The notes under the pieces: generated by a model
What the model was told of the DNA's origin: nothing
Databases searched by the model: none
Seen by the model: only the letters and a program-made list of their open reading frames with translations
Made by a program: the position numbers and the translations under genes
Origin: a virus
Direction: 5' to 3' (one strand)
DNA: 64,000 bases
Virus record (IMG/VR): IMGVR_UViG_3300037461_000428
Coordinates: 1-64,000 of that record
Shown: in pieces, positions 1-64,000 of the stretch
Layout: each line of letters starts with the position of its first letter
Numbering within the stretch: the stretch's first letter is position 1

Positions 1-2
1 CA

Positions 3-230
3 GCAAAAGGTGGATTATTCAAAGAAGACCTAAGAATACTTAAAGGAAAGCTTTGTAATGAAACACATGAAGAAGCTATTCATCCTGATTCAGATCTAGC
101 TTCAATAGATGGAGTTGGAAAAACAGGTCTAGACTCATCTGATCGTACCGACATAAAAGGATATGATTATCGAACCGATGAGTTCTCTAACCTTAATGAA
201 GGGAACGATATATGTCATGGAGAGGAATAA
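3..230 (+). CDS. hypothetical protein, C-terminal fragment (5' end outside window)
   Basis: Frame 3 is open from the window edge to TAA at 228-230. No motif recognised. Confidence 0.4.
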   Translation, partial: AKGGLFKEDLRILKGKLCNETHEEAIHPDSDLASIDGVGKTGLDSSDRTDIKGYDYRTDEFSNLNEGNDICHGEE

Positions 231-679
231 CTGCGATTAGTTGTGGAGAAAAAGCAATTAAGATGTTCCCGAAATTGTACGATCCCAAAGTTCCAACTCT
301 TACCAAGACTACGGTGTTCGACCAAGAAGGGGGGAAAAAGAGTAAGAGGTGGGAGAGGTTGGAAAATGGCGCAACGATCAAGGAGATTATCAAAGAGTAT
401 GGTAATAATCTTAAGCGCACAAAAGTAAGTACAATTAAAATAAACGGAAAGATAGTAAATGTTACTGATCTTTATTCTTTTGTTGGGAGCGTTTATTGCT
501 TGATGGCAGTCGAAAAGAATCGCAACTCAGACGAAAGAAACATAAGGAGTCTGTTAGTAGTCGGATCAAAGACAGCGAAAGAGTTAGAAATAGCAGAGTA
601 TACGAAAAAGAAAGAGTCTTATTTACCTTTATTTATTTGTGTGAATGGTAGTTCTATTACAATGCTAAATAGCTTGTAA
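212..679 (+). CDS. hypothetical protein
   Basis: 155-aa ORF in the track that overlaps the upstream stop. An internal ATG at 263 is an alternative start. No motif recognised. Confidence 0.45.
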   Translation: MSWRGITAISCGEKAIKMFPKLYDPKVPTLTKTTVFDQEGGKKSKRWERLENGATIKEIIKEYGNNLKRTKVSTIKINGKIVNVTDLYSFVGSVYCLMAVEKNRNSDERNIRSLLVVGSKTAKELEIAEYTKKKESYLPLFICVNGSSITMLNSL

Positions 680-716
680 TAGTGTCTTAAATCCATCTAA
701 ACTCTTAGGAGGTAGT

Positions 717-1328
717 ATGCGTATTGTTAAGGGTGTCCGTATAACGGACAACAGAGGTACAGAAGTTACAGTTGATGGCGTCGTAAGCGACGACAACAAG
801 TATGTGGCGGCAGCAGTGGCACGGTCGTTTGTTACTCCGTGGAAAAAGTCCAGTACAGGCTCAGGAAATGATACCCGTGCAATTGGATTCGGAGACATCC
901 ACATTTTTCGTGCAGAAAAGGTCGAAGAGCTTTCTGACGGAACCTGCACAGCAGATCTTGATCAGATTATCGGCCCGCTTCAGATTCGTGTGAACGAGAT
1001 TGACAAAGGTGCTCTCGGAAAGTCAGTTAGTATCAACAGCTTTCTTGATGACAAGTATGGTATGGGAGAAAATGCCAAACCATACTCGAAGCTGATGCAT
1101 AATACTTCACTTAAAAGTGCGATACTCCATGCAATCGCAATTGCTGGAGAGAACATTGATAGCAAGGAATTCGTCAGCAGAAATTCAATTCTTGCAGCAG
1201 CATCCAAGAAATTCTCTGAACAGGCATACAAGCAGGAAAGTAAAGTGACACAGAAGCCTGCAAAAGAGAAAGAAGTACCCAATCAGGGTATTTCTGAAGA
1301 GTCGGCAGATAGTAATATACCATTTTAA
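717..1328 (+). CDS. hypothetical protein with SSB-tail-like acidic C-terminus
   Basis: 203-aa ORF with AGGAGG just upstream of the ATG. Visibly GC-richer than its neighbours. It ends ...EESADSNIPF, which resembles the acidic D-I-P-F tip of bacterial SSB. Confidence 0.7.
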   Translation: MRIVKGVRITDNRGTEVTVDGVVSDDNKYVAAAVARSFVTPWKKSSTGSGNDTRAIGFGDIHIFRAEKVEELSDGTCTADLDQIIGPLQIRVNEIDKGALGKSVSINSFLDDKYGMGENAKPYSKLMHNTSLKSAILHAIAIAGENIDSKEFVSRNSILAAASKKFSEQAYKQESKVTQKPAKEKEVPNQGISEESADSNIPF

Positions 1329-1548
1329 TCCAACGTCTCTCGCGTTGGATCGAACAGTAAGTGACTGAACACCTGCTCGTTTGGTTGCTCACTGTTCATC
1401 GATTTGTCTAGACGAAAAAGGGGCTGATGACAACGACACAATAAAGGCACTGAAAAGTGTAATGTGTCCTTAACTGGCGTAATGGCGTTGACAACCTACT
1501 AGACATTAACTTTGTAAGTATTGGAGTGTGTGAAATTCCACTCGAAAA

Positions 1549-1582
1549 GGGGATGGAACCGAAAGGTTCTGTCCCTTTTTTT
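1549..1582 (+). terminator. intrinsic terminator-like hairpin
   Basis: GGGGATGGAACC gaaa GGTTCTGTCCC followed by TTTTTTT. Confidence 0.7.
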
Positions 1583-1611
1583 ATTTGCTAACATAGCAGA
1601 ATAGAAACAAA

Positions 1612-1800
1612 ATGAAAATTAAAAATATTGAAAAGTGTCTTAATTATTTTCGGAAACATTCAAGACAATGTGATACTTTGCGCGAAGCCGAAAAAGAATT
1701 AAATGCATTAATAACCGCTCTTGTAGCAAAACAAACATGCCCATACTCCTACGTTAATTATATTTGTTGTGTCAATGATGAAGATTTTCCACAAGAATAG
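1612..1800 (+). CDS. hypothetical protein
   Basis: 62-aa ORF in the track, AT-rich like the backbone. No motif recognised. Confidence 0.5.
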   Translation: MKIKNIEKCLNYFRKHSRQCDTLREAEKELNALITALVAKQTCPYSYVNYICCVNDEDFPQE

Positions 1801-1846
1801 TTATTTATTTTTACTTTTTATGATCTATTTAATTTAAGGAGAATAG

Positions 1847-2047
1847 ATGGAAAAAGAAAAATTAATACAAATTGCAATAGAAAGAAAAGAATTCACTTAT
1901 TTAGAAGATGGATTCCTGTATTGGTTTCCATCAAATAAAGGTGGTGTGTCCTCATGGCAGTTAAGAGCCATCGCAGATTATCTTGATGAGAAAAACAAAC
2001 AGTGGGAAAAACAAATAAGTGAATATTTTAGCATTAACAAGATTTAA
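1847..2047 (+). CDS. hypothetical protein
   Basis: 66-aa ORF with AAGGAG 6 nt upstream of the ATG. Confidence 0.6.
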   Translation: MEKEKLIQIAIERKEFTYLEDGFLYWFPSNKGGVSSWQLRAIADYLDEKNKQWEKQISEYFSINKI

Positions 2048-2063
2048 TTTTATATAAACTCTC

Positions 2064-2093
2064 TTGAATCTTCGCGCAGCGCGCTCGATTCAA
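2064..2093 (+). terminator. GC-rich hairpin, possible terminator
   Basis: TTGAATC ... GATTCAA with an inner GCGC/GCGC stem. T-rich tract follows 10-20 nt downstream, not immediately. Confidence 0.4.
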
Positions 2094-2137
2094 ACCGAGT
2101 TTTCGTTTTTATTAAATTAATAAGAAAAGGAAAAAAA

Positions 2138-2239
2138 ATGATAAGTATTATTTCAATGTTAGTAGCAGTAATATCAGCAGTAGCAATAGGTTTTTTATTT
2201 GGCTGGTGGTTTTTCGATAACAATAGATTAAAGGAATAA
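2138..2239 (+). CDS. small hydrophobic (single-TM) peptide, 33 aa
   Basis: ATG preceded by AAAAGGAAAAAAA. Translation MISIISMLVAVISAVAIGFLFGWWFFDNNRLKE. Below the ORF-track size cutoff. Confidence 0.45.
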   Translation: MISIISMLVAVISAVAIGFLFGWWFFDNNRLKE

Positions 2240-2241
2240 AT

Positions 2242-2475
2242 ATGTTTTCAGTTACCCAAAAAAGAGCAATATCAGATGCAGTACAAAAAATCCTAAGAGA
2301 TACATGTCACCCTGAGCTTCCTGAAGGCGAGATTCAATTTCATCTTCATGTGGATGGAGCAGAGTCGTGGTCATGGGCGGACATAAATAATAATGGAACC
2401 GTATTAAATCCAGGAGTAAATCCTTACAACGAAAGAGTTGCTGAAGACATGTTAAAATATCAAAAGAAGGAGTAG
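2242..2475 (+). CDS. hypothetical protein
   Basis: 77-aa ORF in the track, tightly packed with its neighbours. Confidence 0.6.
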   Translation: MFSVTQKRAISDAVQKILRDTCHPELPEGEIQFHLHVDGAESWSWADINNNGTVLNPGVNPYNERVAEDMLKYQKKE

Positions 2476-2478
2476 TAA

Positions 2479-2685
2479 GTGAAAGAGAATATTGATAAGG
2501 TAGTCGAAGGCTCACTTAAGGTGAGGAAAGAAACTCTAGAGAGACTATTTCGTCTTTTAAGCAAATCCGGCAGAGCATTAATATTTATTAGTTTTGCATC
2601 GATTATCGCAATTATAGCATTTTTAATTGGATCCAAAATTAAAGAAAAGGAAGACGATAAAATTCTTCGTCATTTTCATATATGA
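2479..2685 (+). CDS. hypothetical membrane protein
   Basis: 68-aa ORF with a GTG start 6 nt after AAGGAG. Central hydrophobic stretch ALIFISFASIIAIIAFLIG. Confidence 0.5.
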   Translation: MKENIDKVVEGSLKVRKETLERLFRLLSKSGRALIFISFASIIAIIAFLIGSKIKEKEDDKILRHFHI

Positions 2686-3308
2686 GAAAAGAATTTTTAG
2701 AATTTACCTGCACTAAAGAATGCCCATATACTTCTACTTGCTGTCGATTGCCCACTGAAGTAATCAAGCATGAAGGTAGAGAAGGAATAGATATTTTAAT
2801 ATTTGGACAAGGAGCCGGTAAAGACGAAGCAAAAATTGGTCGATGTTTTGTGGGTCGAAGTGGAAAATATATGAGAAGTATAATCAAATCTCTTTGGGAT
2901 AATCCAGAGGTCGGTCCTTTTAATATAGCTTTAACAAATAATGTAAGATTTAGACCAGAAGACGAAAATGGAAAAGACAGAATGCCAACCGCAGAAGAGA
3001 TATCTAGATGCATAACTCATTTACATAGAGATATTGCTCAACTTAATCCAAAGGTTATTGTGCCAGTTGGTAAAAATGCAACTTTATCAATATTAAATAC
3101 GTCGCCAACTTTTTTAAATGTTTCAATAGCTACTATGATTTCTCTGAGAGGAAACGTATTTACTAATACTAACGGAATAAAAAGGACTGTTATTCCTACT
3201 TGGCACCCGTCTTTTTTGTGTCGTCAATATGGGGGGTTTGATCCAACAAAGAATAACAAATACGACAAAGAGTTTATTGCAGATATCCTCAAAGCATTGG
3301 AGTGTTAG
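2682..3308 (+). CDS. uracil-DNA glycosylase, family 4-like
   Basis: GQGAGKDEAKIGRCFVGRSGKYM matches the GEAPG..E...G.PFVG.AG motif. TWHPSFLCR matches the HPS motif. N-terminal Cys cluster CTKECPYTSTCC. Confidence 0.75.
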   Translation: MRKEFLEFTCTKECPYTSTCCRLPTEVIKHEGREGIDILIFGQGAGKDEAKIGRCFVGRSGKYMRSIIKSLWDNPEVGPFNIALTNNVRFRPEDENGKDRMPTAEEISRCITHLHRDIAQLNPKVIVPVGKNATLSILNTSPTFLNVSIATMISLRGNVFTNTNGIKRTVIPTWHPSFLCRQYGGFDPTKNNKYDKEFIADILKALEC

Positions 3309-3623
3309 ATGAATAAAAATCTACGTAAAGCCATATTAAAAAGTATTGAGCATTGGCATCAGAATCTTGATATGTTAATATTGAACAACCTTAGTAATCA
3401 CTATCTTATAGATGATATAAGTATACTTGGAGAAGATTGTGCTTTATGTATATATTTGCATAGTTTGTGTTGTGATTGTCCATTATATGATAATTATAAA
3501 TGGAATTGTTGTAAAGAATATCAATCTGTAATTAATTGGTATTATGGTAATCATCGTACATATACTATTGGTTATAAAGTTATAAGTGTGATGCTTGAGA
3601 AACTTTATAGTTTATTAGATTAA
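3309..3623 (+). CDS. hypothetical Cys-rich protein
   Basis: 104-aa ORF whose ATG abuts the upstream stop. Confidence 0.55.
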   Translation: MNKNLRKAILKSIEHWHQNLDMLILNNLSNHYLIDDISILGEDCALCIYLHSLCCDCPLYDNYKWNCCKEYQSVINWYYGNHRTYTIGYKVISVMLEKLYSLLD

Positions 3624-3788
3624 TATAACTTGGTAGTATGCTTAGAAGTAGCAAGCTTTAATGAGTAGAGTGATACTGCCACTACCCACGGGGGCTATTC
3701 TTAATAATAGAGAATGTGCTAGGGTGGGAGTGGATAAACAGATCAACCTTAATAGGGCTCTTTTGGTGTAATAACACGCCAAGTTATA
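3624..3788 (+). ncRNA. candidate structured RNA (unknown family)
   Basis: No ORF. Closing stem TATAACTTGG/CCAAGTTATA. Inner stems GGTAGTAT/ATACTGCC, GCTT/AAGC and CCACTACCCA/TGGGAGTGG. Confidence 0.3.
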
Positions 3789-3799
3789 TTTAATATCAT

Positions 3800-3847
3800 A
3801 CAACTATCAAAGGTTGCCATTAAAACGGCAACCTTTTGTTTAGTTGT
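3800..3847 (+). repeat. boundary hairpin of cassette array A (attC-like, also terminator-like)
   Basis: ACAACTA-TC-AAAGGTTGCC loop GGCAACCTTTT-GTT-TAGTTGT. Near-identical copies at 10429 and 23251. Confidence 0.8.
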
Positions 3848-3900
3848 AGTCAATGCTGCGCCTCTCTGAATTTATAGGCGCGGCCAAGAAAGGAATAACA

Positions 3901-4158
3901 ATGTCAACATGTCAATCGTGTGGTGGAATTATCGGTCGAGATTGTTTTAATCCTGAAGAGTGTGCTTGGATTACTCAGCAACAGGCCAACCAATGCGAGG
4001 CCGCGCAGTACAACGCGGAAGAGGCACAGCACAGCCTACAACAGCTAAAGGCTGAAATTGCCACTCTTGTCGATAAACTTGAGGCTATTTCGGCGGAGTA
4101 TTTATATCACCATAATTATGTAATTATTAATAAGCTGCGGCAACTATCAGCCGTTTAG
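3901..4158 (+). CDS. small cassette protein (Cys-rich N-terminus, coiled-coil-like)
   Basis: ATG after AAGAAAGGAATAACA. It ends ...LRQLSAV like the paralog at 12184-12528. The track ORF starts at 3853. Confidence 0.6.
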   Translation: MSTCQSCGGIIGRDCFNPEECAWITQQQANQCEAAQYNAEEAQHSLQQLKAEIATLVDKLEAISAEYLYHHNYVIINKLRQLSAV

Positions 4159-4168
4159 CAAACGTTGG
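4038..4168 (+). repeat. attC-like imperfect hairpin (E-element)
   Basis: 5' arm ACAAC-AGC-TAAAG-GCTG. 3' arm CAGCC-GTTTAGC-AAAC-GTTGG. Long loop that contains the ORF end. Confidence 0.6.
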
Positions 4169-4200
4169 TTGCAATGTTTGCACACAAGAAAGGTTAATAT

Positions 4201-4434
4201 ATGGCGGCATTTAACGAGTGGTGGGAAGAGGCGCGTGAAGCATTAGCAGGATTTACCGACAAGGGAGTCGCTCATTTTGCGTGGGATGCCGCCATTAAGA
4301 GCTTGGAAGGTGTGCAAACACAGACAACCAACTGCCAAAGTGCGCCATGTCCTGTCTGCTCAACAGCATTACGGCTTGATGCAAATTTTTGTATGCAATG
4401 CGGCAGACGAGTACAGGACGAGGCGCACGTTTAG
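4201..4434 (+). CDS. small cassette protein, zinc-ribbon-like
   Basis: 77-aa ORF with RBS AGAAAGG. CPVC...CMQC pairs. Confidence 0.65.
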   Translation: MAAFNEWWEEAREALAGFTDKGVAHFAWDAAIKSLEGVQTQTTNCQSAPCPVCSTALRLDANFCMQCGRRVQDEAHV

Positions 4435-4447
4435 CAAACGTTGGTGG
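4324..4447 (+). repeat. attC-like imperfect hairpin (E-element)
   Basis: ACAACCAAC-TGCC-AAAG-TGCGCC ... GGCGCAC-GTTTAGCAAAC-GTTGGTGG. Distal stem GTGCGCC/GGCGCAC. Confidence 0.75.
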
Positions 4448-4482
4448 CAATTACGCCGCCGACAATTTATAGGAGCGCGATA

Positions 4483-4722
4483 ATGAGCACAGACTGGAGT
4501 GCTGCTAAGTATCGAAGAGAAGCCAAGCGGGAACCTGCGCGTCTTAAATTTTGGTTGCAGTATCACGATGACATCGACAGGGCAAGTAGAGATGTTTGCG
4601 ATAACCCGCCTGGCTTTGACGAATACTGGAGGCAGATGTTTCCTAACGCAAAAAGATATCGCGCTCAGCAGATTATTGAGCGGCGGCGCAACAGCCACCA
4701 ACACGCAAAGGGAATGAAATAA
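4483..4722 (+). CDS. small basic cassette protein
   Basis: ATG after TATAGGAGCGCGATA. The track ORF starts further upstream at 4441. Confidence 0.6.
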   Translation: MSTDWSAAKYRREAKREPARLKFWLQYHDDIDRASRDVCDNPPGFDEYWRQMFPNAKRYRAQQIIERRRNSHQHAKGMK

Positions 4723-4854
4723 TGCTTTACACTATTGTAATTTTATCGGTCGTCTGTGCCGTTTTACTCGGCATAGTAATATGGGGCATTTTCTTTTTAT
4801 CGAAGTTTGGTAATTGGAGATAGCGCATTACTTCACCCTTTTGCGGAACGTTGT
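4698..4854 (+). repeat. attC-like imperfect hairpin (E-element) with a mini-ORF in the loop
   Basis: CCAAC-ACGC-AAAGGG ... CCCTTTT-GCG-GAAC-GTTGT. The middle box is CGC/GCG here but TGC/GCA in other copies, which is a compensatory change. Confidence 0.7.
4722..4823 (+). CDS. small hydrophobic peptide, 33 aa
   Basis: The ATG overlaps the upstream TAA. Translation MLYTIVILSVVCAVLLGIVIWGIFFLSKFGNWR. Lies inside the loop of hairpin 4698-4854. Confidence 0.45.
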   Translation: MLYTIVILSVVCAVLLGIVIWGIFFLSKFGNWR

Positions 4855-4886
4855 ACGCAATAATTTGCTTAAGAAAGGTTTGATAT

Positions 4887-5105
4887 ATGGCCGCAAAAAG
4901 AAGCATCACTTGTATTAAACGAGATGTATGTATCTACCACATTGGACATAAATTTCCTGCCTGTAGTGGTTGCGGCCATTACATTAAGGAAACGCAAATT
5001 ACAGCGCACAACTGCCAAAGTACGCCGTGTTGTTCAGAGTGTGGTAGCACTTGTGTTTTAGTAATGTGTAATACTTGTGGTCATCGACATTGTTATTTAA
5101 AATAG
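4887..5105 (+). CDS. small Cys-rich cassette protein
   Basis: 72-aa ORF with RBS AAGAAAGG. Multiple CxxC pairs. Confidence 0.65.
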   Translation: MAAKRSITCIKRDVCIYHIGHKFPACSGCGHYIKETQITAHNCQSTPCCSECGSTCVLVMCNTCGHRHCYLK

Positions 5106-5131
5106 CACGGCGCACGTTTAGCAACCGTTGT
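5004..5131 (+). repeat. attC-like imperfect hairpin (E-element)
   Basis: GCGCACAAC-TGCC-AAAG-TACGCCGTG ... CACGGCGCAC-GTTTAGCAAC-CGTTGT. Confidence 0.75.
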
Positions 5132-5308
5132 AAGAAATAAATTTTGCTCTTTTAAATTATAAAGGCGCGGCGAACATTGCACGATCTAATTAATCGTGCG
5201 GTCAAATGCTGGTTAATTGCACAGGATATTGCCAGAGGTGTGATCGTGAACTGTGTACGAAGATCACCCCGCGCCTAATTTATTGTAGCAAAATTTACAT
5301 CTTACAAC
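5127..5308 (+). repeat. non-coding cassette closed by a long terminal stem (R-type)
   Basis: GTTGTAAGAAATAAATTTTGCT pairs with AGCAAAATTTACATCTTACAAC (20 of 22 positions). Inner stem AAAGGCGCGG/CCGCGCCT. No ORF of 60 aa or more. Confidence 0.7.
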
Positions 5309-5362
5309 AGCTAAAGGAATGCAACGCCAAAATTGGCGTAGCATCCGTTTAGCAAACGTTGG
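5304..5362 (+). repeat. compact attC-like hairpin (E-element)
   Basis: ACAAC-AGC-TAAAG-GAATGC [ACGCC..GGCGT] GCATCC-GTTTAGCAAAC-GTTGG. No coding content. Confidence 0.75.
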
Positions 5363-5418
5363 TTGCAATAAACCACCATGAATATTATAGTTCGGCGCAC
5401 AATAAAGGAGGTTGCCGC

Positions 5419-5634
5419 ATGAAAATAAAACAGATTACCGATCAGCATCGCAGAGATTTTTCAGCTATTTATATTTGCGAACATTGTGGTGTCGAAGAAA
5501 AAGGTAGTGGATATGATGATGATAATTTTCACCGCAATGTTATTCCTAATAAAGTTTGCAAATCATGCGGCAAAAAAGCACCGGAAGATTATTGTCCTAT
5601 CGGCACAAAATATCCTGCATACGCAGTTGTATAA
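5419..5634 (+). CDS. small zinc-ribbon cassette protein
   Basis: ATG after AAAGGAGG. CEHC...CKSC pairs. The gene is bracketed by the inverted repeat TTCGGCGCACAA (5391) / TTGTATAATGCGCCGAA (5627). Confidence 0.65.
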   Translation: MKIKQITDQHRRDFSAIYICEHCGVEEKGSGYDDDNFHRNVIPNKVCKSCGKKAPEDYCPIGTKYPAYAVV

Positions 5635-5670
5635 TGCGCCGAATTAAAATTAAGGATTGGTGGTTTACAT

Positions 5671-5724
5671 CAACCAACACGCAAGTCACGCCATAGAAGC
5701 GGCGTGAACTTGCGGACACGTTGT
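5671..5724 (+). repeat. compact attC-like hairpin (E-element)
   Basis: CAACCAAC-ACGC-AAGTCACGCC loop GGCGTGAACTT-GCG-GACAC-GTTGT. Confidence 0.75.
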
Positions 5725-5772
5725 AGTCAATTCCGGTTTTGAAAACCTTTTATTATAGGAGCGCGCAAGAAA

Positions 5773-6045
5773 ATGAAATTATTAAACGATATCAACATTG
5801 TTGTGTCTAACAATTTTATTGAACTTATGGCATTAAAAGCTGAGTCGGATGGTATGCTTTCTGAAAATTATCAACGGATGGCATTATCACAAAGTATGGC
5901 GTATGCAGAAAAAGATTTTCTTTACGTAGCGGATAGAATGCGCGCTCTGAAATATGATGAAGCAAAACCGGAACAGCCTACAACAACGCAAGGCCAAAAC
6001 GCCCAAAGCGGCGCATCGGCCTTGCGTAAACGTTGTAAGAAATAA
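5773..6045 (+). CDS. small cassette protein
   Basis: 90-aa ORF, ATG after TATAGGAGCGCGCAAGAAA. Translation runs through the whole hairpin 5980-6036. Confidence 0.6.
   Translation: MKLLNDINIVVSNNFIELMALKAESDGMLSENYQRMALSQSMAYAEKDFLYVADRMRALKYDEAKPEQPTTTQGQNAQSGASALRKRCKK
5980..6036 (+). repeat. compact attC-like hairpin (E-element)
   Basis: ACAAC-AACGCAAGGCC loop GGCCTTGCGT-AAAC-GTTGT. Confidence 0.75.
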
Positions 6046-6171
6046 GACTTGCTTTTATGATTATAAGCGGCAAAGTTTCTTTGGGTGTAGATTTTAAAAA
6101 CCTCCGCACGGATGCTACTGAACGTGTGGTTTGCAACTTACATTATGGAGGCAAGTCTTACATCTTACAAC
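6032..6171 (+). repeat. non-coding cassette closed by a long terminal stem (R-type)
   Basis: GTTGTAAGAAATAAGACTTGC pairs with GCAAGTCTTACATCTTACAAC. The variable hexamer covaries relative to 5127 and 10472. Confidence 0.7.
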
Positions 6172-6265
6172 AAATAAAACCTGCAATGCCGCCTGTCCAC
6201 CTATTAGGACTGGATCGCTTTAAATGCGGCGTGCGGCGGCAAAGCAGGTGTTTATCGGACGTTGT
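6167..6265 (+). repeat. attC-like imperfect hairpin (E-element)
   Basis: ACAAC-AAATAAAA-CCTGCAATGCCGCC ... GGCGGCAAAGCAGG-TGTTTATCGGAC-GTTGT. Confidence 0.65.
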
Positions 6266-6307
6266 ACGCAATGCCACTTTAAATTAGATGCGGCGGGAGG
6301 TGTTAAA

Positions 6308-6580
6308 ATGGTTTTCTCATGTCCAAAGTGTCACGGTGCAATATATCCGTCAGATAATGTTGACTATTACGATTGCGAAGATTGTCATCACTTGTATCAT
6401 ATCGAATATTTAAAAGGTTTTGTTGCAGGTAAAATGTCCGCCGCAAAAGCGATGGAACAAAGTGGCACAGCGCACAACACGCAAAGTGACGGCATGTTTA
6501 ACTGTCCACCATTATGCCCTGTCTGTGGTCGATGTCATGTGCCATCAATAGAGTGTTTGCCATTACTGAGTATCAGTTAA
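6308..6580 (+). CDS. small Cys-rich cassette protein (two zinc-ribbon-like units)
   Basis: ATG after GGGAGGTGTTAAA. CPKC..CEDC and CPVCGRC motifs. The track ORF 6224 begins upstream, inside the preceding hairpin. Confidence 0.6.
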   Translation: MVFSCPKCHGAIYPSDNVDYYDCEDCHHLYHIEYLKGFVAGKMSAAKAMEQSGTAHNTQSDGMFNCPPLCPVCGRCHVPSIECLPLLSIS

Positions 6581-6608
6581 ACACGACCGCACGTTTGCGG
6601 AACGTTGT
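6470..6608 (+). repeat. attC-like imperfect hairpin (E-element)
   Basis: GCGCACAAC-ACGC-AAAG-TGACGG ... CCGCAC-GTTT-GCG-GAAC-GTTGT. Confidence 0.7.
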
Positions 6609-6634
6609 TTGCAATTGCAATTGAGGAAAAATAT

Positions 6635-6829
6635 ATGATAGTCGAGCTTGCACAAGAAGCGGCAGAGTTAATCAAAGTGTATCGTGATAAAAATATTGTA
6701 ATTGATAACTGGCAGTATAGGGTGCAAGCTCTATTAATTGCAGTAGCTCAATTGCAACAGACAAACAACTCGCAAAGGAATGCAATGGCGGTCGAGCCGA
6801 GTACGGTAAACGAGCAATCGTTTCATTGA
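6635..6829 (+). CDS. small cassette protein
   Basis: ATG after GAGGAAAAATAT. 64 aa. Confidence 0.55.
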   Translation: MIVELAQEAAELIKVYRDKNIVIDNWQYRVQALLIAVAQLQQTNNSQRNAMAVEPSTVNEQSFH

Positions 6830-6894
6830 GCAAGCTCAGTGGCACACGTAAGATCGTGTGGTGTCCGCCACTGCATCCATTTGCGGGACGTTGT
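6765..6894 (+). repeat. attC-like imperfect hairpin (E-element)
   Basis: ACAAC-TCGC-AAAG-GAATGCAATGGCGG ... CCGCCACTGCATCC-ATTT-GCG-GGAC-GTTGT. Confidence 0.75.
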
Positions 6895-6928
6895 ACGCAA
6901 TGCCACTTTAAATTGAAAGGAGTTTGCC

Positions 6929-7138
6929 ATGTTACAAGAGGTAATTGATTTTCTTGACCATCAATTTTCAATGAAAGACGCAACAATTTTATACCGTGAC
7001 CAATGGCAAACTCTGAAATCTGCGGTACTTGCGGCACAGCCAACCAACTGCCAAAGTGCGCCATGTTCTTTTTGCGGCAGAGCGGTTACGGTTCAATTTC
7101 CGATATGTTTTGAGTGCCGTGGTAAAATTCATGATTAA
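6929..7138 (+). CDS. small zinc-ribbon cassette protein
   Basis: 69-aa ORF, ATG after GAAAGGAGTTTGCC. CSFC...CFEC pairs. Confidence 0.65.
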   Translation: MLQEVIDFLDHQFSMKDATILYRDQWQTLKSAVLAAQPTNCQSAPCSFCGRAVTVQFPICFECRGKIHD

Positions 7139-7164
7139 CAAGGCGCACGTTTAGCGACCGTTGT
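7041..7164 (+). repeat. attC-like imperfect hairpin (E-element)
   Basis: CAACCAAC-TGCC-AAAG-TGCGCC ... GGCGCAC-GTTTAGCGAC-CGTTGT. Paralogous to 4324 and 5004. Confidence 0.75.
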
Positions 7165-7199
7165 ACGCAATTGTAAATTTTAAACAGGAGTATTATAAT

Positions 7200-7430
7200 A
7201 TGCTCGCTCAACCATGCCCTTTTTGTGGTAGCAGTATTAGAATCTTTGACAATGTAGGAGGCCAGTGCGTTACTCATAAACACGATACCTGCTGTTTGAG
7301 TCACATGGTATTTAGATTGCGGTCATGGAATGAGCGAGCAAACGCTGTGGAAGAAAATTTACAACAGCGCACAACACAGCAAGGCACACAAGCCGCAAAA
7401 GAAAAAGACGCGGCCAGCGGCCATTGCTGA
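7200..7430 (+). CDS. small cassette protein (CPFC motif)
   Basis: ATG after CAGGAGTATTATAAT. In this gene the conserved GCGCACAAC arm is read as R-T-T, not as A-H-N. Confidence 0.6.
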   Translation: MLAQPCPFCGSSIRIFDNVGGQCVTHKHDTCCLSHMVFRLRSWNERANAVEENLQQRTTQQGTQAAKEKDAASGHC

Positions 7431-7438
7431 AACGTTGT
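7367..7438 (+). repeat. attC-like imperfect hairpin (E-element)
   Basis: GCGCACAAC-A-CAGCAAGGC ... GGCCATTGCTG-AAAC-GTTGT. Confidence 0.65.
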
Positions 7439-7471
7439 ACGCAACCGGCAATGAAACTATAGGAGCGCAAT

Positions 7472-7597
7472 ATGTCGCAGATCGAAAAGAATACGCAGTC
7501 TATTGAGGCACTTGCAGAAGAAATACGGTTGTTACGTGAACAAGTTATTGCGCTCAAAGAGCAATTGGAATCATTGCCAGCAGCGCACAACAAATAA
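7472..7597 (+). CDS. small coiled-coil-like cassette protein, 41 aa
   Basis: ATG after TATAGGAGCGCAAT. Translation MSQIEKNTQSIEALAEEIRLLREQVIALKEQLESLPAAHNK. Below the track cutoff. Confidence 0.5.
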   Translation: MSQIEKNTQSIEALAEEIRLLREQVIALKEQLESLPAAHNK

Positions 7598-7725
7598 AGG
7601 TTAAAATTGTGGCCGATACCAAAAAACGCAGTTCAAGCTTCTCTGATCTCAAAAGAAGTATGGCGGTTTTACATAAAGTTTCCGCTGCAAAGCGGCCACA
7701 ACTTCAACCATTTATCGCACGTTGT
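7583..7725 (+). repeat. attC-like imperfect hairpin (E-element)
   Basis: GCGCACAAC-AAA-TAAAGGTTAAAATTGTGGCC ... GGCCACAACTTCAACCATTTA-TCGCAC-GTTGT. Confidence 0.7.
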
Positions 7726-7810
7726 ACGCAATGCTGCCCTTAAAACATTATTAGAGTTTGCGGCGGCCAAGAACGCGGCATCGTGCCGCGAAGAGAAAGG
7801 CAAAAACAAA

Positions 7811-8833
7811 ATGCAAATCACAAGAAACCTTATCGTACCAACTGGCAATATACTCGTGGTATCTGGAGCAAAAGGCAATTTGGAAATGCTTTCTCTTGCT
7901 GATTATGGACAGAGCGTAAATCTAAACCAACACAAAGCAGTAGAAAACGGATTGCCGCTTTTGCCACTAACTGAAAAGTGGGTGGTTACAGTTTCAACAC
8001 AATACGGTTGTTCAATGTGCTGTGAATTTTGCGATGTGCCGAAAGTTGGAGCGGGAAAAAACGCTACATTTCACGATCTTTGTGGTCAAATTCTTACGGC
8101 GTTGACATTACCAAATGTTCCACAGCAGACCAAAAGATTAAATATTCATTTTGCGCGAATGGGGGAACCATCTTGGAACCCTGCTGTTCTTGATTGCGGG
8201 AAATGGATAATGGAACATCTTGGCGATACCTACAATCCGCATCCTGTTGTTTCTACAATGATGCCGCGTAAAAACGAATGGTTGAAAACATTTATTCATA
8301 ATTGGATGAGAATGAAAAACAGGGTTTATCGTGGGAATGCAGGCTTGCAGCTTTCAATAAATTCAACAGATGAAGAAGAAAGAAAAAGAATGTTTTCTGG
8401 CAATGCTTGTACGCTTGAGGAAATATCAGAAATCATGCGTGGCATTATCCCTGTCGGAAGAAAAATAACTCTCAATTTTGCAGTAGCGGGATACACTGTA
8501 GATTGTGATAAACTTGCAAGGCTTTTTTCTCCTGAATTGTTTATTGTAAAGCTAACACCGATGCACAAAACTGACAAAGCAATCCAGAACGGAATAAAAA
8601 CGGAAGGTGATTATACAACACCAGAACCGTATTTAGAACTTGAAACAAGATTACAAAAAGCTGGATTTGATACTCTTGTTTTTATAGCAAGCGATGATGA
8701 AGATAAAGGAAGAATAACTTGCGGTAATGCAATTCTTTCTGGAACATTACCAGAATGCAAATATCAAGAGACGCATCCCTGCGCCGAGAGGCCGCCGCAA
8801 GACACTGTAGAAACGGGCAGCACATGCGTATAA
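7811..8833 (+). CDS. radical SAM enzyme, RlmN/Cfr-like
   Basis: VSTQYGCSMCCEFCDV contains CxxxCxxC. MGEPSWNP, LQLSINSTDEEERKRMF and the C-terminal GRITCGNAILSG parallel RlmN/Cfr blocks. The start was moved to ATG 7811 because the track start 7607 runs through a hairpin. Confidence 0.8.
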   Translation: MQITRNLIVPTGNILVVSGAKGNLEMLSLADYGQSVNLNQHKAVENGLPLLPLTEKWVVTVSTQYGCSMCCEFCDVPKVGAGKNATFHDLCGQILTALTLPNVPQQTKRLNIHFARMGEPSWNPAVLDCGKWIMEHLGDTYNPHPVVSTMMPRKNEWLKTFIHNWMRMKNRVYRGNAGLQLSINSTDEEERKRMFSGNACTLEEISEIMRGIIPVGRKITLNFAVAGYTVDCDKLARLFSPELFIVKLTPMHKTDKAIQNGIKTEGDYTTPEPYLELETRLQKAGFDTLVFIASDDEDKGRITCGNAILSGTLPECKYQETHPCAERPPQDTVETGSTCV

Positions 8834-8912
8834 CAGCCGCAGTATGCAAAGCGGATTACACTATGGAGTTTATTAATTAATAGCCGCTCAGCACACATGC
8901 GGCATACGTTGT
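8832..8912 (+). repeat. probable E-element (arms less regular)
   Basis: AAC-AGCCGCAGTATGC-AAAGCGG ... CCGCT..CATGCGGCATAC-GTTGT. The pairing register is ambiguous. Confidence 0.35.
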
Positions 8913-8943
8913 AAGAAATAAATTTTGCTCTTTGTAATTGTAG
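8908..8943 (+). repeat. orphan 5' arm of an R-type cassette
   Basis: GTTGTAAGAAATAAATTTTGCTCTTTGTAATTGTAG is near-identical to 5127-5162, but no matching ...TTACATCTTACAAC partner follows. Confidence 0.5.
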
Positions 8944-9029
8944 TTTGCATACAGCGGGTTCCGGTAGACCAACCTACGGCACTCCAAAAAAGTAACATTA
9001 GTAACGGTCGCTAAGCGGAAACAGCTACC

Positions 9030-9156
9030 GACAGCCAAAAGGATGAAATTTGCCCTAATTGTGGCTGTGTTGCTATCAGTATTGGTAATAACAATTTTCT
9101 GTGCGGTTGTGAGCCTGATCGTTAGGCAAATTATCAGCCATTTAGCGATACGTTGT
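9030..9156 (+). repeat. probable E-element with a mini-ORF in the loop
   Basis: GACAGCC-AAAAGG-ATGAAATTTGCC ... GGCAAATTATCAGCC-ATTTAGC-GATAC-GTTGT. The core on the 5' side is degenerate. Confidence 0.45.
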
Positions 9157-9195
9157 GCGCAATTAAAATTTTTCTGGAGTTATAATGGTAACTAA
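9043..9195 (+). CDS. small hydrophobic peptide, 50 aa
   Basis: ATG after CCAAAAGG. Translation MKFALIVAVLLSVLVITIFCAVVSLIVRQ... It overlaps the next gene's start. Confidence 0.4.
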   Translation: MKFALIVAVLLSVLVITIFCAVVSLIVRQIISHLAIRCAQLKFFWSYNGN

Positions 9196-9373
9196 AAAAG
9201 AAATCGGTGATATGGTTTTTCAGATTATTCGTGAAAAATGTGTCAGCGATATGGCGGCATTTCGTGCATCTGAGGACGTTGCTATTTACATTGTGGATAA
9301 AATTTTACCAGCTGCTCTTTCTGCCAATGAAGATATAATCTTTAATAATTGGAAAGATGCAGAAAACAATTAG
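9185..9373 (+). CDS. small protein at the right edge of array A (KDAENN family)
   Basis: 62-aa ORF, ATG after CTGGAGTTATA. Its 3' end and the downstream 20 nt are repeated at 24480-24575. Confidence 0.65.
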   Translation: MVTKKEIGDMVFQIIREKCVSDMAAFRASEDVAIYIVDKILPAALSANEDIIFNNWKDAENN

Positions 9374-9404
9374 ACAATAAACGAATCGCGGAAGAGGAAT
9401 TAAT

Positions 9405-10118
9405 ATGGTTAAAGTAAATACAGACTTTGAAAAACTACAATTAAAAGCAAGAGATGCTCTCTATTTTATAGATAGTCATCCAGCTATTAATGGTAGCTTT
9501 TTTGGTGTACAAACTAGTTTGTGGTTTAGTATCCAAACAGTTTGTAAAAGAGGCCATAGTGAATATTCTATCAAAGACATGACTATTTATTATAGTAAAG
9601 AAAACTATAAAAAATTTAAAAAAGAATTCGATAAAGAAATAGCAGAAGATCAGGATTATTTCAAAAAGTGTCCAACATTAGTAAGTATACAAATGCCTTA
9701 TCAAAAAGTATTTGGAGAACCTTGGATATTTGACCATATAGAATATTGGGGCGAACTTACATTGCATATTTATAAAGGTAAGAAAGCTAAAGAGAAGTTT
9801 AACTTTCTAGACTGGGATAATTGGGAAGGACCGCACGCAGGAGGAAGAACTTACGAAGAAATGATTATTAACCTCGCTAAGAAAATGAAAAAAGAATGTG
9901 GTAATTTTGATTATTATAGTTTTCTGACTCCAGAAGAAATTAAGAATCATAAAGAGGAAGAGGTATTCTTCTGGAAAAAAGTTCCAGATACAAAAGAACA
10001 TAAAAACTATTCTACTATTATACCTAACAAAAAGTATATTAAAGTAAGCGACGCCGAAAAGAATCTTCGATGGCAAGAGTGGATGAAGATTAAGAAGAAT
10101 ATTTCTTATAATAATTAA
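9405..10118 (+). CDS. hypothetical protein
   Basis: 237-aa AT-rich ORF with GGAAGAGGAATTAAT before the ATG. No motif recognised. Confidence 0.7.
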   Translation: MVKVNTDFEKLQLKARDALYFIDSHPAINGSFFGVQTSLWFSIQTVCKRGHSEYSIKDMTIYYSKENYKKFKKEFDKEIAEDQDYFKKCPTLVSIQMPYQKVFGEPWIFDHIEYWGELTLHIYKGKKAKEKFNFLDWDNWEGPHAGGRTYEEMIINLAKKMKKECGNFDYYSFLTPEEIKNHKEEEVFFWKKVPDTKEHKNYSTIIPNKKYIKVSDAEKNLRWQEWMKIKKNISYNN

Positions 10119-10141
10119 CAGGAGAAATAAATGAAAGAATA

Positions 10142-10402
10142 TTGGATATGTATAGTTGTCCAGTAGAAGGAAGTAAATTACCAGAAGGTTCTGATAGTGC
10201 ACCTAGAAACGGCGCACAAACAGGAATGTACAGATTAGGATTAGACGATAAATATGATATATCGTCTGGGTGGGGACTTACCAAAGACCAAGTAAATAGA
10301 ATTTTAAATATTTGGAGAGAGCCCAGTTGTCAAGGTATATTTAAAAATAGACAAGGCGCAATTAAAAGACCAAAACCTAAAGTTGTAAAGAAAAAGAAAT
10401 AA
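10142..10402 (+). CDS. hypothetical protein
   Basis: 86-aa ORF with a basic C-terminus. The RBS is not convincing. Confidence 0.5.
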   Translation: MDMYSCPVEGSKLPEGSDSAPRNGAQTGMYRLGLDDKYDISSGWGLTKDQVNRILNIWREPSCQGIFKNRQGAIKRPKPKVVKKKK

Positions 10403-10428
10403 TGTTATTATTTAACAATTAACTGCAT

Positions 10429-10476
10429 ACAACTATCAAAGATTGCCATTAAAACGGCAACCTTTTGTTTAGTTGT
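10429..10476 (+). repeat. boundary hairpin of cassette array B
   Basis: ACAACTATCAAAGATTGCC attaaaac GGCAACCTTTTGTTTAGTTGT. A copy of 3800-3847. Confidence 0.8.
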
Positions 10477-10644
10477 AAGAAATAAACTTGGCTTTTGTCT
10501 TATAGAAAATGGTGCGAAAAATGCGCTTAATTAGTTGCTTAAAACAGCCCTCGGATTATTCGCTATTATCATGGAACCCGACCAAGCTGCCGGTTCGAGC
10601 GAGCCATTTTTTACATTATGGAAGCCAAGTTTACATCTTACAAC
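10472..10644 (+). repeat. non-coding cassette closed by a long terminal stem (R-type)
   Basis: GTTGTAAGAAATAAACTTGGC pairs with GCCAAGTTTACATCTTACAAC. The interior is unrelated to the other R copies. Confidence 0.7.
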
Positions 10645-10767
10645 AAATGCGTTATGCAATATCCCGCTCCGGCATGGTTGCCATAGCACTACTAGAAATG
10701 GTTCGCAAGGTGTAAACATGGATTCGAGTCCCATGGGCGGGATATAGCATAACACATCAACCGTTGT
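10640..10767 (+). repeat. attC-like hairpin whose loop holds a tRNA-like element
   Basis: ACAAC-AAA-TGC-GTTATGC ... GCATAAC-ACATCAAC-CGTTGT. Confidence 0.65.
10663..10742 (+). ncRNA. tRNA-like element (acceptor plus T-arm, no canonical anticodon arm)
   Basis: Acceptor CCCGCTC/GGGCGGG. T-arm ATGGA-TTCGAGT-CCCAT. GGCA-tggt-TGCC hairpin. The central arm has a 13-nt loop. Confidence 0.4.
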
Positions 10768-10795
10768 ACAAAATTAAAATTTTTCTGGAGGTTAT

Positions 10796-11029
10796 ATGGC
10801 AAAAACTTATCTGTGCCCATATTCTAAAACGGAGAGCATACGATGTAATTTACAAACACCATGTATAGAGTGTAAGGTATTTTTGCCGGACACTATGGAT
10901 AAAATTTTAACTTCGTACAACAAACAAAGTATGCCATTTTGTGCTTTACCGGATCATTGCGATATGCAAAGCGCAGTTTATTTATGTAATTGCGAATCGA
11001 TTTGTAAGCATAAACGGCATACTTTGTAA
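10796..11029 (+). CDS. small Cys-rich cassette protein
   Basis: 77-aa ORF, ATG after CTGGAGGTTAT. Confidence 0.6.
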   Translation: MAKTYLCPYSKTESIRCNLQTPCIECKVFLPDTMDKILTSYNKQSMPFCALPDHCDMQSAVYLCNCESICKHKRHTL

Positions 11030-11037
11030 AACGTTAG
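10914..11037 (+). repeat. attC-like imperfect hairpin (E-element)
   Basis: TCGTACAAC-AAA-CAAAGTATGCC ... GGCATACTTTG-TAAAAC-GTTAG. The distal stem is 11 perfect bp. Confidence 0.7.
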
Positions 11038-11078
11038 ATGCAATGTTCGCCTTAAAACAGTATAGGAGTTTTTCGCGC

Positions 11079-11327
11079 ATGAAACTATCTCGTTGTATTT
11101 GCGGTCGTGAAGCAAAAATATGGGCTGGGCAGTATGGGGATGAATTGCGTACAATTGAGTGTAATTGCGGCATCTCAACGTTGGCATGGTGGAACGGGAA
11201 TAAATGTGCCGCAAATTGGAATACAATTCAGCGCGAAAAAAGAAAAGTTGAAGCGGCGAACACAGCATCTAACAACAGCGTTACGCAAGCCGCAGAAACA
11301 AAAAGCACGGCCAGCGCAACACTGTAA
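11079..11327 (+). CDS. small cassette protein (CICG...CNCG)
   Basis: ATG after TATAGGAGTTTTTCGCGC. The track ORF 10941 begins inside the previous cassette. Confidence 0.6.
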   Translation: MKLSRCICGREAKIWAGQYGDELRTIECNCGISTLAWWNGNKCAANWNTIQREKRKVEAANTASNNSVTQAAETKSTASATL

Positions 11328-11334
11328 ACGTTGT
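11272..11334 (+). repeat. compact attC-like hairpin (E-element)
   Basis: ACAAC-AGCGTTACGC ... GCGCAACACTG-TAAAC-GTTGT (9 of 11 positions pair). Confidence 0.55.
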
Positions 11335-11374
11335 GCGCAATGGGCGCGGAGAGCGTTTTTATAGGAGCTGCCAA

Positions 11375-11560
11375 ATGAAAGTATCTGCTATTGAGCAAGT
11401 AGTGAAATATTATCAGTCAATCGTTGACTCGTTGCCTATTGGTGGTTTTGGCGTGAAGGTGTTACACGATGCTTTGGTGGAATTGGCCGCTCTGAAGGCA
11501 GCGGAGTCCGCGCCCACAGACGCACAACAAACCAATGGCGGCGCAAAGCCTAAATGCTGA
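11375..11560 (+). CDS. small cassette protein
   Basis: ATG after TATAGGAGCTGCCAA. 61 aa. Confidence 0.55.
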   Translation: MKVSAIEQVVKYYQSIVDSLPIGGFGVKVLHDALVELAALKAAESAPTDAQQTNGGAKPKC

Positions 11561-11591
11561 GTATAGCACTTCGCCATTGGTCTGACGTTGT
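11520..11591 (+). repeat. compact attC-like hairpin (E-element)
   Basis: ACGCACAAC-AAA-CCAATGGCG ... CGCCATTGG-TCTGAC-GTTGT. The distal stem is 9 perfect bp. Confidence 0.75.
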
Positions 11592-11623
11592 ACGCAATAT
11601 TTTGCTTAAGAAAGGTTTGATAT

Positions 11624-11851
11624 ATGGCTGCTAATACAGGAATACGATTGTTGCCAAAAAATCTTTCTGATTCTGATCGTGCTTTATGGCTTGCAGGTTA
11701 CGAAGCGGCCATTAACGCTATGGAAGCGCAAAATACAGTGCACAACATCAGCGTTATGCCATGTGTCGGTTGTCTGAACAAAATCACAACTTGTCGGCTT
11801 GGTTATCAGATCGAAGATCAGCCTTGTAACCAGCGCACGGCACAACACTGA
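11624..11851 (+). CDS. small cassette protein
   Basis: 75-aa ORF. Its 5' UTR (TTGCTTAAGAAAGGTTTGATAT) is the same as that of the gene at 4887. Confidence 0.6.
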   Translation: MAANTGIRLLPKNLSDSDRALWLAGYEAAINAMEAQNTVHNISVMPCVGCLNKITTCRLGYQIEDQPCNQRTAQH

Positions 11852-11860
11852 AAACGTTGT
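11738..11860 (+). repeat. attC-like imperfect hairpin (E-element)
   Basis: GTGCACAAC-ATCAG-CGTTATGCC ... GGCACAACA-CTG-AAAAC-GTTGT. Confidence 0.6.
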
Positions 11861-11887
11861 ATACAATATTTAACAATCGAGGTTAAT

Positions 11888-12136
11888 ATGTCAAATTTGA
11901 AACGATATACAGAGAGTTATTGTTGTGGTAAGTATGATGGCATGGAAGAGGATTCTCTCGCTGGCGAATGGGTCAAATTTGACGACATTAAGGAGTTGTT
12001 AAATACCGTGCACAACCGCCAAAGGGATGAAATATTGCATCTTATTATGGATGATTCGTTTGCTATTTCATTTCAGTCGTTTAGTCAGTATCGGTCGGCA
12101 TTGGTTAAAGAGATCGCAAAACTATCAGCCATTTAG
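11888..12136 (+). CDS. small cassette protein
   Basis: 82-aa ORF, ATG after CGAGGTTAAT. It ends ...KLSAI, encoded by the shared AACTATCAGCCATTTAG module. Confidence 0.6.
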   Translation: MSNLKRYTESYCCGKYDGMEEDSLAGEWVKFDDIKELLNTVHNRQRDEILHLIMDDSFAISFQSFSQYRSALVKEIAKLSAI

Positions 12137-12146
12137 CAAACGTTGT
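12008..12146 (+). repeat. E-element arms present but distal stems do not match
   Basis: 5' arm GTGCACAAC-CGCC-AAAG-GGATG. 3' arm CAGCC-ATTTAGCAAAC-GTTGT. This looks like a recombinant or decayed site. Confidence 0.35.
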
Positions 12147-12183
12147 AGTCCATAATTGTGCAACCATATCATAGGAGGTGCGT

Positions 12184-12528
12184 ATGTATATAGGCGGTAA
12201 TGAAATTTCTAAACAGGTGGATTTCTTCGAGCTAGAAGCTAAGAACCGTGTTACAGCTGGTGATTTTGATACGGCGCAATGGTGCATTCAAGCTGCAAAT
12301 GCCGCGTTTCAGGCGTATGTATGTATTTGTAAACGTGAACGCGCCGAAGAAAAACAGCCTACAACAGCTCAAGCATGTCAGCCGGAGGAAGCGGGCCACA
12401 CAAACAGCCAACAACTAAAATCCGAAATTGCCGCTCTTGTAGCGGAATGTAGTGCTAATGCCATCAATAGTGGTAATAATAAGTATCAGTGGTTAATTGA
12501 TAGACTGCGGCAACTATCAGCCGTTTAG
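12184..12528 (+). CDS. small cassette protein, paralog of 3901-4158
   Basis: ATG after ATAGGAGGTGCGT. It shares QQLK.EIA.LV and the terminal LRQLSAV with 3901-4158. Confidence 0.6.
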   Translation: MYIGGNEISKQVDFFELEAKNRVTAGDFDTAQWCIQAANAAFQAYVCICKRERAEEKQPTTAQACQPEEAGHTNSQQLKSEIAALVAECSANAINSGNNKYQWLIDRLRQLSAV

Positions 12529-12539
12529 CGGTACGTTAT
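12408..12539 (+). repeat. probable E-element
   Basis: CCAACAAC-TAAAA-TCCG ... CAGCC-GTTTAGC-GGTAC-GTTAT. A homolog of 4038-4168. Confidence 0.45.
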
Positions 12540-12566
12540 GCAAAAGTTTTAACGCTGGAGATTTAT

Positions 12567-12821
12567 ATGTCAACGCTCGATGATCTTTGGAACGACACTA
12601 TGTACGCATACCAAAATGGTGAGCTGTCGCGGGAACAGGTCGCGTTGAAATTTGCGGAGGCGTTAAAACCTTCGCACAACAAACCTATGCCAAAATTGCC
12701 GACACTGGCGGAATGTCAAACAGAGATACAGTCGCAGATATGGGGTGGCGGCTTTAAGGGAACATCTTCAAATATAACTGAGATTGTTTACAATTTTATA
12801 TGTCGGCAACTGTCGGCATAG
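12567..12821 (+). CDS. small cassette protein
   Basis: 84-aa ORF, ATG after CTGGAGATTTAT. Confidence 0.6.
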   Translation: MSTLDDLWNDTMYAYQNGELSREQVALKFAEALKPSHNKPMPKLPTLAECQTEIQSQIWGGGFKGTSSNITEIVYNFICRQLSA

Positions 12822-12833
12822 GTCGGACATTGT
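12672..12833 (+). repeat. attC-like imperfect hairpin (last element of array B)
   Basis: TCGCACAAC-AAA-CCTATGCC-AAAA-TTGCCGACA ... TGTCGGCAA-C-TGTC-GGCATAGG-TCGGAC-ATTGT. Confidence 0.7.
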
Positions 12834-12876
12834 AAGCAATTTGTCTAAACTTTTAATGCTATACTATAACAATACT

Positions 12877-12923
12877 GGGGAATAACTCAATTGGTTAGAG
12901 TTCAAGTCTCTCTTCCCTTACCA
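12877..12923 (+). ncRNA. 47-nt tRNA-like minihelix ending in ACCA
   Basis: GGGAA/TTCCC acceptor-like stem, AATTGGTT D-loop-like segment, AGAG-TTCAAGT-CTCT T-arm, then TTACCA. Confidence 0.35.
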
Positions 12924-13361
12924 TTTTATAAGAAGGATCTTATTTCACATTATAATACATTAAAAACTGAGCTTCGTAACAAGAAGAATTTAATTAAGGC
13001 TCTTGTTCGAAGAGGATGGAAAGAAGAGAACATAGAAGTACATGATGAGGCCCAAAATTTAGTTGATTATCAAGGCGATAAAAGAAATCAGAAAGCTGAG
13101 ATAATTATACGCAGAAAATACGTAGGTGGTGCTTCTAATGATATGGGATTTAAGCTCCAATCAGATGGAACTTATCAGGCTATTATATCAGACTTTGACC
13201 GTAATAAATACGGTGATCAGTTCATGAAGAATCTTGAACTAGACTATGGTGTGGAACAGACTAAGGATGCATTCACAATGAACGGCTGGCAGTTTCAGGA
13301 ATCCACTGACGAAAAAGGAAATGTAGTATTGCTTGGTCAGGTTTACGAAGGAAGTTACTAA
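12891..13361 (+). CDS. DUF1257 (Ycf35-like) protein; start uncertain
   Basis: Paralog of 47479-47907. Shared segments are SHxxxxxTELxxKKxLxxAL and Y.A..D..... The best alignment begins at ATT 12942, 4 nt after AAGAAGGA. The track uses TTG 12891, which lies inside the minihelix. Confidence 0.6.
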   Translation: MVRVQVSLPLPFYKKDLISHYNTLKTELRNKKNLIKALVRRGWKEENIEVHDEAQNLVDYQGDKRNQKAEIIIRRKYVGGASNDMGFKLQSDGTYQAIISDFDRNKYGDQFMKNLELDYGVEQTKDAFTMNGWQFQESTDEKGNVVLLGQVYEGSY

Positions 13362-13567
13362 TGGGAACTCGAGAAGTTAAATTAATATTCGATAAGAAGA
13401 CTGGCAAAGTAATAAAGGAAGTAAGTGGTTTTACAAGCACAGAGTGCGTATCAAAGACTAAGTTTATTGATGATGCTATCGGCATAGTTGAAAAAACAGA
13501 GTACAAAACTGAATATCATCTACCAAATCCACAAGGTCTAGATGCGGAAGCAAAAGTATATTTATGA
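13361..13567 (+). CDS. DUF2997-like small protein
   Basis: 68-aa ORF whose ATG overlaps the upstream stop. Paralog of 47907-48104 (G.TG..C...T..I....G). Confidence 0.6.
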   Translation: MGTREVKLIFDKKTGKVIKEVSGFTSTECVSKTKFIDDAIGIVEKTEYKTEYHLPNPQGLDAEAKVYL

Positions 13568-13618
13568 GAATTCCATTACCTAAACAACGTCCTAAAGTTC
13601 ACAAGGATAAGAATAAAT

Positions 13619-14035
13619 ATGACCGTAAAAAAGAAAGAGCAAAAAATAAGGTTAGAGTCAACAAAAATAACTCCGACTGATGGATCTAATAACTTTTTAG
13701 TTGAAGTTATTGTTTCTAAGATTTATGCTTTTCCTATTTTAAAAAGTGGAAGAACATTTGATGGAAGAACTCCAGAAGAATTAGTACAAGAGTTCTTTGT
13801 TGATTTTGATATCAACAGAACACACGCTTCCAGAGATAGTAATGAAGTTGGAAATGGCAAAAAGATTATAGCAATAAAATACAAACTTCCAAGAAAAAAA
13901 GAAAAAGATCATCCAATAGTTAAAACTAAAAGATGTGAACATTGGGATTGTGGTTGGTGTTACAAACCAGCATCAAAGTATGAAAACGGTTGTATTGGTT
14001 TAGATAAATGTAGCTATTTGAAAAAGAAAGTTTGA
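13619..14035 (+). CDS. hypothetical protein
   Basis: 138-aa ORF with a C-terminal Cys cluster (CEHWDCGWC...C...C). Confidence 0.55.
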   Translation: MTVKKKEQKIRLESTKITPTDGSNNFLVEVIVSKIYAFPILKSGRTFDGRTPEELVQEFFVDFDINRTHASRDSNEVGNGKKIIAIKYKLPRKKEKDHPIVKTKRCEHWDCGWCYKPASKYENGCIGLDKCSYLKKKV

Positions 14036-14045
14036 TATATTACTT

Positions 14046-14119
14046 CTCGGGTTAGCGAAGTCTAGTATCGCGCAACATTTGGGATGTTGAGATCGCAGGG
14101 GCAGAGCCTGCACCCGAGA
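14046..14119 (+). tRNA. tRNA-Pro(UGG)-like with non-canonical D- and T-loops
   Basis: Full cloverleaf: acceptor CTCGGGT/ACCCGAG, D stem GCGA/TCGC, anticodon stem CAACA/TGTTG with loop TTTGGGA, T stem GCAGG/CCTGC. The T-loop is GGCAGAG and the D-loop has no GG. Confidence 0.55.
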
Positions 14120-14138
14120 AATAGTATATTAAATCTTC

Positions 14139-14185
14139 ACGTGATATAGTGGATCACTTCTACGTTCGAGTCGTAAGTATCACGT
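14139..14185 (+). ncRNA. 47-nt tRNA-like minihelix
   Basis: ACGTGAT/ATCACGT acceptor-like stem, ATAGTGG segment, and T-arm ACTT(ct)ACG-TTCGAGT-CGTAAGT. Confidence 0.35.
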
Positions 14186-14329
14186 AAATTTACGCAAGGT
14201 TGCTATGTTTGATACTCTCTGTGATAGCATTTGGTTAGTATGATAACTAACTGGTTAGCCAGCACTATTACAATATCAACATAGCAACAGTTATATGCAA
14301 GGAACTATCTCTTAAGATTTGTGTCTGAG

Positions 14330-14342
14330 CACGGGTATAAAT
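14330..14342 (+). promoter_or_regulatory. shared CACGGGTATAAT-type motif (possible -10 region)
   Basis: CACGGGTATAAAT lies 31 nt before ATG 14373. A near-identical CACGGGTATAATT lies 20 nt before ATG 22920. Confidence 0.3.
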
Positions 14343-14372
14343 GTGTGACACTAGAATTGCATAGGACTATTT

Positions 14373-14654
14373 ATGAAGTTGCCGATTAATTATAACAAAA
14401 GTAATTCTACTTTACGCAGAGCTGTAAGAGAAGAGTATATAAGACTTCAAAAAGGAATATGTTCTCATTGTGGAATTCCTTTGAATGAAGACCCACCAGA
14501 AGAAATAACAAGATTAAAAGTTAATAAGAGTTTATTTCCTAAAGACTTTTTTAAATGGTCTGTTCATTTACACCACGATCATAACACTGGAATGACCATA
14601 GGAGCAATACATAATTATTGTAATGCTGTATTATGGCAGTATTACGGAGAATAA
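14373..14654 (+). CDS. endonuclease VII-like (HNH/Endo VII fold) nuclease
   Basis: CSHCG plus HLHHDHNTGMTIGAIHNYCN matches the DHDH.TG..RG..C..CN signature of the T4 endonuclease VII family. Confidence 0.7.
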   Translation: MKLPINYNKSNSTLRRAVREEYIRLQKGICSHCGIPLNEDPPEEITRLKVNKSLFPKDFFKWSVHLHHDHNTGMTIGAIHNYCNAVLWQYYGE

Positions 14655-14656
14655 AT

Positions 14657-14917
14657 ATGTATAAAGTTGCCATTAAAAAGAATGATACAGGAGAGGTTCA
14701 TCTCTGTGAGATGGATCTTAACTGGGAAGATCATAGTGAGTGGTGGTGGACCGAAGGAAATATGGGTTGTGATTGTAATAGAGAATTACAGTGGTTACGA
14801 GCAGCCAATGAAAACCCAAGTCTAGGCGATGTTAAATGTAGTGATAATAGATTTACTGTTTTATACGCGAAGCTACCAGACGGAACTAAGATAGAAATAG
14901 ATGATGAGGAGAAATAA
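14657..14917 (+). CDS. hypothetical protein
   Basis: ATG after ACGGAGAATAAAT. The track start 14633 overlaps the upstream gene. Confidence 0.6.
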   Translation: MYKVAIKKNDTGEVHLCEMDLNWEDHSEWWWTEGNMGCDCNRELQWLRAANENPSLGDVKCSDNRFTVLYAKLPDGTKIEIDDEEK

Positions 14918-14921
14918 TATT

Positions 14922-15320
14922 ATGATTAACTTTGAAGATTATAAAAAAGAAAATGGAGATATAGATTGGAAAGCTTATAAAGCAGCTCAGATTGCTGCTG
15001 GAGAAAGATGTCCTAAGTGTGATTCGCGGATGTCTACTCTGTTTAATAACAAAAAATATGAACATTTATGTAGTGAGTGCGAGTCGCTTGCTGAGAACGA
15101 AGAGCTATCTCATAGTAGTTATATAAGATGCCCTAAATGTAAAGAATCATGGGATCCTTCTGATCGAGAAGACTATGATTGTTATCAGGATGGAGAACAT
15201 TCTGTAACTTGTAGTAGTTGTAATCATGAGTTTGAAGTATCTACAAGTGTATCTTATCTATTTACCTCACCAGAACTTTTAGACCAAGGAGAAAAAAATG
15301 AAACACAAGAACAAAGTTAA
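14922..15320 (+). CDS. hypothetical zinc-ribbon-rich protein
   Basis: ATG after GAGGAGAAATAATATT. Several CxxC pairs (CPKC, CSEC, CPKC, CSSC). Confidence 0.6.
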   Translation: MINFEDYKKENGDIDWKAYKAAQIAAGERCPKCDSRMSTLFNNKKYEHLCSECESLAENEELSHSSYIRCPKCKESWDPSDREDYDCYQDGEHSVTCSSCNHEFEVSTSVSYLFTSPELLDQGEKNETQEQS

Positions 15321-15414
15321 GAAACTCCAAAGCAGAATTAAGGATTACGAACAAACTGTTGCAAAAACAGCTAACCCAAGAGCATTTCACAAACCAGGAT
15401 CATTCAATAAGTAA
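15298..15414 (+). CDS. small basic protein, 38 aa
   Basis: ATG after AGGAGAAAAAA. It overlaps the upstream gene's end by 23 nt. Below the track cutoff. Confidence 0.4.
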   Translation: MKHKNKVKKLQSRIKDYEQTVAKTANPRAFHKPGSFNK

Positions 15415-15445
15415 CTTATACTATTGTAGACCAAAGGAGGTCTAT

Positions 15446-16012
15446 ATGAATATAAGTTCACTTCAAGTTAAGAAAGCCTTAATTAAAAAAGGTTACATCT
15501 GGAATCCAGTAGTAAATATTGTTGGTATCAGAAATCTAGATGTAGGCAGCTCAGTAACAAATTTATTTGATGATACTATTACTTTAAGTTATATATTAAA
15601 TGATAAGCCTATCTTTAGAGATTGGCCATGCACTACAGATCCAGGTAAGAAAACTGTTCTACAATATCAAAATGTTAAGGGAGTAGCTCGCTTAGTAGAA
15701 GGTCAGTATATAAACTCCTATGCATTAGGTCTACACAAAGGTATCTACGAAGCACTTGTTCAAGTTAAACCTGTTAAAGTATGGAGAGATGCAAATAAAG
15801 ATCTAGTTTATGATGAAAATACTGCTGAAGAAGGTCTTTTTGGAATTAATATTCATCATGCTGGAATTAGTAGTATTTATGTTAACGACTGGTCGGCTGG
15901 CTGCCAAGTCTTTAAAAACCAAATAGATTTTAATCAATTCATATTAATTATAAAATCGCTTAAGATAAAAAAATTCACCTATACATTAATATCTTCAAAG
16001 GATATAATATGA
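15446..16012 (+). CDS. hypothetical protein, possible cell-wall-active enzyme
   Basis: ATG after AAAGGAGGTCTAT. GINIHHAG...VNDWSAGCQVF is reminiscent of the YkuD-type H...S.GC motif. This is only a weak inference. Confidence 0.6.
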   Translation: MNISSLQVKKALIKKGYIWNPVVNIVGIRNLDVGSSVTNLFDDTITLSYILNDKPIFRDWPCTTDPGKKTVLQYQNVKGVARLVEGQYINSYALGLHKGIYEALVQVKPVKVWRDANKDLVYDENTAEEGLFGINIHHAGISSIYVNDWSAGCQVFKNQIDFNQFILIIKSLKIKKFTYTLISSKDII

Positions 16013-16347
16013 AAGTCATTAAATGGATATCTTCAGAAGAAGCAGATAAACTAGAAACATCTATTGGTGGTCTAGGTGGATGGTTTAGCGAAGGACATCG
16101 TTGGGGAGACTATTTAGCAATTTTATCAAAAAATCAAATCCAATATGCAGAAGCATTAAGAGAAGATATTATTAAACGCCAAATAAAAGAGTCTGGTAGT
16201 TGGCACCAAAATAGCGATATAGGCACGCCAGTCTTTGAAGATAATACGATAGGTAGTTTCTCATTTAGAGCATGGGGAGACCTACTAGCAGCTATTTGGT
16301 CAACAGAAGAAAATAGAGATTCACATTACATGGAATTTTACTGCTAA
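16009..16347 (+). CDS. hypothetical protein
   Basis: 112-aa ORF whose ATG overlaps the upstream stop (ATGA). Confidence 0.6.
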   Translation: MKVIKWISSEEADKLETSIGGLGGWFSEGHRWGDYLAILSKNQIQYAEALREDIIKRQIKESGSWHQNSDIGTPVFEDNTIGSFSFRAWGDLLAAIWSTEENRDSHYMEFYC

Positions 16348-16357
16348 AGGAGATTTT

Positions 16358-16453
16358 ATGAAAAATGAGGATTTTCATAAACTTACCACAAAAGATGTAA
16401 AATTTATAATTGTTTTATGTATTATTATTTTTATTGTCTACAAATTATTCTAA
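16358..16453 (+). CDS. small hydrophobic peptide, 31 aa
   Basis: ATG after AAGGAGATTTT. Translation ...FIIVLCIIIFIVYKLF. Confidence 0.4.
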   Translation: MKNEDFHKLTTKDVKFIIVLCIIIFIVYKLF

Positions 16454-16492
16454 ATAAAAGTAATTCCTTTTAAAAAAAGACTATAACATTTT

Positions 16493-16654
16493 ATGTTTAA
16501 TAACAGTGTGATAACAAGAATATTAAACATAAATCGTGAATTTTTAAAAACAAAGATTGTTTATATTTGTAGAATATGTAAGAAAAGAATACCTACAACT
16601 TGGACTAAGAATTTTGAACTAGATGGTGAATTTGTGGCTAATGATTTAATGTAG
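16493..16654 (+). CDS. possible small protein, 53 aa
   Basis: Open frame with a CRIC motif. No clear RBS. Confidence 0.25.
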   Translation: MFNNSVITRILNINREFLKTKIVYICRICKKRIPTTWTKNFELDGEFVANDLM

Positions 16655-16747
16655 AGTAAAGTTTTGGATTGCTCAGTATGCAATCCCCAAGAAATAACAT
16701 GCAAAGAATGTTATAATAAAAGAATCTAAAAAATCTGGAATTAAAAA

Positions 16748-17527
16748 ATGAGAAATATAAAAATATCAGGACTATCAGTTGATCAAACTTACGAGATAAT
16801 TCCAGATAGAACTTTGCTTTTGGGGTACGTCGGAAGTATTTCTCATGGAACTCAGATAAAAAAAGATAATCCAGACTGCATTGATGATATCGATATACTT
16901 GGGATTGCGCTTGGACCAGAAAATGTCTATTATGGCTTAGGTAAGTTTGAACAAAAAGAAGTTAAGAAAGACGAATGGGACAGTGTAGTATATGAGATAA
17001 AAAAAGCCTTTAGACTCTTATTAGGACAAAATCCTAATGTAATGGCTTTACTCTGGTTGCAGGAAAAGGACTATATACATATCTCTCCTACAGGGAGAAT
17101 GATCTTGGATAATCGTAACTTGTTCGTTAGTAAGCAGGCCTATCATTCATTCACTGGATACGCTCACGGCCAAGTTCATAGAGCTTTACATTTCGGAGAT
17201 ATGAAACAAGCCTATATGGGGGCTAAGAGATATGAGCTTGTACAAAAATATGGTTATGACACAAAAAACATGAGCCACTGTATCCGTCTTATGAGGATGT
17301 GCATCGAATACCTAGGTGATGGGGTACTAAGAGTCTTCAGAGAAGATGCTTGCGAACTTAAGGATATTAAATCTGGTAAGTGGAGTCTTGAAAAAGTTCA
17401 AAAGGAAACAGATAGATTATTCGTATTAGCACAAGAGGCGTTTGTAAGATCTACGCTTCCTAATCAACCAGACAAACAAAAAGCAGAAGAGTTGTTAATC
17501 TCGATTCTCAAAAAGGAGTTATCATGA
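16748..17527 (+). CDS. Pol-beta-superfamily nucleotidyltransferase (RlaP-like)
   Basis: GYVGSISHGTQ........DDIDILGI fits the GS..hG...D.D..G pattern of the nucleotidyltransferase family found next to RNA-repair ligases. Confidence 0.55.
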   Translation: MRNIKISGLSVDQTYEIIPDRTLLLGYVGSISHGTQIKKDNPDCIDDIDILGIALGPENVYYGLGKFEQKEVKKDEWDSVVYEIKKAFRLLLGQNPNVMALLWLQEKDYIHISPTGRMILDNRNLFVSKQAYHSFTGYAHGQVHRALHFGDMKQAYMGAKRYELVQKYGYDTKNMSHCIRLMRMCIEYLGDGVLRVFREDACELKDIKSGKWSLEKVQKETDRLFVLAQEAFVRSTLPNQPDKQKAEELLISILKKELS

Positions 17528-17943
17528 AAGACACAGTATTTTTTCACGTTCGCAATTCGATATCTCTACCTCATACATATTGTATTAAAAAGGGTCCACA
17601 AGGAGATCTTTATGTTGGTTATTCAATTGTTCATGAGAAGGATCAGTTTTGTCGTAAAGTTGGTTGCCAGCTAGCTGAGAAGAAAGCTAATATTGCAATG
17701 GGAATTAAGGACGATAATTTTACCATATCTAAAGTAGTTACCCTAATGGATACCACAGGAAAAAAAGAACAGACTTTTACTATTTCATACCCTCCTTCTA
17801 TTGAAAATACTCTTCCGGTCGTTATTCAAAGGGCTGGAGAGATTATGAAGTTATCAGGAAAAGTATATGTTAAAACTATAGTGTCTCCTAACAAGAGGCG
17901 TATACCTTTCGCGAAGATATTTGATATTTTACCAGTAGAGTAA
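17524..17943 (+). CDS. hypothetical protein
   Basis: 139-aa ORF whose ATG overlaps the upstream stop. Confidence 0.6.
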   Translation: MKDTVFFHVRNSISLPHTYCIKKGPQGDLYVGYSIVHEKDQFCRKVGCQLAEKKANIAMGIKDDNFTISKVVTLMDTTGKKEQTFTISYPPSIENTLPVVIQRAGEIMKLSGKVYVKTIVSPNKRRIPFAKIFDILPVE

Positions 17944-17953
17944 AGGCATAATT

Positions 17954-18133
17954 ATGACCATATTAGCATCATTTTTAACAGTATTATATTTCAGTCAGAT
18001 TATAGTAAATTTAATTAGATTCTTACTAGAAGATTTTAAAACCAAGAAAGAACTTTTTCATTCTTTAATTCCATTTGTTTATATATTTAAATCATTTAAA
18101 ATAGCCAGAAAAATTTATATGGAGTTAGAATAA
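17954..18133 (+). CDS. small membrane protein, 59 aa
   Basis: Open frame with a hydrophobic N-terminus. Just below the track cutoff. Confidence 0.4.
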   Translation: MTILASFLTVLYFSQIIVNLIRFLLEDFKTKKELFHSLIPFVYIFKSFKIARKIYMELE

Positions 18134-18153
18134 TATAATATCAGAACAATGGG

Positions 18154-18804
18154 ATGGTGATAATGCGTAAGATTCAATGTGTTGGGGACATACATGGTGA
18201 CTTTTATCGTCTAAAAGAAATTATTAAAGAGCATAAAGGAACCACTATTGTATTAGGTGACGTTGGCATAGGATTTATTCATAAATATCATAACCCTACT
18301 TTTATATTTGATCCTACCCAGCCTTTAATGTTAGAAAAGATAACTAACTTTCAATGTAATAGAGAACAGATGCTGTTCCTAAGGGGTAACCATGACAACG
18401 TAGAGATGTGCAGGGCGCACCATAACTATCTAGGAGAATATGGAGTATACAGAGGTATATTTTATGTAAGTGGAGCATTTAGTGTTGATAGGGCTTTTCG
18501 CACTGAAGGAATAGATTGGTGGTCAGAAGAAGAACTATCAATGGAACAGTGCTATAAAGCACTAGAAATGTATAAGACTACTAAGCCAAAAATAGTAATA
18601 TCTCATGACTGCCCTACTAATATTTTATCTTTAATATATAGTCAAATTATACCAACACGAACTGGTCAATTATTGCAGGCTATGTTCGAAGAGCATCAAC
18701 CAGAAAAATGGTATTTTGCTCATCATCATAAAGGATGGCAAGGTGAACTGAAAGGAACTACTTTTAGATGTTTAGACTGTTACGAAATAGCATTGGTTTC
18801 TTAA
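18154..18804 (+). CDS. calcineurin-like metallophosphoesterase
   Basis: Contains GDIHGD, LGDVGIG and RGNHDN. ATG 18163 is an alternative start. Confidence 0.75.
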   Translation: MVIMRKIQCVGDIHGDFYRLKEIIKEHKGTTIVLGDVGIGFIHKYHNPTFIFDPTQPLMLEKITNFQCNREQMLFLRGNHDNVEMCRAHHNYLGEYGVYRGIFYVSGAFSVDRAFRTEGIDWWSEEELSMEQCYKALEMYKTTKPKIVISHDCPTNILSLIYSQIIPTRTGQLLQAMFEEHQPEKWYFAHHHKGWQGELKGTTFRCLDCYEIALVS

Positions 18805-18899
18805 TACTTTTATTTTTTATATATTGCGCTAGTACTAATAATTATAATACAAACTTCGATGAAGTATTTAATACCTATAGTATAGATCAGGAGTTTAAT

Positions 18900-19394
18900 A
18901 TGAAAACAATAGTTAAAATAGACGGTATAAATGCTCAAGAAGAAATTCATTTAAAATATACCATATTAACAGATAGTTGCAGTTCTGAATTTCGAAAAAA
19001 AATTCGAAGTGAAGTTGATGGTGATCTGGAATATGATGATTTATTAAGACTAAATTTTTATGATGAATATGATTATGAAAATGATAACGATGATGAAGAA
19101 GAAGCAAAACGTAAAGAGTTCTATCGTAATGTAGAAAATAAAATTGCAAAGTACCTACAAAGAATAAGCATGAATACATTTCTAGAATATTATTTGAAGT
19201 CTGGAAATATTGAAAGCATATTTGAAATCATTGATGAAGATTCTATGCATAATGCTAAAATAAATATAGAATTTGAAAAAGAAGAAAGAAAGATAGATGA
19301 AGACAAAGACGACGATCAAAATCGATATAATTCAGAAGACTCAACTTCAAATAACTTCTTAGTATTCAAACCAGAATTATTTATTAAAAAATAA
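18900..19394 (+). CDS. acidic hypothetical protein
   Basis: ATG after CAGGAGTTTAAT. D/E-rich. The track start 18768 overlaps the upstream gene. Confidence 0.55.
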   Translation: MKTIVKIDGINAQEEIHLKYTILTDSCSSEFRKKIRSEVDGDLEYDDLLRLNFYDEYDYENDNDDEEEAKRKEFYRNVENKIAKYLQRISMNTFLEYYLKSGNIESIFEIIDEDSMHNAKINIEFEKEERKIDEDKDDDQNRYNSEDSTSNNFLVFKPELFIKK

Positions 19395-19408
19395 GGACGG
19401 ACTAAAAA

Positions 19409-19819
19409 ATGAAAATAAAAAATATATCTCCTATGACTAAAGATCAAGAAATAGTTTTAATTAATATTATTTTATCTAACCTTCTACGAGGAGAATTAAA
19501 CTACTTTTTAAAATCAAATAATATTAAAAATAGAACCAAGATATATAAAGATTATGGTTATATATATGCTTCAAATATTGAGGAAACACAAGCAACCAAA
19601 ACAAGAAGATTAAAGCATGCGGAGTTTATATTAGAATCAAAAAATGTCTACGACATTCTAGAATATTATTTCGAATATCATCGAGTTGAACGTTTAGAAT
19701 GGTTAATAAAAAATATTGGATTTGAACTTAATATATCGTTAGATCTTTCCAATACAAAAAAAGAAAATATAATTCAAGAAGAAAAAAATATTGAAGAGTT
19801 TTTAATTATAAAGGAGTAA
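19409..19819 (+). CDS. hypothetical protein
   Basis: 136-aa ORF in the track. Confidence 0.6.
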   Translation: MKIKNISPMTKDQEIVLINIILSNLLRGELNYFLKSNNIKNRTKIYKDYGYIYASNIEETQATKTRRLKHAEFILESKNVYDILEYYFEYHRVERLEWLIKNIGFELNISLDLSNTKKENIIQEEKNIEEFLIIKE

Positions 19820-19821
19820 TT

Positions 19822-20373
19822 ATGACGCGCAACTTTTTACGAAAAGAATTCGCATATATGTTCGATAATGAAAAAACACCAGTATCAACTTATGGAATCG
19901 AATCCTCAGATGGCTGGAATAATTTACTTTATAACTTGTTATGCATTATATCAATAATAGATGAAGAGAAAAAAATAAGAATAGAACAAGTTAAGTCCAA
20001 GTTTGGCACATTAAGATTTTATTTTAGATGGATTGGTCCCAAAAGAAAAACAATACACGACAGATACATAGATCTGATAAATCTTATACCATATCCGCTT
20101 GGAGGTTTGATAAGAAAATTATTAAAGTATCCTTGTAAAAAATGGGATCCTAATCACGAAAGAATTCGAGATATAGTAAATTTATTTGAAGCAATCACAG
20201 ATCGCATATGTGAAGAGTGTGGAGAACCAGCAGAAGAAAGAAATAATGGACATTGGATATATACTTTATGTGAAAAGTGTTGGATGGAGCAACAAGCATT
20301 AAGAGCAACAGAAGAACAAATACAAAATGAAAATCTTTTAGTAAGCGGACACCTACAGCCTCAGGATTTATAA
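19822..20373 (+). CDS. hypothetical protein with C-terminal zinc ribbon
   Basis: 183-aa ORF, ATG after AAGGAGTAATT. CEECG...CEKC pairs. Confidence 0.65.
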   Translation: MTRNFLRKEFAYMFDNEKTPVSTYGIESSDGWNNLLYNLLCIISIIDEEKKIRIEQVKSKFGTLRFYFRWIGPKRKTIHDRYIDLINLIPYPLGGLIRKLLKYPCKKWDPNHERIRDIVNLFEAITDRICEECGEPAEERNNGHWIYTLCEKCWMEQQALRATEEQIQNENLLVSGHLQPQDL

Positions 20374-20480
20374 TGAAATTAGTAATAGAAAATAAAACAA
20401 TTCCAGGAGATTTTATTGGACGACTGACATTTAGTACACACAAGTTCTTTATCTTTAATAAGATAACGTTTCATAATATC

Positions 20481-20562
20481 TCCCAGTACGACTAACGGAT
20501 CAAGTCAACGCTCTTCTAAAGCGTCGCCAAAAGCTTGAAGGTTCGAATCCTTCCTGGGAGAA
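20481..20562 (+). tRNA. tRNA-Arg(UCU) with an unusually long variable region
   Basis: Acceptor CTCCCAG/CTGGGAG. Anticodon stem ACGCT/AGCGT with loop CTTCTAA. T-arm GAAGG-TTCGAAT-CCTTC. 12-nt variable segment CGCCAAAAGCTT. Confidence 0.6.
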
Positions 20563-20665
20563 TATTTCTCCCTATACTTAATAGTATAGGACTCAAACAT
20601 ATATTTAGTAATTTATTTTTACTAAAAGGTTGAAATCCTTTCAAGGTTATTAATTAAGGAAAAAA

Positions 20666-20845
20666 TGAAAAGACTAGTAGTATTTCATAATGGTAAAACA
20701 AAATATAGTGGTAAATTCTATGTAGATCAAAACAATATTCTTTGGATAGATGGTGATCCTGATGGAGTAGATATGAGTGGAAAAAGAATTATATACCATG
20801 CTCCTAAAGAATATACTTATTTGTGGGAGTGTGAAGACGAATAAT
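20666..20845 (+). CDS. small hypothetical protein, 59 aa
   Basis: ATG after TAAGGAAAAA. Just below the track cutoff. Confidence 0.5.
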
Positions 20846-20994
20846 TAAAATTTCTCAATAGACTAAGTAGTTATCAAATAAGCACTTAATGTGGGCGATG
20901 AGATAACGAAAAGCTATTGGGGTTTTTATTCATCTTTACTTTTTATGGTAGACTTATACTATTTCGGAACAGTTATATTCCGAAGGAGTAAAAT

Positions 20995-21204
20995 ATGTTA
21001 ACAAATAATGAAATAAGCGGATTTTTAGAAGAAGAAATTCATCAAATGGAAATTCATAAATGGATTGAATCAGAGAAAGCTTGTATGGATCTTGGAGAAG
21101 CTGCTCTTCATGATTGGATAATTAAATACGCAGTAAATTTTAGAAAAGAATGGAATGAAAAACATGGAAAGCGTAGTACAAGTTGTTCGGGGATCGCAGC
21201 TTAA
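20995..21204 (+). CDS. hypothetical protein
   Basis: 69-aa ORF, ATG after GAAGGAGTAAAAT. Confidence 0.6.
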   Translation: MLTNNEISGFLEEEIHQMEIHKWIESEKACMDLGEAALHDWIIKYAVNFRKEWNEKHGKRSTSCSGIAA

Positions 21205-21427
21205 TATAGATACTCATTTTTGCATTTTTTGTGGATCGCCAGCTACGTCAATTTTCTCCATTACTCAAGAAAAGAAATATGATGGAATTCTATTAAAATG
21301 CTTTCCAATATGTAAAGAACATCAAGATAGAATAAATGCACTTCTATCGGGAGAATTCGACATAGATGAAATATTTCTAGATAAATACCGAACTAAACAT
21401 GCAAAAAAGGTACAATTAAGACAATGA
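21155..21427 (+). CDS. hypothetical protein (Cys-containing)
   Basis: 90-aa ORF that overlaps the upstream gene by 50 nt. The start is uncertain. Confidence 0.5.
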   Translation: MKNMESVVQVVRGSQLNIDTHFCIFCGSPATSIFSITQEKKYDGILLKCFPICKEHQDRINALLSGEFDIDEIFLDKYRTKHAKKVQLRQ

Positions 21428-21810
21428 ATCTAGCAAAGACTAAAAATAAGAGAACTTTAAAACAATGTGCATTTTTAGGTTGTACTAATAAGTTTATTGG
21501 AATAGCAAACAAAGACTATTGTGACGATGAAAGATGCAAAGAATTAAGAAATGCGTATTTTAAAACAATTAAAAGAACAAGGTTTAAAGATCCCGATGCA
21601 GTTAATCTTTTAATTGGACCAAAGCATAAGAGAAAGCTTAAGACAGGACAATCTTTAACTTTAAGATGTCGTGCTCGTAACTCTTTGAATATACGATGCT
21701 CAAATAAATTTTTAATAACATTCGACAGACAGCAAGGAGTTTATCCTTGTTTCTGCGAGGACCATCGCTCTGCTTTTAGAAGACAGAGATATAGCACACA
21801 GAAAGGATAG
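21424..21810 (+). CDS. hypothetical basic Cys-rich protein
   Basis: 128-aa ORF whose ATG overlaps the upstream stop. Confidence 0.6.
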   Translation: MNLAKTKNKRTLKQCAFLGCTNKFIGIANKDYCDDERCKELRNAYFKTIKRTRFKDPDAVNLLIGPKHKRKLKTGQSLTLRCRARNSLNIRCSNKFLITFDRQQGVYPCFCEDHRSAFRRQRYSTQKG

Positions 21811-21812
21811 TT

Positions 21813-21953
21813 ATGCCGAAAGTATCGGTATCAGAATTGGAAGAACTTACCAACGAAGATGATATTCCACAAGTAATTCTTAAACGAAGACTAAGAAAAG
21901 AAAAAAAAGAAAATAGATTGAAACCCACTATGGGACGAATTGAAGAAGAGTAA
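21813..21953 (+). CDS. small charged protein, 46 aa
   Basis: ATG after AAAGGATAGTT. Below the track cutoff. Confidence 0.4.
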   Translation: MPKVSVSELEELTNEDDIPQVILKRRLRKEKKENRLKPTMGRIEEE

Positions 21954-21977
21954 CCCTACCTTAGCAGGAAAAATTTT

Positions 21978-22397
21978 ATGGCAAAATGGAAGCAAGGGGA
22001 TATTTTAATACTTCCTGATAATGATTTAATTAAAGGAATTAAAATATTAGATGTTAGTGCAAATCAATATCTGACATCATCTCTTATTGTAGTTCTAAGA
22101 AAAATAGTATCAATTAAAGAAATAGATTCACTACCTTATACTTTATACAAAGGATTAAAAAATGGCAACAAAAAGAACCCCATTACAGACAACCAAAAAG
22201 GTACCACGCAAACGAGGAGGTCTAAAACAAATCGCCATATACCAAAAGAAAACTCTTCTCAATATAACAGGAGAACCATCGGAGATTCAAAAGCTAATGG
22301 CGGACGTACACCACTTCATAGGAAGCCACGAACTAGTCGTTGGTGGAAAAACAAAAAAAAAGGTAAGTGTGACCCACCAATCAACGGAACCCATTAA
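21978..22397 (+). CDS. hypothetical protein (C-terminal half low-complexity)
   Basis: 139-aa ORF. From about 22160 it overlaps 22162-22419 in another frame. Confidence 0.4.
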   Translation: MAKWKQGDILILPDNDLIKGIKILDVSANQYLTSSLIVVLRKIVSIKEIDSLPYTLYKGLKNGNKKNPITDNQKGTTQTRRSKTNRHIPKENSSQYNRRTIGDSKANGGRTPLHRKPRTSRWWKNKKKGKCDPPINGTH

Positions 22398-22419
22398 AAT
22401 ATTTGATGGGATTGCATAA
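22162..22419 (+). CDS. hypothetical basic protein
   Basis: 85-aa ORF, ATG after AAAGGATTAAAAA. Overlaps 21978-22397. Confidence 0.45.
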   Translation: MATKRTPLQTTKKVPRKRGGLKQIAIYQKKTLLNITGEPSEIQKLMADVHHFIGSHELVVGGKTKKKVSVTHQSTEPIKIFDGIA

Positions 22420-22439
22420 TACATAAGATTATATTAGAT

Positions 22440-22887
22440 GAAGAAATAAATAAAATAGGAAGCACGCCCTCATGAGGAGAAAGCGAGATTGGACACACTG
22501 AAGCAGTGCCCAGTCTGGATAAGATTGAGTTACTCTATCCTTCCTTAATTTTTTGTGTACGTCCTGTCATAACTATCGGTAACCTTGTGGCGAAAAAGAA
22601 GCCGAGTATACATTTAACTCTAGCAGCTGGGTTTGGTTATACCTAACTAACCAGTTAATAAAAACTGCTAATTCTTGATTAAGACAGCTAATATCAAGAC
22701 GTAGTCGCATACGTAGCCGTTCCCTAACCTAGGACAAGGTTGCGAAGTAGGTGACATTCTGGAGAGACAGAAACTAAATATTGACTACATACGCCTCTCA
22801 ACGATGCGCACCAATGTATGAAAGGAAAGCTAGCTAGTACCTTCAGGGATATTTTCCGTGTTTTGTATCTACGGTCTTTTAGAAAAA
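22440..22887 (+). other. long non-coding, GC-richer, hairpin-rich spacer
   Basis: No + strand ORF of 60 aa or more. Local stems such as TGGTTA..TAACCA. Shares CAAGGTTGC and TAACTAAC strings with the 14195-14300 spacer. Confidence 0.35.
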
Positions 22888-22900
22888 CACGGGTATAATT
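22888..22900 (+). promoter_or_regulatory. shared CACGGGTATAAT-type motif (possible -10 region)
   Basis: CACGGGTATAATT lies 20 nt upstream of ATG 22920. See 14330. Confidence 0.3.
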
Positions 22901-22919
22901 TCTTTTAGAATATAAATAT

Positions 22920-23231
22920 ATGAACAATAAAATATTATTGATAGCAAAAAACAAAGCAAGTCAATCTATAAGTAGATATAGAGTATCAGCTTTAGGGTTT
23001 AATAAAAAAGGCGAATTAGTATGCACCTCTTTTAATAAACCAAGATTTGAGCGCAAAGGTGGTGGAACTCACGCAGAAATGCAAGTAATGCGTATGCATC
23101 CTAAAAGCGTAAAAGTAATAATCATATGCAGAACCGGTGGTAAAGGCGACCTTCTCCCAATTCATGCATGTGCAACATGTCAGTCTAAAGCTAATGACTT
23201 AGGTATAAAGATAAAAACGATATCAAATTAA
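22920..23231 (+). CDS. cytidine/deoxycytidylate deaminase-fold protein
   Basis: THAEMQV (the H-A-E zinc/catalytic motif) and HACATCQ (CxxC) lie at the expected spacing. Confidence 0.65.
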   Translation: MNNKILLIAKNKASQSISRYRVSALGFNKKGELVCTSFNKPRFERKGGGTHAEMQVMRMHPKSVKVIIICRTGGKGDLLPIHACATCQSKANDLGIKIKTISN

Positions 23232-23250
23232 TATATAATTTTATTAACGT

Positions 23251-23357
23251 ACAACTATCAAAGGTTGCTATGCCGATAACATCCTGTGCGCGGGGTTGTT
23301 GATGACTGGCGCACCACCGACGCGACAACGCGGCACGGTAACCTTTTATTTAGTTGG
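23251..23357 (+). repeat. boundary hairpin of cassette array C with an insertion in its loop
   Basis: ACAACTATCAAAGGTTGC [about 60-nt GC-rich insert] GTAACCTTTTATTTAGTTGG. The arms match 3800 and 10429. Confidence 0.7.
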
Positions 23358-23389
23358 TTGCAATGCCGCAAGAATGAAAGGAATTTGCC

Positions 23390-23683
23390 ATGAAAAAAGT
23401 TATTAGCTCAGAGGAGCTAATAGCCGCCAACCCTTACTTTAAAGGTGGAGCGAAACACGTTCCACCAACTCACAAAGGGATGCAATGCGGGGGGTATGCG
23501 TTAGCGAGCGGTATGTGGCGTAACGTAACTATATCGCTTAGCGAAGCGAGCATTCATCGTCAAGATGAGCCTCCCACACAGCACCCATTTACGGACACGT
23601 TGTACGCAAGCTGGCCCTTAAAACAGCAGTATAGGAGCGCATTATGGGATTTGCATATAGATGTGATAAGTGTCACCAGTTAA
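23390..23683 (+). CDS. cassette protein
   Basis: 97-aa ORF, ATG after GAAAGGAATTTGCC. It reads through hairpin 23462-23603 and overlaps the next start. Confidence 0.5.
   Translation: MKKVISSEELIAANPYFKGGAKHVPPTHKGMQCGGYALASGMWRNVTISLSEASIHRQDEPPTQHPFTDTLYASWPLKQQYRSALWDLHIDVISVTS
23462..23603 (+). repeat. attC-like imperfect hairpin (E-element)
   Basis: CCACCAAC-TCAC-AAAGGG ... CCC-ATTT-ACG-GACAC-GTTGT. Confidence 0.55.
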
Positions 23684-23850
23684 CAGAGAGCCAAATTGTG
23701 CTTTGTCCATCGTGCGCTCCGAACATTAAGGAAGCGAGCCAACCAGTGCACAATTGCCAAAATGATGCAATTACTCGTGTTGAAAATAAATGTAATGAAA
23801 TATTGGAACGATTACCGCATCGGAATAGTGGTGAACTAGGCCCAGGTTAA
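23644..23850 (+). CDS. small zinc-ribbon cassette protein
   Basis: 68-aa ORF, ATG after TATAGGAGCGCATT. CDKC...CPSC pairs. Confidence 0.6.
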   Translation: MGFAYRCDKCHQLTESQIVLCPSCAPNIKEASQPVHNCQNDAITRVENKCNEILERLPHRNSGELGPG

Positions 23851-23867
23851 GCAATAGCACACGTTTA
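23746..23867 (+). repeat. E-element with a truncated 3' arm
   Basis: 5' arm GTGCACAAT-TGCC-AAAA. The 3' arm AGCACACGTTTA stops abruptly at an AT-rich palindrome. Confidence 0.4.
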
Positions 23868-23940
23868 TTAATAGTATTTATACTAGTTAATTAATAGCAC
23901 CTTATCCCAACTGGCCGAGGAAAAGGTGCTTAAAAACCTT

Positions 23941-24030
23941 CGCACAACAAACAAAGTACTCCATTATGTCCCACATAACGGGTTAGCAAAAATAGTAAGC
24001 GTACCGTATCCAGCGTGCGGTAAACGTTAT
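23941..24030 (+). repeat. probable E-element
   Basis: CGCACAAC-AAAC-AAAG-TACTCC ... GCGTGCGG-TAAAC-GTTAT. The distal stems do not match well. Confidence 0.4.
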
Positions 24031-24230
24031 ACAAAAATGCTGTGCTTTTAGAATTATGGGCACGGCTGGAGGTAACATGGAGTTTATCATTCTTCGAGGT
24101 AGATTTTCGGGACGCTTTTTTGGTGTCCAGTTGGTTTGTGGTAAGTATACGCTTCAGTATGCTTTTCGCAAATTTGGAGTATACAACTCTTGTACTCACA
24201 CATGGTGGCCGTGCTAAATTTTAGTTACAG
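24026..24230 (+). repeat. R-type non-coding cassette, divergent copy
   Basis: GTTATACAAAAATGCTGTGCTTTTAGAATTATGGGCACGGC ... GGCCGTGCTAAATTTTAGTTACAG. The GCTTTTAnnATTAT block is shared with the other R copies. Confidence 0.5.
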
Positions 24231-24396
24231 TACCATATTATTGGAGTCAATGATATGGTATATCGAACTGTCAAAAAAAATAGGACAGTTCACAATTACT
24301 AATTTTAGTAGATATTAGTAGATATTAGTAATATCACAAATTTTATAGACGCGCATTGTACTAAATTTACGGGATATTTAAAAATAGGAGAATACT

Positions 24397-24558
24397 ATGT
24401 CATCCTTTACATTTGAAGAATGGTGGGAAATAGGCAAGAAACTTGGCGGCAAAAAAATTACTGCACAGGCCGCATGGGAGGCCGCTCTTTCTGCCAATGA
24501 GGATAAAATTTTTGAAGAAGGATATAATTTGGGTTTTAAAGATGCAGAAAACAATTAG
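24397..24558 (+). CDS. small protein at the right edge of array C (KDAENN family)
   Basis: ATG after AATAGGAGAATACT. 53 aa. The segment ...ALSANEDKIF...KDAENN and the downstream sequence match 9185-9373. Confidence 0.6.
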   Translation: MSSFTFEEWWEIGKKLGGKKITAQAAWEAALSANEDKIFEEGYNLGFKDAENN

Positions 24559-24635
24559 ACAATAAACAAATCACAAAATACAAAAGAATAATTATCATAG
24601 AGGAATACACTCAAATATTCATATTCCAAATTAAT

Positions 24636-24710
24636 GGTATCTTATCTCAATTGGTTGAGGAAATTGTTTTAGAGACAATTTAGTGTAGGTTCGAATCCTA
24701 TCTGTAGAGG
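24636..24710 (+). pseudogene. tRNA-derived fragment (Leu-UAG-like anticodon arm, T-arm, no acceptor pairing)
   Basis: D-arm TCTC-AATTGGTT-GAGG, ATTGT-TTTAGAG-ACAAT and GTAGG-TTCGAAT-CCTAT are present. The 5' and 3' ends cannot pair. A related D-arm string lies at 23903-23922. Confidence 0.3.
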
Positions 24711-24958
24711 CACTTTTCAATACTCTTTTTATGTGGTGCGATGTGCTAATATAGTTAGGTGTAATAAATGTAAAGCTGAATTTCCGCTAATAAGTATGTG
24801 TTGACACAGCACACGTTTAGTGGCACGTTTTATGTAATACGGGGGAGTGCAAATAGTTATCGACATCGCGATTTAGTTCGGTAGCTTCAACGAGTAATGT
24901 CGTTGCTCTCCCGCGTATAGCATACAATGTCGCCATTTAAGTGTACATATTTTTCATT

Positions 24959-25043
24959 GGTCGGTTGATGGAATTGGGATACATTCGAAACTTAAAATTT
25001 CGCGGGTCTTGTACCCATGGGAGTTCAAGTCTCCCACCGACCA
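24959..25043 (+). tRNA. tRNA-Leu(UAA)
   Basis: Acceptor GGTCGGT/ACCGACC. Anticodon stem CGAAA/TTTCG with loop CTTAAAA. Long variable arm GGGT-cttgt-ACCC. T-arm GGGAG-TTCAAGT-CTCCC. Confidence 0.9.
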
Positions 25044-25083
25044 TTTAATACTTTAGGAGCACAATAATAATAAAGGAGTTGAT

Positions 25084-25254
25084 ATGCTTCGATTTTCTTT
25101 TGAGTCTTTTTTTAAAGATAAAAAAGAGTTAAGAGAAGAGATTGCTCATCTTCTTTGGCATATAGATTATTTATGGCCTTCGAGTTTTCATGATTTAGAT
25201 TGGGTAAAAGAAAAATCAGATAAAGCTTTTATAAAATTAAATGGTGGTGCATAA
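25084..25254 (+). CDS. small hypothetical protein, 56 aa
   Basis: ATG after AAAGGAGTTGAT. Confidence 0.5.
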   Translation: MLRFSFESFFKDKKELREEIAHLLWHIDYLWPSSFHDLDWVKEKSDKAFIKLNGGA

Positions 25255-25328
25255 AGGCAGAGTTTAGAAAGTGGAAAACATATATACGACCACAAAAAAG
25301 AATATTGATTTTATAAATTGAGGAAACA

Positions 25329-25568
25329 ATGATAACAATAGAATTATACGACGGTTCTGTATTAAAATTTAATTTTCCTAAGGATAGGGAACAGAAGTTT
25401 ATTGATATGTGGGTCGATCATAAAAATAAAGCTGTTAAACTAAATGGAGAAGAGATTAAACTATCTGATATACTAGACTGCTACTTAGGCGCGAAGGAAA
25501 AAGTTAGTAATACACCACATATAGATTTAGACTCAATCAAAAATTTATTTGGAGATATTCTTAAATGA
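25329..25568 (+). CDS. hypothetical protein
   Basis: 79-aa ORF, ATG after TGAGGAAACA. Confidence 0.6.
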   Translation: MITIELYDGSVLKFNFPKDREQKFIDMWVDHKNKAVKLNGEEIKLSDILDCYLGAKEKVSNTPHIDLDSIKNLFGDILK

Positions 25569-25903
25569 AAACATATAAAGTATACCAGATACAAAACTCT
25601 AAAGGCGAAAATATTGGTAATAAAGAATACTATTCTTCATTACGAAGCGCAAAAGCTGCATGCCGTCATTGTACTTGGAGAATGGACGAAAAAACAAAGA
25701 TAATTGAAATGGAATGGATAAGTGAATCTCAAATAACAGAAATACCTGTTATTACAAGTACTCAAGAAAGAAAAAGGTGGGATGGAACAACATATAATAT
25801 AGTATCATTAGAAGGTTTCGGAGATAATAAAAAGCAAAAGAAAGAAATAACAATAGAACCGGAAAAAGAAAAAGAATTAATAATATTTAGTAAGGATCTT
25901 TGA
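25565..25903 (+). CDS. hypothetical protein
   Basis: 112-aa ORF whose ATG overlaps the upstream stop. Confidence 0.6.
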   Translation: MKTYKVYQIQNSKGENIGNKEYYSSLRSAKAACRHCTWRMDEKTKIIEMEWISESQITEIPVITSTQERKRWDGTTYNIVSLEGFGDNKKQKKEITIEPEKEKELIIFSKDL

Positions 25904-25905
25904 TA

Positions 25906-26079
25906 ATGAATAAAAAACAATTATTAATTAAATCTTTACAAAAATTTAAGAACGATTTAGCAAAAATAAGAGATGAAATGGTAGAATTTTTAAGTGAGTT
26001 TGAAGATATTCTTGAAACTAACAAACAAGTAATAGAAGATATCGAAAGTGCTATAGATTCTCTTTCACAACATGTCTAG
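25906..26079 (+). CDS. small coiled-coil-like protein, 57 aa
   Basis: The ATG lies 3 nt after the upstream stop. Confidence 0.45.
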   Translation: MNKKQLLIKSLQKFKNDLAKIRDEMVEFLSEFEDILETNKQVIEDIESAIDSLSQHV

Positions 26080-26087
26080 GATTATAG

Positions 26088-26396
26088 ATGAACCTAAGAA
26101 CAGATAAACCAGAATATATAAAGCCAACTGAATATACTTCTAGACCATTGGGCAAAATTGAATTATATGCGGGTTTAGTAGGAGATCTTGGTATAGAACA
26201 AATATACAAAAGTACTGATAAGTTTAATGCCTTTGCTATGAATTTAAGAGCAAGAATGAATCCGCATAGAAACCTAAGAGTTTTTACGTGCGCAATTAAG
26301 AAAAAATATGTAGAAGACTTTAGTAAAATAGACCCAATTAAGTTATATAAACTTTTGAGGAAAATATCAATCAAATTTCTAGAGGATAAAATATGA
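26088..26396 (+). CDS. hypothetical protein
   Basis: 102-aa ORF in the track. Confidence 0.55.
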   Translation: MNLRTDKPEYIKPTEYTSRPLGKIELYAGLVGDLGIEQIYKSTDKFNAFAMNLRARMNPHRNLRVFTCAIKKKYVEDFSKIDPIKLYKLLRKISIKFLEDKI

Positions 26397-27103
26397 ATTT
26401 AAGAAAAGATAAAAAGGTTGTACACGTTGGTATAGCTTTAGATGAAAGTGGTAGTATGAGCGGAGTAAAACGAGAAACTCTAAGTGGTCTCAATGAGCAA
26501 ATTCAGGAACTTAAGAAACATTCAGATATAGATAGTACAATTACTCTTGTGACTTTTGCTGGAGATAAAGACGTCAAGGTTAAATATTCAGCTGTTCCTA
26601 TTAGCGAAATTGATACCATTAAGGAAGAAGATTATAATCCTAATGGCAGTACAGCTATGTATGATGGAGTAGCAAGATTGCTTAATGAACTCCAACAAAA
26701 GGTAGTAGATAATGATGAAACTACTTATTTGGTATTAATAGTAAGCGATGGAGAAGAAAATGCATCTAAAGAATATAATTCTTCAAAAATCGCTGAAATG
26801 ATTAAAACTCGCCAAGAAACAAAGAAATGGACAGTAAGTTATCTAGGAGCTAATCAAGATTTAACAATAGTCCAACAGACACTTGGTTTAAGTGCTGGTA
26901 ATTATTTCAAATATACTGGAGATGTTGCAGGAACACAGTTAATGTGGACTACTTCTTCTAATTCAATTGGTAATTATATGAAAGCCAGAGCAAGTTACAC
27001 GACTGGAGAGGCTATAAAGTGCGGAACATTAACAAGTAATTTTATTGCACCTGTTAATACAGTGTCCGATACTACAACTGATATTCCACCATTAAGTAAT
27101 TAA
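26393..27103 (+). CDS. von Willebrand factor A (vWA) domain protein
   Basis: VGIALDESGSM is a DxSxS MIDAS motif. LVLIVSDGEEN is the later conserved strand. Confidence 0.75.
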   Translation: MNLRKDKKVVHVGIALDESGSMSGVKRETLSGLNEQIQELKKHSDIDSTITLVTFAGDKDVKVKYSAVPISEIDTIKEEDYNPNGSTAMYDGVARLLNELQQKVVDNDETTYLVLIVSDGEENASKEYNSSKIAEMIKTRQETKKWTVSYLGANQDLTIVQQTLGLSAGNYFKYTGDVAGTQLMWTTSSNSIGNYMKARASYTTGEAIKCGTLTSNFIAPVNTVSDTTTDIPPLSN

Positions 27104-27109
27104 TTTACT

Positions 27110-27180
27110 GCGGGAGGCTAGGCCCAGTGGTCTGAAAAGTCTCATAAACTTTTAACCTTCGTGCAACTCGAAGTCCCGCT
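27110..27180 (+). tRNA. possible tRNA-Met/Ile2(CAU), irregular
   Basis: GCGGGA/TCCCGC acceptor (6 bp). Weak D-arm. Anticodon stem AAAGT/ACTTT with loop CTCATAA. T-arm CTTCG-TGCAACT-CGAAG. Confidence 0.4.
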
Positions 27181-27231
27181 TTACAAATGAGAAGAAATAA
27201 TATCTTTAATTTTTAGTAGAACGTAAAGGTC

Positions 27232-27259
27232 AGAAGTTCAACTCTTCTAGGGCCTACCA
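27232..27259 (+). ncRNA. stand-alone T-arm plus acceptor-3' strand plus CCA element
   Basis: AGAAG-TTCAACT-CTTCT-AGGGCCT-ACCA. The complementary AGGCCC sits inside the preceding tRNA-like gene at 27120. Confidence 0.35.
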
Positions 27260-27279
27260 TTTTTAACAAAGGATCAATA

Positions 27280-27510
27280 ATGGAAAAGATTTATCTATCA
27301 AGAAGAAACCTTTTAACTTTACTATCTAAATTAGATAGAAAGAAAAATGAAGAATCTACGGCTTGCACTTTAATTAAAAATAAGAATGACATAGATCCTT
27401 TTGTTCAAACAATAGATCAAATAGCAGTAACAGCAGTAGAAGATTCAGAGTATTATATAGCCCGAGAAGCAGGACAAGTACATCCAGCAGATGATCCAAC
27501 AATGATTTAA
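27280..27510 (+). CDS. hypothetical protein
   Basis: 76-aa ORF, ATG after AAAGGATCAATA. Confidence 0.6.
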   Translation: MEKIYLSRRNLLTLLSKLDRKKNEESTACTLIKNKNDIDPFVQTIDQIAVTAVEDSEYYIAREAGQVHPADDPTMI

Positions 27511-27531
27511 CTTTATCTAATTGGAGATATC

Positions 27532-28227
27532 ATGAAGGTTTTTACAGAGTTTGGTAAGTATCAAATAATTAATGACTCTTGTTTAAAAACTTTAAAATCA
27601 ATTAAAGACAGTTCTATTACTACAGTAGTAGCAGATTGGCCTTTTAAATTACATAATAAACTACTTCCAGAAGTTATTAAAGAATCTAAAAGAGTATTAA
27701 TAGATGGTGGAACTTTAATTTCTGTTATTTATCCTGATCTAAATTATTTAACTAGAAAACTTGCTGAAGAGGCCGGATTTATATTTGCCGAAGAGATAAT
27801 TTTACCAATGAAGGTTTCTTATTCAATGGGTATAACTACTCTTCCAAATAGAACAATGGGAATAATGTCTTTAGTTAAAGGGTCGTTAAATGAAAGAAAA
27901 TGGCAGCCACCTCTTGCTAAAAATGTAGCAAGAATTTTAGAAGCCAATTCAAAGTCTCATTATATTCCTACTAATTTCTGGTTCGAAAAATATTTTAAAA
28001 ATGGTTATAAAAATAAATGGGTAGGAAAACATTCTGAAGCTATGCCAAGATGGGTAGTTGAAAAAATGTTTAAGACTATTATTCCAAAAGAAGGAACTAT
28101 ATTAGACCTATTTGGCGGAGCAGGAACAATATTTGCTAATGCTTGGTTCAATAAGATTCCATGCATAACAAGTGAAATAGACGAAAATAATTGTAAAATA
28201 ATTTATAAAAGATTATATAACTATTAA
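27532..28227 (+). CDS. DNA N6-adenine/N4-cytosine methyltransferase (beta-class order)
   Basis: VVADWPF is a DPPY-like motif IV near the N-terminus. ILDLFGGAGT is the FxGxG motif I near the C-terminus. Confidence 0.7.
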   Translation: MKVFTEFGKYQIINDSCLKTLKSIKDSSITTVVADWPFKLHNKLLPEVIKESKRVLIDGGTLISVIYPDLNYLTRKLAEEAGFIFAEEIILPMKVSYSMGITTLPNRTMGIMSLVKGSLNERKWQPPLAKNVARILEANSKSHYIPTNFWFEKYFKNGYKNKWVGKHSEAMPRWVVEKMFKTIIPKEGTILDLFGGAGTIFANAWFNKIPCITSEIDENNCKIIYKRLYNY

Positions 28228-28239
28228 TAAAGGAATAGT

Positions 28240-29367
28240 ATGCAAAAAAAAGAATATGGTCCGTTATATTCATTGGCTTCAAATGGTAAGACGAAAGAAT
28301 GGTCTTGCAAAGTAGTTGAAGAAAACGGAGTAGTTAATATATATTACATACATGGTTATACAGATGGTAAGAAGATAACTGATACAAAATCAATTATAGG
28401 AAAAAATATTGGCAAATCTAATGAGAGCTCCCCATGGGAGCAGGCTAATTCTGATGCTCAGTCCAAAATGAAAAAGAAAATGGATGAAGGTTATCAGGAA
28501 ACAATAATAACTAATATAGCAGAAGTAACTATTGAATTGCCTATGTTAGCCCAAAAATATACTGAACGTAAAAAATATTTAAAATTCCCTTGCCAAGTAC
28601 AGCCTAAACTTAATGGCGTAAGATGTATAGCAAAAGGTGGAAAGTACATATCTAGAAAAGGTAAGGATTTTACTACTCTGTCGCATTTGGATAAAGAAAT
28701 AAAATTATTTCATAAAGAAGTTAAAGCAAATCCTGATGGTGAAATTTTTAATCCTGAGTGGGGCTTCCAAGAGATTATAAGGGCACTAAAGAAACAAAGA
28801 GATCACTCTAATGAATTAGAATATTGGATATATGATCTTGTAGATACAACCTCTAAGTTTTCCGAAAGAGAAGCAAAGATAAATAAATTCTTTGATGTGA
28901 ATTCGACTTCAAAAAATGAATTAGGTTTTAGAAAGGTTGGAAATTTAGTAGAAGTTCCAACTCATATAGTTACTAATGAAAAAGACATAAAGAGACTACA
29001 TAAAGAATTCACCAAAGCTGGTTTTGAAGGTAGTATACTAAGAAACAGTGATGGTCTCTATCTACTTAATCATAGAAGTAATGATCTATTAAAGTTTAAA
29101 GATTTTCTAGATTCTGACTATACCATTATTGGTGGGCATGAAGGTACAGGAAACGATATAGGAACAATCGTTTTTGAATGTGAAACTGAAGATGGTAAAC
29201 CATTTTCTGTAAGACCAAAAGGAAGTCGAGAACAGAGACGTGAGTGGCTAGAACAATTAGATGAAATAGTAAAACAAAAAATAAAACTCATAACTCGCTA
29301 TCAGAATCTTTCAGAAGACGGAATACCAATTTTTCCGGTTGGAATCGCTTTGAGGGATTTTGAGTGA
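28240..29367 (+). CDS. ATP-dependent DNA ligase
   Basis: QPKLNGVRC is the KxDG-type adenylation motif I. The size and the downstream EGSILR and LLKFK blocks fit phage ATP ligases. Confidence 0.75.
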   Translation: MQKKEYGPLYSLASNGKTKEWSCKVVEENGVVNIYYIHGYTDGKKITDTKSIIGKNIGKSNESSPWEQANSDAQSKMKKKMDEGYQETIITNIAEVTIELPMLAQKYTERKKYLKFPCQVQPKLNGVRCIAKGGKYISRKGKDFTTLSHLDKEIKLFHKEVKANPDGEIFNPEWGFQEIIRALKKQRDHSNELEYWIYDLVDTTSKFSEREAKINKFFDVNSTSKNELGFRKVGNLVEVPTHIVTNEKDIKRLHKEFTKAGFEGSILRNSDGLYLLNHRSNDLLKFKDFLDSDYTIIGGHEGTGNDIGTIVFECETEDGKPFSVRPKGSREQRREWLEQLDEIVKQKIKLITRYQNLSEDGIPIFPVGIALRDFE

Positions 29368-29404
29368 TCTATAGTTTATTATTTTTAAATATAAGGAATT
29401 AATT

Positions 29405-29656
29405 ATGTCAAAAGATATTAGAAAATATTGGCAAAAAGCTATAGATGTTCCAGCAGAATGGACGCCTATAAGAGTTAATCCTCTAGGTATCATTGTAAAA
29501 TGGCATGAAAAATATGGAGAAAATAGAGAAGAAAAATGTATTGGTCTATGGGAAAATAAAAACACTTACAGGCTTACTTATAAAGACAGCAAATTTATAG
29601 AATTACAAAAATCAAACATAAATTCAATTGAAGCTTTAGACGAAATAGTATGTTAA
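29405..29656 (+). CDS. hypothetical protein
   Basis: 83-aa ORF, ATG after TAAGGAATTAATT. Confidence 0.6.
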   Translation: MSKDIRKYWQKAIDVPAEWTPIRVNPLGIIVKWHEKYGENREEKCIGLWENKNTYRLTYKDSKFIELQKSNINSIEALDEIVC

Positions 29657-29751
29657 GAAACGGATGAAAAATTTAATGTTATACTTAATTTTAACAATAA
29701 TATTTATTCAGCTACATAAGTCTGAATGCGAAAATGCAATAAGGAGCATTT

Positions 29752-29886
29752 ATGCCTACATGTATATGTTGCGGCGAAGTAATAGAAGATACAGATCCAA
29801 CATCTGATGAATTATGCGAACAGTGTTATAATATGTATAACAATGAAAATAATTTATTAGATGATCTTGAAGAATTAGAAGAATAA
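29752..29886 (+). CDS. small zinc-ribbon acidic protein, 44 aa
   Basis: ATG after TAAGGAGCATTT. CICCG...CEQC pairs. Confidence 0.5.
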   Translation: MPTCICCGEVIEDTDPTSDELCEQCYNMYNNENNLLDDLEELEE

Positions 29887-29912
29887 GAGTTCAATTCTCT
29901 TTAGCTCTACCA
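29886..29912 (+). ncRNA. stand-alone T-arm plus ACCA element
   Basis: AGAG-TTCAATT-CTCT-TTAGCTCT-ACCA, located 15 nt before the next ATG. Confidence 0.3.
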
Positions 29913-29926
29913 AATTTTGGAGGAAT

Positions 29927-30259
29927 ATGATTATTAATCCAACTCATTTTTATGAGTTTTATAAAACACATTGCGAAAAGTATGAACTTCCAGTTGATAC
30001 ATTTGAAGATGTTTTAATTGGTCTTTGTTTGTTTTTAGGAAAATGTCTTGATTCTAATTTTATAGAACGTGGAAGTTTTTTATATCAAGGGCAATTATGT
30101 AAAGGACCATATATGGTTGCTATTCCATCAGAGGAAGGTGGATATAAATTTATGTTCGCGAATGATGCAGAGTGTTGCGCTAACCTAACAAAAGATTTAA
30201 TGGAAAATTATTTAATAAAAGATGTTAATACCAATGATGGAACTGAATTTTTTAATTAA
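29927..30259 (+). CDS. hypothetical protein
   Basis: 110-aa ORF, ATG after TGGAGGAAT. Confidence 0.65.
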   Translation: MIINPTHFYEFYKTHCEKYELPVDTFEDVLIGLCLFLGKCLDSNFIERGSFLYQGQLCKGPYMVAIPSEEGGYKFMFANDAECCANLTKDLMENYLIKDVNTNDGTEFFN

Positions 30260-30269
30260 AGGATAAAAA

Positions 30270-30431
30270 ATGAATAAACCAAAATTTAAAAAAGTCGTAA
30301 TTGATCTAACAGATAACGAATTTTTAGTCATAGCAAAAAAGGCTCATGAAGAAGATATCACTTTTAATCAAATGGCTGGAAAGATTATTGAAGAAGAGAT
30401 AAAAAAATTAGAGAAATTAAAAAGGAATTAA
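30270..30431 (+). CDS. small protein, 53 aa (possible ribbon-helix-helix)
   Basis: ATG after AAAGGATAAAAA. The segment VVIDLTDNEFLVIAKKA resembles an RHH strand-helix. Confidence 0.45.
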   Translation: MNKPKFKKVVIDLTDNEFLVIAKKAHEEDITFNQMAGKIIEEEIKKLEKLKRN

Positions 30432-30432
30432 A

Positions 30433-30576
30433 ATGAATGATACAGTAATTAATGATAACGAAAAAGAAATACTTTTAAATCTATTTTATTTTTATATAAA
30501 TATGTTAGGAATTAAACTAGATGAAGGTTATGATAAAGAATTTATTGAGCTTTATTATAAATTGGGTGGTAATTAA
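30433..30576 (+). CDS. small protein, 47 aa
   Basis: The ATG lies 1 nt after the upstream stop. Confidence 0.4.
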   Translation: MNDTVINDNEKEILLNLFYFYINMLGIKLDEGYDKEFIELYYKLGGN

Positions 30577-30628
30577 TTTGCTGTTTTTATAATAAATATA
30601 AACCTAAGAAAAAACAAAGAGAAACCAA

Positions 30629-30820
30629 ATGGAAAACAAACAAAAGACAACTGAAAAGAATGGTACTCTTACTATTTGTGGATTTGTACATGTCTGTGAA
30701 ATTCCTTTAAAGATATGTATTCATAAGGAACCTCATTTATTCACAGATGCTTGTAAAGGTATGTGTAAATATATGGGATACGCTGAGTGCAGAAAAATTA
30801 AAAGTAATGTGGGAATATAA
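30629..30820 (+). CDS. small Cys-rich protein
   Basis: 63-aa ORF. Its stop abuts the tRNA-Gly 5' end. Confidence 0.55.
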   Translation: MENKQKTTEKNGTLTICGFVHVCEIPLKICIHKEPHLFTDACKGMCKYMGYAECRKIKSNVGI

Positions 30821-30891
30821 GTGGGATTACGTTAATGGTAAACCTCTAGCCTTCCAAGCTAGTTTTGTGAGTTCAAGTCTCGCATCCCACA
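30821..30891 (+). tRNA. tRNA-Gly(UCC)
   Basis: Acceptor GTGGGAT/ATCCCAC. Anticodon stem CTAGC/GCTAG with loop CTTCCAA. T-arm GTGAG-TTCAAGT-CTCGC. Confidence 0.85.
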
Positions 30892-30930
30892 ATTTTTTGT
30901 AATATCAAATTAAAACAAAAGGATATTCAA

Positions 30931-31128
30931 ATGAATATTAATATTACTAATTTTTCTGGAGATACAGATGAATTTGAATGTAAAGATATGATATTTGAAA
31001 ATGGTTTTATAGTACTTAAACTCGAAGATGATAAAGATCTTTTTATAAGTCCAACAAAAGTAGCAATTATGGAAGTAATTGATAGACCAAAGAAAAAAGA
31101 AGTAAAACCTAAAAAGGAAAAATTATGA
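30931..31128 (+). CDS. hypothetical protein
   Basis: 65-aa ORF, ATG after AAAGGATATTCAA. Confidence 0.6.
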   Translation: MNINITNFSGDTDEFECKDMIFENGFIVLKLEDDKDLFISPTKVAIMEVIDRPKKKEVKPKKEKL

Positions 31129-31280
31129 ATAAAAATAAAAAGAAAAGAAAAATTGTTTTAACCTTTTTAGCACAACAATATGGCTTAACTATTAATGATC
31201 TTTTAAAAAGATATAATGATATTAAAAAAGAAGATATTTTAGTTGAAACATATGAAGGTCAATACTGGGATTTTACCTAA
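31125..31280 (+). CDS. small basic protein, 51 aa
   Basis: The ATG overlaps the upstream stop (ATGA). Confidence 0.45.
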   Translation: MNKNKKKRKIVLTFLAQQYGLTINDLLKRYNDIKKEDILVETYEGQYWDFT

Positions 31281-31289
31281 GGAGAAAAA

Positions 31290-31520
31290 ATGGGAACTAT
31301 AAAGTTTGATGGAAAAACTACAACGTTCTTTTATGATAATGATACCGGAATGGTATTAATCCAAGGAGGATTTGAACCAGAAATACAAGTAGATGTTCAA
31401 GATTTAATCTCTTTTATTTCTGAAGTTATTGTTAGACCAAAACTAATAGAAGTTATTAAAAACGCTGAACCAATAGATTTGTTACTTGGACAGTTTAATC
31501 CTTTACCATTAATAGAATAA
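31290..31520 (+). CDS. hypothetical protein
   Basis: 76-aa ORF, ATG after AAGGAGAAAAA. Confidence 0.65.
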   Translation: MGTIKFDGKTTTFFYDNDTGMVLIQGGFEPEIQVDVQDLISFISEVIVRPKLIEVIKNAEPIDLLLGQFNPLPLIE

Positions 31521-31521
31521 T

Positions 31522-31878
31522 ATGAAAATTTTAATATTAGAAGACAGCGGCGAAAGAATTTTTGAATTCAAGAAAAGATTAGGTGCTCACGATGTAACTT
31601 TTACAATGGATACTAAAGAATGTATACATTTATTAGCTACTCAAGATTGGGACTATATTTGTCTCGATCATGATATGGGGACTACTTTTGATAAACCAGG
31701 AGAAGGTACTGGATATGAAGTAGCCAAATGGATATCTGAAAATCCTGAACGTAAACCAAGACATATATTATTACACACAATGAATAATGTCGGGGCGTCA
31801 GCTATGATGTTAGTTCTAGGTAGAGTAGGAATAAGAGCAAGTTATATACCTTGTCTATGGACGAAGATAGAAGTTTAA
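31522..31878 (+). CDS. stand-alone receiver (CheY-fold)-like protein
   Basis: MKILILEDSGERI... and ...YICLDHDMG fit a REC-fold acidic pocket. It resembles the receiver-like domains reported next to RNA-repair genes, which is an inference only. Confidence 0.5.
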   Translation: MKILILEDSGERIFEFKKRLGAHDVTFTMDTKECIHLLATQDWDYICLDHDMGTTFDKPGEGTGYEVAKWISENPERKPRHILLHTMNNVGASAMMLVLGRVGIRASYIPCLWTKIEV

Positions 31879-31883
31879 TACAC

Positions 31884-31960
31884 GGTGACGTTAGCTCAGT
31901 TGAAAGAGCGTTGGGATGTGGCCCCAAAGGTCAAGAGTTTGAATCTCTTACGTCACACCA
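31884..31960 (+). tRNA. tRNA-His(GUG) with encoded G-1 and CCA
   Basis: G-1, then acceptor GTGACGT/ACGTCAC. D stem GCTC/GAGC. Anticodon stem TTGGG/CCCAA with loop ATGTGGC. T-arm AAGAG-TTTGAAT-CTCTT. ACCA end. Confidence 0.85.
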
Positions 31961-31976
31961 TTTTAAGGAGAGAATT

Positions 31977-33119
31977 TTGTCAGAAAGAAAATTAGCTCAT
32001 ATTGAATTAATAGAAAAACTGGAACCAATTCCAAATAGTGACTTTCTTGAAAAGGCTACTATACTTGGTTGGGAATGTGTAGTAAAAAAAGATCAGTTTA
32101 AAGTCGGAGAACGAGTTTGTTATATAGAAACCGATAGTATTGTTCCTACTATACCATTCTTTTTCTTTATGGAACCAAGACGTTACCGCGTGAAAATCAT
32201 ACGGTTACGTAAGCAAATTTCACAAGGCCTCGCCATTTCCTTTAGTGACATAGATAAAATATGTAGTGAATTATATAACAATACAATGGGTATTGTTACC
32301 TCTTCCCTAAATATTGGAGAAGATATATCAAAAACGTTACATATTATTAAACATGATCCTCAAGCTAAAGAGGAATTTCTAATAGAAGATAGTAAAAAAG
32401 CTAATCCTATCCATAAGTATTTATTAAAATACAAATGGTATAGAGCTATTCAGCCAAAGAAACAGGGACGATGGCCGAAGTGGATACAAAAAACAGACGA
32501 AGAAAGAATACAAAATATTCCATCTATTCTTATTCATCATGCTGATACCAAAGTTTATTGGTCAGAAAAATTAGATGGAAAAAGTATATCTATCTCATAT
32601 AAGAAGTTAAAAGTATTTGGTATATTTTCAAATTGGATATTTACTGTGTGCTCTAGAAACATCTGGTTGAAGCGGCCTAGCACACAAGACTATTGGAGAA
32701 TAGTTCGACAATTAGATCTTCAAAATAAATTAAAGAACTATAATAGAGAACTAGTTCTTCAAGGAGAACTTTGTGGACCGAGAATACAAAAGAATAAATA
32801 TAATCTTAAAGATATAGATTTATTTATCTTTACTGTTTATGATATAAAACTTGATACCTATTTAGGAATCGAAGGAATTAGAAAAGTTTGTGAAGACCTT
32901 AATTTAAAAATGGTACCAATACTTGGTACAGGAATATTAAAAGAAAACTTTCCCGATGTTCCAAAATGTGTAGAAAAATCAAAAGGAACTTCAATTCTAG
33001 CTAGTGTAAAAAGAGAAGGAATTGTGGTGCGCCAATATAATAACTCAAAAGGAACTAAAGGGCTTTCTTTTAAAGTAATTTCGCCAGAGTTCTTACTTGG
33101 ACTAAGCGAAGATGAATAA
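31977..33119 (+). CDS. RNA ligase (KxDG nucleotidyltransferase, DRB0094/Rnl-like)
   Basis: WSEKLDGKS is adenylation motif I. The N-terminal AHIELIEKLEPIPNSDFLEKATILGWECVVKK resembles the RNA-ligase N-domain. A TTG start after AAGGAGAGAA is assumed because the track ORF 31851 runs through tRNA-His. Confidence 0.65.
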   Translation: MSERKLAHIELIEKLEPIPNSDFLEKATILGWECVVKKDQFKVGERVCYIETDSIVPTIPFFFFMEPRRYRVKIIRLRKQISQGLAISFSDIDKICSELYNNTMGIVTSSLNIGEDISKTLHIIKHDPQAKEEFLIEDSKKANPIHKYLLKYKWYRAIQPKKQGRWPKWIQKTDEERIQNIPSILIHHADTKVYWSEKLDGKSISISYKKLKVFGIFSNWIFTVCSRNIWLKRPSTQDYWRIVRQLDLQNKLKNYNRELVLQGELCGPRIQKNKYNLKDIDLFIFTVYDIKLDTYLGIEGIRKVCEDLNLKMVPILGTGILKENFPDVPKCVEKSKGTSILASVKREGIVVRQYNNSKGTKGLSFKVISPEFLLGLSEDE

Positions 33120-33190
33120 ATTAGTATATATTTATCTTTATTTTTATATGATAGAATTGATTATTTAGTTAATAATATTTTATAGAATTA

Positions 33191-33311
33191 CCTAGGTGTA
33201 AGGGTTCAATTCCCTAAATTGAAAGTCGCGACTTTTCAATTACATTTGATCCGATTCTATAAACGATAGGATCTAAAATTCATCTGGCAGCGTAAGCTTG
33301 ATGGCACCTAG
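33191..33311 (+). ncRNA. tRNA-like structured RNA upstream of the Y-RNA-like array
   Basis: Closing stem CCTAGGTG/CACCTAG. T-arm-like GGG-TTCAATT-CCC. Hairpins TTGAAAGTCGCGACTTTTCAA and GATCC..GGATC. Confidence 0.35.
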
Positions 33312-33323
33312 ATTTAATTTTTT

Positions 33324-33436
33324 GAGTGGGTGTAGATAACAGTTACTTCACTTGAAAATCTGCCTTAGGCAGACCCGTGTAAGTCAAACTAGCACACGTT
33401 ATAGTCGTGGCATACCTGTTGTCGTTTTTATCACTC
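33324..33436 (+). ncRNA. Y-RNA-like (Yrl) RNA, copy 1
   Basis: 5' GAGTG-GGTGTAG-ATAACA-GTTACTTC. 3' CTGTTGTC-GTTTTTATC-ACTC. The 5' and 3' ends pair. The motif pair is repeated in the copies below. Confidence 0.6.
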
Positions 33437-33548
33437 AAATTTTATTATTGATCTGAAGGAAAATTGGGGTCGCTTTTCCTGTTCATCTCCAATTTAACCG
33501 CCTTCAGAACTAAATGATCCTTAATAATATAAGGATCATGTTTTAAAT

Positions 33549-33653
33549 GGTCGGGTGTAGTAAACGGTTACTTCTACATTTTATGTAATGCAAGTGAAAT
33601 TCAAGGCCTGTTGCACGTATAGTCGTGCGGATCCGTTTACGTTTTTATCGACC
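33549..33653 (+). ncRNA. Y-RNA-like RNA, copy 2
   Basis: GGTCG-GGTGTAG-TAAACG-GTTACTTC ... CCGTTTAC-GTTTTTATC-GACC. The spacer covaries (TAAACGG/CCGTTTA). Confidence 0.6.
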
Positions 33654-33674
33654 TTTATTTTTATTGATATAATT

Positions 33675-33761
33675 AAATTCAAGGGTGTAGTAGAGAGTTA
33701 CTTCTAATCGCATATAGATAGGCCGTAAGGCCATTTCTCTCTACGTTTTAATCTTGAATTT
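33675..33761 (+). ncRNA. Y-RNA-like RNA, copy 3 (short)
   Basis: AAATTCAAG-GGTGTAG-TAGAGA-GTTACTTC ... TCTCTCTAC-GTTTTAATC-TTGAATTT. Confidence 0.55.
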
Positions 33762-33779
33762 AATTAAATTAATAAACAA

Positions 33780-33942
33780 GATCGGGTGTAGATTACAGTT
33801 ACTTCTATCGAACTTACGATCGGTGGTTCGAATCCATCTCTATAAGGAAACTTGTAGATGGCCTAGTGGTAAGGCAAAAGTATGTGAAATTCAGAGCTGA
33901 CACGTTATAGCCGTGACATTCCTGTAGTCGTTTTTATCGATC
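33780..33942 (+). ncRNA. Y-RNA-like RNA, copy 4, with a tRNA-like module (YrlA-type)
   Basis: GATCG-GGTGTAG-ATTACA-GTTACTTC ... CCTGTAGTC-GTTTTTATC-GATC. The interior has GGTGG-TTCGAAT-CCATC and GCCTAGTGGTAAGGC. Confidence 0.6.
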
Positions 33943-33957
33943 TTTAAATAATCCATA

Positions 33958-34075
33958 AGTGGTGTAGACCTACGAAAGTATAGCTGACAAGGCTCTAGAC
34001 ATGGTCGAGGGGTTACCTACCGAAACTAGTAAGGTATGTGGCGGTAATGAAGGGGATTATTTATTATTTTTGCTT
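33958..34075 (+). ncRNA. possible divergent Y-RNA-like copy
   Basis: It has GGTGTAGACCTAC and GGTTACCTAC, but the two are separated by about 45 nt and the GTTTTTATC partner is missing. Confidence 0.25.
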
Positions 34076-34179
34076 TAGTTGACGACGAAACAAGATCCAG
34101 CCAGACACCAGAGCCTCTTAACAATGCTACAAATATTGGTCAACTGGTGTTGAATGTGGACTTACTAAAGCATTATTAA

Positions 34180-34306
34180 TAACGGGTGTAGACAAGAGTT
34201 ACTTCACTGATAATGAAAAGATATGGGTTCGAGTCCCATACCCTTCGTAAGAAGGGACTAGCTCAATGGCTAGAGCGTTAAAATACTCTTATCGTTTTTA
34301 TCGTTA
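34180..34306 (+). ncRNA. Y-RNA-like RNA, copy 5, with a tRNA-like module (YrlA-type)
   Basis: TAACG-GGTGTAG-ACAAGA-GTTACTTC ... ACTCTTATC-GTTTTTATC-GTTA. The interior has ATGGG-TTCGAGT-CCCAT and GCTCAATGGCTAGAGC. Confidence 0.6.
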
Positions 34307-34337
34307 TTATTTTCTCTCACACAAATAGGAGGGTGTT

Positions 34338-35888
34338 ATGAAACAAAATACAAAAGCAACTGGAAATGGAAAAACTGTTCTTACTATTGGTAAAACTTTA
34401 AATAAGGCCGGCGAAGAAGCCTTTGAGCTTAAGGATCGCGAGAAGCTTGTAACAGGCATTTTAACATGCCTAGTCAATGAGCCTACGTATTATGGAGATA
34501 CTACTCCAGATGTCATTAAAGTAGCCCGTAAGCTTATTCAGACAGATCCTGAGTTTGTCGCAAAGGCCGCGTGCTATGCAAGAAACGTTTTTCATATGAG
34601 AAGCATATCTCATGTACTTGCTGCAGAAGTAGCAAAAGGAGCTAAGGGAAGCAATGTTGTCCGTAAGATGACTCGTAAAATAATTGAGCGTGCCGATGAT
34701 ATTACCAATATCCTTTCCTACCACTTTAAGACTTGGGGAAAGAGAAAAAAGGATCCTGCTCTTACTGTAACCCAGTCAGACAATCCTGTATCAAGAGCTC
34801 TCCGTAGAGGAATAGCTGATGTATTCCCAAGATTCGACGAGTATTCTCTTGCTAAGTATAAAGGCGACGACAACGACGTCAAGCTTCGTGACGCCCTATT
34901 ACTTTCCAGACCTAAGCCTACTAATGAAGCACAAACCCAGCTTTGGAAGAAATTAATCGAAGGTAAGCTGGCTACGCCAGAGACCAGAGAAACTATTCTT
35001 TCCGAGAAAGGTCAGTCTAAGGAAACTTGGGAGAAGATCATTGATGGTAAAGCAGGATATATGATGCTTCTAAGAAACCTTAAGAATATTCTGGAAAATA
35101 AGGTTAGTCAGTCTCATCTTGATAAGGTATGTACTATTATTAGTGACACTGATCAGGTAAAGAAGTCAAAACAGTTCCCATTTAGATTCTTCTCTGCTTA
35201 TCGTGAAGTTGAAAATTTGGGATCTTTGAGATCTCAGCAAGTTTTAGATGCTCTTGAAAATGCGCTTAATACGTCATTTGAAAATCTTCCAAAGTTGGCC
35301 GGAACCACTGCAATTATTGTGGATCAATCTGGTAGTATGGATAGTCCTCTTAGCGAAAAAAGTAAAATCAATCTAAGGGACGTTGGCAATCTTCTTGCCG
35401 CAGCGGCATTAAAGTTCTGCGATAGAGCAGTTACTATTCCATTTGGATATACTGCAAAAGTTATATCTTTATCTTCTCGTAATAATATCTTTGCGAATAT
35501 GACAAAGATGGAGAATTCAGGAGTTGGTCATTCGACTTATCTTATTTCAGCATTTGAAGAAATTGATAAGCTGGATGAGAAAATTGATCGCATCCTTATT
35601 TTCTCTGATATGCAGGCATATGGAGAAGTAGCGACCATATTTGGATATTTCAGACGTCCATCGACTCCGTTATATAATAGCTGTCAGGCTTGGTTTGAAG
35701 CCTATAAACAAAAAGTGCCAGCGTTATGGTTACATTCATTTGATTTAGCTGGCCATAGTACTACTAAAGTAGCCGGAAAAGGTGTAAATCTTATCTCTGG
35801 TTGGTCAGAAAAAGTATTTGATTATGTTTCTCAGGTAGAAGAAGGCAGAGCCGGTCTAATCAAAGCAATTGAAGAATACGTAATTTAA
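34338..35888 (+). CDS. rsr: Ro60/TROVE-domain protein with C-terminal vWA domain (Rsr-like)
   Basis: 516 aa, ATG after ATAGGAGGGTGTT. The N-terminal part resembles TROVE (LVNEPTYYGD...FVAKAACYARN..HMR). IIVDQSGSM is the MIDAS motif. It sits immediately after the Y-RNA-like array. Confidence 0.75.
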   Translation: MKQNTKATGNGKTVLTIGKTLNKAGEEAFELKDREKLVTGILTCLVNEPTYYGDTTPDVIKVARKLIQTDPEFVAKAACYARNVFHMRSISHVLAAEVAKGAKGSNVVRKMTRKIIERADDITNILSYHFKTWGKRKKDPALTVTQSDNPVSRALRRGIADVFPRFDEYSLAKYKGDDNDVKLRDALLLSRPKPTNEAQTQLWKKLIEGKLATPETRETILSEKGQSKETWEKIIDGKAGYMMLLRNLKNILENKVSQSHLDKVCTIISDTDQVKKSKQFPFRFFSAYREVENLGSLRSQQVLDALENALNTSFENLPKLAGTTAIIVDQSGSMDSPLSEKSKINLRDVGNLLAAAALKFCDRAVTIPFGYTAKVISLSSRNNIFANMTKMENSGVGHSTYLISAFEEIDKLDEKIDRILIFSDMQAYGEVATIFGYFRRPSTPLYNSCQAWFEAYKQKVPALWLHSFDLAGHSTTKVAGKGVNLISGWSEKVFDYVSQVEEGRAGLIKAIEEYVI

Positions 35889-35892
35889 ATTT

Positions 35893-36039
35893 AAACAGTT
35901 GGTGGCGAAAAGTTGTTATATAATTAGAATAATAAAAATGGATAAAGTAAATGAAAATGTAGTAATGGGTGATTTCTTCAGATGACGCACTACAGCAACT
36001 TCTAAGAAAAATCCATCAAAGCCAACTGTTTATTTTTTT
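35893..36039 (+). ncRNA. candidate structured RNA downstream of the Ro60 gene
   Basis: A 10-bp closing stem AAACAGTTGG/CCAACTGTTT is followed by ATTTTTTT. No credible ORF. Confidence 0.3.
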
Positions 36040-36050
36040 AAGGAATTAAA

Positions 36051-36470
36051 ATGATAGAGATTAGTATTAAGGATAAGAATAGACTAATTATTTTAAACGT
36101 AGTAGGAAAGACTCCTATACGTGGAAGAATATCTTCTAATAATTACTTTCATACTCCTCTAGAACTTCTTCTGTCTGCTCTTGGTTTGTGTATAGGTGGG
36201 AAAATAAACGACTACTGTCGATTAAACGAATTAAATCCGGCTATTTTTGAACAAATTGCCGTTGGTCTTGAAGAGAATAAATTTATTGTATTTATTAAGC
36301 GACCAGAAGATTTTAATCCAGAACACATAGAAAGAATAAGTACCGAAATTTCTTATTGTACCATTGCTCAGGAATTAAAAAAAGAAGTAACAGTAAGATG
36401 GGAACTAAATAATACGCCTACTAAAGAATTACTAAAACCAGTAGAACAACCTTGTTGTGGAGCAAAATAA
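36051..36470 (+). CDS. OsmC/Ohr-like protein
   Basis: PLELLLSALGLCIGGKI resembles the OsmC-family P.ELL..AL..C motif. Confidence 0.5.
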   Translation: MIEISIKDKNRLIILNVVGKTPIRGRISSNNYFHTPLELLLSALGLCIGGKINDYCRLNELNPAIFEQIAVGLEENKFIVFIKRPEDFNPEHIERISTEISYCTIAQELKKEVTVRWELNNTPTKELLKPVEQPCCGAK

Positions 36471-36801
36471 AATAGGATTAAATTTAAGAACAGGTTTAAC
36501 ACCAGATAGTAAAAAAGAACATCATCAAGAAATGCAAAAACTCTCCAATAAAGAAGATAAGACTGGAAAATCTCTTGATCTTAATAATAAAACTGTTTGT
36601 ATAACAGGAACAACTATTGGATATACCCGCAAAGAAGCACAATCTCAACTTATAAAGAAGTTTCCTAAAATTACATTTTCCCATATAATAACTTCTTATG
36701 TAGACTACCTAATAATTGGACACGGAATAGGCCAAACAAAAATTAAAGCCGCACAAAAACATGCAATACAAATTATAGAATCTTCACTATTTTTCTCCTA
36801 A
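36457..36801 (+). CDS. BRCT-domain protein; start uncertain
   Basis: KTVCITGTTIGYTRKEAQSQLIKKF...VDYLIIGHGIGQTKIKAAQKHAIQII parallels the BRCT domain of NAD-dependent ligases. The track start is a GTG. Confidence 0.5.
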   Translation: MEQNKIGLNLRTGLTPDSKKEHHQEMQKLSNKEDKTGKSLDLNNKTVCITGTTIGYTRKEAQSQLIKKFPKITFSHIITSYVDYLIIGHGIGQTKIKAAQKHAIQIIESSLFFS

Positions 36802-36810
36802 GGAGGAAAT

Positions 36811-37074
36811 ATGCCTACAACTGAAGGTCGTTGGCCAGTAACTCATCTTACCGAACATAAGGTGATGTTTAATAATTTAATTATACTTTTAGCAGACATC
36901 GATCACGCATTAAATGAAGATGGAACACCTATAGTCTTGCCAAGAACAGAAGCAGGAGTTATAATCTGGAATGAAGTTTCAGTTGCCTTTATTATTCAAT
37001 GGTATATGATGAATGCTCAGAGATTAACACATAATCATAAAGAGAAATTAAATAATAATGTTACACCCAGTTGA
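36811..37074 (+). CDS. hypothetical protein
   Basis: 87-aa ORF, ATG after TAAGGAGGAAAT. Confidence 0.65.
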   Translation: MPTTEGRWPVTHLTEHKVMFNNLIILLADIDHALNEDGTPIVLPRTEAGVIIWNEVSVAFIIQWYMMNAQRLTHNHKEKLNNNVTPS

Positions 37075-37573
37075 ACCAATTAAGATTTATTTGTGCGGAT
37101 ACATAGGCGGACCAGCAGTTATAGATAAATGTATCGAGTGGAGACAGAGAATTGTTGAGAAGTATAATGACTATAAAGGAGACGGTCAACGATATCCTAT
37201 CGTATGGCTAGATCCAATCAATGGTAAAGACTGTAAGTTCATGGATAAACACGGACTAAAGTCTAACGTACCTTCGCATGCTATTATGCATCGAGATTAT
37301 CAGTGTGTAATGCGTGCCGATCTTATCGTAGCTAACATGGATACCTTTGGTCAGGAACGCCCACTCATTGGAAGTGTCTTTGAACTAGCATGGGCATGGG
37401 AACACCATAAGCCTATCATTTTGATCACAGACAATCCAATGTATACAGAACATCCCTTCTTGAGTTATGCTGCGTCACACGTAGTATCCTCAGTAGATGA
37501 TCTTCTAGAGAAGAAAGTAATTAACTATTACTTTAAAGGTTGGAACGATGCAATTTATTATGAGGAGAAATAA
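37058..37573 (+). CDS. nucleoside 2-deoxyribosyltransferase-like protein
   Basis: IYLCGYIGG near the N-terminus and VFELAWAWEHHKPIILI fit the NDT-like family pattern. Confidence 0.45.
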   Translation: MLHPVEPIKIYLCGYIGGPAVIDKCIEWRQRIVEKYNDYKGDGQRYPIVWLDPINGKDCKFMDKHGLKSNVPSHAIMHRDYQCVMRADLIVANMDTFGQERPLIGSVFELAWAWEHHKPIILITDNPMYTEHPFLSYAASHVVSSVDDLLEKKVINYYFKGWNDAIYYEEK

Positions 37574-37743
37574 TGGCTAAATTTTTAGTAGATCTATGGA
37601 TGGATGGATATAAAAGCGAAAAGGAAATGATAGAAGCATGTGAAGAATTTATTAAAGAACAATTAGATTTTAGTGCTTCTTCTGTAGACGTAAGTCTATT
37701 AACTGATAAAGAAATCAAAGCATTAGAAAGAGAAAAAGAATAA
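37573..37743 (+). CDS. small acidic protein, 56 aa
   Basis: ATG after TGAGGAGAAATA. It overlaps the upstream stop. Confidence 0.55.
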   Translation: MAKFLVDLWMDGYKSEKEMIEACEEFIKEQLDFSASSVDVSLLTDKEIKALEREKE

Positions 37744-37881
37744 TGCCTTAGTTACGATGTTAACAGTAATTAAAGAACAAGGACACATATTATATAACTT
37801 TAAATAAAGGAGTAAATTATCCCTTATATAACTAGAGAAAAAAGAGCAAAATATAATGAAATCTTACGCCACCTTCCAGAT

Positions 37882-38082
37882 ATGGAATCGAAAGGTGATT
37901 TAGAATATTGTATATTCTATCTCATGAGGAGATTTATATATAGACTTAAGAAAAATTATACCAACTTACATGATGTAACATATGCATGTCATCATGCATC
38001 AGATGAATTTAGAAGACGTTATCTAGACGAAAGGGAGAATGACGCTCTTTCGGAAAACGGGGATATAACAGGAGTTGAATAA
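37882..38082 (+). CDS. hypothetical protein; may start upstream at a non-AUG codon
   Basis: 66-aa ORF. The frame is open from 37816 (ATT) just after AAAGGAG. Confidence 0.5.
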   Translation: MESKGDLEYCIFYLMRRFIYRLKKNYTNLHDVTYACHHASDEFRRRYLDERENDALSENGDITGVE

Positions 38083-38270
38083 TGAGTGCAAAAAGTCGCA
38101 GTAATTTTCCAATAGGTATGTATGTTTCACAAGAAGATTGGAACAAGTGGTTCCCAAAGGAGAAGAAAGATGGGATTAAATCTGAGAAACAATGCGGAAA
38201 CCCCATTTCAGAATCTAGTAGCTCTATTCAAACTCCGAGTAGAGAAAGTACAGATCAGAACCACTCTTGA
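38082..38270 (+). CDS. hypothetical protein
   Basis: 62-aa ORF whose ATG overlaps the upstream stop. It overlaps 38170-38637 in another frame. Confidence 0.4.
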   Translation: MSAKSRSNFPIGMYVSQEDWNKWFPKEKKDGIKSEKQCGNPISESSSSIQTPSRESTDQNHS

Positions 38271-38637
38271 ATCAGAAATTACAATATTTAATGGAAAATT
38301 AGTACAGCAACTATCAGAAATATTTAAAGATATAGCTGTTAAAACTTCTATTGGTTTTCATATTAAATTAATGGATGAAAAGATTGAAGTATCAACAGAT
38401 GTAACTTTTATTAATAAAAAGAAATCAAGAGTTCAACAACTTCGTATATGTATAATAACAGCCTCAATTTATGAATGGCTTAGAAGTCCAGAAAGCATCT
38501 GTCATTATCATAAAGAGATCGAAAAGAATATACGCCTACTAGCTATGTCTTATCGAACTCAAAGAAAAGAAGGAACAGTAGAACTCTCAAGACCAAATAT
38601 AATAGTAAGTATCGACACAAGGAATAGGTATTTCTAA
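38170..38637 (+). CDS. hypothetical protein
   Basis: ATG after AAGGAGAAGAAAG. The track start is 38122. Confidence 0.55.
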   Translation: MGLNLRNNAETPFQNLVALFKLRVEKVQIRTTLESEITIFNGKLVQQLSEIFKDIAVKTSIGFHIKLMDEKIEVSTDVTFINKKKSRVQQLRICIITASIYEWLRSPESICHYHKEIEKNIRLLAMSYRTQRKEGTVELSRPNIIVSIDTRNRYF

Positions 38638-39107
38638 TGAATCCAGTGACAAATTATAAACCTTATGAAGCTACAAAAATAGAACCAATATACAAAACAA
38701 AAGAATCTAAAAATGATCTCCAAAAAAATAATGATGGAGACACGGTTGAAATAAATAATAAAGAATATAAGCCAAGTCCTCAACCAATTGGACCTTCTTT
38801 ATTCCCAGATAAACCAAAAAGTATTTTTGAACGAAGTCAAAATAAAGCAACAGATACACAAATTGGCGGAGATCACTATAAAAAATTTAAGATACAGCCT
38901 GTTGAGTTCTGTATTCTTAATGGTATCGGTTTTGGCGAAGGAAATGTAATAAAATATGTATGCAGGCATCAGTTTAAGAACGGGATTGAAGATTTGAAAA
39001 AAGCAAGACACTATATAGATCTTTTAATTCAACTGGAGTATGGCAATGAAAATCAAAGGTTACAAGCCAAGCAAGAAATGTGCAACTTACCTCAAGAAGA
39101 TGATTAG
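38637..39107 (+). CDS. DUF3310-family protein
   Basis: QIGGDHYKK..IQPVEF.......GFGEGNVIKYVCRH..KNG.EDLKKARHYIDLLI matches the DUF3310 signature. Confidence 0.65.
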   Translation: MNPVTNYKPYEATKIEPIYKTKESKNDLQKNNDGDTVEINNKEYKPSPQPIGPSLFPDKPKSIFERSQNKATDTQIGGDHYKKFKIQPVEFCILNGIGFGEGNVIKYVCRHQFKNGIEDLKKARHYIDLLIQLEYGNENQRLQAKQEMCNLPQEDD

Positions 39108-39624
39108 TAGAGGATTTTGGGAAATCAACGGGCCGATTTCATCAATTAATACTATCTCGCGTAAACTAGACATTTCAATGGCAACTGTTAGAAATGTTTT
39201 AAAACAGTTTGAACGGGATGGAATTTTAGAGTGTTGGGGAAGACTAGGATTCTATCTAGTATCTGATAGTACAAGAAGAAGTCAAAGTCGAAATCATAAA
39301 TTCCTAACTCTAATACAAACTAATCTTAAGGCTTTTGATATTTTACATAACAAAGGAATTAAGAAGCGTAATTGGCTAGTTAGATTTGATTCTAATTCTA
39401 ACAAAGTATTTGGACTAAATGAAGTATCAGGTCTTTCGATAGAAGCATCACTAGAAGAACTAACTACGATGCAGAAAGAGCTCCTATCTCTTTCTACTGT
39501 TTTAGCTATAGTTGACGTTAATGAATTTAAAGAAACAAAAAAGAAGTTTGATCGTCAAAGAGAAATATTACCATTAGCGCGAATTGTTCTCAACAACAAA
39601 AAAGAACTAGGAATAAATGAATAA
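39040..39624 (+). CDS. winged-helix (GntR-like) DNA-binding protein; start uncertain
   Basis: ISRKLDISMATVRNVLKQFERDGILE is HTH-like. Candidate starts are 39046 (after CTGGAG) and 39100. Confidence 0.5.
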   Translation: MAMKIKGYKPSKKCATYLKKMISRGFWEINGPISSINTISRKLDISMATVRNVLKQFERDGILECWGRLGFYLVSDSTRRSQSRNHKFLTLIQTNLKAFDILHNKGIKKRNWLVRFDSNSNKVFGLNEVSGLSIEASLEELTTMQKELLSLSTVLAIVDVNEFKETKKKFDRQREILPLARIVLNNKKELGINE

Positions 39625-39973
39625 CATAATCTATACTGATATTTGTCTTCCAGAGTTGAAGATAAAGATCAAAGAAAAATTAAAAATGGATATTATGTTA
39701 GGACTAGATCCATCTTTATGGGCTTTATCAGATGCTCTTGGATTAGTAATGGCACCAAGTATAAAACTTGCTGTAGTCAATATTATCAATGAGATAACTG
39801 TTATTGAAATGGGATTATTACACTTTATGTGTAAACCCATTCTAGTAACGGCTCCTAATATAAAAGATTATCCAATTTTAGCAAAAAGAATAATAGATTT
39901 TGCTGTTCCCGAATGTGATCTAAGAAATCCAAGTTCAAATTTTATCGATTGGTATAAGTCATGGGAGAAGTAA
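39617..39973 (+). CDS. hypothetical protein
   Basis: 118-aa ORF in the track. Confidence 0.55.
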   Translation: MNNIIYTDICLPELKIKIKEKLKMDIMLGLDPSLWALSDALGLVMAPSIKLAVVNIINEITVIEMGLLHFMCKPILVTAPNIKDYPILAKRIIDFAVPECDLRNPSSNFIDWYKSWEK

Positions 39974-42033
39974 TGAAAAAAATCTCGCCTGAAGTAAAGT
40001 CCTTCCTCGAATGGTTATCTGCCAACAAAGTAGAGAACCTTTTTTCCGAAGAAACTGTTACTCTAATAAGAAGTAAGACTTCAAAAGCAATAACATTGGA
40101 CAAAGAAGCGCAAATTAGAGCCGACAGATTATTCGCACAACTTCCCACAGGAATTTATGTCTCACCTAAGGAAGTAATAGATTTAATACAATCCTCTGTA
40201 AAGTCTATAATGACGGATTCGTTAAATTATTCTCCCATGACTCTTAATTTTAAAGAGTTTAGTTCATGTAAAGTAATGAAATACTTTCAGGGAAATATAA
40301 TAACTGGAAGAGAAAAAGAAATAGATACTATACTTCTTACTCTTAGTAAGAAAAGTAAACGTGGCTCGATTCTAATTGGAGACCCAGGTACAGGTAAAAC
40401 AGCTATAGTTCAAGCAATTAATGCGAGACTAATTGAGAGAACAGTACCAAAACAGTTAATTGGCTGTTATATTCTTAACATGGATATACCATATATCCTA
40501 AGTAAACATAAAGACGATCCAGTTGGAACTATAATTAATATTCTAGAAAAAGCCAGCGAGTATGATAAGGCTATTCTGTTTATTGATGAAATTCATCAGC
40601 TGCTTGGCCACAGAATGAATGATATTCTTAAACCATATCTTACTGAAAAGATTAGGTTTATTGGTAGTACAACTATTAACGAGTATCATACAATTATAAC
40701 AGAAGACACAGCACTTGAACGAAGATTTACCATTGTTCATGTCCAAGAACCAAATGTTGAAGAATCAACAAAAATGATAATTGGAACCAAGGCTGTGTAT
40801 GAAGAACATCATAAGTGTTCTATTCCAGATGATATATGTAAATATCTTGTAGAAATTGGAAGTAGATTTCTTGGCCATAGAAGAAATCCAGATAAGTCTT
40901 TGGATATTCTAGACATTGCCTGCTCCATTATGTATGAGTCTGAAATTAAAGACATACATGATAAAGAGAATAAGAATGGAGAACATCTACATGATATTGA
41001 CATTAAAAGAAAAGAGTTATCTACTCTAAGAGCGCATCCAGGAAAGAGAGTTCTAACTAACAAATATGTTAATTTGGCAATCGCTTCATTAACTGGAGTT
41101 AGCTATGATGAAATTAGCATGAGTACTAATTATGAAGGAGTTCTTAAAGCTATTAAGGAAGAAGTATTTGGTCAAGATAAGCAACTGACTCAACTTTCAA
41201 ATGTTGTTAATATTTTCAAGTCGACTAAATATGATCGTGTTAGACCAATATCAGTATTGTTAATGGTTGGGCCACCAGGATCAGGAAAAAGAACTTCAGC
41301 GCAGTTAATTGCAAAAAGATTATTCGGAAGTAAAAATTATTTTATTGATTATGATATGAGTGGATTTAAAGATGCATTTGCCATTACAGAACTTAAAGGA
41401 GCTCCACCAGGATACGTAGGATATGCAAAGTCCGGAGGATTGATAAAAGCCGTTCGTAATAATCCTTTATCTGTTGTGTTCTTTAGAGGTATTAATAATG
41501 CTCATGAGACAATTAGAAAGTATCTAGTAGATGGTTGCCGTACTGGTAAGATGACTGACTCCGCTGAAAGAGAAGCGAAGTTAAATAATACCATTATAAT
41601 TTTTTCAATAACTCTTGATACTGATTCTTTTAATAAGCTTATTAAAGGATCAGGAAAATCAATGGGATTTGGAAAAGTTAATGAAGAAGAAGAAAAACTT
41701 CCAAAGAAAGCCTTAACAGATATTGTTGGGCAGGATATTATAAGTATCTGTGATGATATATTGATTTACAATGAACTTAAAGCCGAAGATCTCGAAAAGA
41801 TATATAAGGCAAATTTAGAATCCTATTTAGGAATGTACAACGTGGATGTTGATCGTACAGAGTTACATAAGCTCGTCATGGAGAATTCGAAGAACGGCCA
41901 TGACGTAGTATCAAAATTATCTTCAGAAGTACCAAGACTAGTTTTTAAACAACTTTCATATAAGGAGAAAGAAAATGACAAAGTCAAAGTTCCCAAGATC
42001 AATCGTAAGAATGATCGAAGCAGCACGCAGTAG
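39973..42033 (+). CDS. ClpA/ClpB/ClpC-like double AAA+ ATPase
   Basis: GDPGTGKTAIV with LFIDEIH forms the first module. GPPGSGKRT forms the second. ELKGAPPGYVGY is a Clp signature. ATG after GGGAGAAGTA. Confidence 0.75.
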   Translation: MKKISPEVKSFLEWLSANKVENLFSEETVTLIRSKTSKAITLDKEAQIRADRLFAQLPTGIYVSPKEVIDLIQSSVKSIMTDSLNYSPMTLNFKEFSSCKVMKYFQGNIITGREKEIDTILLTLSKKSKRGSILIGDPGTGKTAIVQAINARLIERTVPKQLIGCYILNMDIPYILSKHKDDPVGTIINILEKASEYDKAILFIDEIHQLLGHRMNDILKPYLTEKIRFIGSTTINEYHTIITEDTALERRFTIVHVQEPNVEESTKMIIGTKAVYEEHHKCSIPDDICKYLVEIGSRFLGHRRNPDKSLDILDIACSIMYESEIKDIHDKENKNGEHLHDIDIKRKELSTLRAHPGKRVLTNKYVNLAIASLTGVSYDEISMSTNYEGVLKAIKEEVFGQDKQLTQLSNVVNIFKSTKYDRVRPISVLLMVGPPGSGKRTSAQLIAKRLFGSKNYFIDYDMSGFKDAFAITELKGAPPGYVGYAKSGGLIKAVRNNPLSVVFFRGINNAHETIRKYLVDGCRTGKMTDSAEREAKLNNTIIIFSITLDTDSFNKLIKGSGKSMGFGKVNEEEEKLPKKALTDIVGQDIISICDDILIYNELKAEDLEKIYKANLESYLGMYNVDVDRTELHKLVMENSKNGHDVVSKLSSEVPRLVFKQLSYKEKENDKVKVPKINRKNDRSSTQ

Positions 42034-42151
42034 AGGTTGGAATTCAAAAGAGATTGCAACCCATATTAATAGTTCTAAACTTGCTAAGAACCTGAAAGTT
42101 CATTATAGCACAAGAACTATTGCTGCTAAGCTAGCTAATTATAATAGGTAG
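41975..42151 (+). CDS. small HTH-like protein, 58 aa
   Basis: ATG after TAAGGAGAAAGAAA. It overlaps the Clp-like gene's 3' end by 59 nt. Confidence 0.45.
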   Translation: MTKSKFPRSIVRMIEAARSRGWNSKEIATHINSSKLAKNLKVHYSTRTIAAKLANYNR

Positions 42152-42206
42152 TATTTAAGTTAATCAACATCCACAATTTTTTTTATTTTATTAAACAAGG
42201 AGAAGT

Positions 42207-42590
42207 ATGAAAAAAGTAGAATTAACCCATGCAGAGGTTATACCTCTTTATGGAACAAAAGATGTTTTAAAAGAGACCGCAATAAAAGATAAAGGAACAA
42301 TCATTAATTTTAGTGTCAAAACTAAAATAAATGATAGAGTATCAAATAGTCCAGTTATTTTTGAAAAGTGCAGCTATTTTGCAAATTCGGCCGAACAAAT
42401 CGAAAGAATTAAACAGATAGTTAAACTCGGAAACGTACTAGACATTAAGGGTAAGCAAACTCGTAGCAGTTATAAGGATAAGACTACTGGCGCACAGAAA
42501 TATTCTGACTCAGTTGATGTCCGAGAAATTACACCTGTTCAAGCAGGTGCTGCTGTAGATCAACAACCAGAAGAAGATCTTCCTTTCTAA
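42207..42590 (+). CDS. ssb: single-stranded DNA-binding protein
   Basis: 127 aa, ATG after AAGGAGAAGT. OB-fold-sized body. Gln/Ala-rich linker and the acidic tip EEDLPF, typical of SSB. Confidence 0.7.
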   Translation: MKKVELTHAEVIPLYGTKDVLKETAIKDKGTIINFSVKTKINDRVSNSPVIFEKCSYFANSAEQIERIKQIVKLGNVLDIKGKQTRSSYKDKTTGAQKYSDSVDVREITPVQAGAAVDQQPEEDLPF

Positions 42591-42603
42591 GAAGGAGAAA
42601 GAA

Positions 42604-43029
42604 ATGATAATTAGCAAGGATACTAAAGAATTTAAATGGATATGGTCTGATGGAAAAATGCATAAAGTTAATATTGATCTTGACGGTGAAAAGATTGATA
42701 TTGAGGAACTTTATAAGACAGCATCAAATCTTCTTAGTGAAAAAGAAGATTTATGTAAATCCATTTATTTTCTAGGGGTCTGTTTAACCGGAAACCCAGA
42801 CAGTGCTTGGGGTTTCCTATTTGGCTATTTGATTCGTAGCATAAAGAAAGATAAGGCATGGATAATCAATCATGAAGAAGAAGATATTCCAGCAGATGAA
42901 AGAAACGAATATATGGCCGAGGCATTTGAGAGTGTGGCAAAGATGATTCGTGAAGGTAAAATGAACGAAAAGGTTAGCACTCCAAATGTTGGAGGAGACG
43001 ATGGCACCGACTTCTTTACCAAAAACTAA
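42604..43029 (+). CDS. hypothetical protein
   Basis: 141-aa ORF, ATG after GAAGGAGAAAGAA. Confidence 0.65.
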   Translation: MIISKDTKEFKWIWSDGKMHKVNIDLDGEKIDIEELYKTASNLLSEKEDLCKSIYFLGVCLTGNPDSAWGFLFGYLIRSIKKDKAWIINHEEEDIPADERNEYMAEAFESVAKMIREGKMNEKVSTPNVGGDDGTDFFTKN

Positions 43030-43858
43030 AGTAGTATCCTTGCATTTACAGTCGTGTTCGGGTTATTGCCCGAATGCGACTGTTTGTTATCATACTGCAA
43101 AAAATAAGACTACTGGTCAAATTGAATCTACAACATCATTAAGATTCGATGCCATATTAAATCATAAAGTTCATGAATCTATATGTGCAACAAACGAAGT
43201 TCATATAGATTTTATTAAAAGTTTATTAATAAATCATTCAAATTTTAATATAACTTTATCATCATTAATTGCTGATGTTTTTTGTAAAGATGAAGAGTTT
43301 AAAGAACAGATTCAAGTTTCTGTTTATAATGACGAACAAATTAAAAAATACAAAAATTATCAGAAGTTATTTTTAGTAAAAGATCATAAAACTCTTTTAG
43401 AATTTTATACATTACTATTTGGATCTAAGTCAGAAGAAACAGGAAGATTACACTTCTTATTTGATCAAGAATTTATTAAAAATAGATCATTTCCAATATT
43501 AATACAAAAATTTCAGGAATCAAAAAATAAGTTAATAACACTTGATACTTGTTTTTCAAGTTGGATAATAAATGGACATTGTCCTTATGATGATAATAGT
43601 TACATTGATATTTCAATAGATGAAACTATAAGAAAATGCCCATATGAACAAAATGGTACTTGGTTTGAAAATCTTTCATCTAAAGACTTAGACAAAGCAT
43701 TTGATTTAAAATTTGAACCAAGATGTGTTTACCAAAAAATATTTAAGGGAGATAAAGATGGAAAGTTCAGGAAAGATTCCTGTAATAAAAGTGAGGATGC
43801 CGATAACGAGCCACGAAGCGGTTCTGGACGTGTGCGGAGACTTTCATTACGGAGCTAG
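43001..43858 (+). CDS. hypothetical Cys-containing protein
   Basis: ATG after GGAGGAGACG. It overlaps the next gene by about 100 nt. Confidence 0.5.
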   Translation: MAPTSLPKTKVVSLHLQSCSGYCPNATVCYHTAKNKTTGQIESTTSLRFDAILNHKVHESICATNEVHIDFIKSLLINHSNFNITLSSLIADVFCKDEEFKEQIQVSVYNDEQIKKYKNYQKLFLVKDHKTLLEFYTLLFGSKSEETGRLHFLFDQEFIKNRSFPILIQKFQESKNKLITLDTCFSSWIINGHCPYDDNSYIDISIDETIRKCPYEQNGTWFENLSSKDLDKAFDLKFEPRCVYQKIFKGDKDGKFRKDSCNKSEDADNEPRSGSGRVRRLSLRS

Positions 43859-44618
43859 TAAGCAGGTAAGCAAAAATGATATCATTAATGCTTTAAATAG
43901 ATCTGCTGATGCATATCGTGGAAGAATATTTAGAATTTTTACAGGGGATCTAGTAGAGAATCAACTTAAAACATCAGTTGGACATAACTACGACGTTGCA
44001 ATTGCAGATCCGGCCATACAAAAAGCAGATATGATAGACATACTCAAAGATACTAATGAGTATCTCTATGGTACAAAAAAGTATAATAGTCTAAAGATCG
44101 ATAAGAAGGCAACTTCTTTTAAAGATCTATTATCTGTTGGAGTAGAAGGAAATCACGAATATAGAACTAGAAAAATGGTTGGCCAGTGGCTTTCAAAAGA
44201 AATGCATGAGGCTGCAAAGATAATAGATCTTAAGTTTGGTGGAATTGTCGAATTAACAATATTTAATACCAAATTAAAGATGGAAAAGACATATAAGATT
44301 TATGTAGCACATCGACCATCAAAAACAGATGCAACATCCATGGAAGCAATTATAAGAGCTTTCAAGAGAAAACAAAGTATCTTACCAGGAATAGATATAA
44401 TTATATTCGGGCATTTTCATCGTCGCTTTATTTCTTCTGATGGATATTTTGATTCTACAGCAGATGATTTTAAGAAAATACTTTACATAGTAAATCCTTC
44501 TCCGTTAAAAGATATGGAGTACGCCGATGAAGCAGGATATCCACCATTGAAGGTTGGGTATAACGTAAACTTATTTTTACCATTAGATCCATTGGCGCAA
44601 TGTTATGGGGTAATATGA
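43758..44618 (+). CDS. calcineurin-like metallophosphoesterase (SbcD/Mre11-like motifs)
   Basis: Contains GDFHYG, TGDLVEN, EGNHEY and FGHFH. ATG after AAGGGAGATAAAG. Confidence 0.7.
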   Translation: MESSGKIPVIKVRMPITSHEAVLDVCGDFHYGASKQVSKNDIINALNRSADAYRGRIFRIFTGDLVENQLKTSVGHNYDVAIADPAIQKADMIDILKDTNEYLYGTKKYNSLKIDKKATSFKDLLSVGVEGNHEYRTRKMVGQWLSKEMHEAAKIIDLKFGGIVELTIFNTKLKMEKTYKIYVAHRPSKTDATSMEAIIRAFKRKQSILPGIDIIIFGHFHRRFISSDGYFDSTADDFKKILYIVNPSPLKDMEYADEAGYPPLKVGYNVNLFLPLDPLAQCYGVI

Positions 44619-44646
44619 CTGAAATATTTAATAGAAAGGAAATTTC

Positions 44647-47466
44647 ATGAGCATTACAAAGGCCGAAGAATCAAGGCTTGCCACCTTTAAACCAGTATTT
44701 GATAGAATCGAATGCGATGCTGGAATTATTTTTGTTGATACTCCAGAAGAAACAAGATTAATTAGAGAAATTTATCGCACATATAAAAGCGACTCTGTCC
44801 AATTCTGGTCAATCGGGCAAGGTTTACATGAAGTAGAACAGAAAAAGCTTTCTGTAAATAAGTTCTATCCTCATAAATTTCCAGCAGTATCTGCTAGAAT
44901 GGGGAAGAATGGCAATTTTGATACAAGAGTCTCTCCATTAAATCTATTCAGTCTTATTGAAGAAGATTGTCGTGACAAGGCTAAGCCTAACGAAGTGCCA
45001 GATAAAAAGCATATTTATGTTTTACGAGATCTTGATAAATTTCTTAAAGATCCTGTATGTCTGCGCAGACTTAAAGATCTAGTATATCTTTGTGCTACTA
45101 CTTGTTCATGTATTATAGTTACCGGTTACGGAATAACAGTTCCTATTGAATTGGAGAAAGATGCTCAGTTTGTTAAACTTAAGTATCCAACTAGAGAAGA
45201 AATAATTGAAGGTATTCTTAAGAATACTAGGGAGCAAATCACAGAGCATAATAAAGTTGTTGCTCCAAAAGATAGAATTGATAACGTGTGGGATGACGTA
45301 GAAGTAGCAAGAGCATGTGGCGGACTAACTGAGGATCAGATCCTCAATACGCTACAATATTCAATGACTGTTCATAATAAGATTGATATCACAAGTATCA
45401 TTGAAGAGAAAAGATCCATCATTAATAAGTCAGATATTTTAGAGTACTGGACATGTACTCAGGGACTTGATGAAGTTGGCGGATTCAAGGCTATTAAAGA
45501 ATGGATCGCTATTCAAAAAACAGTTATGGATCATATCGACAATGCTGCAAAGTTTAAGACCACACCTCCAAAAGCAATCATGCTTCTCGGGGTTCAAGGA
45601 AGTGGTAAAGCACAACCATTATATACTCCCGTTTTAATGGCTGATAAATCATGGAAAAAAATGGAAGATATTGAAGTTGGAGATAAGATATTAACTCCTA
45701 AAGGAAAGGCTTCTACAGTAAAACAAATCTTTAACCATTATGATAAAGATAATTTTATTATAACTTTTAAAGATGGTCGTTCTACAGAATGTTGTAATGA
45801 ACATCTCTGGAAAGTATATAATAAAAACTGGAAAACCCAAAAAGAAGCCAAAGACGGATGGAAAATAATTACTCTAAATAAACTTATTAAATATTCAAAG
45901 TATACATCTGATACAAGAAGATTTTATATTCCATTACCGTCTTTTGAATTTGATACTCAAGAAATAGATCTTCCTTTTGATCCTTACATTATGGGTGTTC
46001 TATTAGGAGATGGTTGTTTTAGAGGTAATGGTGTAATTTTTACTTCTAACGATGAAGAAATTGTTAAAAATGTTGAAAAAAGATTGCTTCCTGGATATAA
46101 AATAACTAAAATAGAATGTGAAGAAAGAACACCAGACTATAGAATATCTCTTATTAATAATGATGGTCATACAAGAAATTTTTACAAAGTTAAATTAGAA
46201 GAACTTGGATATTGGGGTAAATTATCTTGGGAAAAGAATATACCAGAGATTTATCTTAATGGTTCACTAAACCAGAGATTAGAACTATTACGAGGTCTTC
46301 TAGATACAGATGGATATGCTGGAAATAGTATTAGTTATTCTACTACTAGTCCCAACTTAATGCATTCCATGATAAAACTTATTAGATCTGTAGGAGGACA
46401 AGCATTTTCTACAACTAAAATTTCAAAAGTTTCAAAAGAAAGTACACGAGAATTTTTATCTTTTAATATAAACATAAGATATCATAATCCAAAAGATTTA
46501 TTTAATCTAACAAGAAAAAAAGATAAATTATCTGATAATTACCAATATAATGATTTAAAGTTAGAAATAACAGAAATAAGACAAGTTAAGTCAGAAGACA
46601 TGAGATGTTTATTACTAGATGACGAAGAACACCTTTATATAACAAACGACTATATAGTTACTCATAACACTTTTTGTGCTCAAGCACTTGCCCAACATCT
46701 TAAGGTAAGTCTACTTAAGTTTGAAATCGGAAAAGTATTTGCAGGATTGGTTGGAGAATCAGAAAAGAGAATGAGACAGGCTCTAACACTCGCTGACGCC
46801 GTGGGTGGAATCATTGTAATCGATGAATTGGATAAGGGACTATCAGGAGCAGGTTCTTCTGATAAGACTGATGGTGGAACTACAAACAGGGTAATTGGAT
46901 CTCTATTAACTTGGTTAAATGAAGATCATCCTGGATTGTTATTGGTTGCAACAGCAAACGACATCACATCTCTTCGTAATAATCATCCTGAGCTTTTACG
47001 TAAAGGAAGATTCGACGAAATCTGGTTCTCTGACGTTCCAAACGCAGAAGAAAGAGAAGAGATTTATGGAATTCACATTAAGAAGTCTGGAAGAGATCCA
47101 AAGAAGTTTGATCTCAAAAAGCTTGCTGAATATGAGTACATTGATAATGACCACCAGAAGTTTACAGTAACTGGCGCCGAGATCAAAAGTTCCATCGAAG
47201 ATGCAAAAAGAAATAAGTTTGCAAAAGGTGGTGGAAAAGAAATCGAAATTGGCGGGAAAGACGATATTACTACTGAGGACATTTTAGAGTGTCTTAAGAA
47301 GATTAAGCCAATTACGAAAATTGGAAAAGAAAAGATTAATGCAATGCGTAAATGGTCAGAAGACAATGCAACAAATGTTTCAGCAGGAATTCCTAAAGCT
47401 GAAAAGAAAAAAGGAACAAAATCAAAAGTAAATCTTCGTGAAGCTAATGAAGAAATCGAACTTTAA
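44647..47466 (+). CDS. Ycf46-like AAA+ ATPase interrupted by an intein
   Basis: The Walker A motif is split, GVQGSGK | intein | TFCAQALA. Walker B is IVIDELDK. ATAN...ELLRKGRFDE is the second region of homology. Confidence 0.8.
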   Translation: MSITKAEESRLATFKPVFDRIECDAGIIFVDTPEETRLIREIYRTYKSDSVQFWSIGQGLHEVEQKKLSVNKFYPHKFPAVSARMGKNGNFDTRVSPLNLFSLIEEDCRDKAKPNEVPDKKHIYVLRDLDKFLKDPVCLRRLKDLVYLCATTCSCIIVTGYGITVPIELEKDAQFVKLKYPTREEIIEGILKNTREQITEHNKVVAPKDRIDNVWDDVEVARACGGLTEDQILNTLQYSMTVHNKIDITSIIEEKRSIINKSDILEYWTCTQGLDEVGGFKAIKEWIAIQKTVMDHIDNAAKFKTTPPKAIMLLGVQGSGKAQPLYTPVLMADKSWKKMEDIEVGDKILTPKGKASTVKQIFNHYDKDNFIITFKDGRSTECCNEHLWKVYNKNWKTQKEAKDGWKIITLNKLIKYSKYTSDTRRFYIPLPSFEFDTQEIDLPFDPYIMGVLLGDGCFRGNGVIFTSNDEEIVKNVEKRLLPGYKITKIECEERTPDYRISLINNDGHTRNFYKVKLEELGYWGKLSWEKNIPEIYLNGSLNQRLELLRGLLDTDGYAGNSISYSTTSPNLMHSMIKLIRSVGGQAFSTTKISKVSKESTREFLSFNINIRYHNPKDLFNLTRKKDKLSDNYQYNDLKLEITEIRQVKSEDMRCLLLDDEEHLYITNDYIVTHNTFCAQALAQHLKVSLLKFEIGKVFAGLVGESEKRMRQALTLADAVGGIIVIDELDKGLSGAGSSDKTDGGTTNRVIGSLLTWLNEDHPGLLLVATANDITSLRNNHPELLRKGRFDEIWFSDVPNAEEREEIYGIHIKKSGRDPKKFDLKKLAEYEYIDNDHQKFTVTGAEIKSSIEDAKRNKFAKGGGKEIEIGGKDDITTEDILECLKKIKPITKIGKEKINAMRKWSEDNATNVSAGIPKAEKKKGTKSKVNLREANEEIEL
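45610..46668 (+). mobile_element. intein (353 aa) with a LAGLIDADG homing-endonuclease domain, Ala1 type
   Basis: It starts AQPLYTPVLMADK (Ala1, T6, V8, D12) and ends IVTHN followed by Thr+1. LAGLIDADG motifs GVLLGDGC and LLRGLLDTDGY. Removing it restores GSGKT. Confidence 0.75.
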
Positions 47467-47478
47467 AAAGGAGTAGTA

Positions 47479-47907
47479 ATGTCACATAAGACAAGTATTC
47501 AAACAGAATTAAAGCACAAGAAGTATTTGACTCAAGCGTTAACTGATCTTGGATTTCAGTTTACTGAAGCCCAAGAAGGTCAGACACTAACAACAGTTGG
47601 TCGTTATGGAGTGCATGAAAAAGTCGATATTCTAATTGAGGGAAATGGCAACCACAATTATAATAAGTCGGTTGGATTCAAGAAAGAAGCAGACGGAACG
47701 TATTCTGCAGTCGGAGACTTTTATGGTCTAAGAACATCAGATGGTCGTTCGGTCACGGAGTCTATGCTCAAGTGTGAAGTTACTGCGCATGCCAAAGAAT
47801 GCGAAGTAAATGAAAGACTTAGCTCTTTAATGTTTTCAATGGACAAGTCGACTAGAAAAGAAAACAACAACGAAATCAGCTTTGAGCTGAAAAGGTGGGT
47901 GGACTAA
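47479..47907 (+). CDS. DUF1257 (Ycf35-like) protein
   Basis: 142 aa, ATG after AAAGGAGTAGTA. Paralog of 12891-13361. Adjacent to the AAA+ gene. Confidence 0.65.
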   Translation: MSHKTSIQTELKHKKYLTQALTDLGFQFTEAQEGQTLTTVGRYGVHEKVDILIEGNGNHNYNKSVGFKKEADGTYSAVGDFYGLRTSDGRSVTESMLKCEVTAHAKECEVNERLSSLMFSMDKSTRKENNNEISFELKRWVD

Positions 47908-48104
47908 TGGCTTATCAAACAGTTAAGGTTAATATTAATAAAAAAACCGGTAAGATGACCATGGAGGCCGAAGGATTTATTGGAACCCAATGTGATGCAA
48001 TTTCAGACATTGAAGCTCAACTTGGAACCATTACTAATTCCGAGGACAAACCAGAAAGATATCAGTATCTCCAACCTGACTATGTTCCACAAGGACAATA
48101 CTAG
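47907..48104 (+). CDS. DUF2997-like small protein
   Basis: The ATG overlaps the upstream TAA. Paralog of 13361-13567. Confidence 0.6.
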   Translation: MAYQTVKVNINKKTGKMTMEAEGFIGTQCDAISDIEAQLGTITNSEDKPERYQYLQPDYVPQGQY

Positions 48105-48232
48105 GAGATAACATAAAGGACAGGGACGTCCAATATGTTTTTTAACCATGTTCGAAATGACAAAAATCATGGATTATTACATGCTATTTACCAGATCATT
48201 CTGTTGTTAAATGTACTACTAATGAATATCTT

Positions 48233-48583
48233 ATGTGGGTTTCTTCTGTAGGATATAAAGACGATTCAAGAATAGTTAAAAGTACTAAATTAGAAGATAT
48301 TTTAGTATCAACAGTATTTTTGAGTGTGGATCATAAGTATGATAAATATGGTCCACCAATGGTATTTGAAACAATGGTATTTGGAGGAAAAATGAACGAA
48401 CATCAGGAAAGATATAGTACCTGGAATGAAGCAATAACTGGTCACGAGATGATTGTTAAAATGGTTAAAGAAACAGAAGAATTTGATTTTGTAGTTAGTA
48501 ATGCACTAGGAATTAAACTAGAAAATGAGGTAGAGTCAAAAAATGATCAAAGATATCGTAAAAGAATTTGTCTTAGATCATAA
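48233..48583 (+). CDS. hypothetical protein
   Basis: 116-aa ORF in the track. Confidence 0.55.
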   Translation: MWVSSVGYKDDSRIVKSTKLEDILVSTVFLSVDHKYDKYGPPMVFETMVFGGKMNEHQERYSTWNEAITGHEMIVKMVKETEEFDFVVSNALGIKLENEVESKNDQRYRKRICLRS

Positions 48584-49148
48584 TATAATAGTAACTGCTC
48601 CAACAGGAAATGGAACAACTACCTTAACTCTCCAAATTGCAAGCACACTTGCTGACTTAGATAAGAGAGTTTTATTCTATAATCCACTTGGCGATATTGA
48701 CAGAGAATTTGTCAAATCTACCTATCCAAACGCCTTCTCAAACATATTCTTTTTTAATGATTCTCTAGCACAATTATTGAGTTTTTTAGACTATATTAAT
48801 TATAATATAGATTTTTTAGTTCTAGACCCAGGCGACTCACTGATGATGAATAAGGGCATTTATCCTCTTCTAAATATTAGACTTAAGAATAAAGGGATTA
48901 TAGCCACTTCGCAGATAAGACAAGATCCAAATAAAGGCGGACAAATTTATAGTCCCGTCGAAGAATTAAATAAGAAAAATAATTTATCTATCTTTAATTT
49001 CAGTATATGGATACGTAATGTGACTGAGATGGAACAACTCTTTAAGTCAAGATACTTAGACATATACGATCACGCAAGAATAGGAAACGAATTCTTAAAA
49101 AGGTACATTGTAAGGTTCGATTCAAAAACGGGAGTTTTAATAGAATGA
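48543..49148 (+). CDS. P-loop ATPase (RecA/KaiC-like core)
   Basis: VTAPTGNGTTTL is a Walker A motif. DFLVLDPGD is Walker B-like. Confidence 0.5.
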   Translation: MIKDIVKEFVLDHNIIVTAPTGNGTTTLTLQIASTLADLDKRVLFYNPLGDIDREFVKSTYPNAFSNIFFFNDSLAQLLSFLDYINYNIDFLVLDPGDSLMMNKGIYPLLNIRLKNKGIIATSQIRQDPNKGGQIYSPVEELNKKNNLSIFNFSIWIRNVTEMEQLFKSRYLDIYDHARIGNEFLKRYIVRFDSKTGVLIE

Positions 49149-49522
49149 AAAAAATTTATAATAAGGGAAATTTACCCTCCCACGTCAACGCGTTCGCTCA
49201 ACAGTTAACTGGTATATTTTCAGGACAAAAAGAAACAGAGTTCTGGGAAGCATCAAGTATTACAGAATTTGAGAAAAATGCAAGTGAAGTTGGTTATGAA
49301 ATAGTTCCAGCAATGGATATGGCTACTAATAGAGCATACCTAGTTGGATTCGAAGTAACAGATTCCGAAATAGTAAGCGTTGGAGAAAGTTATTCTCAAC
49401 TTAAAATGTATTTTATTGAAGTAACCACAGCTGAGTTTAAAGCATGGGTAAAGAAAATAAAAACACATAGAGAAGAACAACAACTAGATGCTGAATTAAG
49501 AAGAGAACAAAAGCTTCCATAA
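49145..49522 (+). CDS. hypothetical protein
   Basis: 125-aa ORF whose ATG overlaps the upstream stop. Confidence 0.6.
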   Translation: MKKIYNKGNLPSHVNAFAQQLTGIFSGQKETEFWEASSITEFEKNASEVGYEIVPAMDMATNRAYLVGFEVTDSEIVSVGESYSQLKMYFIEVTTAEFKAWVKKIKTHREEQQLDAELRREQKLP

Positions 49523-49547
49523 AAAAGAAAATATTAAAGGAGGAAAA

Positions 49548-50138
49548 ATGATTAACTTAGGTTATGCATTATCTATATCTGAGGCCGAAGAGATGAAGAA
49601 ATTTAAAGAAAGTTCGGCGTATGGAACGTATTTAAAATCTATCTCTACTTCTCCTGCTTTCCAATTAATTATGAAAGAACATATTACAAATGTAGATGTA
49701 ACAGAGGATATTAAATCTCTAAAAAATCAAGGAAAGCTACCTGATACAATTAATCCAAAGGTTATAAGCGATCTTTTTAAACAATCGCTTTCAAAAATGG
49801 CTATTTGTATAGTTGCTGATTCTGTTCTATTAAAAGAGCTCGAAGATGTAAAAATGCAAGAAGCATCTAACGATCTATCAAAAGAATCAGAAGCAATATA
49901 TCTTCTAGGAAAAGCAGATAAGAAATTTTATGAACAAGCTGCTAAATTAGTAGAAGAGAATAAACTTAATGAAACAAGTATTGGATATAGAGGACTATTA
50001 ACGTATCTAAAACAAAATGGAAACAAGATGGGTGATTTAAAGAAAGTTGTACCAAAAATTCAATCCAAGCCAATAGCCTCAAAAGTACAACCAAAAGAGA
50101 AAACGACTTCTTCTTTTGACGAAGAGATAACTTTATAA
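49548..50138 (+). CDS. hypothetical protein
   Basis: 196-aa ORF, ATG after AAAGGAGGAAAA. Confidence 0.65.
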   Translation: MINLGYALSISEAEEMKKFKESSAYGTYLKSISTSPAFQLIMKEHITNVDVTEDIKSLKNQGKLPDTINPKVISDLFKQSLSKMAICIVADSVLLKELEDVKMQEASNDLSKESEAIYLLGKADKKFYEQAAKLVEENKLNETSIGYRGLLTYLKQNGNKMGDLKKVVPKIQSKPIASKVQPKEKTTSSFDEEITL

Positions 50139-50149
50139 GTGGCGGTAAT

Positions 50150-50401
50150 ATGAATATTAAAATAAAGGAAGATTCTCTTGGGGAATGCATTGTAAATTCT
50201 TACGTAGATGTAAGTAAGGATTCGCAATACTTAATTAAAGCAATGTCTGCCATAATTATCTTATGCATGAACGCCCAAGAAGATCCTAAGAAACACGAAC
50301 AACTTGCAGTTATATTAAAAGAGGCTTCTAATAAAGCCAATGAATTATTTAATGAAGATTTAAAAGAGGTAAATTTCAATGCAACAGAATTCTTCGGTTA
50401 A
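50150..50401 (+). CDS. hypothetical protein
   Basis: 83-aa ORF in the track. Confidence 0.55.
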   Translation: MNIKIKEDSLGECIVNSYVDVSKDSQYLIKAMSAIIILCMNAQEDPKKHEQLAVILKEASNKANELFNEDLKEVNFNATEFFG

Positions 50402-50675
50402 TATAAATTCAAAGCATTTCATTGATCGCATAGAGAACGATATTGTCCAACTAGCTAAGACCTTATCTATTGAGCATGCTACTGATATAGAGAATGCTAA
50501 ATTAATGGCTAGGCAAATCACCCAGCGTAGAATTAATCAACTTCTTACTAAAGAAGAACAATCTGGCGTAAAAGCAATACTTGATAATATTAAGCGTTCT
50601 ATAAAAAATGGTATGACCACAGTAGAGGACCCAAAAGCTATTTATGAACTATTAAAGACATTCGAGCTATTATAA
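50379..50675 (+). CDS. hypothetical protein
   Basis: 98-aa ORF that overlaps the upstream gene by 23 nt. Confidence 0.5.
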   Translation: MQQNSSVNINSKHFIDRIENDIVQLAKTLSIEHATDIENAKLMARQITQRRINQLLTKEEQSGVKAILDNIKRSIKNGMTTVEDPKAIYELLKTFELL

Positions 50676-50758
50676 GGGTCTTATGCGCGTAGAAAAGTGT
50701 AAAATTTTTCCAGCGATTTTGAAATTACAACAAAAAGTCAAAAAATTGGAGAATTTAG

Positions 50759-51301
50759 ATGATTTCATCTTGGCAAGATCTGGAAGATTATACGGAGGAA
50801 CTATTATCCAAAGATAATTCAGTAAAACCAAAAGGTAGTGGTAACGCAAAAAAAGAAGAGGATGTAGTTGGAAATACTATAATTGCCCAGTGTAAATATA
50901 CCGAAGATAAGAACATGTCCATTCTTTCTAAAGATTTAGAAAGATTATTAGAGGCGTGTTCTTTACAAGATAAGTTCCCATTATTTATTACCTCAAATGG
51001 AATTAATACCACTCTTTCTATTCCGATTAATAAAGATACAGAAAAAACAGTATCGAAATTATTAGAATTACTTATTATTTTAACTAATACAATTAAAATG
51101 TATGATTTAATTGGTTCTATTAAGACTATAAACCAATTAGATATAATTAATAGACAATTTAGTAAACTAAATAGACAAGTTGGATGTTTGAATATAGACA
51201 TTGGGCTTCATATTAAAAACTTAGAAATAATGATCCAATCTAAGTATGATGATCTAACAATATGTGATTTATTTGAAGGAGAAAAAGATGGCATTAAGTA
51301 A
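50759..51301 (+). CDS. hypothetical protein, possible PD-(D/E)xK-like nuclease
   Basis: GSGNAKKEEDVVGNTIIAQCKYT resembles a D..(E/Q).K core. This is weak. Confidence 0.5.
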   Translation: MISSWQDLEDYTEELLSKDNSVKPKGSGNAKKEEDVVGNTIIAQCKYTEDKNMSILSKDLERLLEACSLQDKFPLFITSNGINTTLSIPINKDTEKTVSKLLELLIILTNTIKMYDLIGSIKTINQLDIINRQFSKLNRQVGCLNIDIGLHIKNLEIMIQSKYDDLTICDLFEGEKDGIK

Positions 51302-52418
51302 AGATAAGAAAAAGGCACTACAAAAACTAAGAGATAGTTTCATTAAAGATAATAAACTCGATCCAGAAACAACCAAGATGGGTTTTCTAGATGAAAATGA
51401 GAATATAGGTAAGATTGAAAGGCTTCCTACTGGTATCATAGGATTCGACGTACTTACTGGTGGTGGTTGGGTCAAGAACAAGATAAATCAGCTAGTTGGT
51501 GGCGAGTCTGTTGGTAAGACTACAAAGCTATTGAGATCTATAGCAAGTTGGCAGGCCACTATTAAAGACTTCATGGCTGCATATATTCCTGCTGAGAAGT
51601 CATTTGATAGAGAATGGGCAATTAAGCAAGGTTGTACAGAAGATGCCACTTGGGTATATGAGCCCAGGACAGCAGAAGAGAACCTTGACTTCGTAATGAA
51701 GTGCGCAGCTGACGATAGTGGAGTAGACTGTTTGATCATAGACACGCTACAGGCTCTTGCAAGCTCGAAAGAAGTCTATAAGGGTAAGAAGAAGGATGGT
51801 AGTCCAAGTGACACTGAGAGGTCTGTAAACGATGATACGATGGCATTGCTGCCGAGGTTGTACTCGCAGTTCCTAAGAATGTATACTTCCAAGGCACAAG
51901 ATACTCTTACTTTGATCCTTGCGTCACAGGTTAGAACCGACATCACATCGATGGCTCGTGATAAAGAGAAGGAGACTGGTGGTAATGCTCTTCGTCATTA
52001 TAACATGCTTAATGTTAAAATGGCCCGTAAAGGCGATAGTGCATTCCCAATTAAAGACGGAGACTATGCTCCAGCTAATTCATATGCGGTGCAGTTAACG
52101 ATCTTAAAGTCGAAAGTGCGAAATAGATATAAAGGAAATAAATTATTGATATATTTCTACCACGGAAGCTTTGATCATAGATTTAATGTAATATGTATCT
52201 CTAAGGATCTTGGTCTTTGGGATGGTAAATCTCTAGAGTATGTGGCGAACGGAGAGACCAAAGAGTTTAAGGCTCGCGGTCTAAAAGAAGCTATTGAGAA
52301 AATGCCAGATGAAGCAGTGGCGTACTTAGAACCAAAACTTACAGAGGCATACACAAAGATAGTAATGAACTATATTCCTGAGGCCGATGTAGATGAAGAT
52401 GAGGATGGAGCACTATAA
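51288..52418 (+). CDS. RecA/UvsX-like recombinase
   Basis: GFDVLTGGGWVKNKINQLVGGESVGKTT parallels the RecA LD.ALG.GG.P.GRI.EI.GPESSGKTT block. LIIDTLQAL is the Walker B strand. ATG after GAAGGAGAAAAAG. Confidence 0.8.
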   Translation: MALSKDKKKALQKLRDSFIKDNKLDPETTKMGFLDENENIGKIERLPTGIIGFDVLTGGGWVKNKINQLVGGESVGKTTKLLRSIASWQATIKDFMAAYIPAEKSFDREWAIKQGCTEDATWVYEPRTAEENLDFVMKCAADDSGVDCLIIDTLQALASSKEVYKGKKKDGSPSDTERSVNDDTMALLPRLYSQFLRMYTSKAQDTLTLILASQVRTDITSMARDKEKETGGNALRHYNMLNVKMARKGDSAFPIKDGDYAPANSYAVQLTILKSKVRNRYKGNKLLIYFYHGSFDHRFNVICISKDLGLWDGKSLEYVANGETKEFKARGLKEAIEKMPDEAVAYLEPKLTEAYTKIVMNYIPEADVDEDEDGAL

Positions 52419-52603
52419 TGACACAAATTAGGCCAAATTTTTTAAGACAATATGATAAATCAGTTGGACCTTGCAAATATTGTGGTAAAAAGACTCACTG
52501 GTATAACGATGTGCCACTCCGTGCGTTTTGCTGGGGAACTATAAAGAAACCTTATAAAGAGTGGAGAAAATTAGTTCCATTACCACTACAACCATATAAA
52601 TAA
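52418..52603 (+). CDS. small Cys-containing protein
   Basis: 61-aa ORF whose ATG overlaps the upstream stop. Confidence 0.55.
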   Translation: MTQIRPNFLRQYDKSVGPCKYCGKKTHWYNDVPLRAFCWGTIKKPYKEWRKLVPLPLQPYK

Positions 52604-52619
52604 GAAATAAAAGATAAAT

Positions 52620-52796
52620 ATGTTACATAAAGTTAAAAAAGCCGAACGTCTTGAAAGAACCATTGATGGAATTATGTCTCAATATGAAGACTTCTATGAT
52701 CTTTTTTTAGAACTTTTAAAAGAAAGATTTAAAGATAGTAGCGAGCAAGAATTAATGGAGTGGTGGAACCTACCAGAAGATATGGACTATTTATGA
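52620..52796 (+). CDS. small protein, 58 aa
   Basis: Open frame below the track cutoff. Its stop overlaps the next ATG (ATGA). Confidence 0.45.
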   Translation: MLHKVKKAERLERTIDGIMSQYEDFYDLFLELLKERFKDSSEQELMEWWNLPEDMDYL

Positions 52797-52999
52797 AAGA
52801 TAAATTTGGAAGAGAGCTTCAAGTAGGAGATATATGTTTCAGAATAGGATATACTGGTGGTAGATTTGGGCGACCAAAATTAAATGTAGTTAAAATACAA
52901 GAGTTTACTGTATCTAAAGTAAAAATAGCAGAACGTTGCTTTGTAGACTCTACTAATTTAGCAAAAGCAAGTGTTGAAGATCTTGAAAGGTTTATTTAA
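52793..52999 (+). CDS. hypothetical protein
   Basis: The ATG is coupled to the upstream stop. The track start is 52760. Confidence 0.55.
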   Translation: MKDKFGRELQVGDICFRIGYTGGRFGRPKLNVVKIQEFTVSKVKIAERCFVDSTNLAKASVEDLERFI

Positions 53000-54679
53000 T
53001 TGGATTCTAAAAATATACAACTTACTGAAGAACAACAGACAATATTAGATAATTGTGACCAGAACTTATTTTTAAATGCGGGTCCTGGTAGTGGTAAGTC
53101 TTCTCTGTTATCAGTAATAGCAGAAAAATTATTAAAAGATTTAAATAATAAGGTCTTATTAGTTACATTTTCTAATAAGGCTAGTAAATCTATTATAGCA
53201 AAATGTTCTGGAATAGATCAAAAGAGAATTTTAGGCGGAACATTTCATGGATTAGCAAACTTATTTATTAGACAAAATAAATTACACTGGAATATTTGCG
53301 ATGAAGGAAAAAAAAGATTAATAATTAAAAAATTATTCGATTGTAAAAAAGACAAGAATAAGCTAATGGAAATATTAGACGAACTTAGTTTAGCAAAATG
53401 TGAATGGCCACTTAAATTAACTAATAATATAATTAAATATAATACTGAGCTAGTTAAATATGATTTAACTGACTTTGATGATATGATATATAAAATTATT
53501 GATCTTTTACCTTCATTGACTCTTTCTAAAATAAGCCATATTTTAGTTGACGAACTACAGGATACTAACTCTCCACAATTAGAGATGCTTAAGGTATTAT
53601 ATTCTAAACTTAATTGTAAAATTATTGGATGTGGAGATTTAGATCAGGAGATATATAGTTTTAGAGGAGCATGTTTTGAAAATATTGAAAGATTTATAAG
53701 TTATTTTAATTGTAAAATATATAATATGGGAATAAATTTCAGATCAAGTACTAAGATTGTTGAGTGTTCGCGTAATTTAATTGAACACAATAAGAAACGC
53801 ATTAATAAAACAATCAGAGCTTTTAAAACTGATATGGGTGTAGTATCAGATTATCAGTGTAAGAACCCACTCAATGAAATCGCATACGTAATAGCTAAAT
53901 GCAAACAAAATCCTAAAAGCGAAATAGCAATACTATATCGTAATAGAAGCTTTAAAAATCACCTAGAGTTCGAACTTAAGAAAGCTAACTTAAAATATTG
54001 TGTTAATGACTCTCTAGAAATAAGTGATAGAAGTTCTATTAAAGTAATGATTGCATGTATGAAATTGGCTGCTAAGATTGGTGACATTTTCGACTTAGAA
54101 ATTGCTTCTAAAGGTTTAAAAGGAATTGGTAAAGCATTTATAACTAATATTAAGAAAGAAATTAGTTCTGATAAATCTTTATCTGATGTGTTAATAGATA
54201 AATTTCATGATCCAAAGAATCATAAAAAATTAAATAGCTTGATAAGCATAGTTTCGTATTTCAATAATCACGAAGGACTATGTCTGACTCTATTAGCAGG
54301 ATTTATAGAGAAGTTTTTTATAAAGTCATTTGATTATCAAGAAGATATGAAAAATTTTATAAACGATATAACAAAAGATTATCGGATAAAAGCCTCGGAA
54401 ATAAGAGACATAAGTAACGACCTAGGATTAGATGGCAAGGAAGAGAACCAGGATAAAGATGCATTAATTGAGTTATCGACCGTGCACGGTTGGAAGGGAA
54501 TGCAGGCACCAATAGTAATATTACCGTGGTGTCAAATGTTTGAGCCTCAAGCTAGTAAAGAGTATAACATAGAGGATGAACGTAGGTTGTTCTATGTTGG
54601 AATAACTAGACCTGAGTTTAAATTATTTTTATCTTATAGCGGTTTACTTCCTCGTTTTATAAGGGAGATGGACATATAA
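53000..54679 (+). CDS. UvrD/Rep/PcrA-like SF1 helicase
   Basis: LNAGPGSGKSS is a Walker A motif. ILVDELQDTN is motif II. The segments ...TVHGWKGMQA... and RRLFYVGITR are late helicase motifs. TTG start as in the track. Confidence 0.8.
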   Translation: MDSKNIQLTEEQQTILDNCDQNLFLNAGPGSGKSSLLSVIAEKLLKDLNNKVLLVTFSNKASKSIIAKCSGIDQKRILGGTFHGLANLFIRQNKLHWNICDEGKKRLIIKKLFDCKKDKNKLMEILDELSLAKCEWPLKLTNNIIKYNTELVKYDLTDFDDMIYKIIDLLPSLTLSKISHILVDELQDTNSPQLEMLKVLYSKLNCKIIGCGDLDQEIYSFRGACFENIERFISYFNCKIYNMGINFRSSTKIVECSRNLIEHNKKRINKTIRAFKTDMGVVSDYQCKNPLNEIAYVIAKCKQNPKSEIAILYRNRSFKNHLEFELKKANLKYCVNDSLEISDRSSIKVMIACMKLAAKIGDIFDLEIASKGLKGIGKAFITNIKKEISSDKSLSDVLIDKFHDPKNHKKLNSLISIVSYFNNHEGLCLTLLAGFIEKFFIKSFDYQEDMKNFINDITKDYRIKASEIRDISNDLGLDGKEENQDKDALIELSTVHGWKGMQAPIVILPWCQMFEPQASKEYNIEDERRLFYVGITRPEFKLFLSYSGLLPRFIREMDI

Positions 54680-55267
54680 ATGCTTGATATGTTTTCGATA
54701 GATTTAAATACAGAACAGAGGTTAGATGCTTTAAGAGATGAGTTGGCCAGATATAATAGAAATTCTAAAGTAGATACAAAGAAGGCAAAAATAAAATTAT
54801 TCTACGGAGACGTAAATAATTTTAATGATGGCGTGCTGACCGTTTCGAGCCCACCTAAAGCAAAGTTCTTTGAATCCCCTGATGATAAATTCTTATCCAG
54901 CATTCTAGAATCCATCGAGATAAAGAAGTTCTTTCTTACATATGACTATTTATTTTTTGGCGACAGACCAACTACTCAAACTGTAAAAGATTTTGGATAC
55001 TTTATTCGAAGATTAGTTGATATTATAAACCCAAAACTAATAGTATGTCTAGGAGAAGAACCTCAGTTCTCTTTTTTTAAAAGAAAGTTTTTACTAAGTG
55101 ATTTTCATGGAAAACAAATTGGCGATTACGAAGGTAGACCAATTTATACAACGTATCCAATTAGCTATTACGAAGAAAGATCTCAGTTCGAAGATCATTC
55201 ATATAAAGAAGCAATTAAAAATAAGGATTGGAACGCTATAAGAGATAAATACAAGGAGTTAAAATGA
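54680..55267 (+). CDS. UDG-superfamily-like protein with degenerate catalytic motifs
   Basis: KLIVCLGEEPQ ... FHGKQIGDYEGRPIYTTYPISYY parallels the second half of family-4 UDG. The GEAPG motif and the His of HPS are absent. Confidence 0.35.
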   Translation: MLDMFSIDLNTEQRLDALRDELARYNRNSKVDTKKAKIKLFYGDVNNFNDGVLTVSSPPKAKFFESPDDKFLSSILESIEIKKFFLTYDYLFFGDRPTTQTVKDFGYFIRRLVDIINPKLIVCLGEEPQFSFFKRKFLLSDFHGKQIGDYEGRPIYTTYPISYYEERSQFEDHSYKEAIKNKDWNAIRDKYKELK

Positions 55268-55476
55268 TATCTGATTATAACTGTAAACACTGCGGTAATT
55301 CAGAAAACGACGTATTAATTAAAAACTCAGAAGAAGTTGTGCTATGCAAGATATGCAACGAGCCAATGGAAAGGACATACAGTGTCACAAAATTTACTCC
55401 ATTACGAAAAGGAACTCCTTATCCGACCCACCTTATTGGAGGAGGAAACAGAGCTAGTTTTGGAATCCTTGACTAA
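55264..55476 (+). CDS. small zinc-ribbon protein
   Basis: 70-aa ORF with CKHCG...CKIC pairs. Its ATG overlaps the upstream stop. Confidence 0.55.
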   Translation: MISDYNCKHCGNSENDVLIKNSEEVVLCKICNEPMERTYSVTKFTPLRKGTPYPTHLIGGGNRASFGILD

Positions 55477-55930
55477 AGTCCATTCATTTATAAAAACTAT
55501 TGCAGAATCTACTACTATTATATCTATAACTATTGAACATAGATCTAAAACTATTAAAAATTTAAGAACTAAATTAAATTTAAGAGAATCAAAAGAACCA
55601 GAAAAAAATTATTGGTTAAGAGAAACTTTTACCAATAAAGAGCCATTTACGTCAACAGAAAAATTAGGAACACACGAGGTAAGAGAAGTATCTTTAATTC
55701 TTCCACTTGGGGTATTGATAGATAGAGAAGAACTAGGAAAAATGTCCAATAAAAATTGTTGGATATTTAATAGATACATAGAGATCTTTTCTGTTAGTAA
55801 CATAACTGCAAAAGAAAATATGCTAGAGTATGTGGTATTAAATTCTTCCGGATTAACAAAATACTCTAATAATAATACTCCACTTTTAATTGAGGTATCA
55901 GATGGAATCAGAGGAATTATATCAGTATAA
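55337..55930 (+). CDS. hypothetical protein; start unresolved
   Basis: It is the only open frame across 55480-55930. Its 5' 140 nt overlap 55264-55476 in another frame. Confidence 0.4.
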   Translation: MCYARYATSQWKGHTVSQNLLHYEKELLIRPTLLEEETELVLESLTKVHSFIKTIAESTTIISITIEHRSKTIKNLRTKLNLRESKEPEKNYWLRETFTNKEPFTSTEKLGTHEVREVSLILPLGVLIDREELGKMSNKNCWIFNRYIEIFSVSNITAKENMLEYVVLNSSGLTKYSNNNTPLLIEVSDGIRGIISV

Positions 55931-56555
55931 ACCGATTTATCAATCAGAATATGCTGAGGGAACAAAACAAATAGTATTTTCTGGACACCGCGAAATTCAT
56001 TCAGGTGACGAAGAAACGCAATTTGCAACATGTGTAATATTAGATCACAACGAATATAGAATCCATAATTTTGAATTTAAAGATCCAAAACTACAAGTAA
56101 CTTATAATTTATTCTATGCATTTGGATTAACTATAAATCTATTTCATACAAAAATGTTAGCTGTAGATTTTGATAATAAAGATATTAATAAAGATATAAT
56201 TCCAATTTATGAAAAATTAAAGAAATGCAAAGAGGTCAAAGCTATAGACCTATTAGAATCTAGTAGAATTAATGGTAATTATCATATGATACTAGGATTC
56301 GATAGGTTTTATGATGTAAGAGGACTACCAGGATTTATTCCCAAATCTTGTATAGGGCATGCAATCTTTTGTACAAATAGAAGAGAACAGACTATAAGAG
56401 TATCACAAAAGTTTATGCTAAACCAATACCAAGATACTAGTATTATTCCTTTAATTAGTTGGAATCAAGATCTTAATCAAGAATTAAGAAATTTTCCGAG
56501 TAGACCAAAAAAAATAATAAATACGCCAAGAAAATTAAACTTAAGGACATCATGA
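55890..56555 (+). CDS. hypothetical protein, possible AEP-type primase-polymerase core
   Basis: LAVDFDNKD is a DxD motif and INGNYHMILGF is an sG.YH-type motif, at AEP-like spacing. Weak inference. Confidence 0.5.
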   Translation: MRYQMESEELYQYKPIYQSEYAEGTKQIVFSGHREIHSGDEETQFATCVILDHNEYRIHNFEFKDPKLQVTYNLFYAFGLTINLFHTKMLAVDFDNKDINKDIIPIYEKLKKCKEVKAIDLLESSRINGNYHMILGFDRFYDVRGLPGFIPKSCIGHAIFCTNRREQTIRVSQKFMLNQYQDTSIIPLISWNQDLNQELRNFPSRPKKIINTPRKLNLRTS

Positions 56556-56558
56556 AAC

Positions 56559-56957
56559 ATGGCAACAACATGTGCTTCAAGAAAACAAAAAGGTAGAAGA
56601 CTTGCCCAGAGAGTAGCTGGATTTATTAGACAAGTATTTAATTTAAGTGAAGACGATGTATATAATACACCTGGAGGTGTTCCTGGTGAAGATATTAAAC
56701 TATCAGAAAAAGCAAGAAAGCTTTTCGGTTTTTCAATAGAATGCAAAAATGTAGAGAAACTTAATATTTGGGAGGCACTTGAACAAGCAGAGAGTTCGAA
56801 TAGAAAATATAAACCATTAGTAATATTTTCTCGTAATAGATCAGAAGATTTTTGTGCCCTTAAATTTTCTGATTTTATGCTTCTTATGGAACAAATTAAA
56901 CTATTAACTGATGAAGTAAATTTTTTACATGAAGAAAAAGCAGGAATAAGTATATGA
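56559..56957 (+). CDS. PD-(D/E)xK-type nuclease (resolvase-like)
   Basis: GVPGEDIKL....FGFSIECKN gives a D...E.K core. The size (132 aa) fits small phage nucleases. Confidence 0.5.
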   Translation: MATTCASRKQKGRRLAQRVAGFIRQVFNLSEDDVYNTPGGVPGEDIKLSEKARKLFGFSIECKNVEKLNIWEALEQAESSNRKYKPLVIFSRNRSEDFCALKFSDFMLLMEQIKLLTDEVNFLHEEKAGISI

Positions 56958-57292
56958 AAGACGCTGTTAGCAGATCAATAAGAGTTGGAGACTATTGTGT
57001 TGGATCTTGGAAGTCTGCTTTAGTATATTGTTATGTAGTAAGACTTACAAAAAAAAGAATATTTACAACAAAAGGACGATGGGATCCAAAGCAAATATTG
57101 GTTATTAATGATGTACCAATAGAACGCAGAAAACATTTTACTGTATGGCAAGAAGAAAAATATGGAAATTTACCAGTAAATACTGACCAACTACTAATGG
57201 AATGGGAAGTTAAAGAGGAGATTAAAAATGATAAAGACGAAAATAATAGGAAATGGGGGAATTGGCAGTTACTTAGCCCACCACCTAGATAA
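56954..57292 (+). CDS. hypothetical protein
   Basis: 112-aa ORF that overlaps the next gene by 65 nt. Confidence 0.5.
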   Translation: MKDAVSRSIRVGDYCVGSWKSALVYCYVVRLTKKRIFTTKGRWDPKQILVINDVPIERRKHFTVWQEEKYGNLPVNTDQLLMEWEVKEEIKNDKDENNRKWGNWQLLSPPPR

Positions 57293-57800
57293 ACTTATCG
57301 AACTAAAGCAAATTAAAGATATGGATTTTACATTCTATGACGACGATAAAGTAGAATTAAAAAATATTTTATATCAGAATTTTGAAACATCTGATATAGA
57401 TTCTTATAAAACACAAGCTCTATCTTTAAAATATTTCAATTTAAATTTTGAATGCAAAAGATTATCATTAGAAGATCTAGCAGACTGCGAGTTAGTTGTA
57501 TTATGCGCAGATAATAATCTTATTAGAGAACAGGCATTAGAAAATTGGAACACTAATAAGATCCCATTTATAGATAGTAGAGCAAATGGTCGAGCGATTG
57601 GTATATTTTCAAGCGACACAGTAAATTATGATAAAACTTTATCAAAAGATACTAAGTCGTCTTCTTGTCAGAATCCATTTCAAATTGCTAAGAAAGAAAT
57701 TGAGTATGGTAATGTAGTGATAGCCGCGATATTAGCTCAGGTAATTTTAAACTATAGCAGATACAAAAAACTTCCAATAGATTTTACTACGATGCTATGA
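57228..57800 (+). CDS. minimal ThiF/MoeB/E1-like adenylyltransferase
   Basis: KIIGNGGIGSYLAHHL is a GxGxxG motif. FYDDDKVELKNILYQNF parallels D.D.V..SNL.RQ. ELVVLCADNNLIR and IPFIDSRANGRAIGIF continue the ThiF-fold pattern. ATG after AAAGAGGAGATTAAAA. Confidence 0.7.
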   Translation: MIKTKIIGNGGIGSYLAHHLDKLIELKQIKDMDFTFYDDDKVELKNILYQNFETSDIDSYKTQALSLKYFNLNFECKRLSLEDLADCELVVLCADNNLIREQALENWNTNKIPFIDSRANGRAIGIFSSDTVNYDKTLSKDTKSSSCQNPFQIAKKEIEYGNVVIAAILAQVILNYSRYKKLPIDFTTML

Positions 57801-58042
57801 AACCAATTAAGTTAGACGATAATGTACAAGTACCTAGTTTATGCAAACATTGCCAACATCTAGAGTATTGTTCAAATAATATAGATTCAAAACAATGTAA
57901 TAATCTTATAGGAAAATCATATAGAAGGTACCTATCTCAAAAAGATATACAAGAAATACTATCCGATACAAGTAATGGAAGATTAGAATTAGATATGGAT
58001 CCAATTCGTAAAAAATATAATATAAATTTAAGGAGAGATTAA
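57797..58042 (+). CDS. small Cys-containing protein
   Basis: 81-aa ORF whose ATG overlaps the upstream stop. CKHCQHLEYC...C cluster. Confidence 0.55.
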   Translation: MKPIKLDDNVQVPSLCKHCQHLEYCSNNIDSKQCNNLIGKSYRRYLSQKDIQEILSDTSNGRLELDMDPIRKKYNINLRRD

Positions 58043-60456
58043 TGAAGACAAAATCAGAACATCAACAAATACATGGCGTAATTAATGTAATTGATTCGCT
58101 ATTAGACTTTAAATTAAACTCTCAAGAGTTTATGTCTAATGAAAAAATTGTATTACAAATTGGAGAAACAATTGATAGACTCAACGCAGTTGAGTATGGA
58201 CATAGTCTTCTATCAATTACAAAAGGAAAGACTAGGAATCTACTTTTAATAACAAAAAATAATAATTGGTTTCATATTTATAAATGGATAATAGAAGAAT
58301 CAATTGAGAAGGTAGTTGGAGTAGAAATCCACGAAGAAAATCACTCAGCAGATCTTCATACTTTTCTTGAAAAACTCGAGGCAAGTAATCAAATTAGAAC
58401 AGATGAACTAATGTCTGCACTTGTTGTTCCTACTATAAATGGATTTAATACAAACAAAAAGGCAGCAACTGATTTTGTTAATTTAAAAAATAAAGACGAA
58501 AGAAAAGGTCCTTCACCAAAAGAAGAGGCAATTGCATATAGAAAAGAAAACGAAGGTCTAATATCTTTTGGAAGAAAAGTCTTATCAAAAATAGCTCATA
58601 TTAAAAGCGAACTTAAAAAGACAATTGAAACAGCAGTACAAAAATTTGAAATAAAAGAATTGGAACTGACTCAAGAGTTTAATAATTTAAAGAAAGATAA
58701 GATATTCTTAGGAGAGATAACCGATGTAAAAGAAATTGGTGGCCGCCGACACTTTGAAATTAAATGGGTATCAGTAGCGCAGTCTAATAATAATTTAAGA
58801 TACGGAAGATTAACACACGCATGCTCATCAGGAGTAGAATCAGTATCAATAATTAATTCAAATGATCTTTATATATATATAAAAAGAGATTACGATTATG
58901 ATAATGCTGAATTTAATGTAGAAAACTTAGAATATATTCCATATAATCTAGTAGATAAAGGAAGATTAATAGCTGCTATTAAGGATACAGATAGTGAATG
59001 GAAAATTTTAATTAGCCAAGATCCAAGAGTAGATGCAGAATTTTCTAAAAAGTTTGAAAAAGGAATTATTGAATATATTAATGAAAGAATCGAATTAGGA
59101 CATTCGATTCTTGGAACAGAAATTAAAGTACCATCTTTAAAAGCAGTTATTCCATACGATGCATATGAACATAATCAGAGAAAATTAAACGAAAATCTTT
59201 CTGGAATTCGATTAAAACTTAAATCTTTAAAGGTAATGGTTGATGAACATAACTACATAGTAAAGAAAAATAGTTCTATCGGAGAAGACGTTACAGTAAC
59301 CGATAGTATTAAGTTTAATCATCAAGAAGGTAAGATAGCTTATAATGATTTTAGTATAGCAATACCAGATGAATATGTTAAAGCAAAGCTATATAATTTA
59401 TTTAATAGTTACTTAATGAAATATTATCGTTCTGAAGCCACTGAGCAAGATATTCTAGACAGTCTTATAACAGATGTATTTACTGCAATATCTGAGAGAT
59501 TAAATAATAGTACAAAAACAGATCTTGAACTCCCAATTAGAATTAATGATAATATTAATATAATTGTAACCGGTAAGATATCAAAAAGATATGCTAAGAA
59601 TAAAGAAGGAGAGAAGACCGATACCGTAGCATCAACCGGTCAGCTCTTTTATATAAACGATCAAAGGTTTAATAAGAACGAAGTCCTAATGGTACTTAGA
59701 GAGATGACTTGTTATAGAAGTCAAGAGGAAGCTGATGCATTTATTAATAATATTGGTCGACTTAGTCTATCTTCATATATTGGAATTACGACTGGTTATG
59801 AAATCAATTTCAATACAGATAGCAGAAGTAGTTCTAAAGGAGAACCACAGAATAGATTGTTTAGATTTAAAAAGATAAAGGGAGGAAGATCAAACTTCCA
59901 ACTAATATTAGACGATACAAGTATTCCTATAAAGGGAAAGAAACTAATCAATATTCTTTATGAAAATTTTATTGGCGAAAGAGTTCCAGATTTCTTAGGA
60001 AAGATACCAAACTTTATATATGAGTGTAGTGGTTCATCACTTCAGTATTTAAAATATAGAGTATTAATAGACGAATCTTATAAAGCATTTAAAGATAAGT
60101 CTATTGAGTATCTTAATAAGAAAGTTAAAGAGCTGGGCGCTTCACACGCTAAATATTTTAATAAGAAGGCTAGAAAAATTATGGATGCTATTCTATTAAA
60201 AGGTGCGTCTGGAAAGACATATATAATTGCTTATGATTCAAAAGATTCATTTGTATTTATGGATCCACAGTTAAATGAAACAGAAGAACCTTCTGAAATA
60301 AAACAATATAAAGAAGGCAAGTACATATGCATGATTGATCAGAGCAATATTAAATCTAATATTAGTCATGATACTATTGTATCAAAATTAATGGCATTAA
60401 AGAACGATAGCAGTATTGCACATACAATTTACAATTTACAAGAGGAGCTAGAATAA
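58042..60456 (+). CDS. large hypothetical protein (804 aa)
   Basis: The ATG overlaps the upstream stop. No motif recognised by eye. Confidence 0.7.
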   Translation: MKTKSEHQQIHGVINVIDSLLDFKLNSQEFMSNEKIVLQIGETIDRLNAVEYGHSLLSITKGKTRNLLLITKNNNWFHIYKWIIEESIEKVVGVEIHEENHSADLHTFLEKLEASNQIRTDELMSALVVPTINGFNTNKKAATDFVNLKNKDERKGPSPKEEAIAYRKENEGLISFGRKVLSKIAHIKSELKKTIETAVQKFEIKELELTQEFNNLKKDKIFLGEITDVKEIGGRRHFEIKWVSVAQSNNNLRYGRLTHACSSGVESVSIINSNDLYIYIKRDYDYDNAEFNVENLEYIPYNLVDKGRLIAAIKDTDSEWKILISQDPRVDAEFSKKFEKGIIEYINERIELGHSILGTEIKVPSLKAVIPYDAYEHNQRKLNENLSGIRLKLKSLKVMVDEHNYIVKKNSSIGEDVTVTDSIKFNHQEGKIAYNDFSIAIPDEYVKAKLYNLFNSYLMKYYRSEATEQDILDSLITDVFTAISERLNNSTKTDLELPIRINDNINIIVTGKISKRYAKNKEGEKTDTVASTGQLFYINDQRFNKNEVLMVLREMTCYRSQEEADAFINNIGRLSLSSYIGITTGYEINFNTDSRSSSKGEPQNRLFRFKKIKGGRSNFQLILDDTSIPIKGKKLINILYENFIGERVPDFLGKIPNFIYECSGSSLQYLKYRVLIDESYKAFKDKSIEYLNKKVKELGASHAKYFNKKARKIMDAILLKGASGKTYIIAYDSKDSFVFMDPQLNETEEPSEIKQYKEGKYICMIDQSNIKSNISHDTIVSKLMALKNDSSIAHTIYNLQEELE

Positions 60457-60668
60457 TGGCTAACGTTGCAATTGAAAGAACATTAGACAGCGGGTACGAA
60501 GATAAAGAGTATCCACTAGAAGAGGCACTTCCTATTCTCAATAACGAATTGGAAAATGGAAGATCAATTTGGATTGATAATAAACTATTCTCTGATGGAA
60601 TAGTACAAGAAACAGATTTAGTAAAATGCAAAAAGGTTTGTGTAACCAATAGACTGATAGGTGGATAA
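60456..60668 (+). CDS. ThiS/MoaD-like ubiquitin-fold protein ending in Gly-Gly
   Basis: 70 aa. The C-terminal segment ...SIWIDNKLFSDGIVQETDLVKCKKVCVTNRLIGG-stop parallels the ThiS/MoaD pattern (.vNg......L.dgD.v.i....GG). Translationally coupled on both sides. Confidence 0.6.
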   Translation: MANVAIERTLDSGYEDKEYPLEEALPILNNELENGRSIWIDNKLFSDGIVQETDLVKCKKVCVTNRLIGG

Positions 60669-61228
60669 TGAATACAGCCATAAATACCTCAATTAATAAT
60701 CTTGCTAATCCAAGATTAGCAAGAAGTACATTCAAATCACAAGTTGAAAACTCTGCGATAATAAAAGAATTGTATGATGGTATTGTAAATGGTGAATCCG
60801 AAGACTATAAAACACTAAACCTTCTTTGCAAACAAACAGTGGATAATGGATATCGAATTATTCTATCTGATTTATTACCTATACCCTTTGTATTTAAATT
60901 CAAAGGAAAAAGTATTAAATCTCTTTATGAATATGAAGACGTCCATATCCAATCTTCTATTATTAAAACTTTGCTTTTAGATGGCGATGGAGACCTAGAC
61001 TCCAGAGTTAATAGAGCAATATACATATTATATAACTATTGGTTCTTTCATAAGAATAATATTAGTGATATTACTCTTAACGTTTGCGTCGATATAGAGA
61101 ATATCATATCGATTATAATAGATAAAAGTCTTACTATCTATAGAGAATATACAATAACAGGTGAGATAGTAGATAAACTAAGAGAAAAGTTAGTTAACGA
61201 AAAGCTTTTGAACATGGGAGACGTATGA
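60668..61228 (+). CDS. hypothetical protein
   Basis: 186-aa ORF whose ATG overlaps the upstream stop. Confidence 0.6.
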   Translation: MNTAINTSINNLANPRLARSTFKSQVENSAIIKELYDGIVNGESEDYKTLNLLCKQTVDNGYRIILSDLLPIPFVFKFKGKSIKSLYEYEDVHIQSSIIKTLLLDGDGDLDSRVNRAIYILYNYWFFHKNNISDITLNVCVDIENIISIIIDKSLTIYREYTITGEIVDKLREKLVNEKLLNMGDV

Positions 61229-61548
61229 TATTATTTGTTAGTAATGGAAAATTAACTAACGAGCTTTGTAAATTAACTTGGCACGACTTTGAATTCTTAA
61301 CAGGAGTAAAAGTTAATTTAACAAAACGAATCGCACGACAAGTAAGAGTTCTAAGAATTAAAGGACATACTTTTTTATCTGAGGCAACCTTCCTACAAGG
61401 ATGTAAATACGCTAAGTTAGATAGGCCTTCAAATATTTTAGAGTGCGTATATGTGTCTAATGAAGAAGTTATATTAAAAGATATAAAAGAAGATATGCGT
61501 ATTTTACACGTTACAAATAATGCAACAGATTATAGGATAATAGAATGA
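61225..61548 (+). CDS. hypothetical protein
   Basis: 107-aa ORF whose ATG overlaps the upstream stop. Confidence 0.6.
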   Translation: MILFVSNGKLTNELCKLTWHDFEFLTGVKVNLTKRIARQVRVLRIKGHTFLSEATFLQGCKYAKLDRPSNILECVYVSNEEVILKDIKEDMRILHVTNNATDYRIIE

Positions 61549-64000
61549 AAATACCACTATCAATGTACGCAGTAGATGATGGAATATTAATTTACAGAAA
61601 CGGACAGATTGATAAAGCCGCGTTTCCATTCAAGCCTTTTGCATTAGTTGAAAAAGGAAAAATACCAAACGTATTTGGAACAGAAGAAGTTTGGAGAAAA
61701 GTTCCGGAAGACGAAGATAGAACCTACCTAAAAATGGAATTTAATACTCCAAAAGATCTAATGGAATTTAAAAAAAGATTTGCTAAAAATTCAAATCATA
61801 TTTTTATAAATTCTTTTATAGAACAGATTTATATATCTGAACCAGATTTCTTTTTAAAATATCCCCACACAAATGTATTAAAGATTATGTTCTTTGATAT
61901 TGAGGTGGCCTCAAAAGGCGACGGTCTATTTCCTAAACCAACAACCAATGAGATTTTATGTGTTGGATACAGCGTTTGGGAATATTATAACGATGGAAGC
62001 AAAAAGAAAATTACACATAAAATATGCAAAGGATTCGATCCGGTTAAGCTAAACGATAAGCCCGTAATAGACGACTTCTTTAATGACATACAGAAGTATG
62101 ATCCAGATATCTTAGCAGGATATTACAGCGACGACTTTGATCTACCATATTTAATTGAACGCGGAAAGATTGTCGGATCTAACGTAGCAAAGTTGTGTCG
62201 TGGTGGAAGAGAGCCAGTAATAGGAACTGGAAAAGAAAATAAGATAAGACTACCAGGAAGAATTCACTTCGATATCTTTAGCTCAAACTCTGGTGTATTA
62301 AAAGACCAGACTCTATTTGGAATCAAATCCAAAACACTAAAAGACTTAGGCAGATGGTATAAGATTAAAAGAACTAGATTAGTAGATGGAGTCTGGGTAG
62401 AAGATAAGATGGACGACATTGAAATTAAAGAAAACATGGAAGATCTATTAAAGTTATTTAAAGAGAATCCAGATTTACTTTATGCCTATCAGGACGATGA
62501 CGTATATAGAACCGAAGGAGTTGGAAACGTTTATCTTAGGAACTGCATAACTCTAGCAGAGATGATGCACGTATCTCTAGACAGTGTTATAACTATGTAT
62601 TCAAGTCTCATACCAAAGCTATTAGTTGGCCGAGCTATGAATAAGTTAAAAATGATTAATACAGAGACTAACTTCCAAAGATATAATATCCAGACTGGAA
62701 CAGTAGCTAAGGTTAGCCCTAAGTTAAAGTATGAAGGAGCGCTTACCGGACTATATAGAGATGGATATATTCCGTCTACTTGGAAGATAGACTTTGCCTG
62801 TGTTGATAATAAAACAGAAATATTAACAGATGAAGGTTGGAAATTAGTTCCAAATATTAAAGGTAACGAAAAAATACTAACTTACCATTCAAGTGGTTCT
62901 TTAACTTTTCAAAAAATAAATAAATGGAATATATTTGATTACAAAGGAAAATTAATACATATAAAAAATAGATATATAGATCAAATGATTACTCCAAATC
63001 ATAGATGTCTATATAAAAATATAAGAAAAAAAGATCAAGACTGGAAATTTATAGATGCAGAAAAATTACCTACTTATATAAAAATGCCGGTCAGTGGATT
63101 TTCTACTAGTCATAAAATAATTAATAGATTAGTTAGGAAATATGCCGAATTAATCCCTTGGATTATAACAGAAGGAAATATAACTAATAATAATATAACA
63201 ATATCTCAAAGATATACTATAAATAAAGAAAATTGTAAAATATTAAAAGACCTATTTAATACCCTTTTTGATAAAAAAGACATATATATAAGAAACAGAA
63301 AAGATAGACCAGATACTGAATATACAGTAAGAAGAAATTCTTTCAAAAAAATATGTAAAGTATTTGATTTAGGTTTTAGAAGAATACCAACTTGGATATA
63401 TCATCTACCTATTATTGAACGCAGAATATTTATAGACAACCTTATTAAAGGAGACGGACATAAATATACTGAAAATAATCCAGGAGTATATATTTCTAAA
63501 GAAGAAAAATTAATAGACGATATCCAATTATTATGCCACATAACAGGAATGAGAGCTATTAAAAGTAATCAATATACTGATAAAAGAAATGGCTGTAAAT
63601 GGTATTATTTACATATTACTAATACTAACGAAACGCATCTAGGATTAAATACTAGTATAAAATCTAAAGCAGAATTGTACAAAAAAATAGATTATATTGG
63701 AAAAGTATATTGTCCTTCTATAGATAATGGCACTTTTATAATTAAAAGAAATGGTAAAATTTCCATAACTGGAAATTCGATGTATCCAAGTTCAATTCAA
63801 ACTTGGAATCTAGGACCAGATACAACTAAATTAGTAAGCATAGAAGAATATACAGGAAAGTATAACTGTAAAGTAGAAGGGATTTATAACTGGTATAGAA
63901 TTCCTACCAAGTTTGACGATAATAAATATGCATATGATTTTATAGTAAGAGTAAGAAATGATAAAGAAGGATTTTTAAAACAAGAAATCGCCAGATTAAA
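61545..64000 (+). CDS. family-B DNA polymerase, N-terminal part (3' end outside window), intein-containing
   Basis: The frame is open from ATG 61545 to the window end. MFFDIEV is the ExoI motif. Motif A is split, KIDFA | intein | SMYPSSI (DxxSLYPS). Confidence 0.8.
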   Translation, partial: MKIPLSMYAVDDGILIYRNGQIDKAAFPFKPFALVEKGKIPNVFGTEEVWRKVPEDEDRTYLKMEFNTPKDLMEFKKRFAKNSNHIFINSFIEQIYISEPDFFLKYPHTNVLKIMFFDIEVASKGDGLFPKPTTNEILCVGYSVWEYYNDGSKKKITHKICKGFDPVKLNDKPVIDDFFNDIQKYDPDILAGYYSDDFDLPYLIERGKIVGSNVAKLCRGGREPVIGTGKENKIRLPGRIHFDIFSSNSGVLKDQTLFGIKSKTLKDLGRWYKIKRTRLVDGVWVEDKMDDIEIKENMEDLLKLFKENPDLLYAYQDDDVYRTEGVGNVYLRNCITLAEMMHVSLDSVITMYSSLIPKLLVGRAMNKLKMINTETNFQRYNIQTGTVAKVSPKLKYEGALTGLYRDGYIPSTWKIDFACVDNKTEILTDEGWKLVPNIKGNEKILTYHSSGSLTFQKINKWNIFDYKGKLIHIKNRYIDQMITPNHRCLYKNIRKKDQDWKFIDAEKLPTYIKMPVSGFSTSHKIINRLVRKYAELIPWIITEGNITNNNITISQRYTINKENCKILKDLFNTLFDKKDIYIRNRKDRPDTEYTVRRNSFKKICKVFDLGFRRIPTWIYHLPIIERRIFIDNLIKGDGHKYTENNPGVYISKEEKLIDDIQLLCHITGMRAIKSNQYTDKRNGCKWYYLHITNTNETHLGLNTSIKSKAELYKKIDYIGKVYCPSIDNGTFIIKRNGKISITGNSMYPSSIQTWNLGPDTTKLVSIEEYTGKYNCKVEGIYNWYRIPTKFDDNKYAYDFIVRVRNDKEGFLKQEIARL
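62799..63776 (+). mobile_element. intein (326 aa) in DNA polymerase motif A
   Basis: It starts CVDNKTEILTDEGW and ends KISITGN followed by Ser+1. The internal NLIKGDGH is LAGLIDADG-like. Removing it restores DFASMYPS. Confidence 0.7.

Follow-up and report, generated by a model that had tools for sequence, protein, structure and literature searches.

Integrons are the textbook case of genes being captured as single-stranded hairpins, an ability thought to be due to one helix inserted in the integrase. In the canonical integron, attI and a promoter separate the cassette array from the upstream integrase gene, whose transcription is divergent, and attC is an imperfect hairpin with extrahelical bases, bounded by RYYYAAC and GTTRRRY, whose bottom strand is recombinogenic. 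When at least two attC sites occur with no integron integrase nearby, the element is called a CALIN. Xer-type tyrosine recombination on a hairpin of single-stranded DNA is also known from the CTX phage, and in Acinetobacter plasmids inverted Xer sites flank the gene modules known as pdif; both rely on the XerCD of the host and on conserved dif-like sites of 28 bp, the pdif sites having the XerC-6-XerD arrangement in alternating orientation.

Related arrangements have been described in phages. Attachment sites and cassettes of attC type, the latter often carrying methyltransferases, occur in virulent phages without an integron integrase, in clusters of as few as two sites that are detected by the standard attC model (Qi et al. 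2023, PMC9892861). In T4-type phages, the hairpin-containing repeats called PeSL lie between small accessory genes, for which a modular shuffling has been proposed; a PeSL combines a terminator with an early promoter, and homologous or unidentified recombination is its presumed mode of action (Arbiol 2010, PMC2839356; Comeau 2014, PMC4122927).

We have analyzed a stretch of 64,000 nucleotides of viral DNA (positions 1 to 64,000 of IMG/VR record IMGVR_UViG_3300037461_000428), hereafter the window, in which an earlier note had described non-coding R-type cassettes with unrelated interiors and a covarying terminal stem. The results make it probable that these R-type units are three short cassettes, gene-less or with a decayed gene, within a phage-borne integron-like array, and that their stem belongs to a recombination site in single-stranded DNA and not to an RNA.

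Architecture of the array

The array extends over about 9 kb, with all genes on one strand and most units enclosing small genes. Its main features, together with a second cluster further downstream, are the following:

3790..12840, + strand: whole cassette array, with about 24 consecutive units; arm pairs found for 19 of them and a 5' arm alone for the other five
3790..3848, + strand: first array site, a small attC-like hairpin ending in TTTA before GTTG; copy 1 of a 59-nt direct repeat
10419..10477, + strand: second copy of that repeat, with 93% identity, directly preceding R-type unit 3
23598..24840, + strand: small second cluster with degenerate cassette boundaries and 5' arms at 23598, 24026 and 24826; contains the unit previously claimed as a divergent R-type copy

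Each unit starts with a 5' arm of the form GTTG-N3-N2-AA-T-variable, in which 9-10 nt are free to vary, and the 19 units with both arms close with a 3' arm composed of the complement followed by A-CA-N2-N3-CAAC, after which an attC-like hairpin runs to ..AAAC before the next GTTG. The base preceding GTTG at the unit junctions is C or A, and in the first site it is A, matching the recombinase-proximal junctions of other loci. The G+C content is 0.40-0.44 over much of the array, compared with a backbone value of about 0.30. The public Logan assembly is broken at both copies of the 59-nt repeat, and exact-protein look-ups retrieved no phage but this one, in three Logan contigs interrupted at the array. 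PHROGs searches with ten cassette proteins returned two family matches only, both of unknown function. The phage also encodes a TROVE/Ro60 protein and RNA-repair enzymes, and a putative tRNA-like element is located before the Ro60 gene.

The pairing of the arms within units is far above chance. When complementarity was required at 16 or more of 21 bases, 16 GTTR...YAAC pairs were found, all within 3843-12680 and none elsewhere in the 64 kb, whereas shuffled versions of the array region yield a mean of 0.035; three further arm pairs show a 1-nt offset. Across 48 units from 8 contigs, 93.5% of the cells are paired, versus 55.7% after shuffling, and all four Watson-Crick pair types are seen at stem positions 13-21; these covariation counts are partly circular, because arm pairs were picked for complementarity, the independent test of arm pairing being the chance control on the shuffled array region.

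The R-type units and their interiors

The R-type units, the hairpins that follow them and the orphan unit are located as follows:

5127..5308, + strand: R-type unit 1, arms GTTGTAAGAAATAAATTTTGC / GCAAAATTTACATCTTACAAC; 140-nt interior with a nested stem and no convincing gene
5309..5357, + strand: attC-like hairpin of unit 1; its bottom strand is predicted to fold into an R-box helix, a bulge of 3 nt, a 6-bp segment, a single extrahelical base and the stem
6032..6171, + strand: R-type unit 2, arms ...AAGACTTGC / GCAAGTCTT...; 98-nt unstructured interior; ORF 6057-6287 without homologues
6172..6260, + strand: attC-like hairpin of unit 2
8908..9151, + strand: orphan unit, with the 5' arm of unit 1 for 27 nt, no matching 3' arm and an attC-like site at its end
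10472..10644, + strand: R-type unit 3, arms ...AAACTTGGC / GCCAAGTTT...; 131-nt unstructured interior; ORF 10509-10715 without homologues and not called as a gene
10645..10762, + strand: attC-like hairpin of unit 3, which holds the inverted repeat I11 (10647-10667 / 10737-10757)

Exact matches to GTTGTAAGAAATAA are found at 5127, 6032, 8908 and 10472, and exact matches to TTACATCTTACAAC at 5295, 6158 and 10631. Out of the four copies that had been reported, the three full units (5127-5308, 6032-6171 and 10472-10644) are confirmed, as is the orphan arm at 8908, but the fourth, said to lie at 24026-24230, is not: it has a cassette-type 5' end (aaac followed by GTTATACAAAAATG) but no complementary 3' arm, its best 3' partner pairing at 14 of 21 bases, in the wrong position and without CAAC. 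The orphan unit contains a 28-codon hydrophobic ORF with a ribosome-binding site, as read from the sequence, and is probably a recombinant cassette. The variable heptamers described as compensatory (ATTTTGC/GCAAAAT, GACTTGC/GCAAGTC and ACTTGGC/GCCAAGT) do differ between units while being complementary within each, and the recurrent stem mismatch, AA versus CA, is present in every copy. The stem is not peculiar to the R-type units: the same stem architecture is common to nearly all of the neighbouring units, most of which are protein-coding, a point missed in the earlier note.

The three interiors are mutually unrelated, as had been noted, and none of them matched any of about 360 fetched loci: they are unique sequence. 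Their description as rich in hairpins applies to interior 5148-5287 only, which folds better than its shuffles (z = -3.6 on the top strand and -4.2 on the bottom strand), whereas the other two do no better than shuffled sequence (z from -0.8 to +0.8). In searches of Rfam 15, which includes Y RNA, the R-type units gave no match at the gathering score and the interiors none at E <= 1; the lone match at E <= 1 falls in the hairpin after unit 1 (5304-5357) and is at chance level, with 13.8 bits against a gathering score of 72. A Y-RNA identity for the R-type units was rejected on the basis of these searches. In respect to coding potential, the candidate ORFs at 6057, 10509 and 10535 do have only the stretch YILQQ in common, encoded by the 3' arm, and no ribosome-binding site is visible in the sequence for any R-type candidate ORF. 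A search of 5.8 billion proteins with ORF 6057 retrieved only itself, the protein search with ORF 10509 gave zero matches, and neither of the two ORFs of unit 1 is called as a gene.

Folding of the inter-unit sites and the strand involved

The sites between units are attC-like imperfect hairpins, and in 15 of the 18 folded the bottom strand is predicted to be the more stable. Most of the 18 adopt on this strand the same predicted fold, in which the box helix and a bulge of 3 nt are followed by 6 bp, a single extrahelical base and the stem. YAAC and GTTR are invariant at these sites, and the spacer geometry is unlike that of canonical attC. Folding of a cassette's 3' arm and hairpin together with its own 5' arm (seven cassettes) yields a single predicted hairpin of 87-164 nt, again more stable on the bottom strand. 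Junctions closed by the cassette's own 5' arm have predicted energies of -32 to -43 kcal/mol, versus -18 to -29 kcal/mol when closed by the arm of the neighbour.

The conserved mismatches of the stem also discriminate between strands. On the sense strand they are A.A and A.C, and on the antisense strand T.T and a G.T wobble; the sense-strand stem has up to three mismatches, and its antisense equivalent has one mismatch plus wobbles. This pattern is in keeping with folded bottom-strand DNA and not with RNA of the sense strand. This evidence on the folding strand consists of the conserved positions and the predicted energies, A.C and G.T mismatches being about equal in the freely variable part of the arms.

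Related arrays, cassette mobility and the linked recombinase

Arrays of the same type are present in more than 40 viral or metagenomic contigs. The contigs L285 and L293 have four cassettes in common, with 92-99.7% identity and in different neighbourhoods, and the blocks of identity mostly start or stop inside the conserved CGTTG junction motif; in related loci the nucleotide preceding GTTG moves together with the upstream partner. Cassettes of these related loci behave as discrete mobile units, with a probable crossover between G and TT. Cassettes of the window have relatives in other arrays at about 74% DNA identity. The term cassette used in the earlier note is therefore appropriate, as the units belong to an integron-like array and related contigs show such units moving as discrete blocks. 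The cassette starting at 5720 and its homologue in L109 have 49% protein identity and the same box, and their variable arms are different yet complementary, which argues for selection on arm pairing. R-type arms also enclose gene-sized units of 245-1213 nt in L109, L248, L305, L312 and L341, and in the L109 unit, the sole case read in detail, a gene with a ribosome-binding site is found. IS200/IS605/IS607 elements lie in or near four arrays, and another enzyme class may be involved.

The distribution of these arrays was approached by several searches. In 185,579 bacterial species genomes the two-arm pattern retrieved unrelated tandem repeats only, the pattern being a narrow one. Scans of viral contigs with the 14-mers GTTGTAAGAAATAA and ACGTTGTACGCAAT gave mostly chance single matches among the matches listed, and these became useful only once re-screened for arm pairs. 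No close relatives of the phage were found in IMG/VR via its UDG protein. A Nitrospiraceae array with different arms was reached via the recombinase, and the possibility that the system is confined to phages was consequently rejected.

In L341 a tyrosine recombinase of 304 aa is encoded with its stop codon abutting the first cassette, which has R-type arms. Eight homologues with 41-61% identity were looked up, and all eight precede such an array on the same strand, within about 45 nt; the linkage is thus observed in 9 of the 9 loci examined, the recombinase gene ending 0-45 nt before the first GTTG. These array-linked recombinases have 274-304 aa and are XerA-like. Against TIGR02249 the score is 171.6 bits, below the cut-off of 265, and the match is in two stretches. 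In the alignment to VchIntIA (2a3v) query residues 168-200 span chain residues 170-244, which means that around 42 residues are missing from the recombinase, while the match to XerA (4a8e) is a single continuous stretch. The integron-integrase insert (I2 helix, the IntI-specific extra domain) is absent from the array-linked enzymes. The 64-kb window and two fetched flanking stretches of the same phage lack any recombinase of this family, and no integrase appears among the 25 listed of 57 families matched in the window and these flanks; cassette activity in this phage would therefore depend on an enzyme supplied by the host or from a gene at another location. In GenBank phages no close relative of the recombinase was found, the best match being about 32% identical.

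Proposed mechanism and alternative explanations

We propose that what had been seen as a covarying terminal stem would correspond to the two halves of one recombination site, divided by the crossover point. In a cassette excised as a circle of single-stranded DNA, the 3' arm, its adjoining hairpin and the 5' arm of the same cassette would unite in one hairpin, with the GTTG/CAAC box in its middle, beside the 3-nt bulge, and a dedicated XerA-like tyrosine recombinase would cut and rejoin at GTTG. The extra 14 bp may keep the box double-stranded in the circle, and within the array they may draw the two ends of a cassette together.

Other explanations were weighed against this one. The long terminal stem with its compensatory changes, the one interior that folds well (z ~ -4) and the presence of Ro60 and RNA-repair enzymes in the phage would suit structured non-coding RNA genes with products of about 140-180 nt, or, in a variant, a Y-RNA-like partner of Ro60. 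However, gene-carrying cassettes are closed by the same stem, here and in other contigs, the interiors are related neither to one another nor to any fetched locus, two out of three are unstructured, Rfam yields nothing for them at E <= 1, the antisense strand is the one favoured by the conserved mismatches, and sites resembling promoters or terminators are not in excess. The structured-RNA cassettes contemplated in the earlier note are thus not supported, and we consider them very unlikely. An action of the stems at the RNA or regulatory level, either through RNase III-type processing and insulation or as PeSL-like modules shuffled by homologous recombination, would agree with genes on one strand having a hairpin between each and the next, and with the shuffling of small genes by PeSL modules in T4-type phages. 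Nevertheless, there are 26 promoter-like sites versus 23.8 expected and 9 terminator-like sites versus 9.0 (shuffle expectation), counts on which a promoter or terminator reading of the stems was rejected; in addition, several 3' arms fall inside coding sequence (e.g. 4999-5012 and 6459-6478), the sense-strand stem is the one that accumulates mismatches, and the arrays show linkage to a dedicated site-specific recombinase, so that we attach very little credence to a regulatory role.

Non-autonomous hairpin-guided single-strand transposons of the IS200/IS605 'peel and paste' or PATE/REPIN-like kind, with a Y1 HUH enzyme cutting between AAAC and GTTG and after CAAC, are an unlikely explanation. 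Although AAC precedes both junctions, L183 has an IS200-type TnpA gene inside a cassette with typical arms, and TnpB or IS607 elements adjoin the arrays of L341, L305 and L293, the more than 40 array loci yielded just a single complete Y1 transposase gene plus one short remnant, and the IS200 transposase was downgraded as the array enzyme. Furthermore, the L183 gene seems to have inserted upstream of the small gene that belongs to the cassette, the ends of IS200/IS605 are local subterminal hairpins rather than cassette-wide arms, and it is a tyrosine recombinase that is linked to the arrays in all nine cases. It is likewise improbable that the R-type units encode products, be they micro-proteins or promoters driving neighbouring cassettes. 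This option draws on the significantly structured interior 5148-5287, which holds the Cys-rich 48-codon ORF 5206-5352, whose CxxxCxxC pattern resembles that of other Cys-rich cassette proteins, and on promoter-like hexamers, namely TTGTAA-17-TATGAT on the + strand in unit 2 and TTGTAA-17-CATAAT on the - strand in units 2 and 3. Against it, no ribosome-binding site is visible, the ORFs are either uncalled as genes or singletons, and the hexamers derive from the arm itself and are not enriched. Among the options raised initially, empty or decayed cassettes are the best supported, considering the missing ribosome-binding sites and ORF homologues and interiors that match nothing.

On the integron-like reading, chances appear to us evenly balanced that the arrays represent a distinct, undescribed class of gene capture, found mainly in uncultivated large phages and in at least one bacterial lineage, with a XerA-like enzyme devoid of the domain presumed necessary for hairpin recombination in integrons and cassettes wrapped by their own 21-bp covarying stems; no integron-like system of this type was found in the literature searched. 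If so, hairpin recombination would have a second solution, independent or ancestral, in a Xer-type enzyme without the inserted helix, and this would bear on the origin of integrons from Xer recombinases. Large phages would gain a defined route to swap small accessory genes, probably including anti-defence and methylase genes, and the R-type units would be minimal cargo-free mobile units, natural substrates for defining the site sufficient for capture and excision. In practical terms, such arrays are invisible to integrase-based integron finders and break short-read assemblies, as in the public assembly of this phage, and annotation of R-type stems as RNA genes is unwarranted.

Comparison with known systems

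The units have in common with IS200/IS605 elements, PATEs and REPINs a proposed hairpin-dependent single-strand mobility and short non-coding units bounded by inverted repeats, but here the arms differ between units and there is no consistent link to a Y1 enzyme. With PeSL they share the repeated hairpin motifs between small accessory genes of a large phage; unlike PeSL, they show no promoter or terminator signal and have cassette-specific covarying arms and a dedicated linked recombinase. A Xer-type tyrosine recombinase that would act on a single-stranded DNA hairpin recalls CTX and pdif, although in the present system one half of every site varies freely, the hairpins are long and the enzyme is encoded by the element. 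As in the phage attC clusters (PMC9892861), methyltransferase cassettes are present in the arrays found here; the cluster of phage TJE1, the one example checked, has no paired arms and was rejected as being of the same type.

The closest likeness is to integrons and CALINs; the window has about 24 attC-like sites, and no integrase was found in its 64 kb. The differences from canonical integrons concern the enzyme, which is XerA/XerC-like, without the integron-integrase insert, and in 9 related loci co-oriented with the array and abutting it instead of divergent, as well as the sites: cassette start and end are complementary over 21 bp, with a fixed mismatch, instead of 6-7 bp, from which it follows that the crossover box lies in the middle of the site rather than at its base, and a 3-nt one-sided bulge between box and hairpin replaces the usual 5-nt spacer pair. 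What is shared is the organization itself: small, same-strand, mostly single-gene cassettes that form an array and move as units, each ended by an imperfect hairpin between ...YAAC and GTTR..., with bulged bases and a bottom strand predicted to fold better, each having a start complementary to its own ...AAC box, and with a tyrosine recombinase heading the array in related loci.

The R-type units and their cargo

Three apparently gene-less units carry the R-type arms, the arms being the complementary 5' and 3' ends of a cassette, and a fourth position has the 5' arm only:

5127-5308: R-type unit 1, 182 nt
6032-6171: R-type unit 2, 140 nt
10472-10644: R-type unit 3, 173 nt
8908: orphan R-type 5' arm

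Exact matches in the window number four for GTTGTAAGAAATAA (5127, 6032, 8908, 10472) and three for TTACATCTTACAAC (5295, 6158, 10631). As the earlier note had claimed, the inner heptamers differ between the three pairs and are complementary in each. The recurring arm mismatch reads AA/CA every time. The four copies it counted reduce to these three pairs, the divergent one at 24026 being a cassette-like 5' end without a 3' partner. The interiors (98-140 nt) are mutually dissimilar, as had been described, and the hairpin richness ascribed to them is found in the first only, which beats shuffles, and not in the other two.

No match to these interiors was found in about 360 fetched loci, nor did the Rfam search suggested earlier give a match for the units. 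Among the candidate ORFs, 6057 is a singleton and 10509 lacks homologues; the latter and both ORFs of unit 1 are absent from the gene calls, and none of them is preceded by a ribosome-binding site. On account of the unmatched interiors, the lack of an Rfam family and ORFs with neither homologues nor ribosome-binding sites, we read the three units as ORF-less or decayed cassettes, an option already raised by the earlier note. In other contigs R-type arms surround 245-1213 nt, and in L109 (L-numbers denote fetched viral, metagenomic or bacterial loci) such a unit holds a clear small gene.

A terminal stem generic to the array

When the whole window was searched for GTTR...YAAC pairs complementary at 16 or more of 21 bases, 16 pairs were returned, every one within 3843-12680, against 0.035 expected from shuffles and zero in the remaining 51 kb; three additional units pair once a 1-nt offset is allowed. 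The 5' motif ACGTTGTACGCAAT (up to 2 mismatches) has 16 matches, on the + strand only, versus 0.21 expected, and unit starts number about 24 in total. The units follow the scheme GTTG-N3-N2-AA-T-[9-10 free bases] ... [complement]-A-CA-N2-N3-CAAC. In most, the cargo is a single small gene preceded by a ribosome-binding site; Cys-rich proteins are frequent among the cassette products. The terminal stem is generic to the array units rather than particular to R-type, which is one allele of box and spacer. The orphan at 8908, with its R-type 5' arm, is probably a recombinant.

A chimeric unit is also seen at 6890-7159: its first 29 nt are identical to the 6261 cassette, and it shares its 3' arm and hairpin start with the 4164 cassette (90% across 41 nt). 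Promoter and terminator modules were considered and rejected, scans for both remaining at background level.

Predicted bottom-strand folding of the junctions

The interval from CAAC to the next GTTG is an imperfect hairpin of 41-147 nt. Most of 18 sites share a bottom-strand fold in which a 7-8-bp box helix is followed by a 3-nt bulge, 6 bp, one extrahelical base and a variable stem, and at 15 of the 18 the predicted fold is more stable on the bottom strand. Read on the top strand, the conserved arm mismatches are A.A and A.C; the bottom strand has T.T and a G.T wobble in their place. No strand bias of mismatches was found in the freely variable arm part. Joined in a circle-like manner, the 3' arm, hairpin and own 5' arm of a unit are predicted to form one continuous bottom-strand hairpin (-32 to -43 kcal/mol), versus -18 to -29 kcal/mol when the same junction is closed with the neighbour's 5' arm.

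Related arrays and cassette mobility

Upon re-screening of pattern matches, arrays of this type were found in the viral contigs L109, L183, L153, L178, L244 (168 kb), L248 (254 kb) and L257, as well as among metagenome matches (39 of 68). In 48 units, pairing holds for 93.5% of arm cells, compared with 55.7% after shuffling, and the variable positions show all four pair types; since these units were pre-selected for pairing, the independent control is the shuffle-tested arm-pair search (16 vs 0.035). The 5720 cassette and its L109 homologue (49% protein identity, identical box) have different variable arms, complementary in each, and their similarity starts at CGTTG. Loci L285 and L293 have four cassettes in common (92-99.7% identity) in different neighbourhoods, the limits of identity lying in most cases inside the conserved CGTTG junction motif. 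This sharing, the 5720/L109 arms and the covariation in relatives show that cassettes of this type are discrete and have been mobile recently, and that arm pairing is under selection.

Homologues of the window cassette gene 5419-5634 (phrog_14808), at about 70-75% DNA identity, occur in T4-like phages of Yersinia and in phages of Streptococcus. There they are packed tightly between neighbouring genes, so the gene seems to exist in free-standing form as well as in a cassette. Three kinds of DNA methyltransferase are found repeatedly in arrays:

L355 3061-3736: methyltransferase within a mapped cassette
L356 5861-7257: methyltransferase within a mapped cassette
L248 3874-4893: methyltransferase, gene alone identified
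L316 2225-3391: methyltransferase, gene alone identified

The array-linked recombinase

No recombinase was found in the 64-kb window. In L341, a tyrosine recombinase of 304 aa is encoded immediately before the first cassette, which has R-type arms and begins at the end of the recombinase gene, and all eight homologues fetched (41-61% identity, several in clear phage context) are followed within about 45 nt, on the same strand, by an array with typical arms. The recombinase-proximal junction is A|GTTG, which also ends both copies of the following window repeat (93% identical):

3790-3848: 59-nt direct repeat, small attC-like site
10419-10477: 59-nt direct repeat, small attC-like site

The enzyme is XerA/XerC-like and falls under every NCBIfam cut-off; it aligns continuously with XerA, versus in two pieces with IntI, about 42 residues being absent at the integron-specific helix. 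No close relative was found among GenBank phages. A Nitrospiraceae genome (L359 4001-8100) encodes a 44%-identical recombinase and then an array with other arm sequences, which indicates that the system also occurs outside phages; this array, whose 5' arms are near-identical to one another (GTTATCTGCTCATTGCG...) and whose matching 3' arm is seen once, may be a bacterial branch. A 42%-identical relative in Alkaliphilus has no array.

IS200/IS605/IS607 enzymes might instead lie behind the arrays, as their genes occur within or close to four of them, but this linkage is inconsistent, and the XerA/XerC-like recombinase is the enzyme that we propose.

An IS200-type Y1 transposase gene (L183:3877-4332, - strand) sits within a typical-armed cassette, upstream of the host cassette's own small membrane-protein gene, and complete IS607-type elements (MerR-resolvase TnpA + TnpB; L305 5536-7345, L293 272-2323) are located ~2 kb from array ends. 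Just upstream of the L341 recombinase and array (L341 3112-11676) are Type I-E Cascade genes (Cse1, Cas7-like) and a TnpB gene; this contig could derive from a bacterium, or from a CRISPR-Cas-carrying phage or plasmid.

Phage and assembly setting

The window comes from a large phage genome of low G+C (about 0.30) without close relatives among deposited phages. Its genes, all on the + strand, include five for tRNAs and others for recombination, helicase and RNA-repair functions. Exact-protein matches come from sample SRR12684589, whose public Logan assembly splits the phage into contigs of 137.8, 6.65 and 68.5 kb, with breakpoints at window ~3843 and ~10448. The assembly is broken at both 59-nt repeat copies, the 6.65 kb in between forming its own contig, which could alternatively be a variable block.

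A weak tRNA-like element (34182-34246; Rfam tRNA 31 bits, ARAGORN tRNA-Ile) precedes a TROVE/Ro60 gene (34338-35888) by 90 nt, and RNA ligase, RlaP and cREC_REC genes are also encoded. Element and gene could form a bacterial-type Y RNA (YrlA-like) module; the predicted fold there is not significant. To the eye, a 939-aa AAA ATPase (44647-47466) seems to be interrupted by an intein-like insert whose middle part resembles a homing endonuclease.

Comparison with known systems

Full-text literature searches found no published description of such an array system, although one may exist. Clusters of attC sites in phages are already known, and among phage elements PeSL modules come closest to this system. 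The array methyltransferases resemble methylase cassettes reported from phage attC clusters. The one published phage attC cluster that was checked is without paired arms.

Follow-up and report, generated by a model that had tools for sequence, protein, structure and literature searches.

A cassette-borne phage protein from a sister family of the radical SAM enzymes RlmN and Cfr

The radical SAM gene and its cassette

The gene studied here lies in an array of cassettes in a phage whose complete genome is 213 kb; the first 64,000 nucleotides of this genome constitute the analysed stretch (the window). It belongs to PHROG 24834. Copies of the ACGTTGTA junction core flank it on both sides (7719 and 8906), and it is the sole ORF of at least 300 residues between 3.8 and 13 kb. 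The features of the cassette are as follows.

7584..7731, + strand: upstream junction element, with repeat families D1, D5 and D14
7719..7731, + strand: left cassette boundary, junction core ACGTTGTACGCAA, where homology to the related contig L002 begins
7775..7798, + strand: leader hairpin GCGGCATCGTGCCGC, which occurs once in the window
7811-8833, + strand: radical SAM gene, ATG start, 340 residues
7988..7990, + strand: Thr60, at the site of the RlmN resolving cysteine C118 in an alignment with 14 RlmN sequences
8009..8032, + strand: CxxxCxxC [4Fe-4S] cluster motif (C67/C71/C74), matching the RlmN cluster motif
8162..8170, + strand: SAM-binding GEP motif (G118-E119-P120), shared with RlmN and Cfr (conservation table of the family against RlmN)
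8720..8725, + strand: C304-G305, corresponding to C355-G356 of RlmN, in the C-terminal loop; includes the methyl-carrier cysteine
8771..8833, + strand: non-conserved C-terminal tail (residues 321-340), extending into downstream junction DNA
8906..8918, + strand: right cassette boundary, junction core ACGTTGTAAGAAA, repeat family D6

The junction core is present in 13 copies across 4150-12839. The upstream junction has a 5′ arm, GCGCACAAC (7584-7592), and a 3′ arm, GTTGTACGC (7722-7730), which pair with each other in the predicted fold (-46.5 kcal/mol, z -2.6). An alternative TTG frame from 7607 is longer and runs over this junction; alignment indicates that the Met of the 7811 ORF is also the start in homologues. 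The leader hairpin, which is followed by a purine-rich ribosome-binding stretch 13 nt 5′ of the ATG, has an 84%-identical copy in L002 (7127-7169), where it heads another cassette. Most homologues end at about residue 320; the additional tail of the present protein is modelled with a pLDDT that falls to 48-62.

The L002 contig carries a radical SAM protein 83% identical to that of the window. DNA similarity between the two is confined to window positions 7719-8769, starting exactly at the core, and the L002 gene is likewise flanked by two cores, at 5918 and 7083. The array there holds seven cores, all in one direction, and the neighbours of the gene differ from those in the window. A DNA search of the phage collection gave no match. 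These results agree with an earlier note on this DNA, which took the large gene for an ordinary cassette between two junctions at 7721-8912 and described it as phage-borne and mobile. The same note placed the gene next to many tRNA-like elements; these, however, are the folded junction sites of the array, the real tRNA genes being at least 12 kb away.

The arrangement resembles that of integron cassettes and CALIN arrays, in that a promoterless single-gene unit (no promoter-like site was found on scanning the + strand of the cassette) lies between folded junctions that resemble recombination sites and have a GTTG-type core, and recurs in the L002 array among other neighbours. It differs in that the array is located in a phage genome and the junction family is its own. 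Phage integron-like arrays can thus carry full-size enzymes in addition to mini-genes. The gene is a promoterless 1.19-kb cassette of an integron-like array near the left end of the genome, presumably transcribed by read-through from upstream.

Fold, catalytic motifs and relationship to RlmN and Cfr

RlmN is a dual-specificity C2-methyl synthase acting on A2503 of 23S rRNA and A37 of tRNA (PDB 3RFA, 5HR7, 6FZ6), whilst Cfr is a C8-methyl synthase of 23S rRNA A2503 that confers antibiotic resistance (PDB 9P0P). To our knowledge, no other class A radical SAM methyl synthase has been characterised, and RNA is the substrate of both.

An AlphaFold model of the phage protein (pLDDT 88.9) is closest in fold to RlmN, with VIA-align Z scores of 25.6 (5hr7_A; rmsd 2.9 Å across 264 residues) and 25.2 (6fz6_A); Cfr reaches 19.4, and the nearest other family 14.8. 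The best ten Foldseek matches are all RlmN, as are the matches from a sequence search of the PDB, and the best NCBIfam models are those of RlmN and Cfr. The scores, nonetheless, are far under the cut-offs for either enzyme (TIGR00048, 36.9 bits against 290; Cfr models, 25-29 bits against 468-550, with E-values of 1e-6 to 1e-7). The Pfam Radical_SAM model reaches only E 0.15, such that Pfam alone would miss the gene. No SPASM domain was matched in Pfam or NCBIfam, the protein has only one conserved cysteine beyond the core, and the Z score with SuiB is just 14.0. Sequence and fold therefore agree with the proposed kinship to RlmN and Cfr, rather than to SPASM/RiPP maturases or QueE.

The proposed absence of the N-terminal accessory domain, which serves RNA recognition in RlmN and Cfr, is borne out by the model, the first residue of which aligns to residue 80 of Escherichia coli RlmN and residue 66 of Cfr; the core is preceded by merely 55 residues, all in β-strands. 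With RlmN the protein shares the radical SAM core with its β-sheet extension, a C-terminal loop bearing the CG(Q/N) cysteine, the SxQxGC-x3-C-x2-C and GEP-x2-N motifs, and conserved S182, R191 and R217. It differs in lacking RlmN residues 1-79, in having threonine for C118, in having K56, R116 and K247 where RlmN has G, G and N, respectively, and in overall sequence (approximately 17-21% identity). Cfr is more distant than RlmN; it shares the class A architecture and the cysteine-bearing loop, but the phage protein lacks both its N-terminal domain and its second mechanistic cysteine, and gives no sign of a resistance function.

The four sequence blocks on which the initial assignment was based are each located in the ORF: VSTQYGCSMCCEFC at residues 61-74, MGEPSWNP at 117-124, LSINSTDEEER at 181-191 and ITCGNA at 302-307. 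The cluster motif is kept in 35 of 37 aligned relatives; two family members, P0141 and P0149, have lost the cluster cysteines. C304-G305, with at least 90% conservation across the family, aligns to the AACGQ motif of 14 RlmN sequences, such that one of the two mechanistic cysteines, that equivalent to C355, is present. The other is absent family-wide: the C118 site lies seven residues ahead of the first cysteine of the cluster, and whereas each of the 14 RlmN sequences has Cys there, none of 35 family members does, T, I, N, V or A being found instead. Of the cysteines whose absence the earlier note would have taken as refutation, one is lost and one kept. The charged residues K56, R116 (just before GEP), K247 and E25 are invariant in the family; the first three of these replace the RlmN residues given above. 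The enzyme has thus retained the SAM/[4Fe-4S] site and the C-terminal methyl-carrier cysteine, whilst the N-terminal domain and the resolving cysteine are gone.

The protein matches PHROG 24834, a phage family without functional annotation, over its full length (E 2e-102, 343.6 bits; its residues 1-321 cover positions 1-334 of the 336-position profile), with no difference found from that family. Its relatives number more than 6,600 proteins, most of them viral, and the phage clade is acidic (median pI 6.2, compared with 8.3 for the basic RlmN). Comparison with the L002 copy gives pN 0.09 against a saturated pS of 0.75 (dN/dS approximately 0.02), indicating strong purifying selection. The enzyme, intact and under selection, belongs to a distinct family made up of PHROG 24834 and its cellular relatives, the sister group of class A RlmN/Cfr. 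This third, very large branch retains the methyl-carrier cysteine but has lost the RNA-binding domain along with the resolving cysteine, which implies either that the adduct is resolved by a new chemistry or that the substrates are of a new class.

That the cassette is an inactive, decaying passenger in the present phage is extremely improbable. The lack of a promoter of its own, the 20-residue tail entering the junction and the loss of cluster cysteines in P0141 and P0149 would suit such a passenger; against this, the catalytic motifs are all intact, pN is low and the structure model is of high confidence.

Gene fusions and neighbourhoods of the relatives

Fusion partners among the relatives comprise an ECF transporter component, an MTA/SAH nucleosidase, and isochorismatase-type hydrolases or reductases. 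Fusions that combine an ECF S component (best match QueT), the enzyme and an MTA/SAH nucleosidase fall within the viral clade with 100% support. Cellular relatives stand in an operon consisting of an isochorismatase-family hydrolase (36 of 50 loci), a TrxR-like flavoprotein (45 of 50) and the enzyme. Four gut alphaproteobacterial species have the order pncB-pncA-X-nadE-DUF5662-nrtR, in which X is the relative; nadE is missing in one of them.

Comparable associations are found in viral contigs, including NMNAT/Nudix-X-NAMPT (L202), NAMPT with a Prs-like gene and X (L168 and L170), X with NAMPT (L196) and X with a PncA-like gene (L164). A NAMPT-family gene is present in 9 of the 49 viral contigs that carry the enzyme, and is within 6 kb of it in five of the nine. 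For comparison, the NAD pathways NARP1 and NARP2 have been reported in 5.4% of phages (bioRxiv 10.1101/2024.02.11.579819). The resemblance to NARP1, NARP2 and NARP3 lies in the NAMPT/Namat, NMNAT-Nudix and Prs-like genes that flank relatives in several phages; the differences are that these pathways, as described in the publications examined, include no radical SAM enzyme, and that the present phage has no NARP gene. Searches of the literature found neither a radical SAM enzyme in NAD salvage nor a description of an RlmN-like enzyme in phages.

Other neighbours in the viral loci include genes for N6/N4 or C5 DNA methylases (within 6 kb at 18 of approximately 110 phage-type loci), the CCA-adding enzyme (7 loci), RlaP (5 loci) and RNA ligase; any one conserved neighbour is present at no more than 13 of the 110 loci. 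The window itself holds an RNA ligase gene, together with five genes for tRNAs.

Candidate substrates and roles

The earlier note regarded the protein as an RNA-methylating enzyme, which in its fullest form would C-methylate an adenine of tRNA or rRNA as RlmN and Cfr do, the core or a partner recognising the RNA, a residue other than cysteine 118 serving as the resolving base, and translation tuning or tRNA protection being the outcome. Its nearest relatives in sequence and fold, the retained methyl-carrier loop, and the RNA-related genes (CCA-adding enzyme, RlaP, RNA ligases) beside it in viral loci and in the present window all point in this direction. However, the family has neither the N-terminal domain nor C118 (Thr60 here), its phage clade is acidic where RlmN is basic, its scores are far under the RlmN/Cfr cut-offs, and the fusions to transporter, nucleosidase and hydrolase domains, together with the operons of NAD-salvage genes, fit an RNA substrate poorly. 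The inference of RNA methylation is therefore not supported, and we regard it as a serious but rather unlikely alternative.

A related proposal, that a base of phage DNA or of a nucleotide precursor is C-methylated as a means of restriction evasion, draws on the DNA methylase genes described above and on the location of the gene in early or accessory regions. Such regions commonly hold DNA methylases anyway; moreover, the enzyme lacks a DNA-binding domain, and its cellular relatives are found in metabolic operons or fused to a transporter. DNA modification is, in our judgement, improbable.

The fusions with a nucleosidase domain and a domain scoring above the Pfam QueT threshold raise the further question of queuosine-precursor salvage, in which the enzyme would act as a QueL-like lyase converting queuine to preQ1 for the host tRNA-guanine transglycosylase. 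The fusions parallel the Clostridioides difficile cluster of QueK, ECF-S and QueL (PMC11570991). QueL is reported to be common in gut species (PMC11130926); of 300 Clostridia genomes, in contrast, just 2 have a member of the present family and 211 have QueT, and no radical SAM gene adjoins QueT in 30 Clostridia loci, for which the flanks span just 1.5 kb. TGT, QueC and QueF were sought in the phage and none was found, and the QueT-fused clade has only nine short relatives, none of them named. This role is very improbable, even more so than DNA modification.

The siting of relatives among genes for NAD (niacin) recycling probably indicates a small-molecule rather than an RNA target. Our tentative preference, as one possibility among several, is accordingly for a sister family of RlmN/Cfr that acts on a small molecule and may be linked to NAD. 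Such an enzyme would keep the cysteine-borne one-carbon unit and the 5′-deoxyadenosyl radical, and would resolve the adduct with a base other than cysteine. Its target would be a small-molecule aromatic ring, i.e. a base, nucleoside or nucleotide of the pyridine or purine type, tied to NAD/niacin salvage, with neither 23S rRNA nor tRNA serving as substrate. In the present phage the enzyme would rely on host factors only, and the gene most likely has an accessory role, in metabolism or in counter-defence.

Several observations weigh against this small-molecule reading. The link to NAD consists of gene neighbourhoods in a minority of cases, approximately six independent lineages among approximately 110 phage-type loci, and phage accessory genes also group for reasons unrelated to common function. 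No NAMPT/NAPRTase or isochorismatase gene was found in the present phage. The DNA methylase, CCA-adding enzyme, RlaP and RNA ligase neighbours would suit a nucleic-acid role, the transporter domain matches QueT, which is not known as a niacin transporter, and the isochorismatase-family proteins that partner the deep cellular clade show no particular likeness to PncA. Furthermore, loss of C118 need not entail a change of substrate.

A more specific version, which we regard as unlikely, holds that the family is an unrecognised NAD-metabolism enzyme, recruited by phages beside NARP-type pathways and applying RlmN-like, cysteine-borne radical chemistry to a pyridine or adenine nucleotide or base. 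It might regenerate usable nicotinamide from a derivative or, alternatively, alter NAD or an NAD-derived immune signal; in both cases the phage would survive an NAD-depleting defence. The recurrent siting of relatives among genes of NAD salvage and NAD reconstitution provides a testable lead for work on phages and NAD depletion.

The family also has a bearing on annotation. Automatic pipelines name such proteins ‘23S rRNA (adenine2503-C2)-methyltransferase’, a label that is probably wrong for this family, and kinship to Cfr, a resistance enzyme, could mislead. Clostridia matches at E 1e-33, considered as potential intermediates, proved to be short RlmN/Cfr proteins that possess C118.

Kinship with RlmN and Cfr

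The enzyme considered here is encoded within the window by the following gene:

7811-8833, + strand: radical SAM enzyme gene, encoding 340 aa

All four motifs quoted for it in the earlier note are found in the 340-aa protein. The Pfam Radical_SAM model is barely matched (E 0.15). The best NCBIfam models are RlmN (E 1.9e-9) and Cfr, with scores of 25-37 bits versus cut-offs of 290-633 and partial matches, mostly to residues 50-134; PHROG 24834 (annotated as function unknown) matches over the full length (E 2e-102). An AlphaFold2 model, built from an alignment of 37 diverse relatives (mean pLDDT 88.9), retrieved RlmN structures as all ten best Foldseek matches in the PDB (E 4e-10 to 1e-7), followed by SuiB and PFL-activase (E 1e-5). 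VIA-align likewise placed RlmN first (Z 25.6; rmsd 2.9 Å over 264 residues), then Cfr (Z 19.4) and the next family (Z 14.8). The two structural comparisons establish the proposed RlmN/Cfr kinship, in agreement with the best NCBIfam models, and rule out SPASM maturases and QueE as the closest relatives.

More than 6,641 related proteins, mostly of ~320 aa, are present in the metagenome collection, many of them labelled 23S rRNA (adenine2503-C2)-methyltransferase by the JGI pipeline. Among 1.84 billion cluster representatives, 611 clusters were matched at E up to 0.001, far below the number expected had the search extended to RlmN proper, which suggests that the family is distinct. In a quick maximum-likelihood tree of 71 rows, RlmN forms a separate group, whilst one clade with 100% support takes in all viral rows, including the enzyme, with transporter fusions and gut-bacterial chromosomal genes nested within it.

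When 20 proteins of the family were aligned with 14 bona fide RlmN sequences from Clostridia genomes, both groups shared S62, Q64, G66, the three cluster cysteines, Q93, GEP-x2-N, S182, R191, R217, P250, G285 and C304-G305, the last being the counterpart of the methyl-carrier C355-G356 of RlmN. The outcome for the two mechanistic cysteines is thus divided: C304 is kept, but the resolving cysteine (RlmN C118, seven residues ahead of the cluster), present in 14/14 RlmN proteins, is Thr60 in the enzyme and T, I, N, V or A across the family. Its loss is confirmed by independent alignment and structure comparison. The absence of the N-terminal domain, suspected earlier, is borne out, as residue 1 of the model aligns with RlmN residue 80, leaving no room for it. 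Family invariants K56, R116 and K247 take the place of G, G and N in RlmN; E25 and N222 are also invariant, and the median pI is 6.16 (97 viral members) versus 8.28 (28 clostridial RlmN). Because this RlmN-like scaffold departs in three defining features (N-terminal domain, C118-type cysteine and curated model cut-off), we assign it to neither RlmN nor Cfr. In two proteins of the family alignment, P0141 and P0149, the cluster cysteines or the C-terminal CG motif are gone, indicating that decayed copies exist.

Fusions, gene neighbourhoods and possible substrates

The earlier note had read the gene as a mobile, RlmN/Cfr-like enzyme acting on RNA; likeness and mobility hold, whereas RNA methylation is, on balance, disfavoured by the evidence, and we consider RNA modification by this enzyme the less likely alternative. 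Our own preferred, though tentative, reading is of a sister family of class A methyl synthases that would take a small aromatic molecule as substrate, with a possible place in NAD salvage or reconstitution.

One type of fusion among relatives (as in P0162) joins, in order, an ECF S component, the enzyme and an MTA/SAH nucleosidase. The nucleosidase domain is genuine (224 bits versus a cut-off of 169), and clearance of SAH and 5′-deoxyadenosine fits an enzyme with stoichiometric SAM use. Further fusions join a TrxR-like flavoprotein to the enzyme, or the enzyme to an isochorismatase-family hydrolase. The same partners recur in a cellular operon (50 loci from diverse anaerobic bacteria and archaea), where the gene comes after a TrxR-like flavoprotein gene in 45 loci and is preceded by an isochorismatase-family gene in 36; in the deep cellular clade these isochorismatases are not specifically PncA-like. 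The fused transporter and the hydrolase partner point to a small molecule as substrate. An Oscillospiraceae genome carries two phage-type copies 7 kb apart (G002:C5:132138-132980 and 139015-139947).

The ECF S component of the fusion passes the Pfam QueT threshold, which raises a QueL-like role in queuosine metabolism: such fusions resemble the C. difficile cluster of QueK, ECF-S and QueL (PMC11570991). However, the phage has no TGT, QueC or QueF, and a family member occurs in 2/300 Clostridia genomes versus QueT in 211/300, a rarity that contrasts with QueL, described as common in gut species (PMC11130926). We regard this role as improbable.

A link to NAD, as in our tentative reading, is suggested by a tight operon in four gut alphaproteobacterial species (L016, L017, L018 and L223), which are close relatives and so represent a single lineage; in sister species the gene is found at other places. 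In L016 it spans 1030-6123, with gaps of 5-17 bp:

Gene 1: nicotinate phosphoribosyltransferase (pncB)
Gene 2: PncA-like nicotinamidase (pncA), with PncA as its sole NCBIfam match
Gene 3: radical SAM enzyme
Gene 4: NAD synthase (nadE), missing in L018
Gene 5: DUF5662, uncharacterised, always follows
Gene 6: NrtR, ADPR-responsive repressor

Viral contigs show related arrangements:

L202 (166-kb viral contig): NMNAT/Nudix 4956-5987, enzyme 5935-6972, NAMPT 7053-8477
L168/L170: NAMPT, Prs-like gene, small ORF, enzyme
L196: enzyme, small ORF, NAMPT
L164: type II phosphoribosyltransferase-like gene, enzyme, PncA-like gene
L157: NAMPT at 5 kb from enzyme

In L202 the enzyme gene is thus flanked by the two genes of the phage NAD+ reconstitution pathway NARP2 (bifunctional NMNAT/Nudix and NAMPT), one on either side. 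Of sequenced phages, 5.4% carry NARP1 or NARP2 (bioRxiv 10.1101/2024.02.11.579819). A NAMPT-family gene is present in 9/49 whole viral contigs bearing the enzyme, in five of them within 6 kb. Most viral loci bearing the enzyme have no NAD gene, and neither a NAMPT/NAPRTase nor an isochorismatase gene is present in this phage; other recurrent viral neighbours are DNA methylases, CCA-adding enzyme, RlaP, RNA ligases and homing endonucleases. The papers searched mention no radical SAM enzyme in NAD salvage or NARP pathways.

The gene as a mobile cassette

The virus record is complete (213,094 bp, direct terminal repeats), the window being its first 64 kb. Almost all long ORFs of the window lie on the + strand, with products including DNA ligase, RNA ligase, helicases, a UvsX-like recombinase and polymerase. 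Between 3.8 and 12.9 kb (G+C 40.9% versus 32.1% in the rest), short units are set apart by 13 copies of a repeated core, ACGTTGTA(C/A)G(C/A)AA, which at each junction forms the 3′ arm of an inverted repeat with GCGCACAAC as 5′ arm. In the junction element upstream of the enzyme gene the arms are paired in the fold (-46.5 kcal/mol, z -2.6). Cores at 7719 and 8906 flank the gene, matching the cassette boundaries first proposed; the cassette lacks both a terminator and a sigma-70-like promoter on its own strand.

L002, a contig from a Chitinivibrionales genome bin, encodes a protein 83% identical to the enzyme. Its DNA similarity to the whole 64-kb window is confined to 7719-8769, so that homology begins at the core. 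There too the gene lies between two cores (5918 and 7083); they belong to a series of seven cores, all in one direction, and the remaining units of that series are not related to those of the window. The bracketing in both contigs, with homology starting at the core, upholds the proposal of a mobile cassette. Since a two-sided core arrangement was found in none of the other 108 phage-type loci, this lineage carries the gene as a cassette, whilst in most lineages it is a normal phage gene. Comparison with the L002 copy (pN 0.092; pS 0.749, saturated) indicates strong purifying selection on the protein.

A 50-nt leader (7768-7817; hairpin GCGGCATCGTGCCGC and a purine-rich stretch ahead of the ATG) heads the enzyme cassette, whilst its counterpart at L002:7127-7169 (84% identity) heads a different cassette; it may be a portable translation-initiation module. 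In L168, a 242-kb phage that also carries NAMPT close by, a ACGTTGTA core with the GCGAGA prefix seen in L002 precedes the enzyme gene by ~160 nt (L168:5825-5860); the core recurs in L170 and L167 (near 5834) and may be a remnant cassette boundary. Directly after the gene in the window, 8836-8862 pairs with 8932-8957 in a long stem spanning the downstream core (RNA fold; z only -0.9).

The window has five tRNA genes, at 20 to 34 kb. Amid tRNA genes are an RNA ligase (phrog_968) and a 516-aa 'RNA-binding protein' (phrog_850) at 31851-35888; the true start of the ligase probably lies further in, because its TTG-started frame overlaps an ARAGORN tRNA-His (31885-31960). This tRNA-His and the ARAGORN tRNA-Leu (24958) fall below the Rfam gathering score, and a partial tRNA match at 24643-24701 (Rfam 30.1 bits) has no ARAGORN call.
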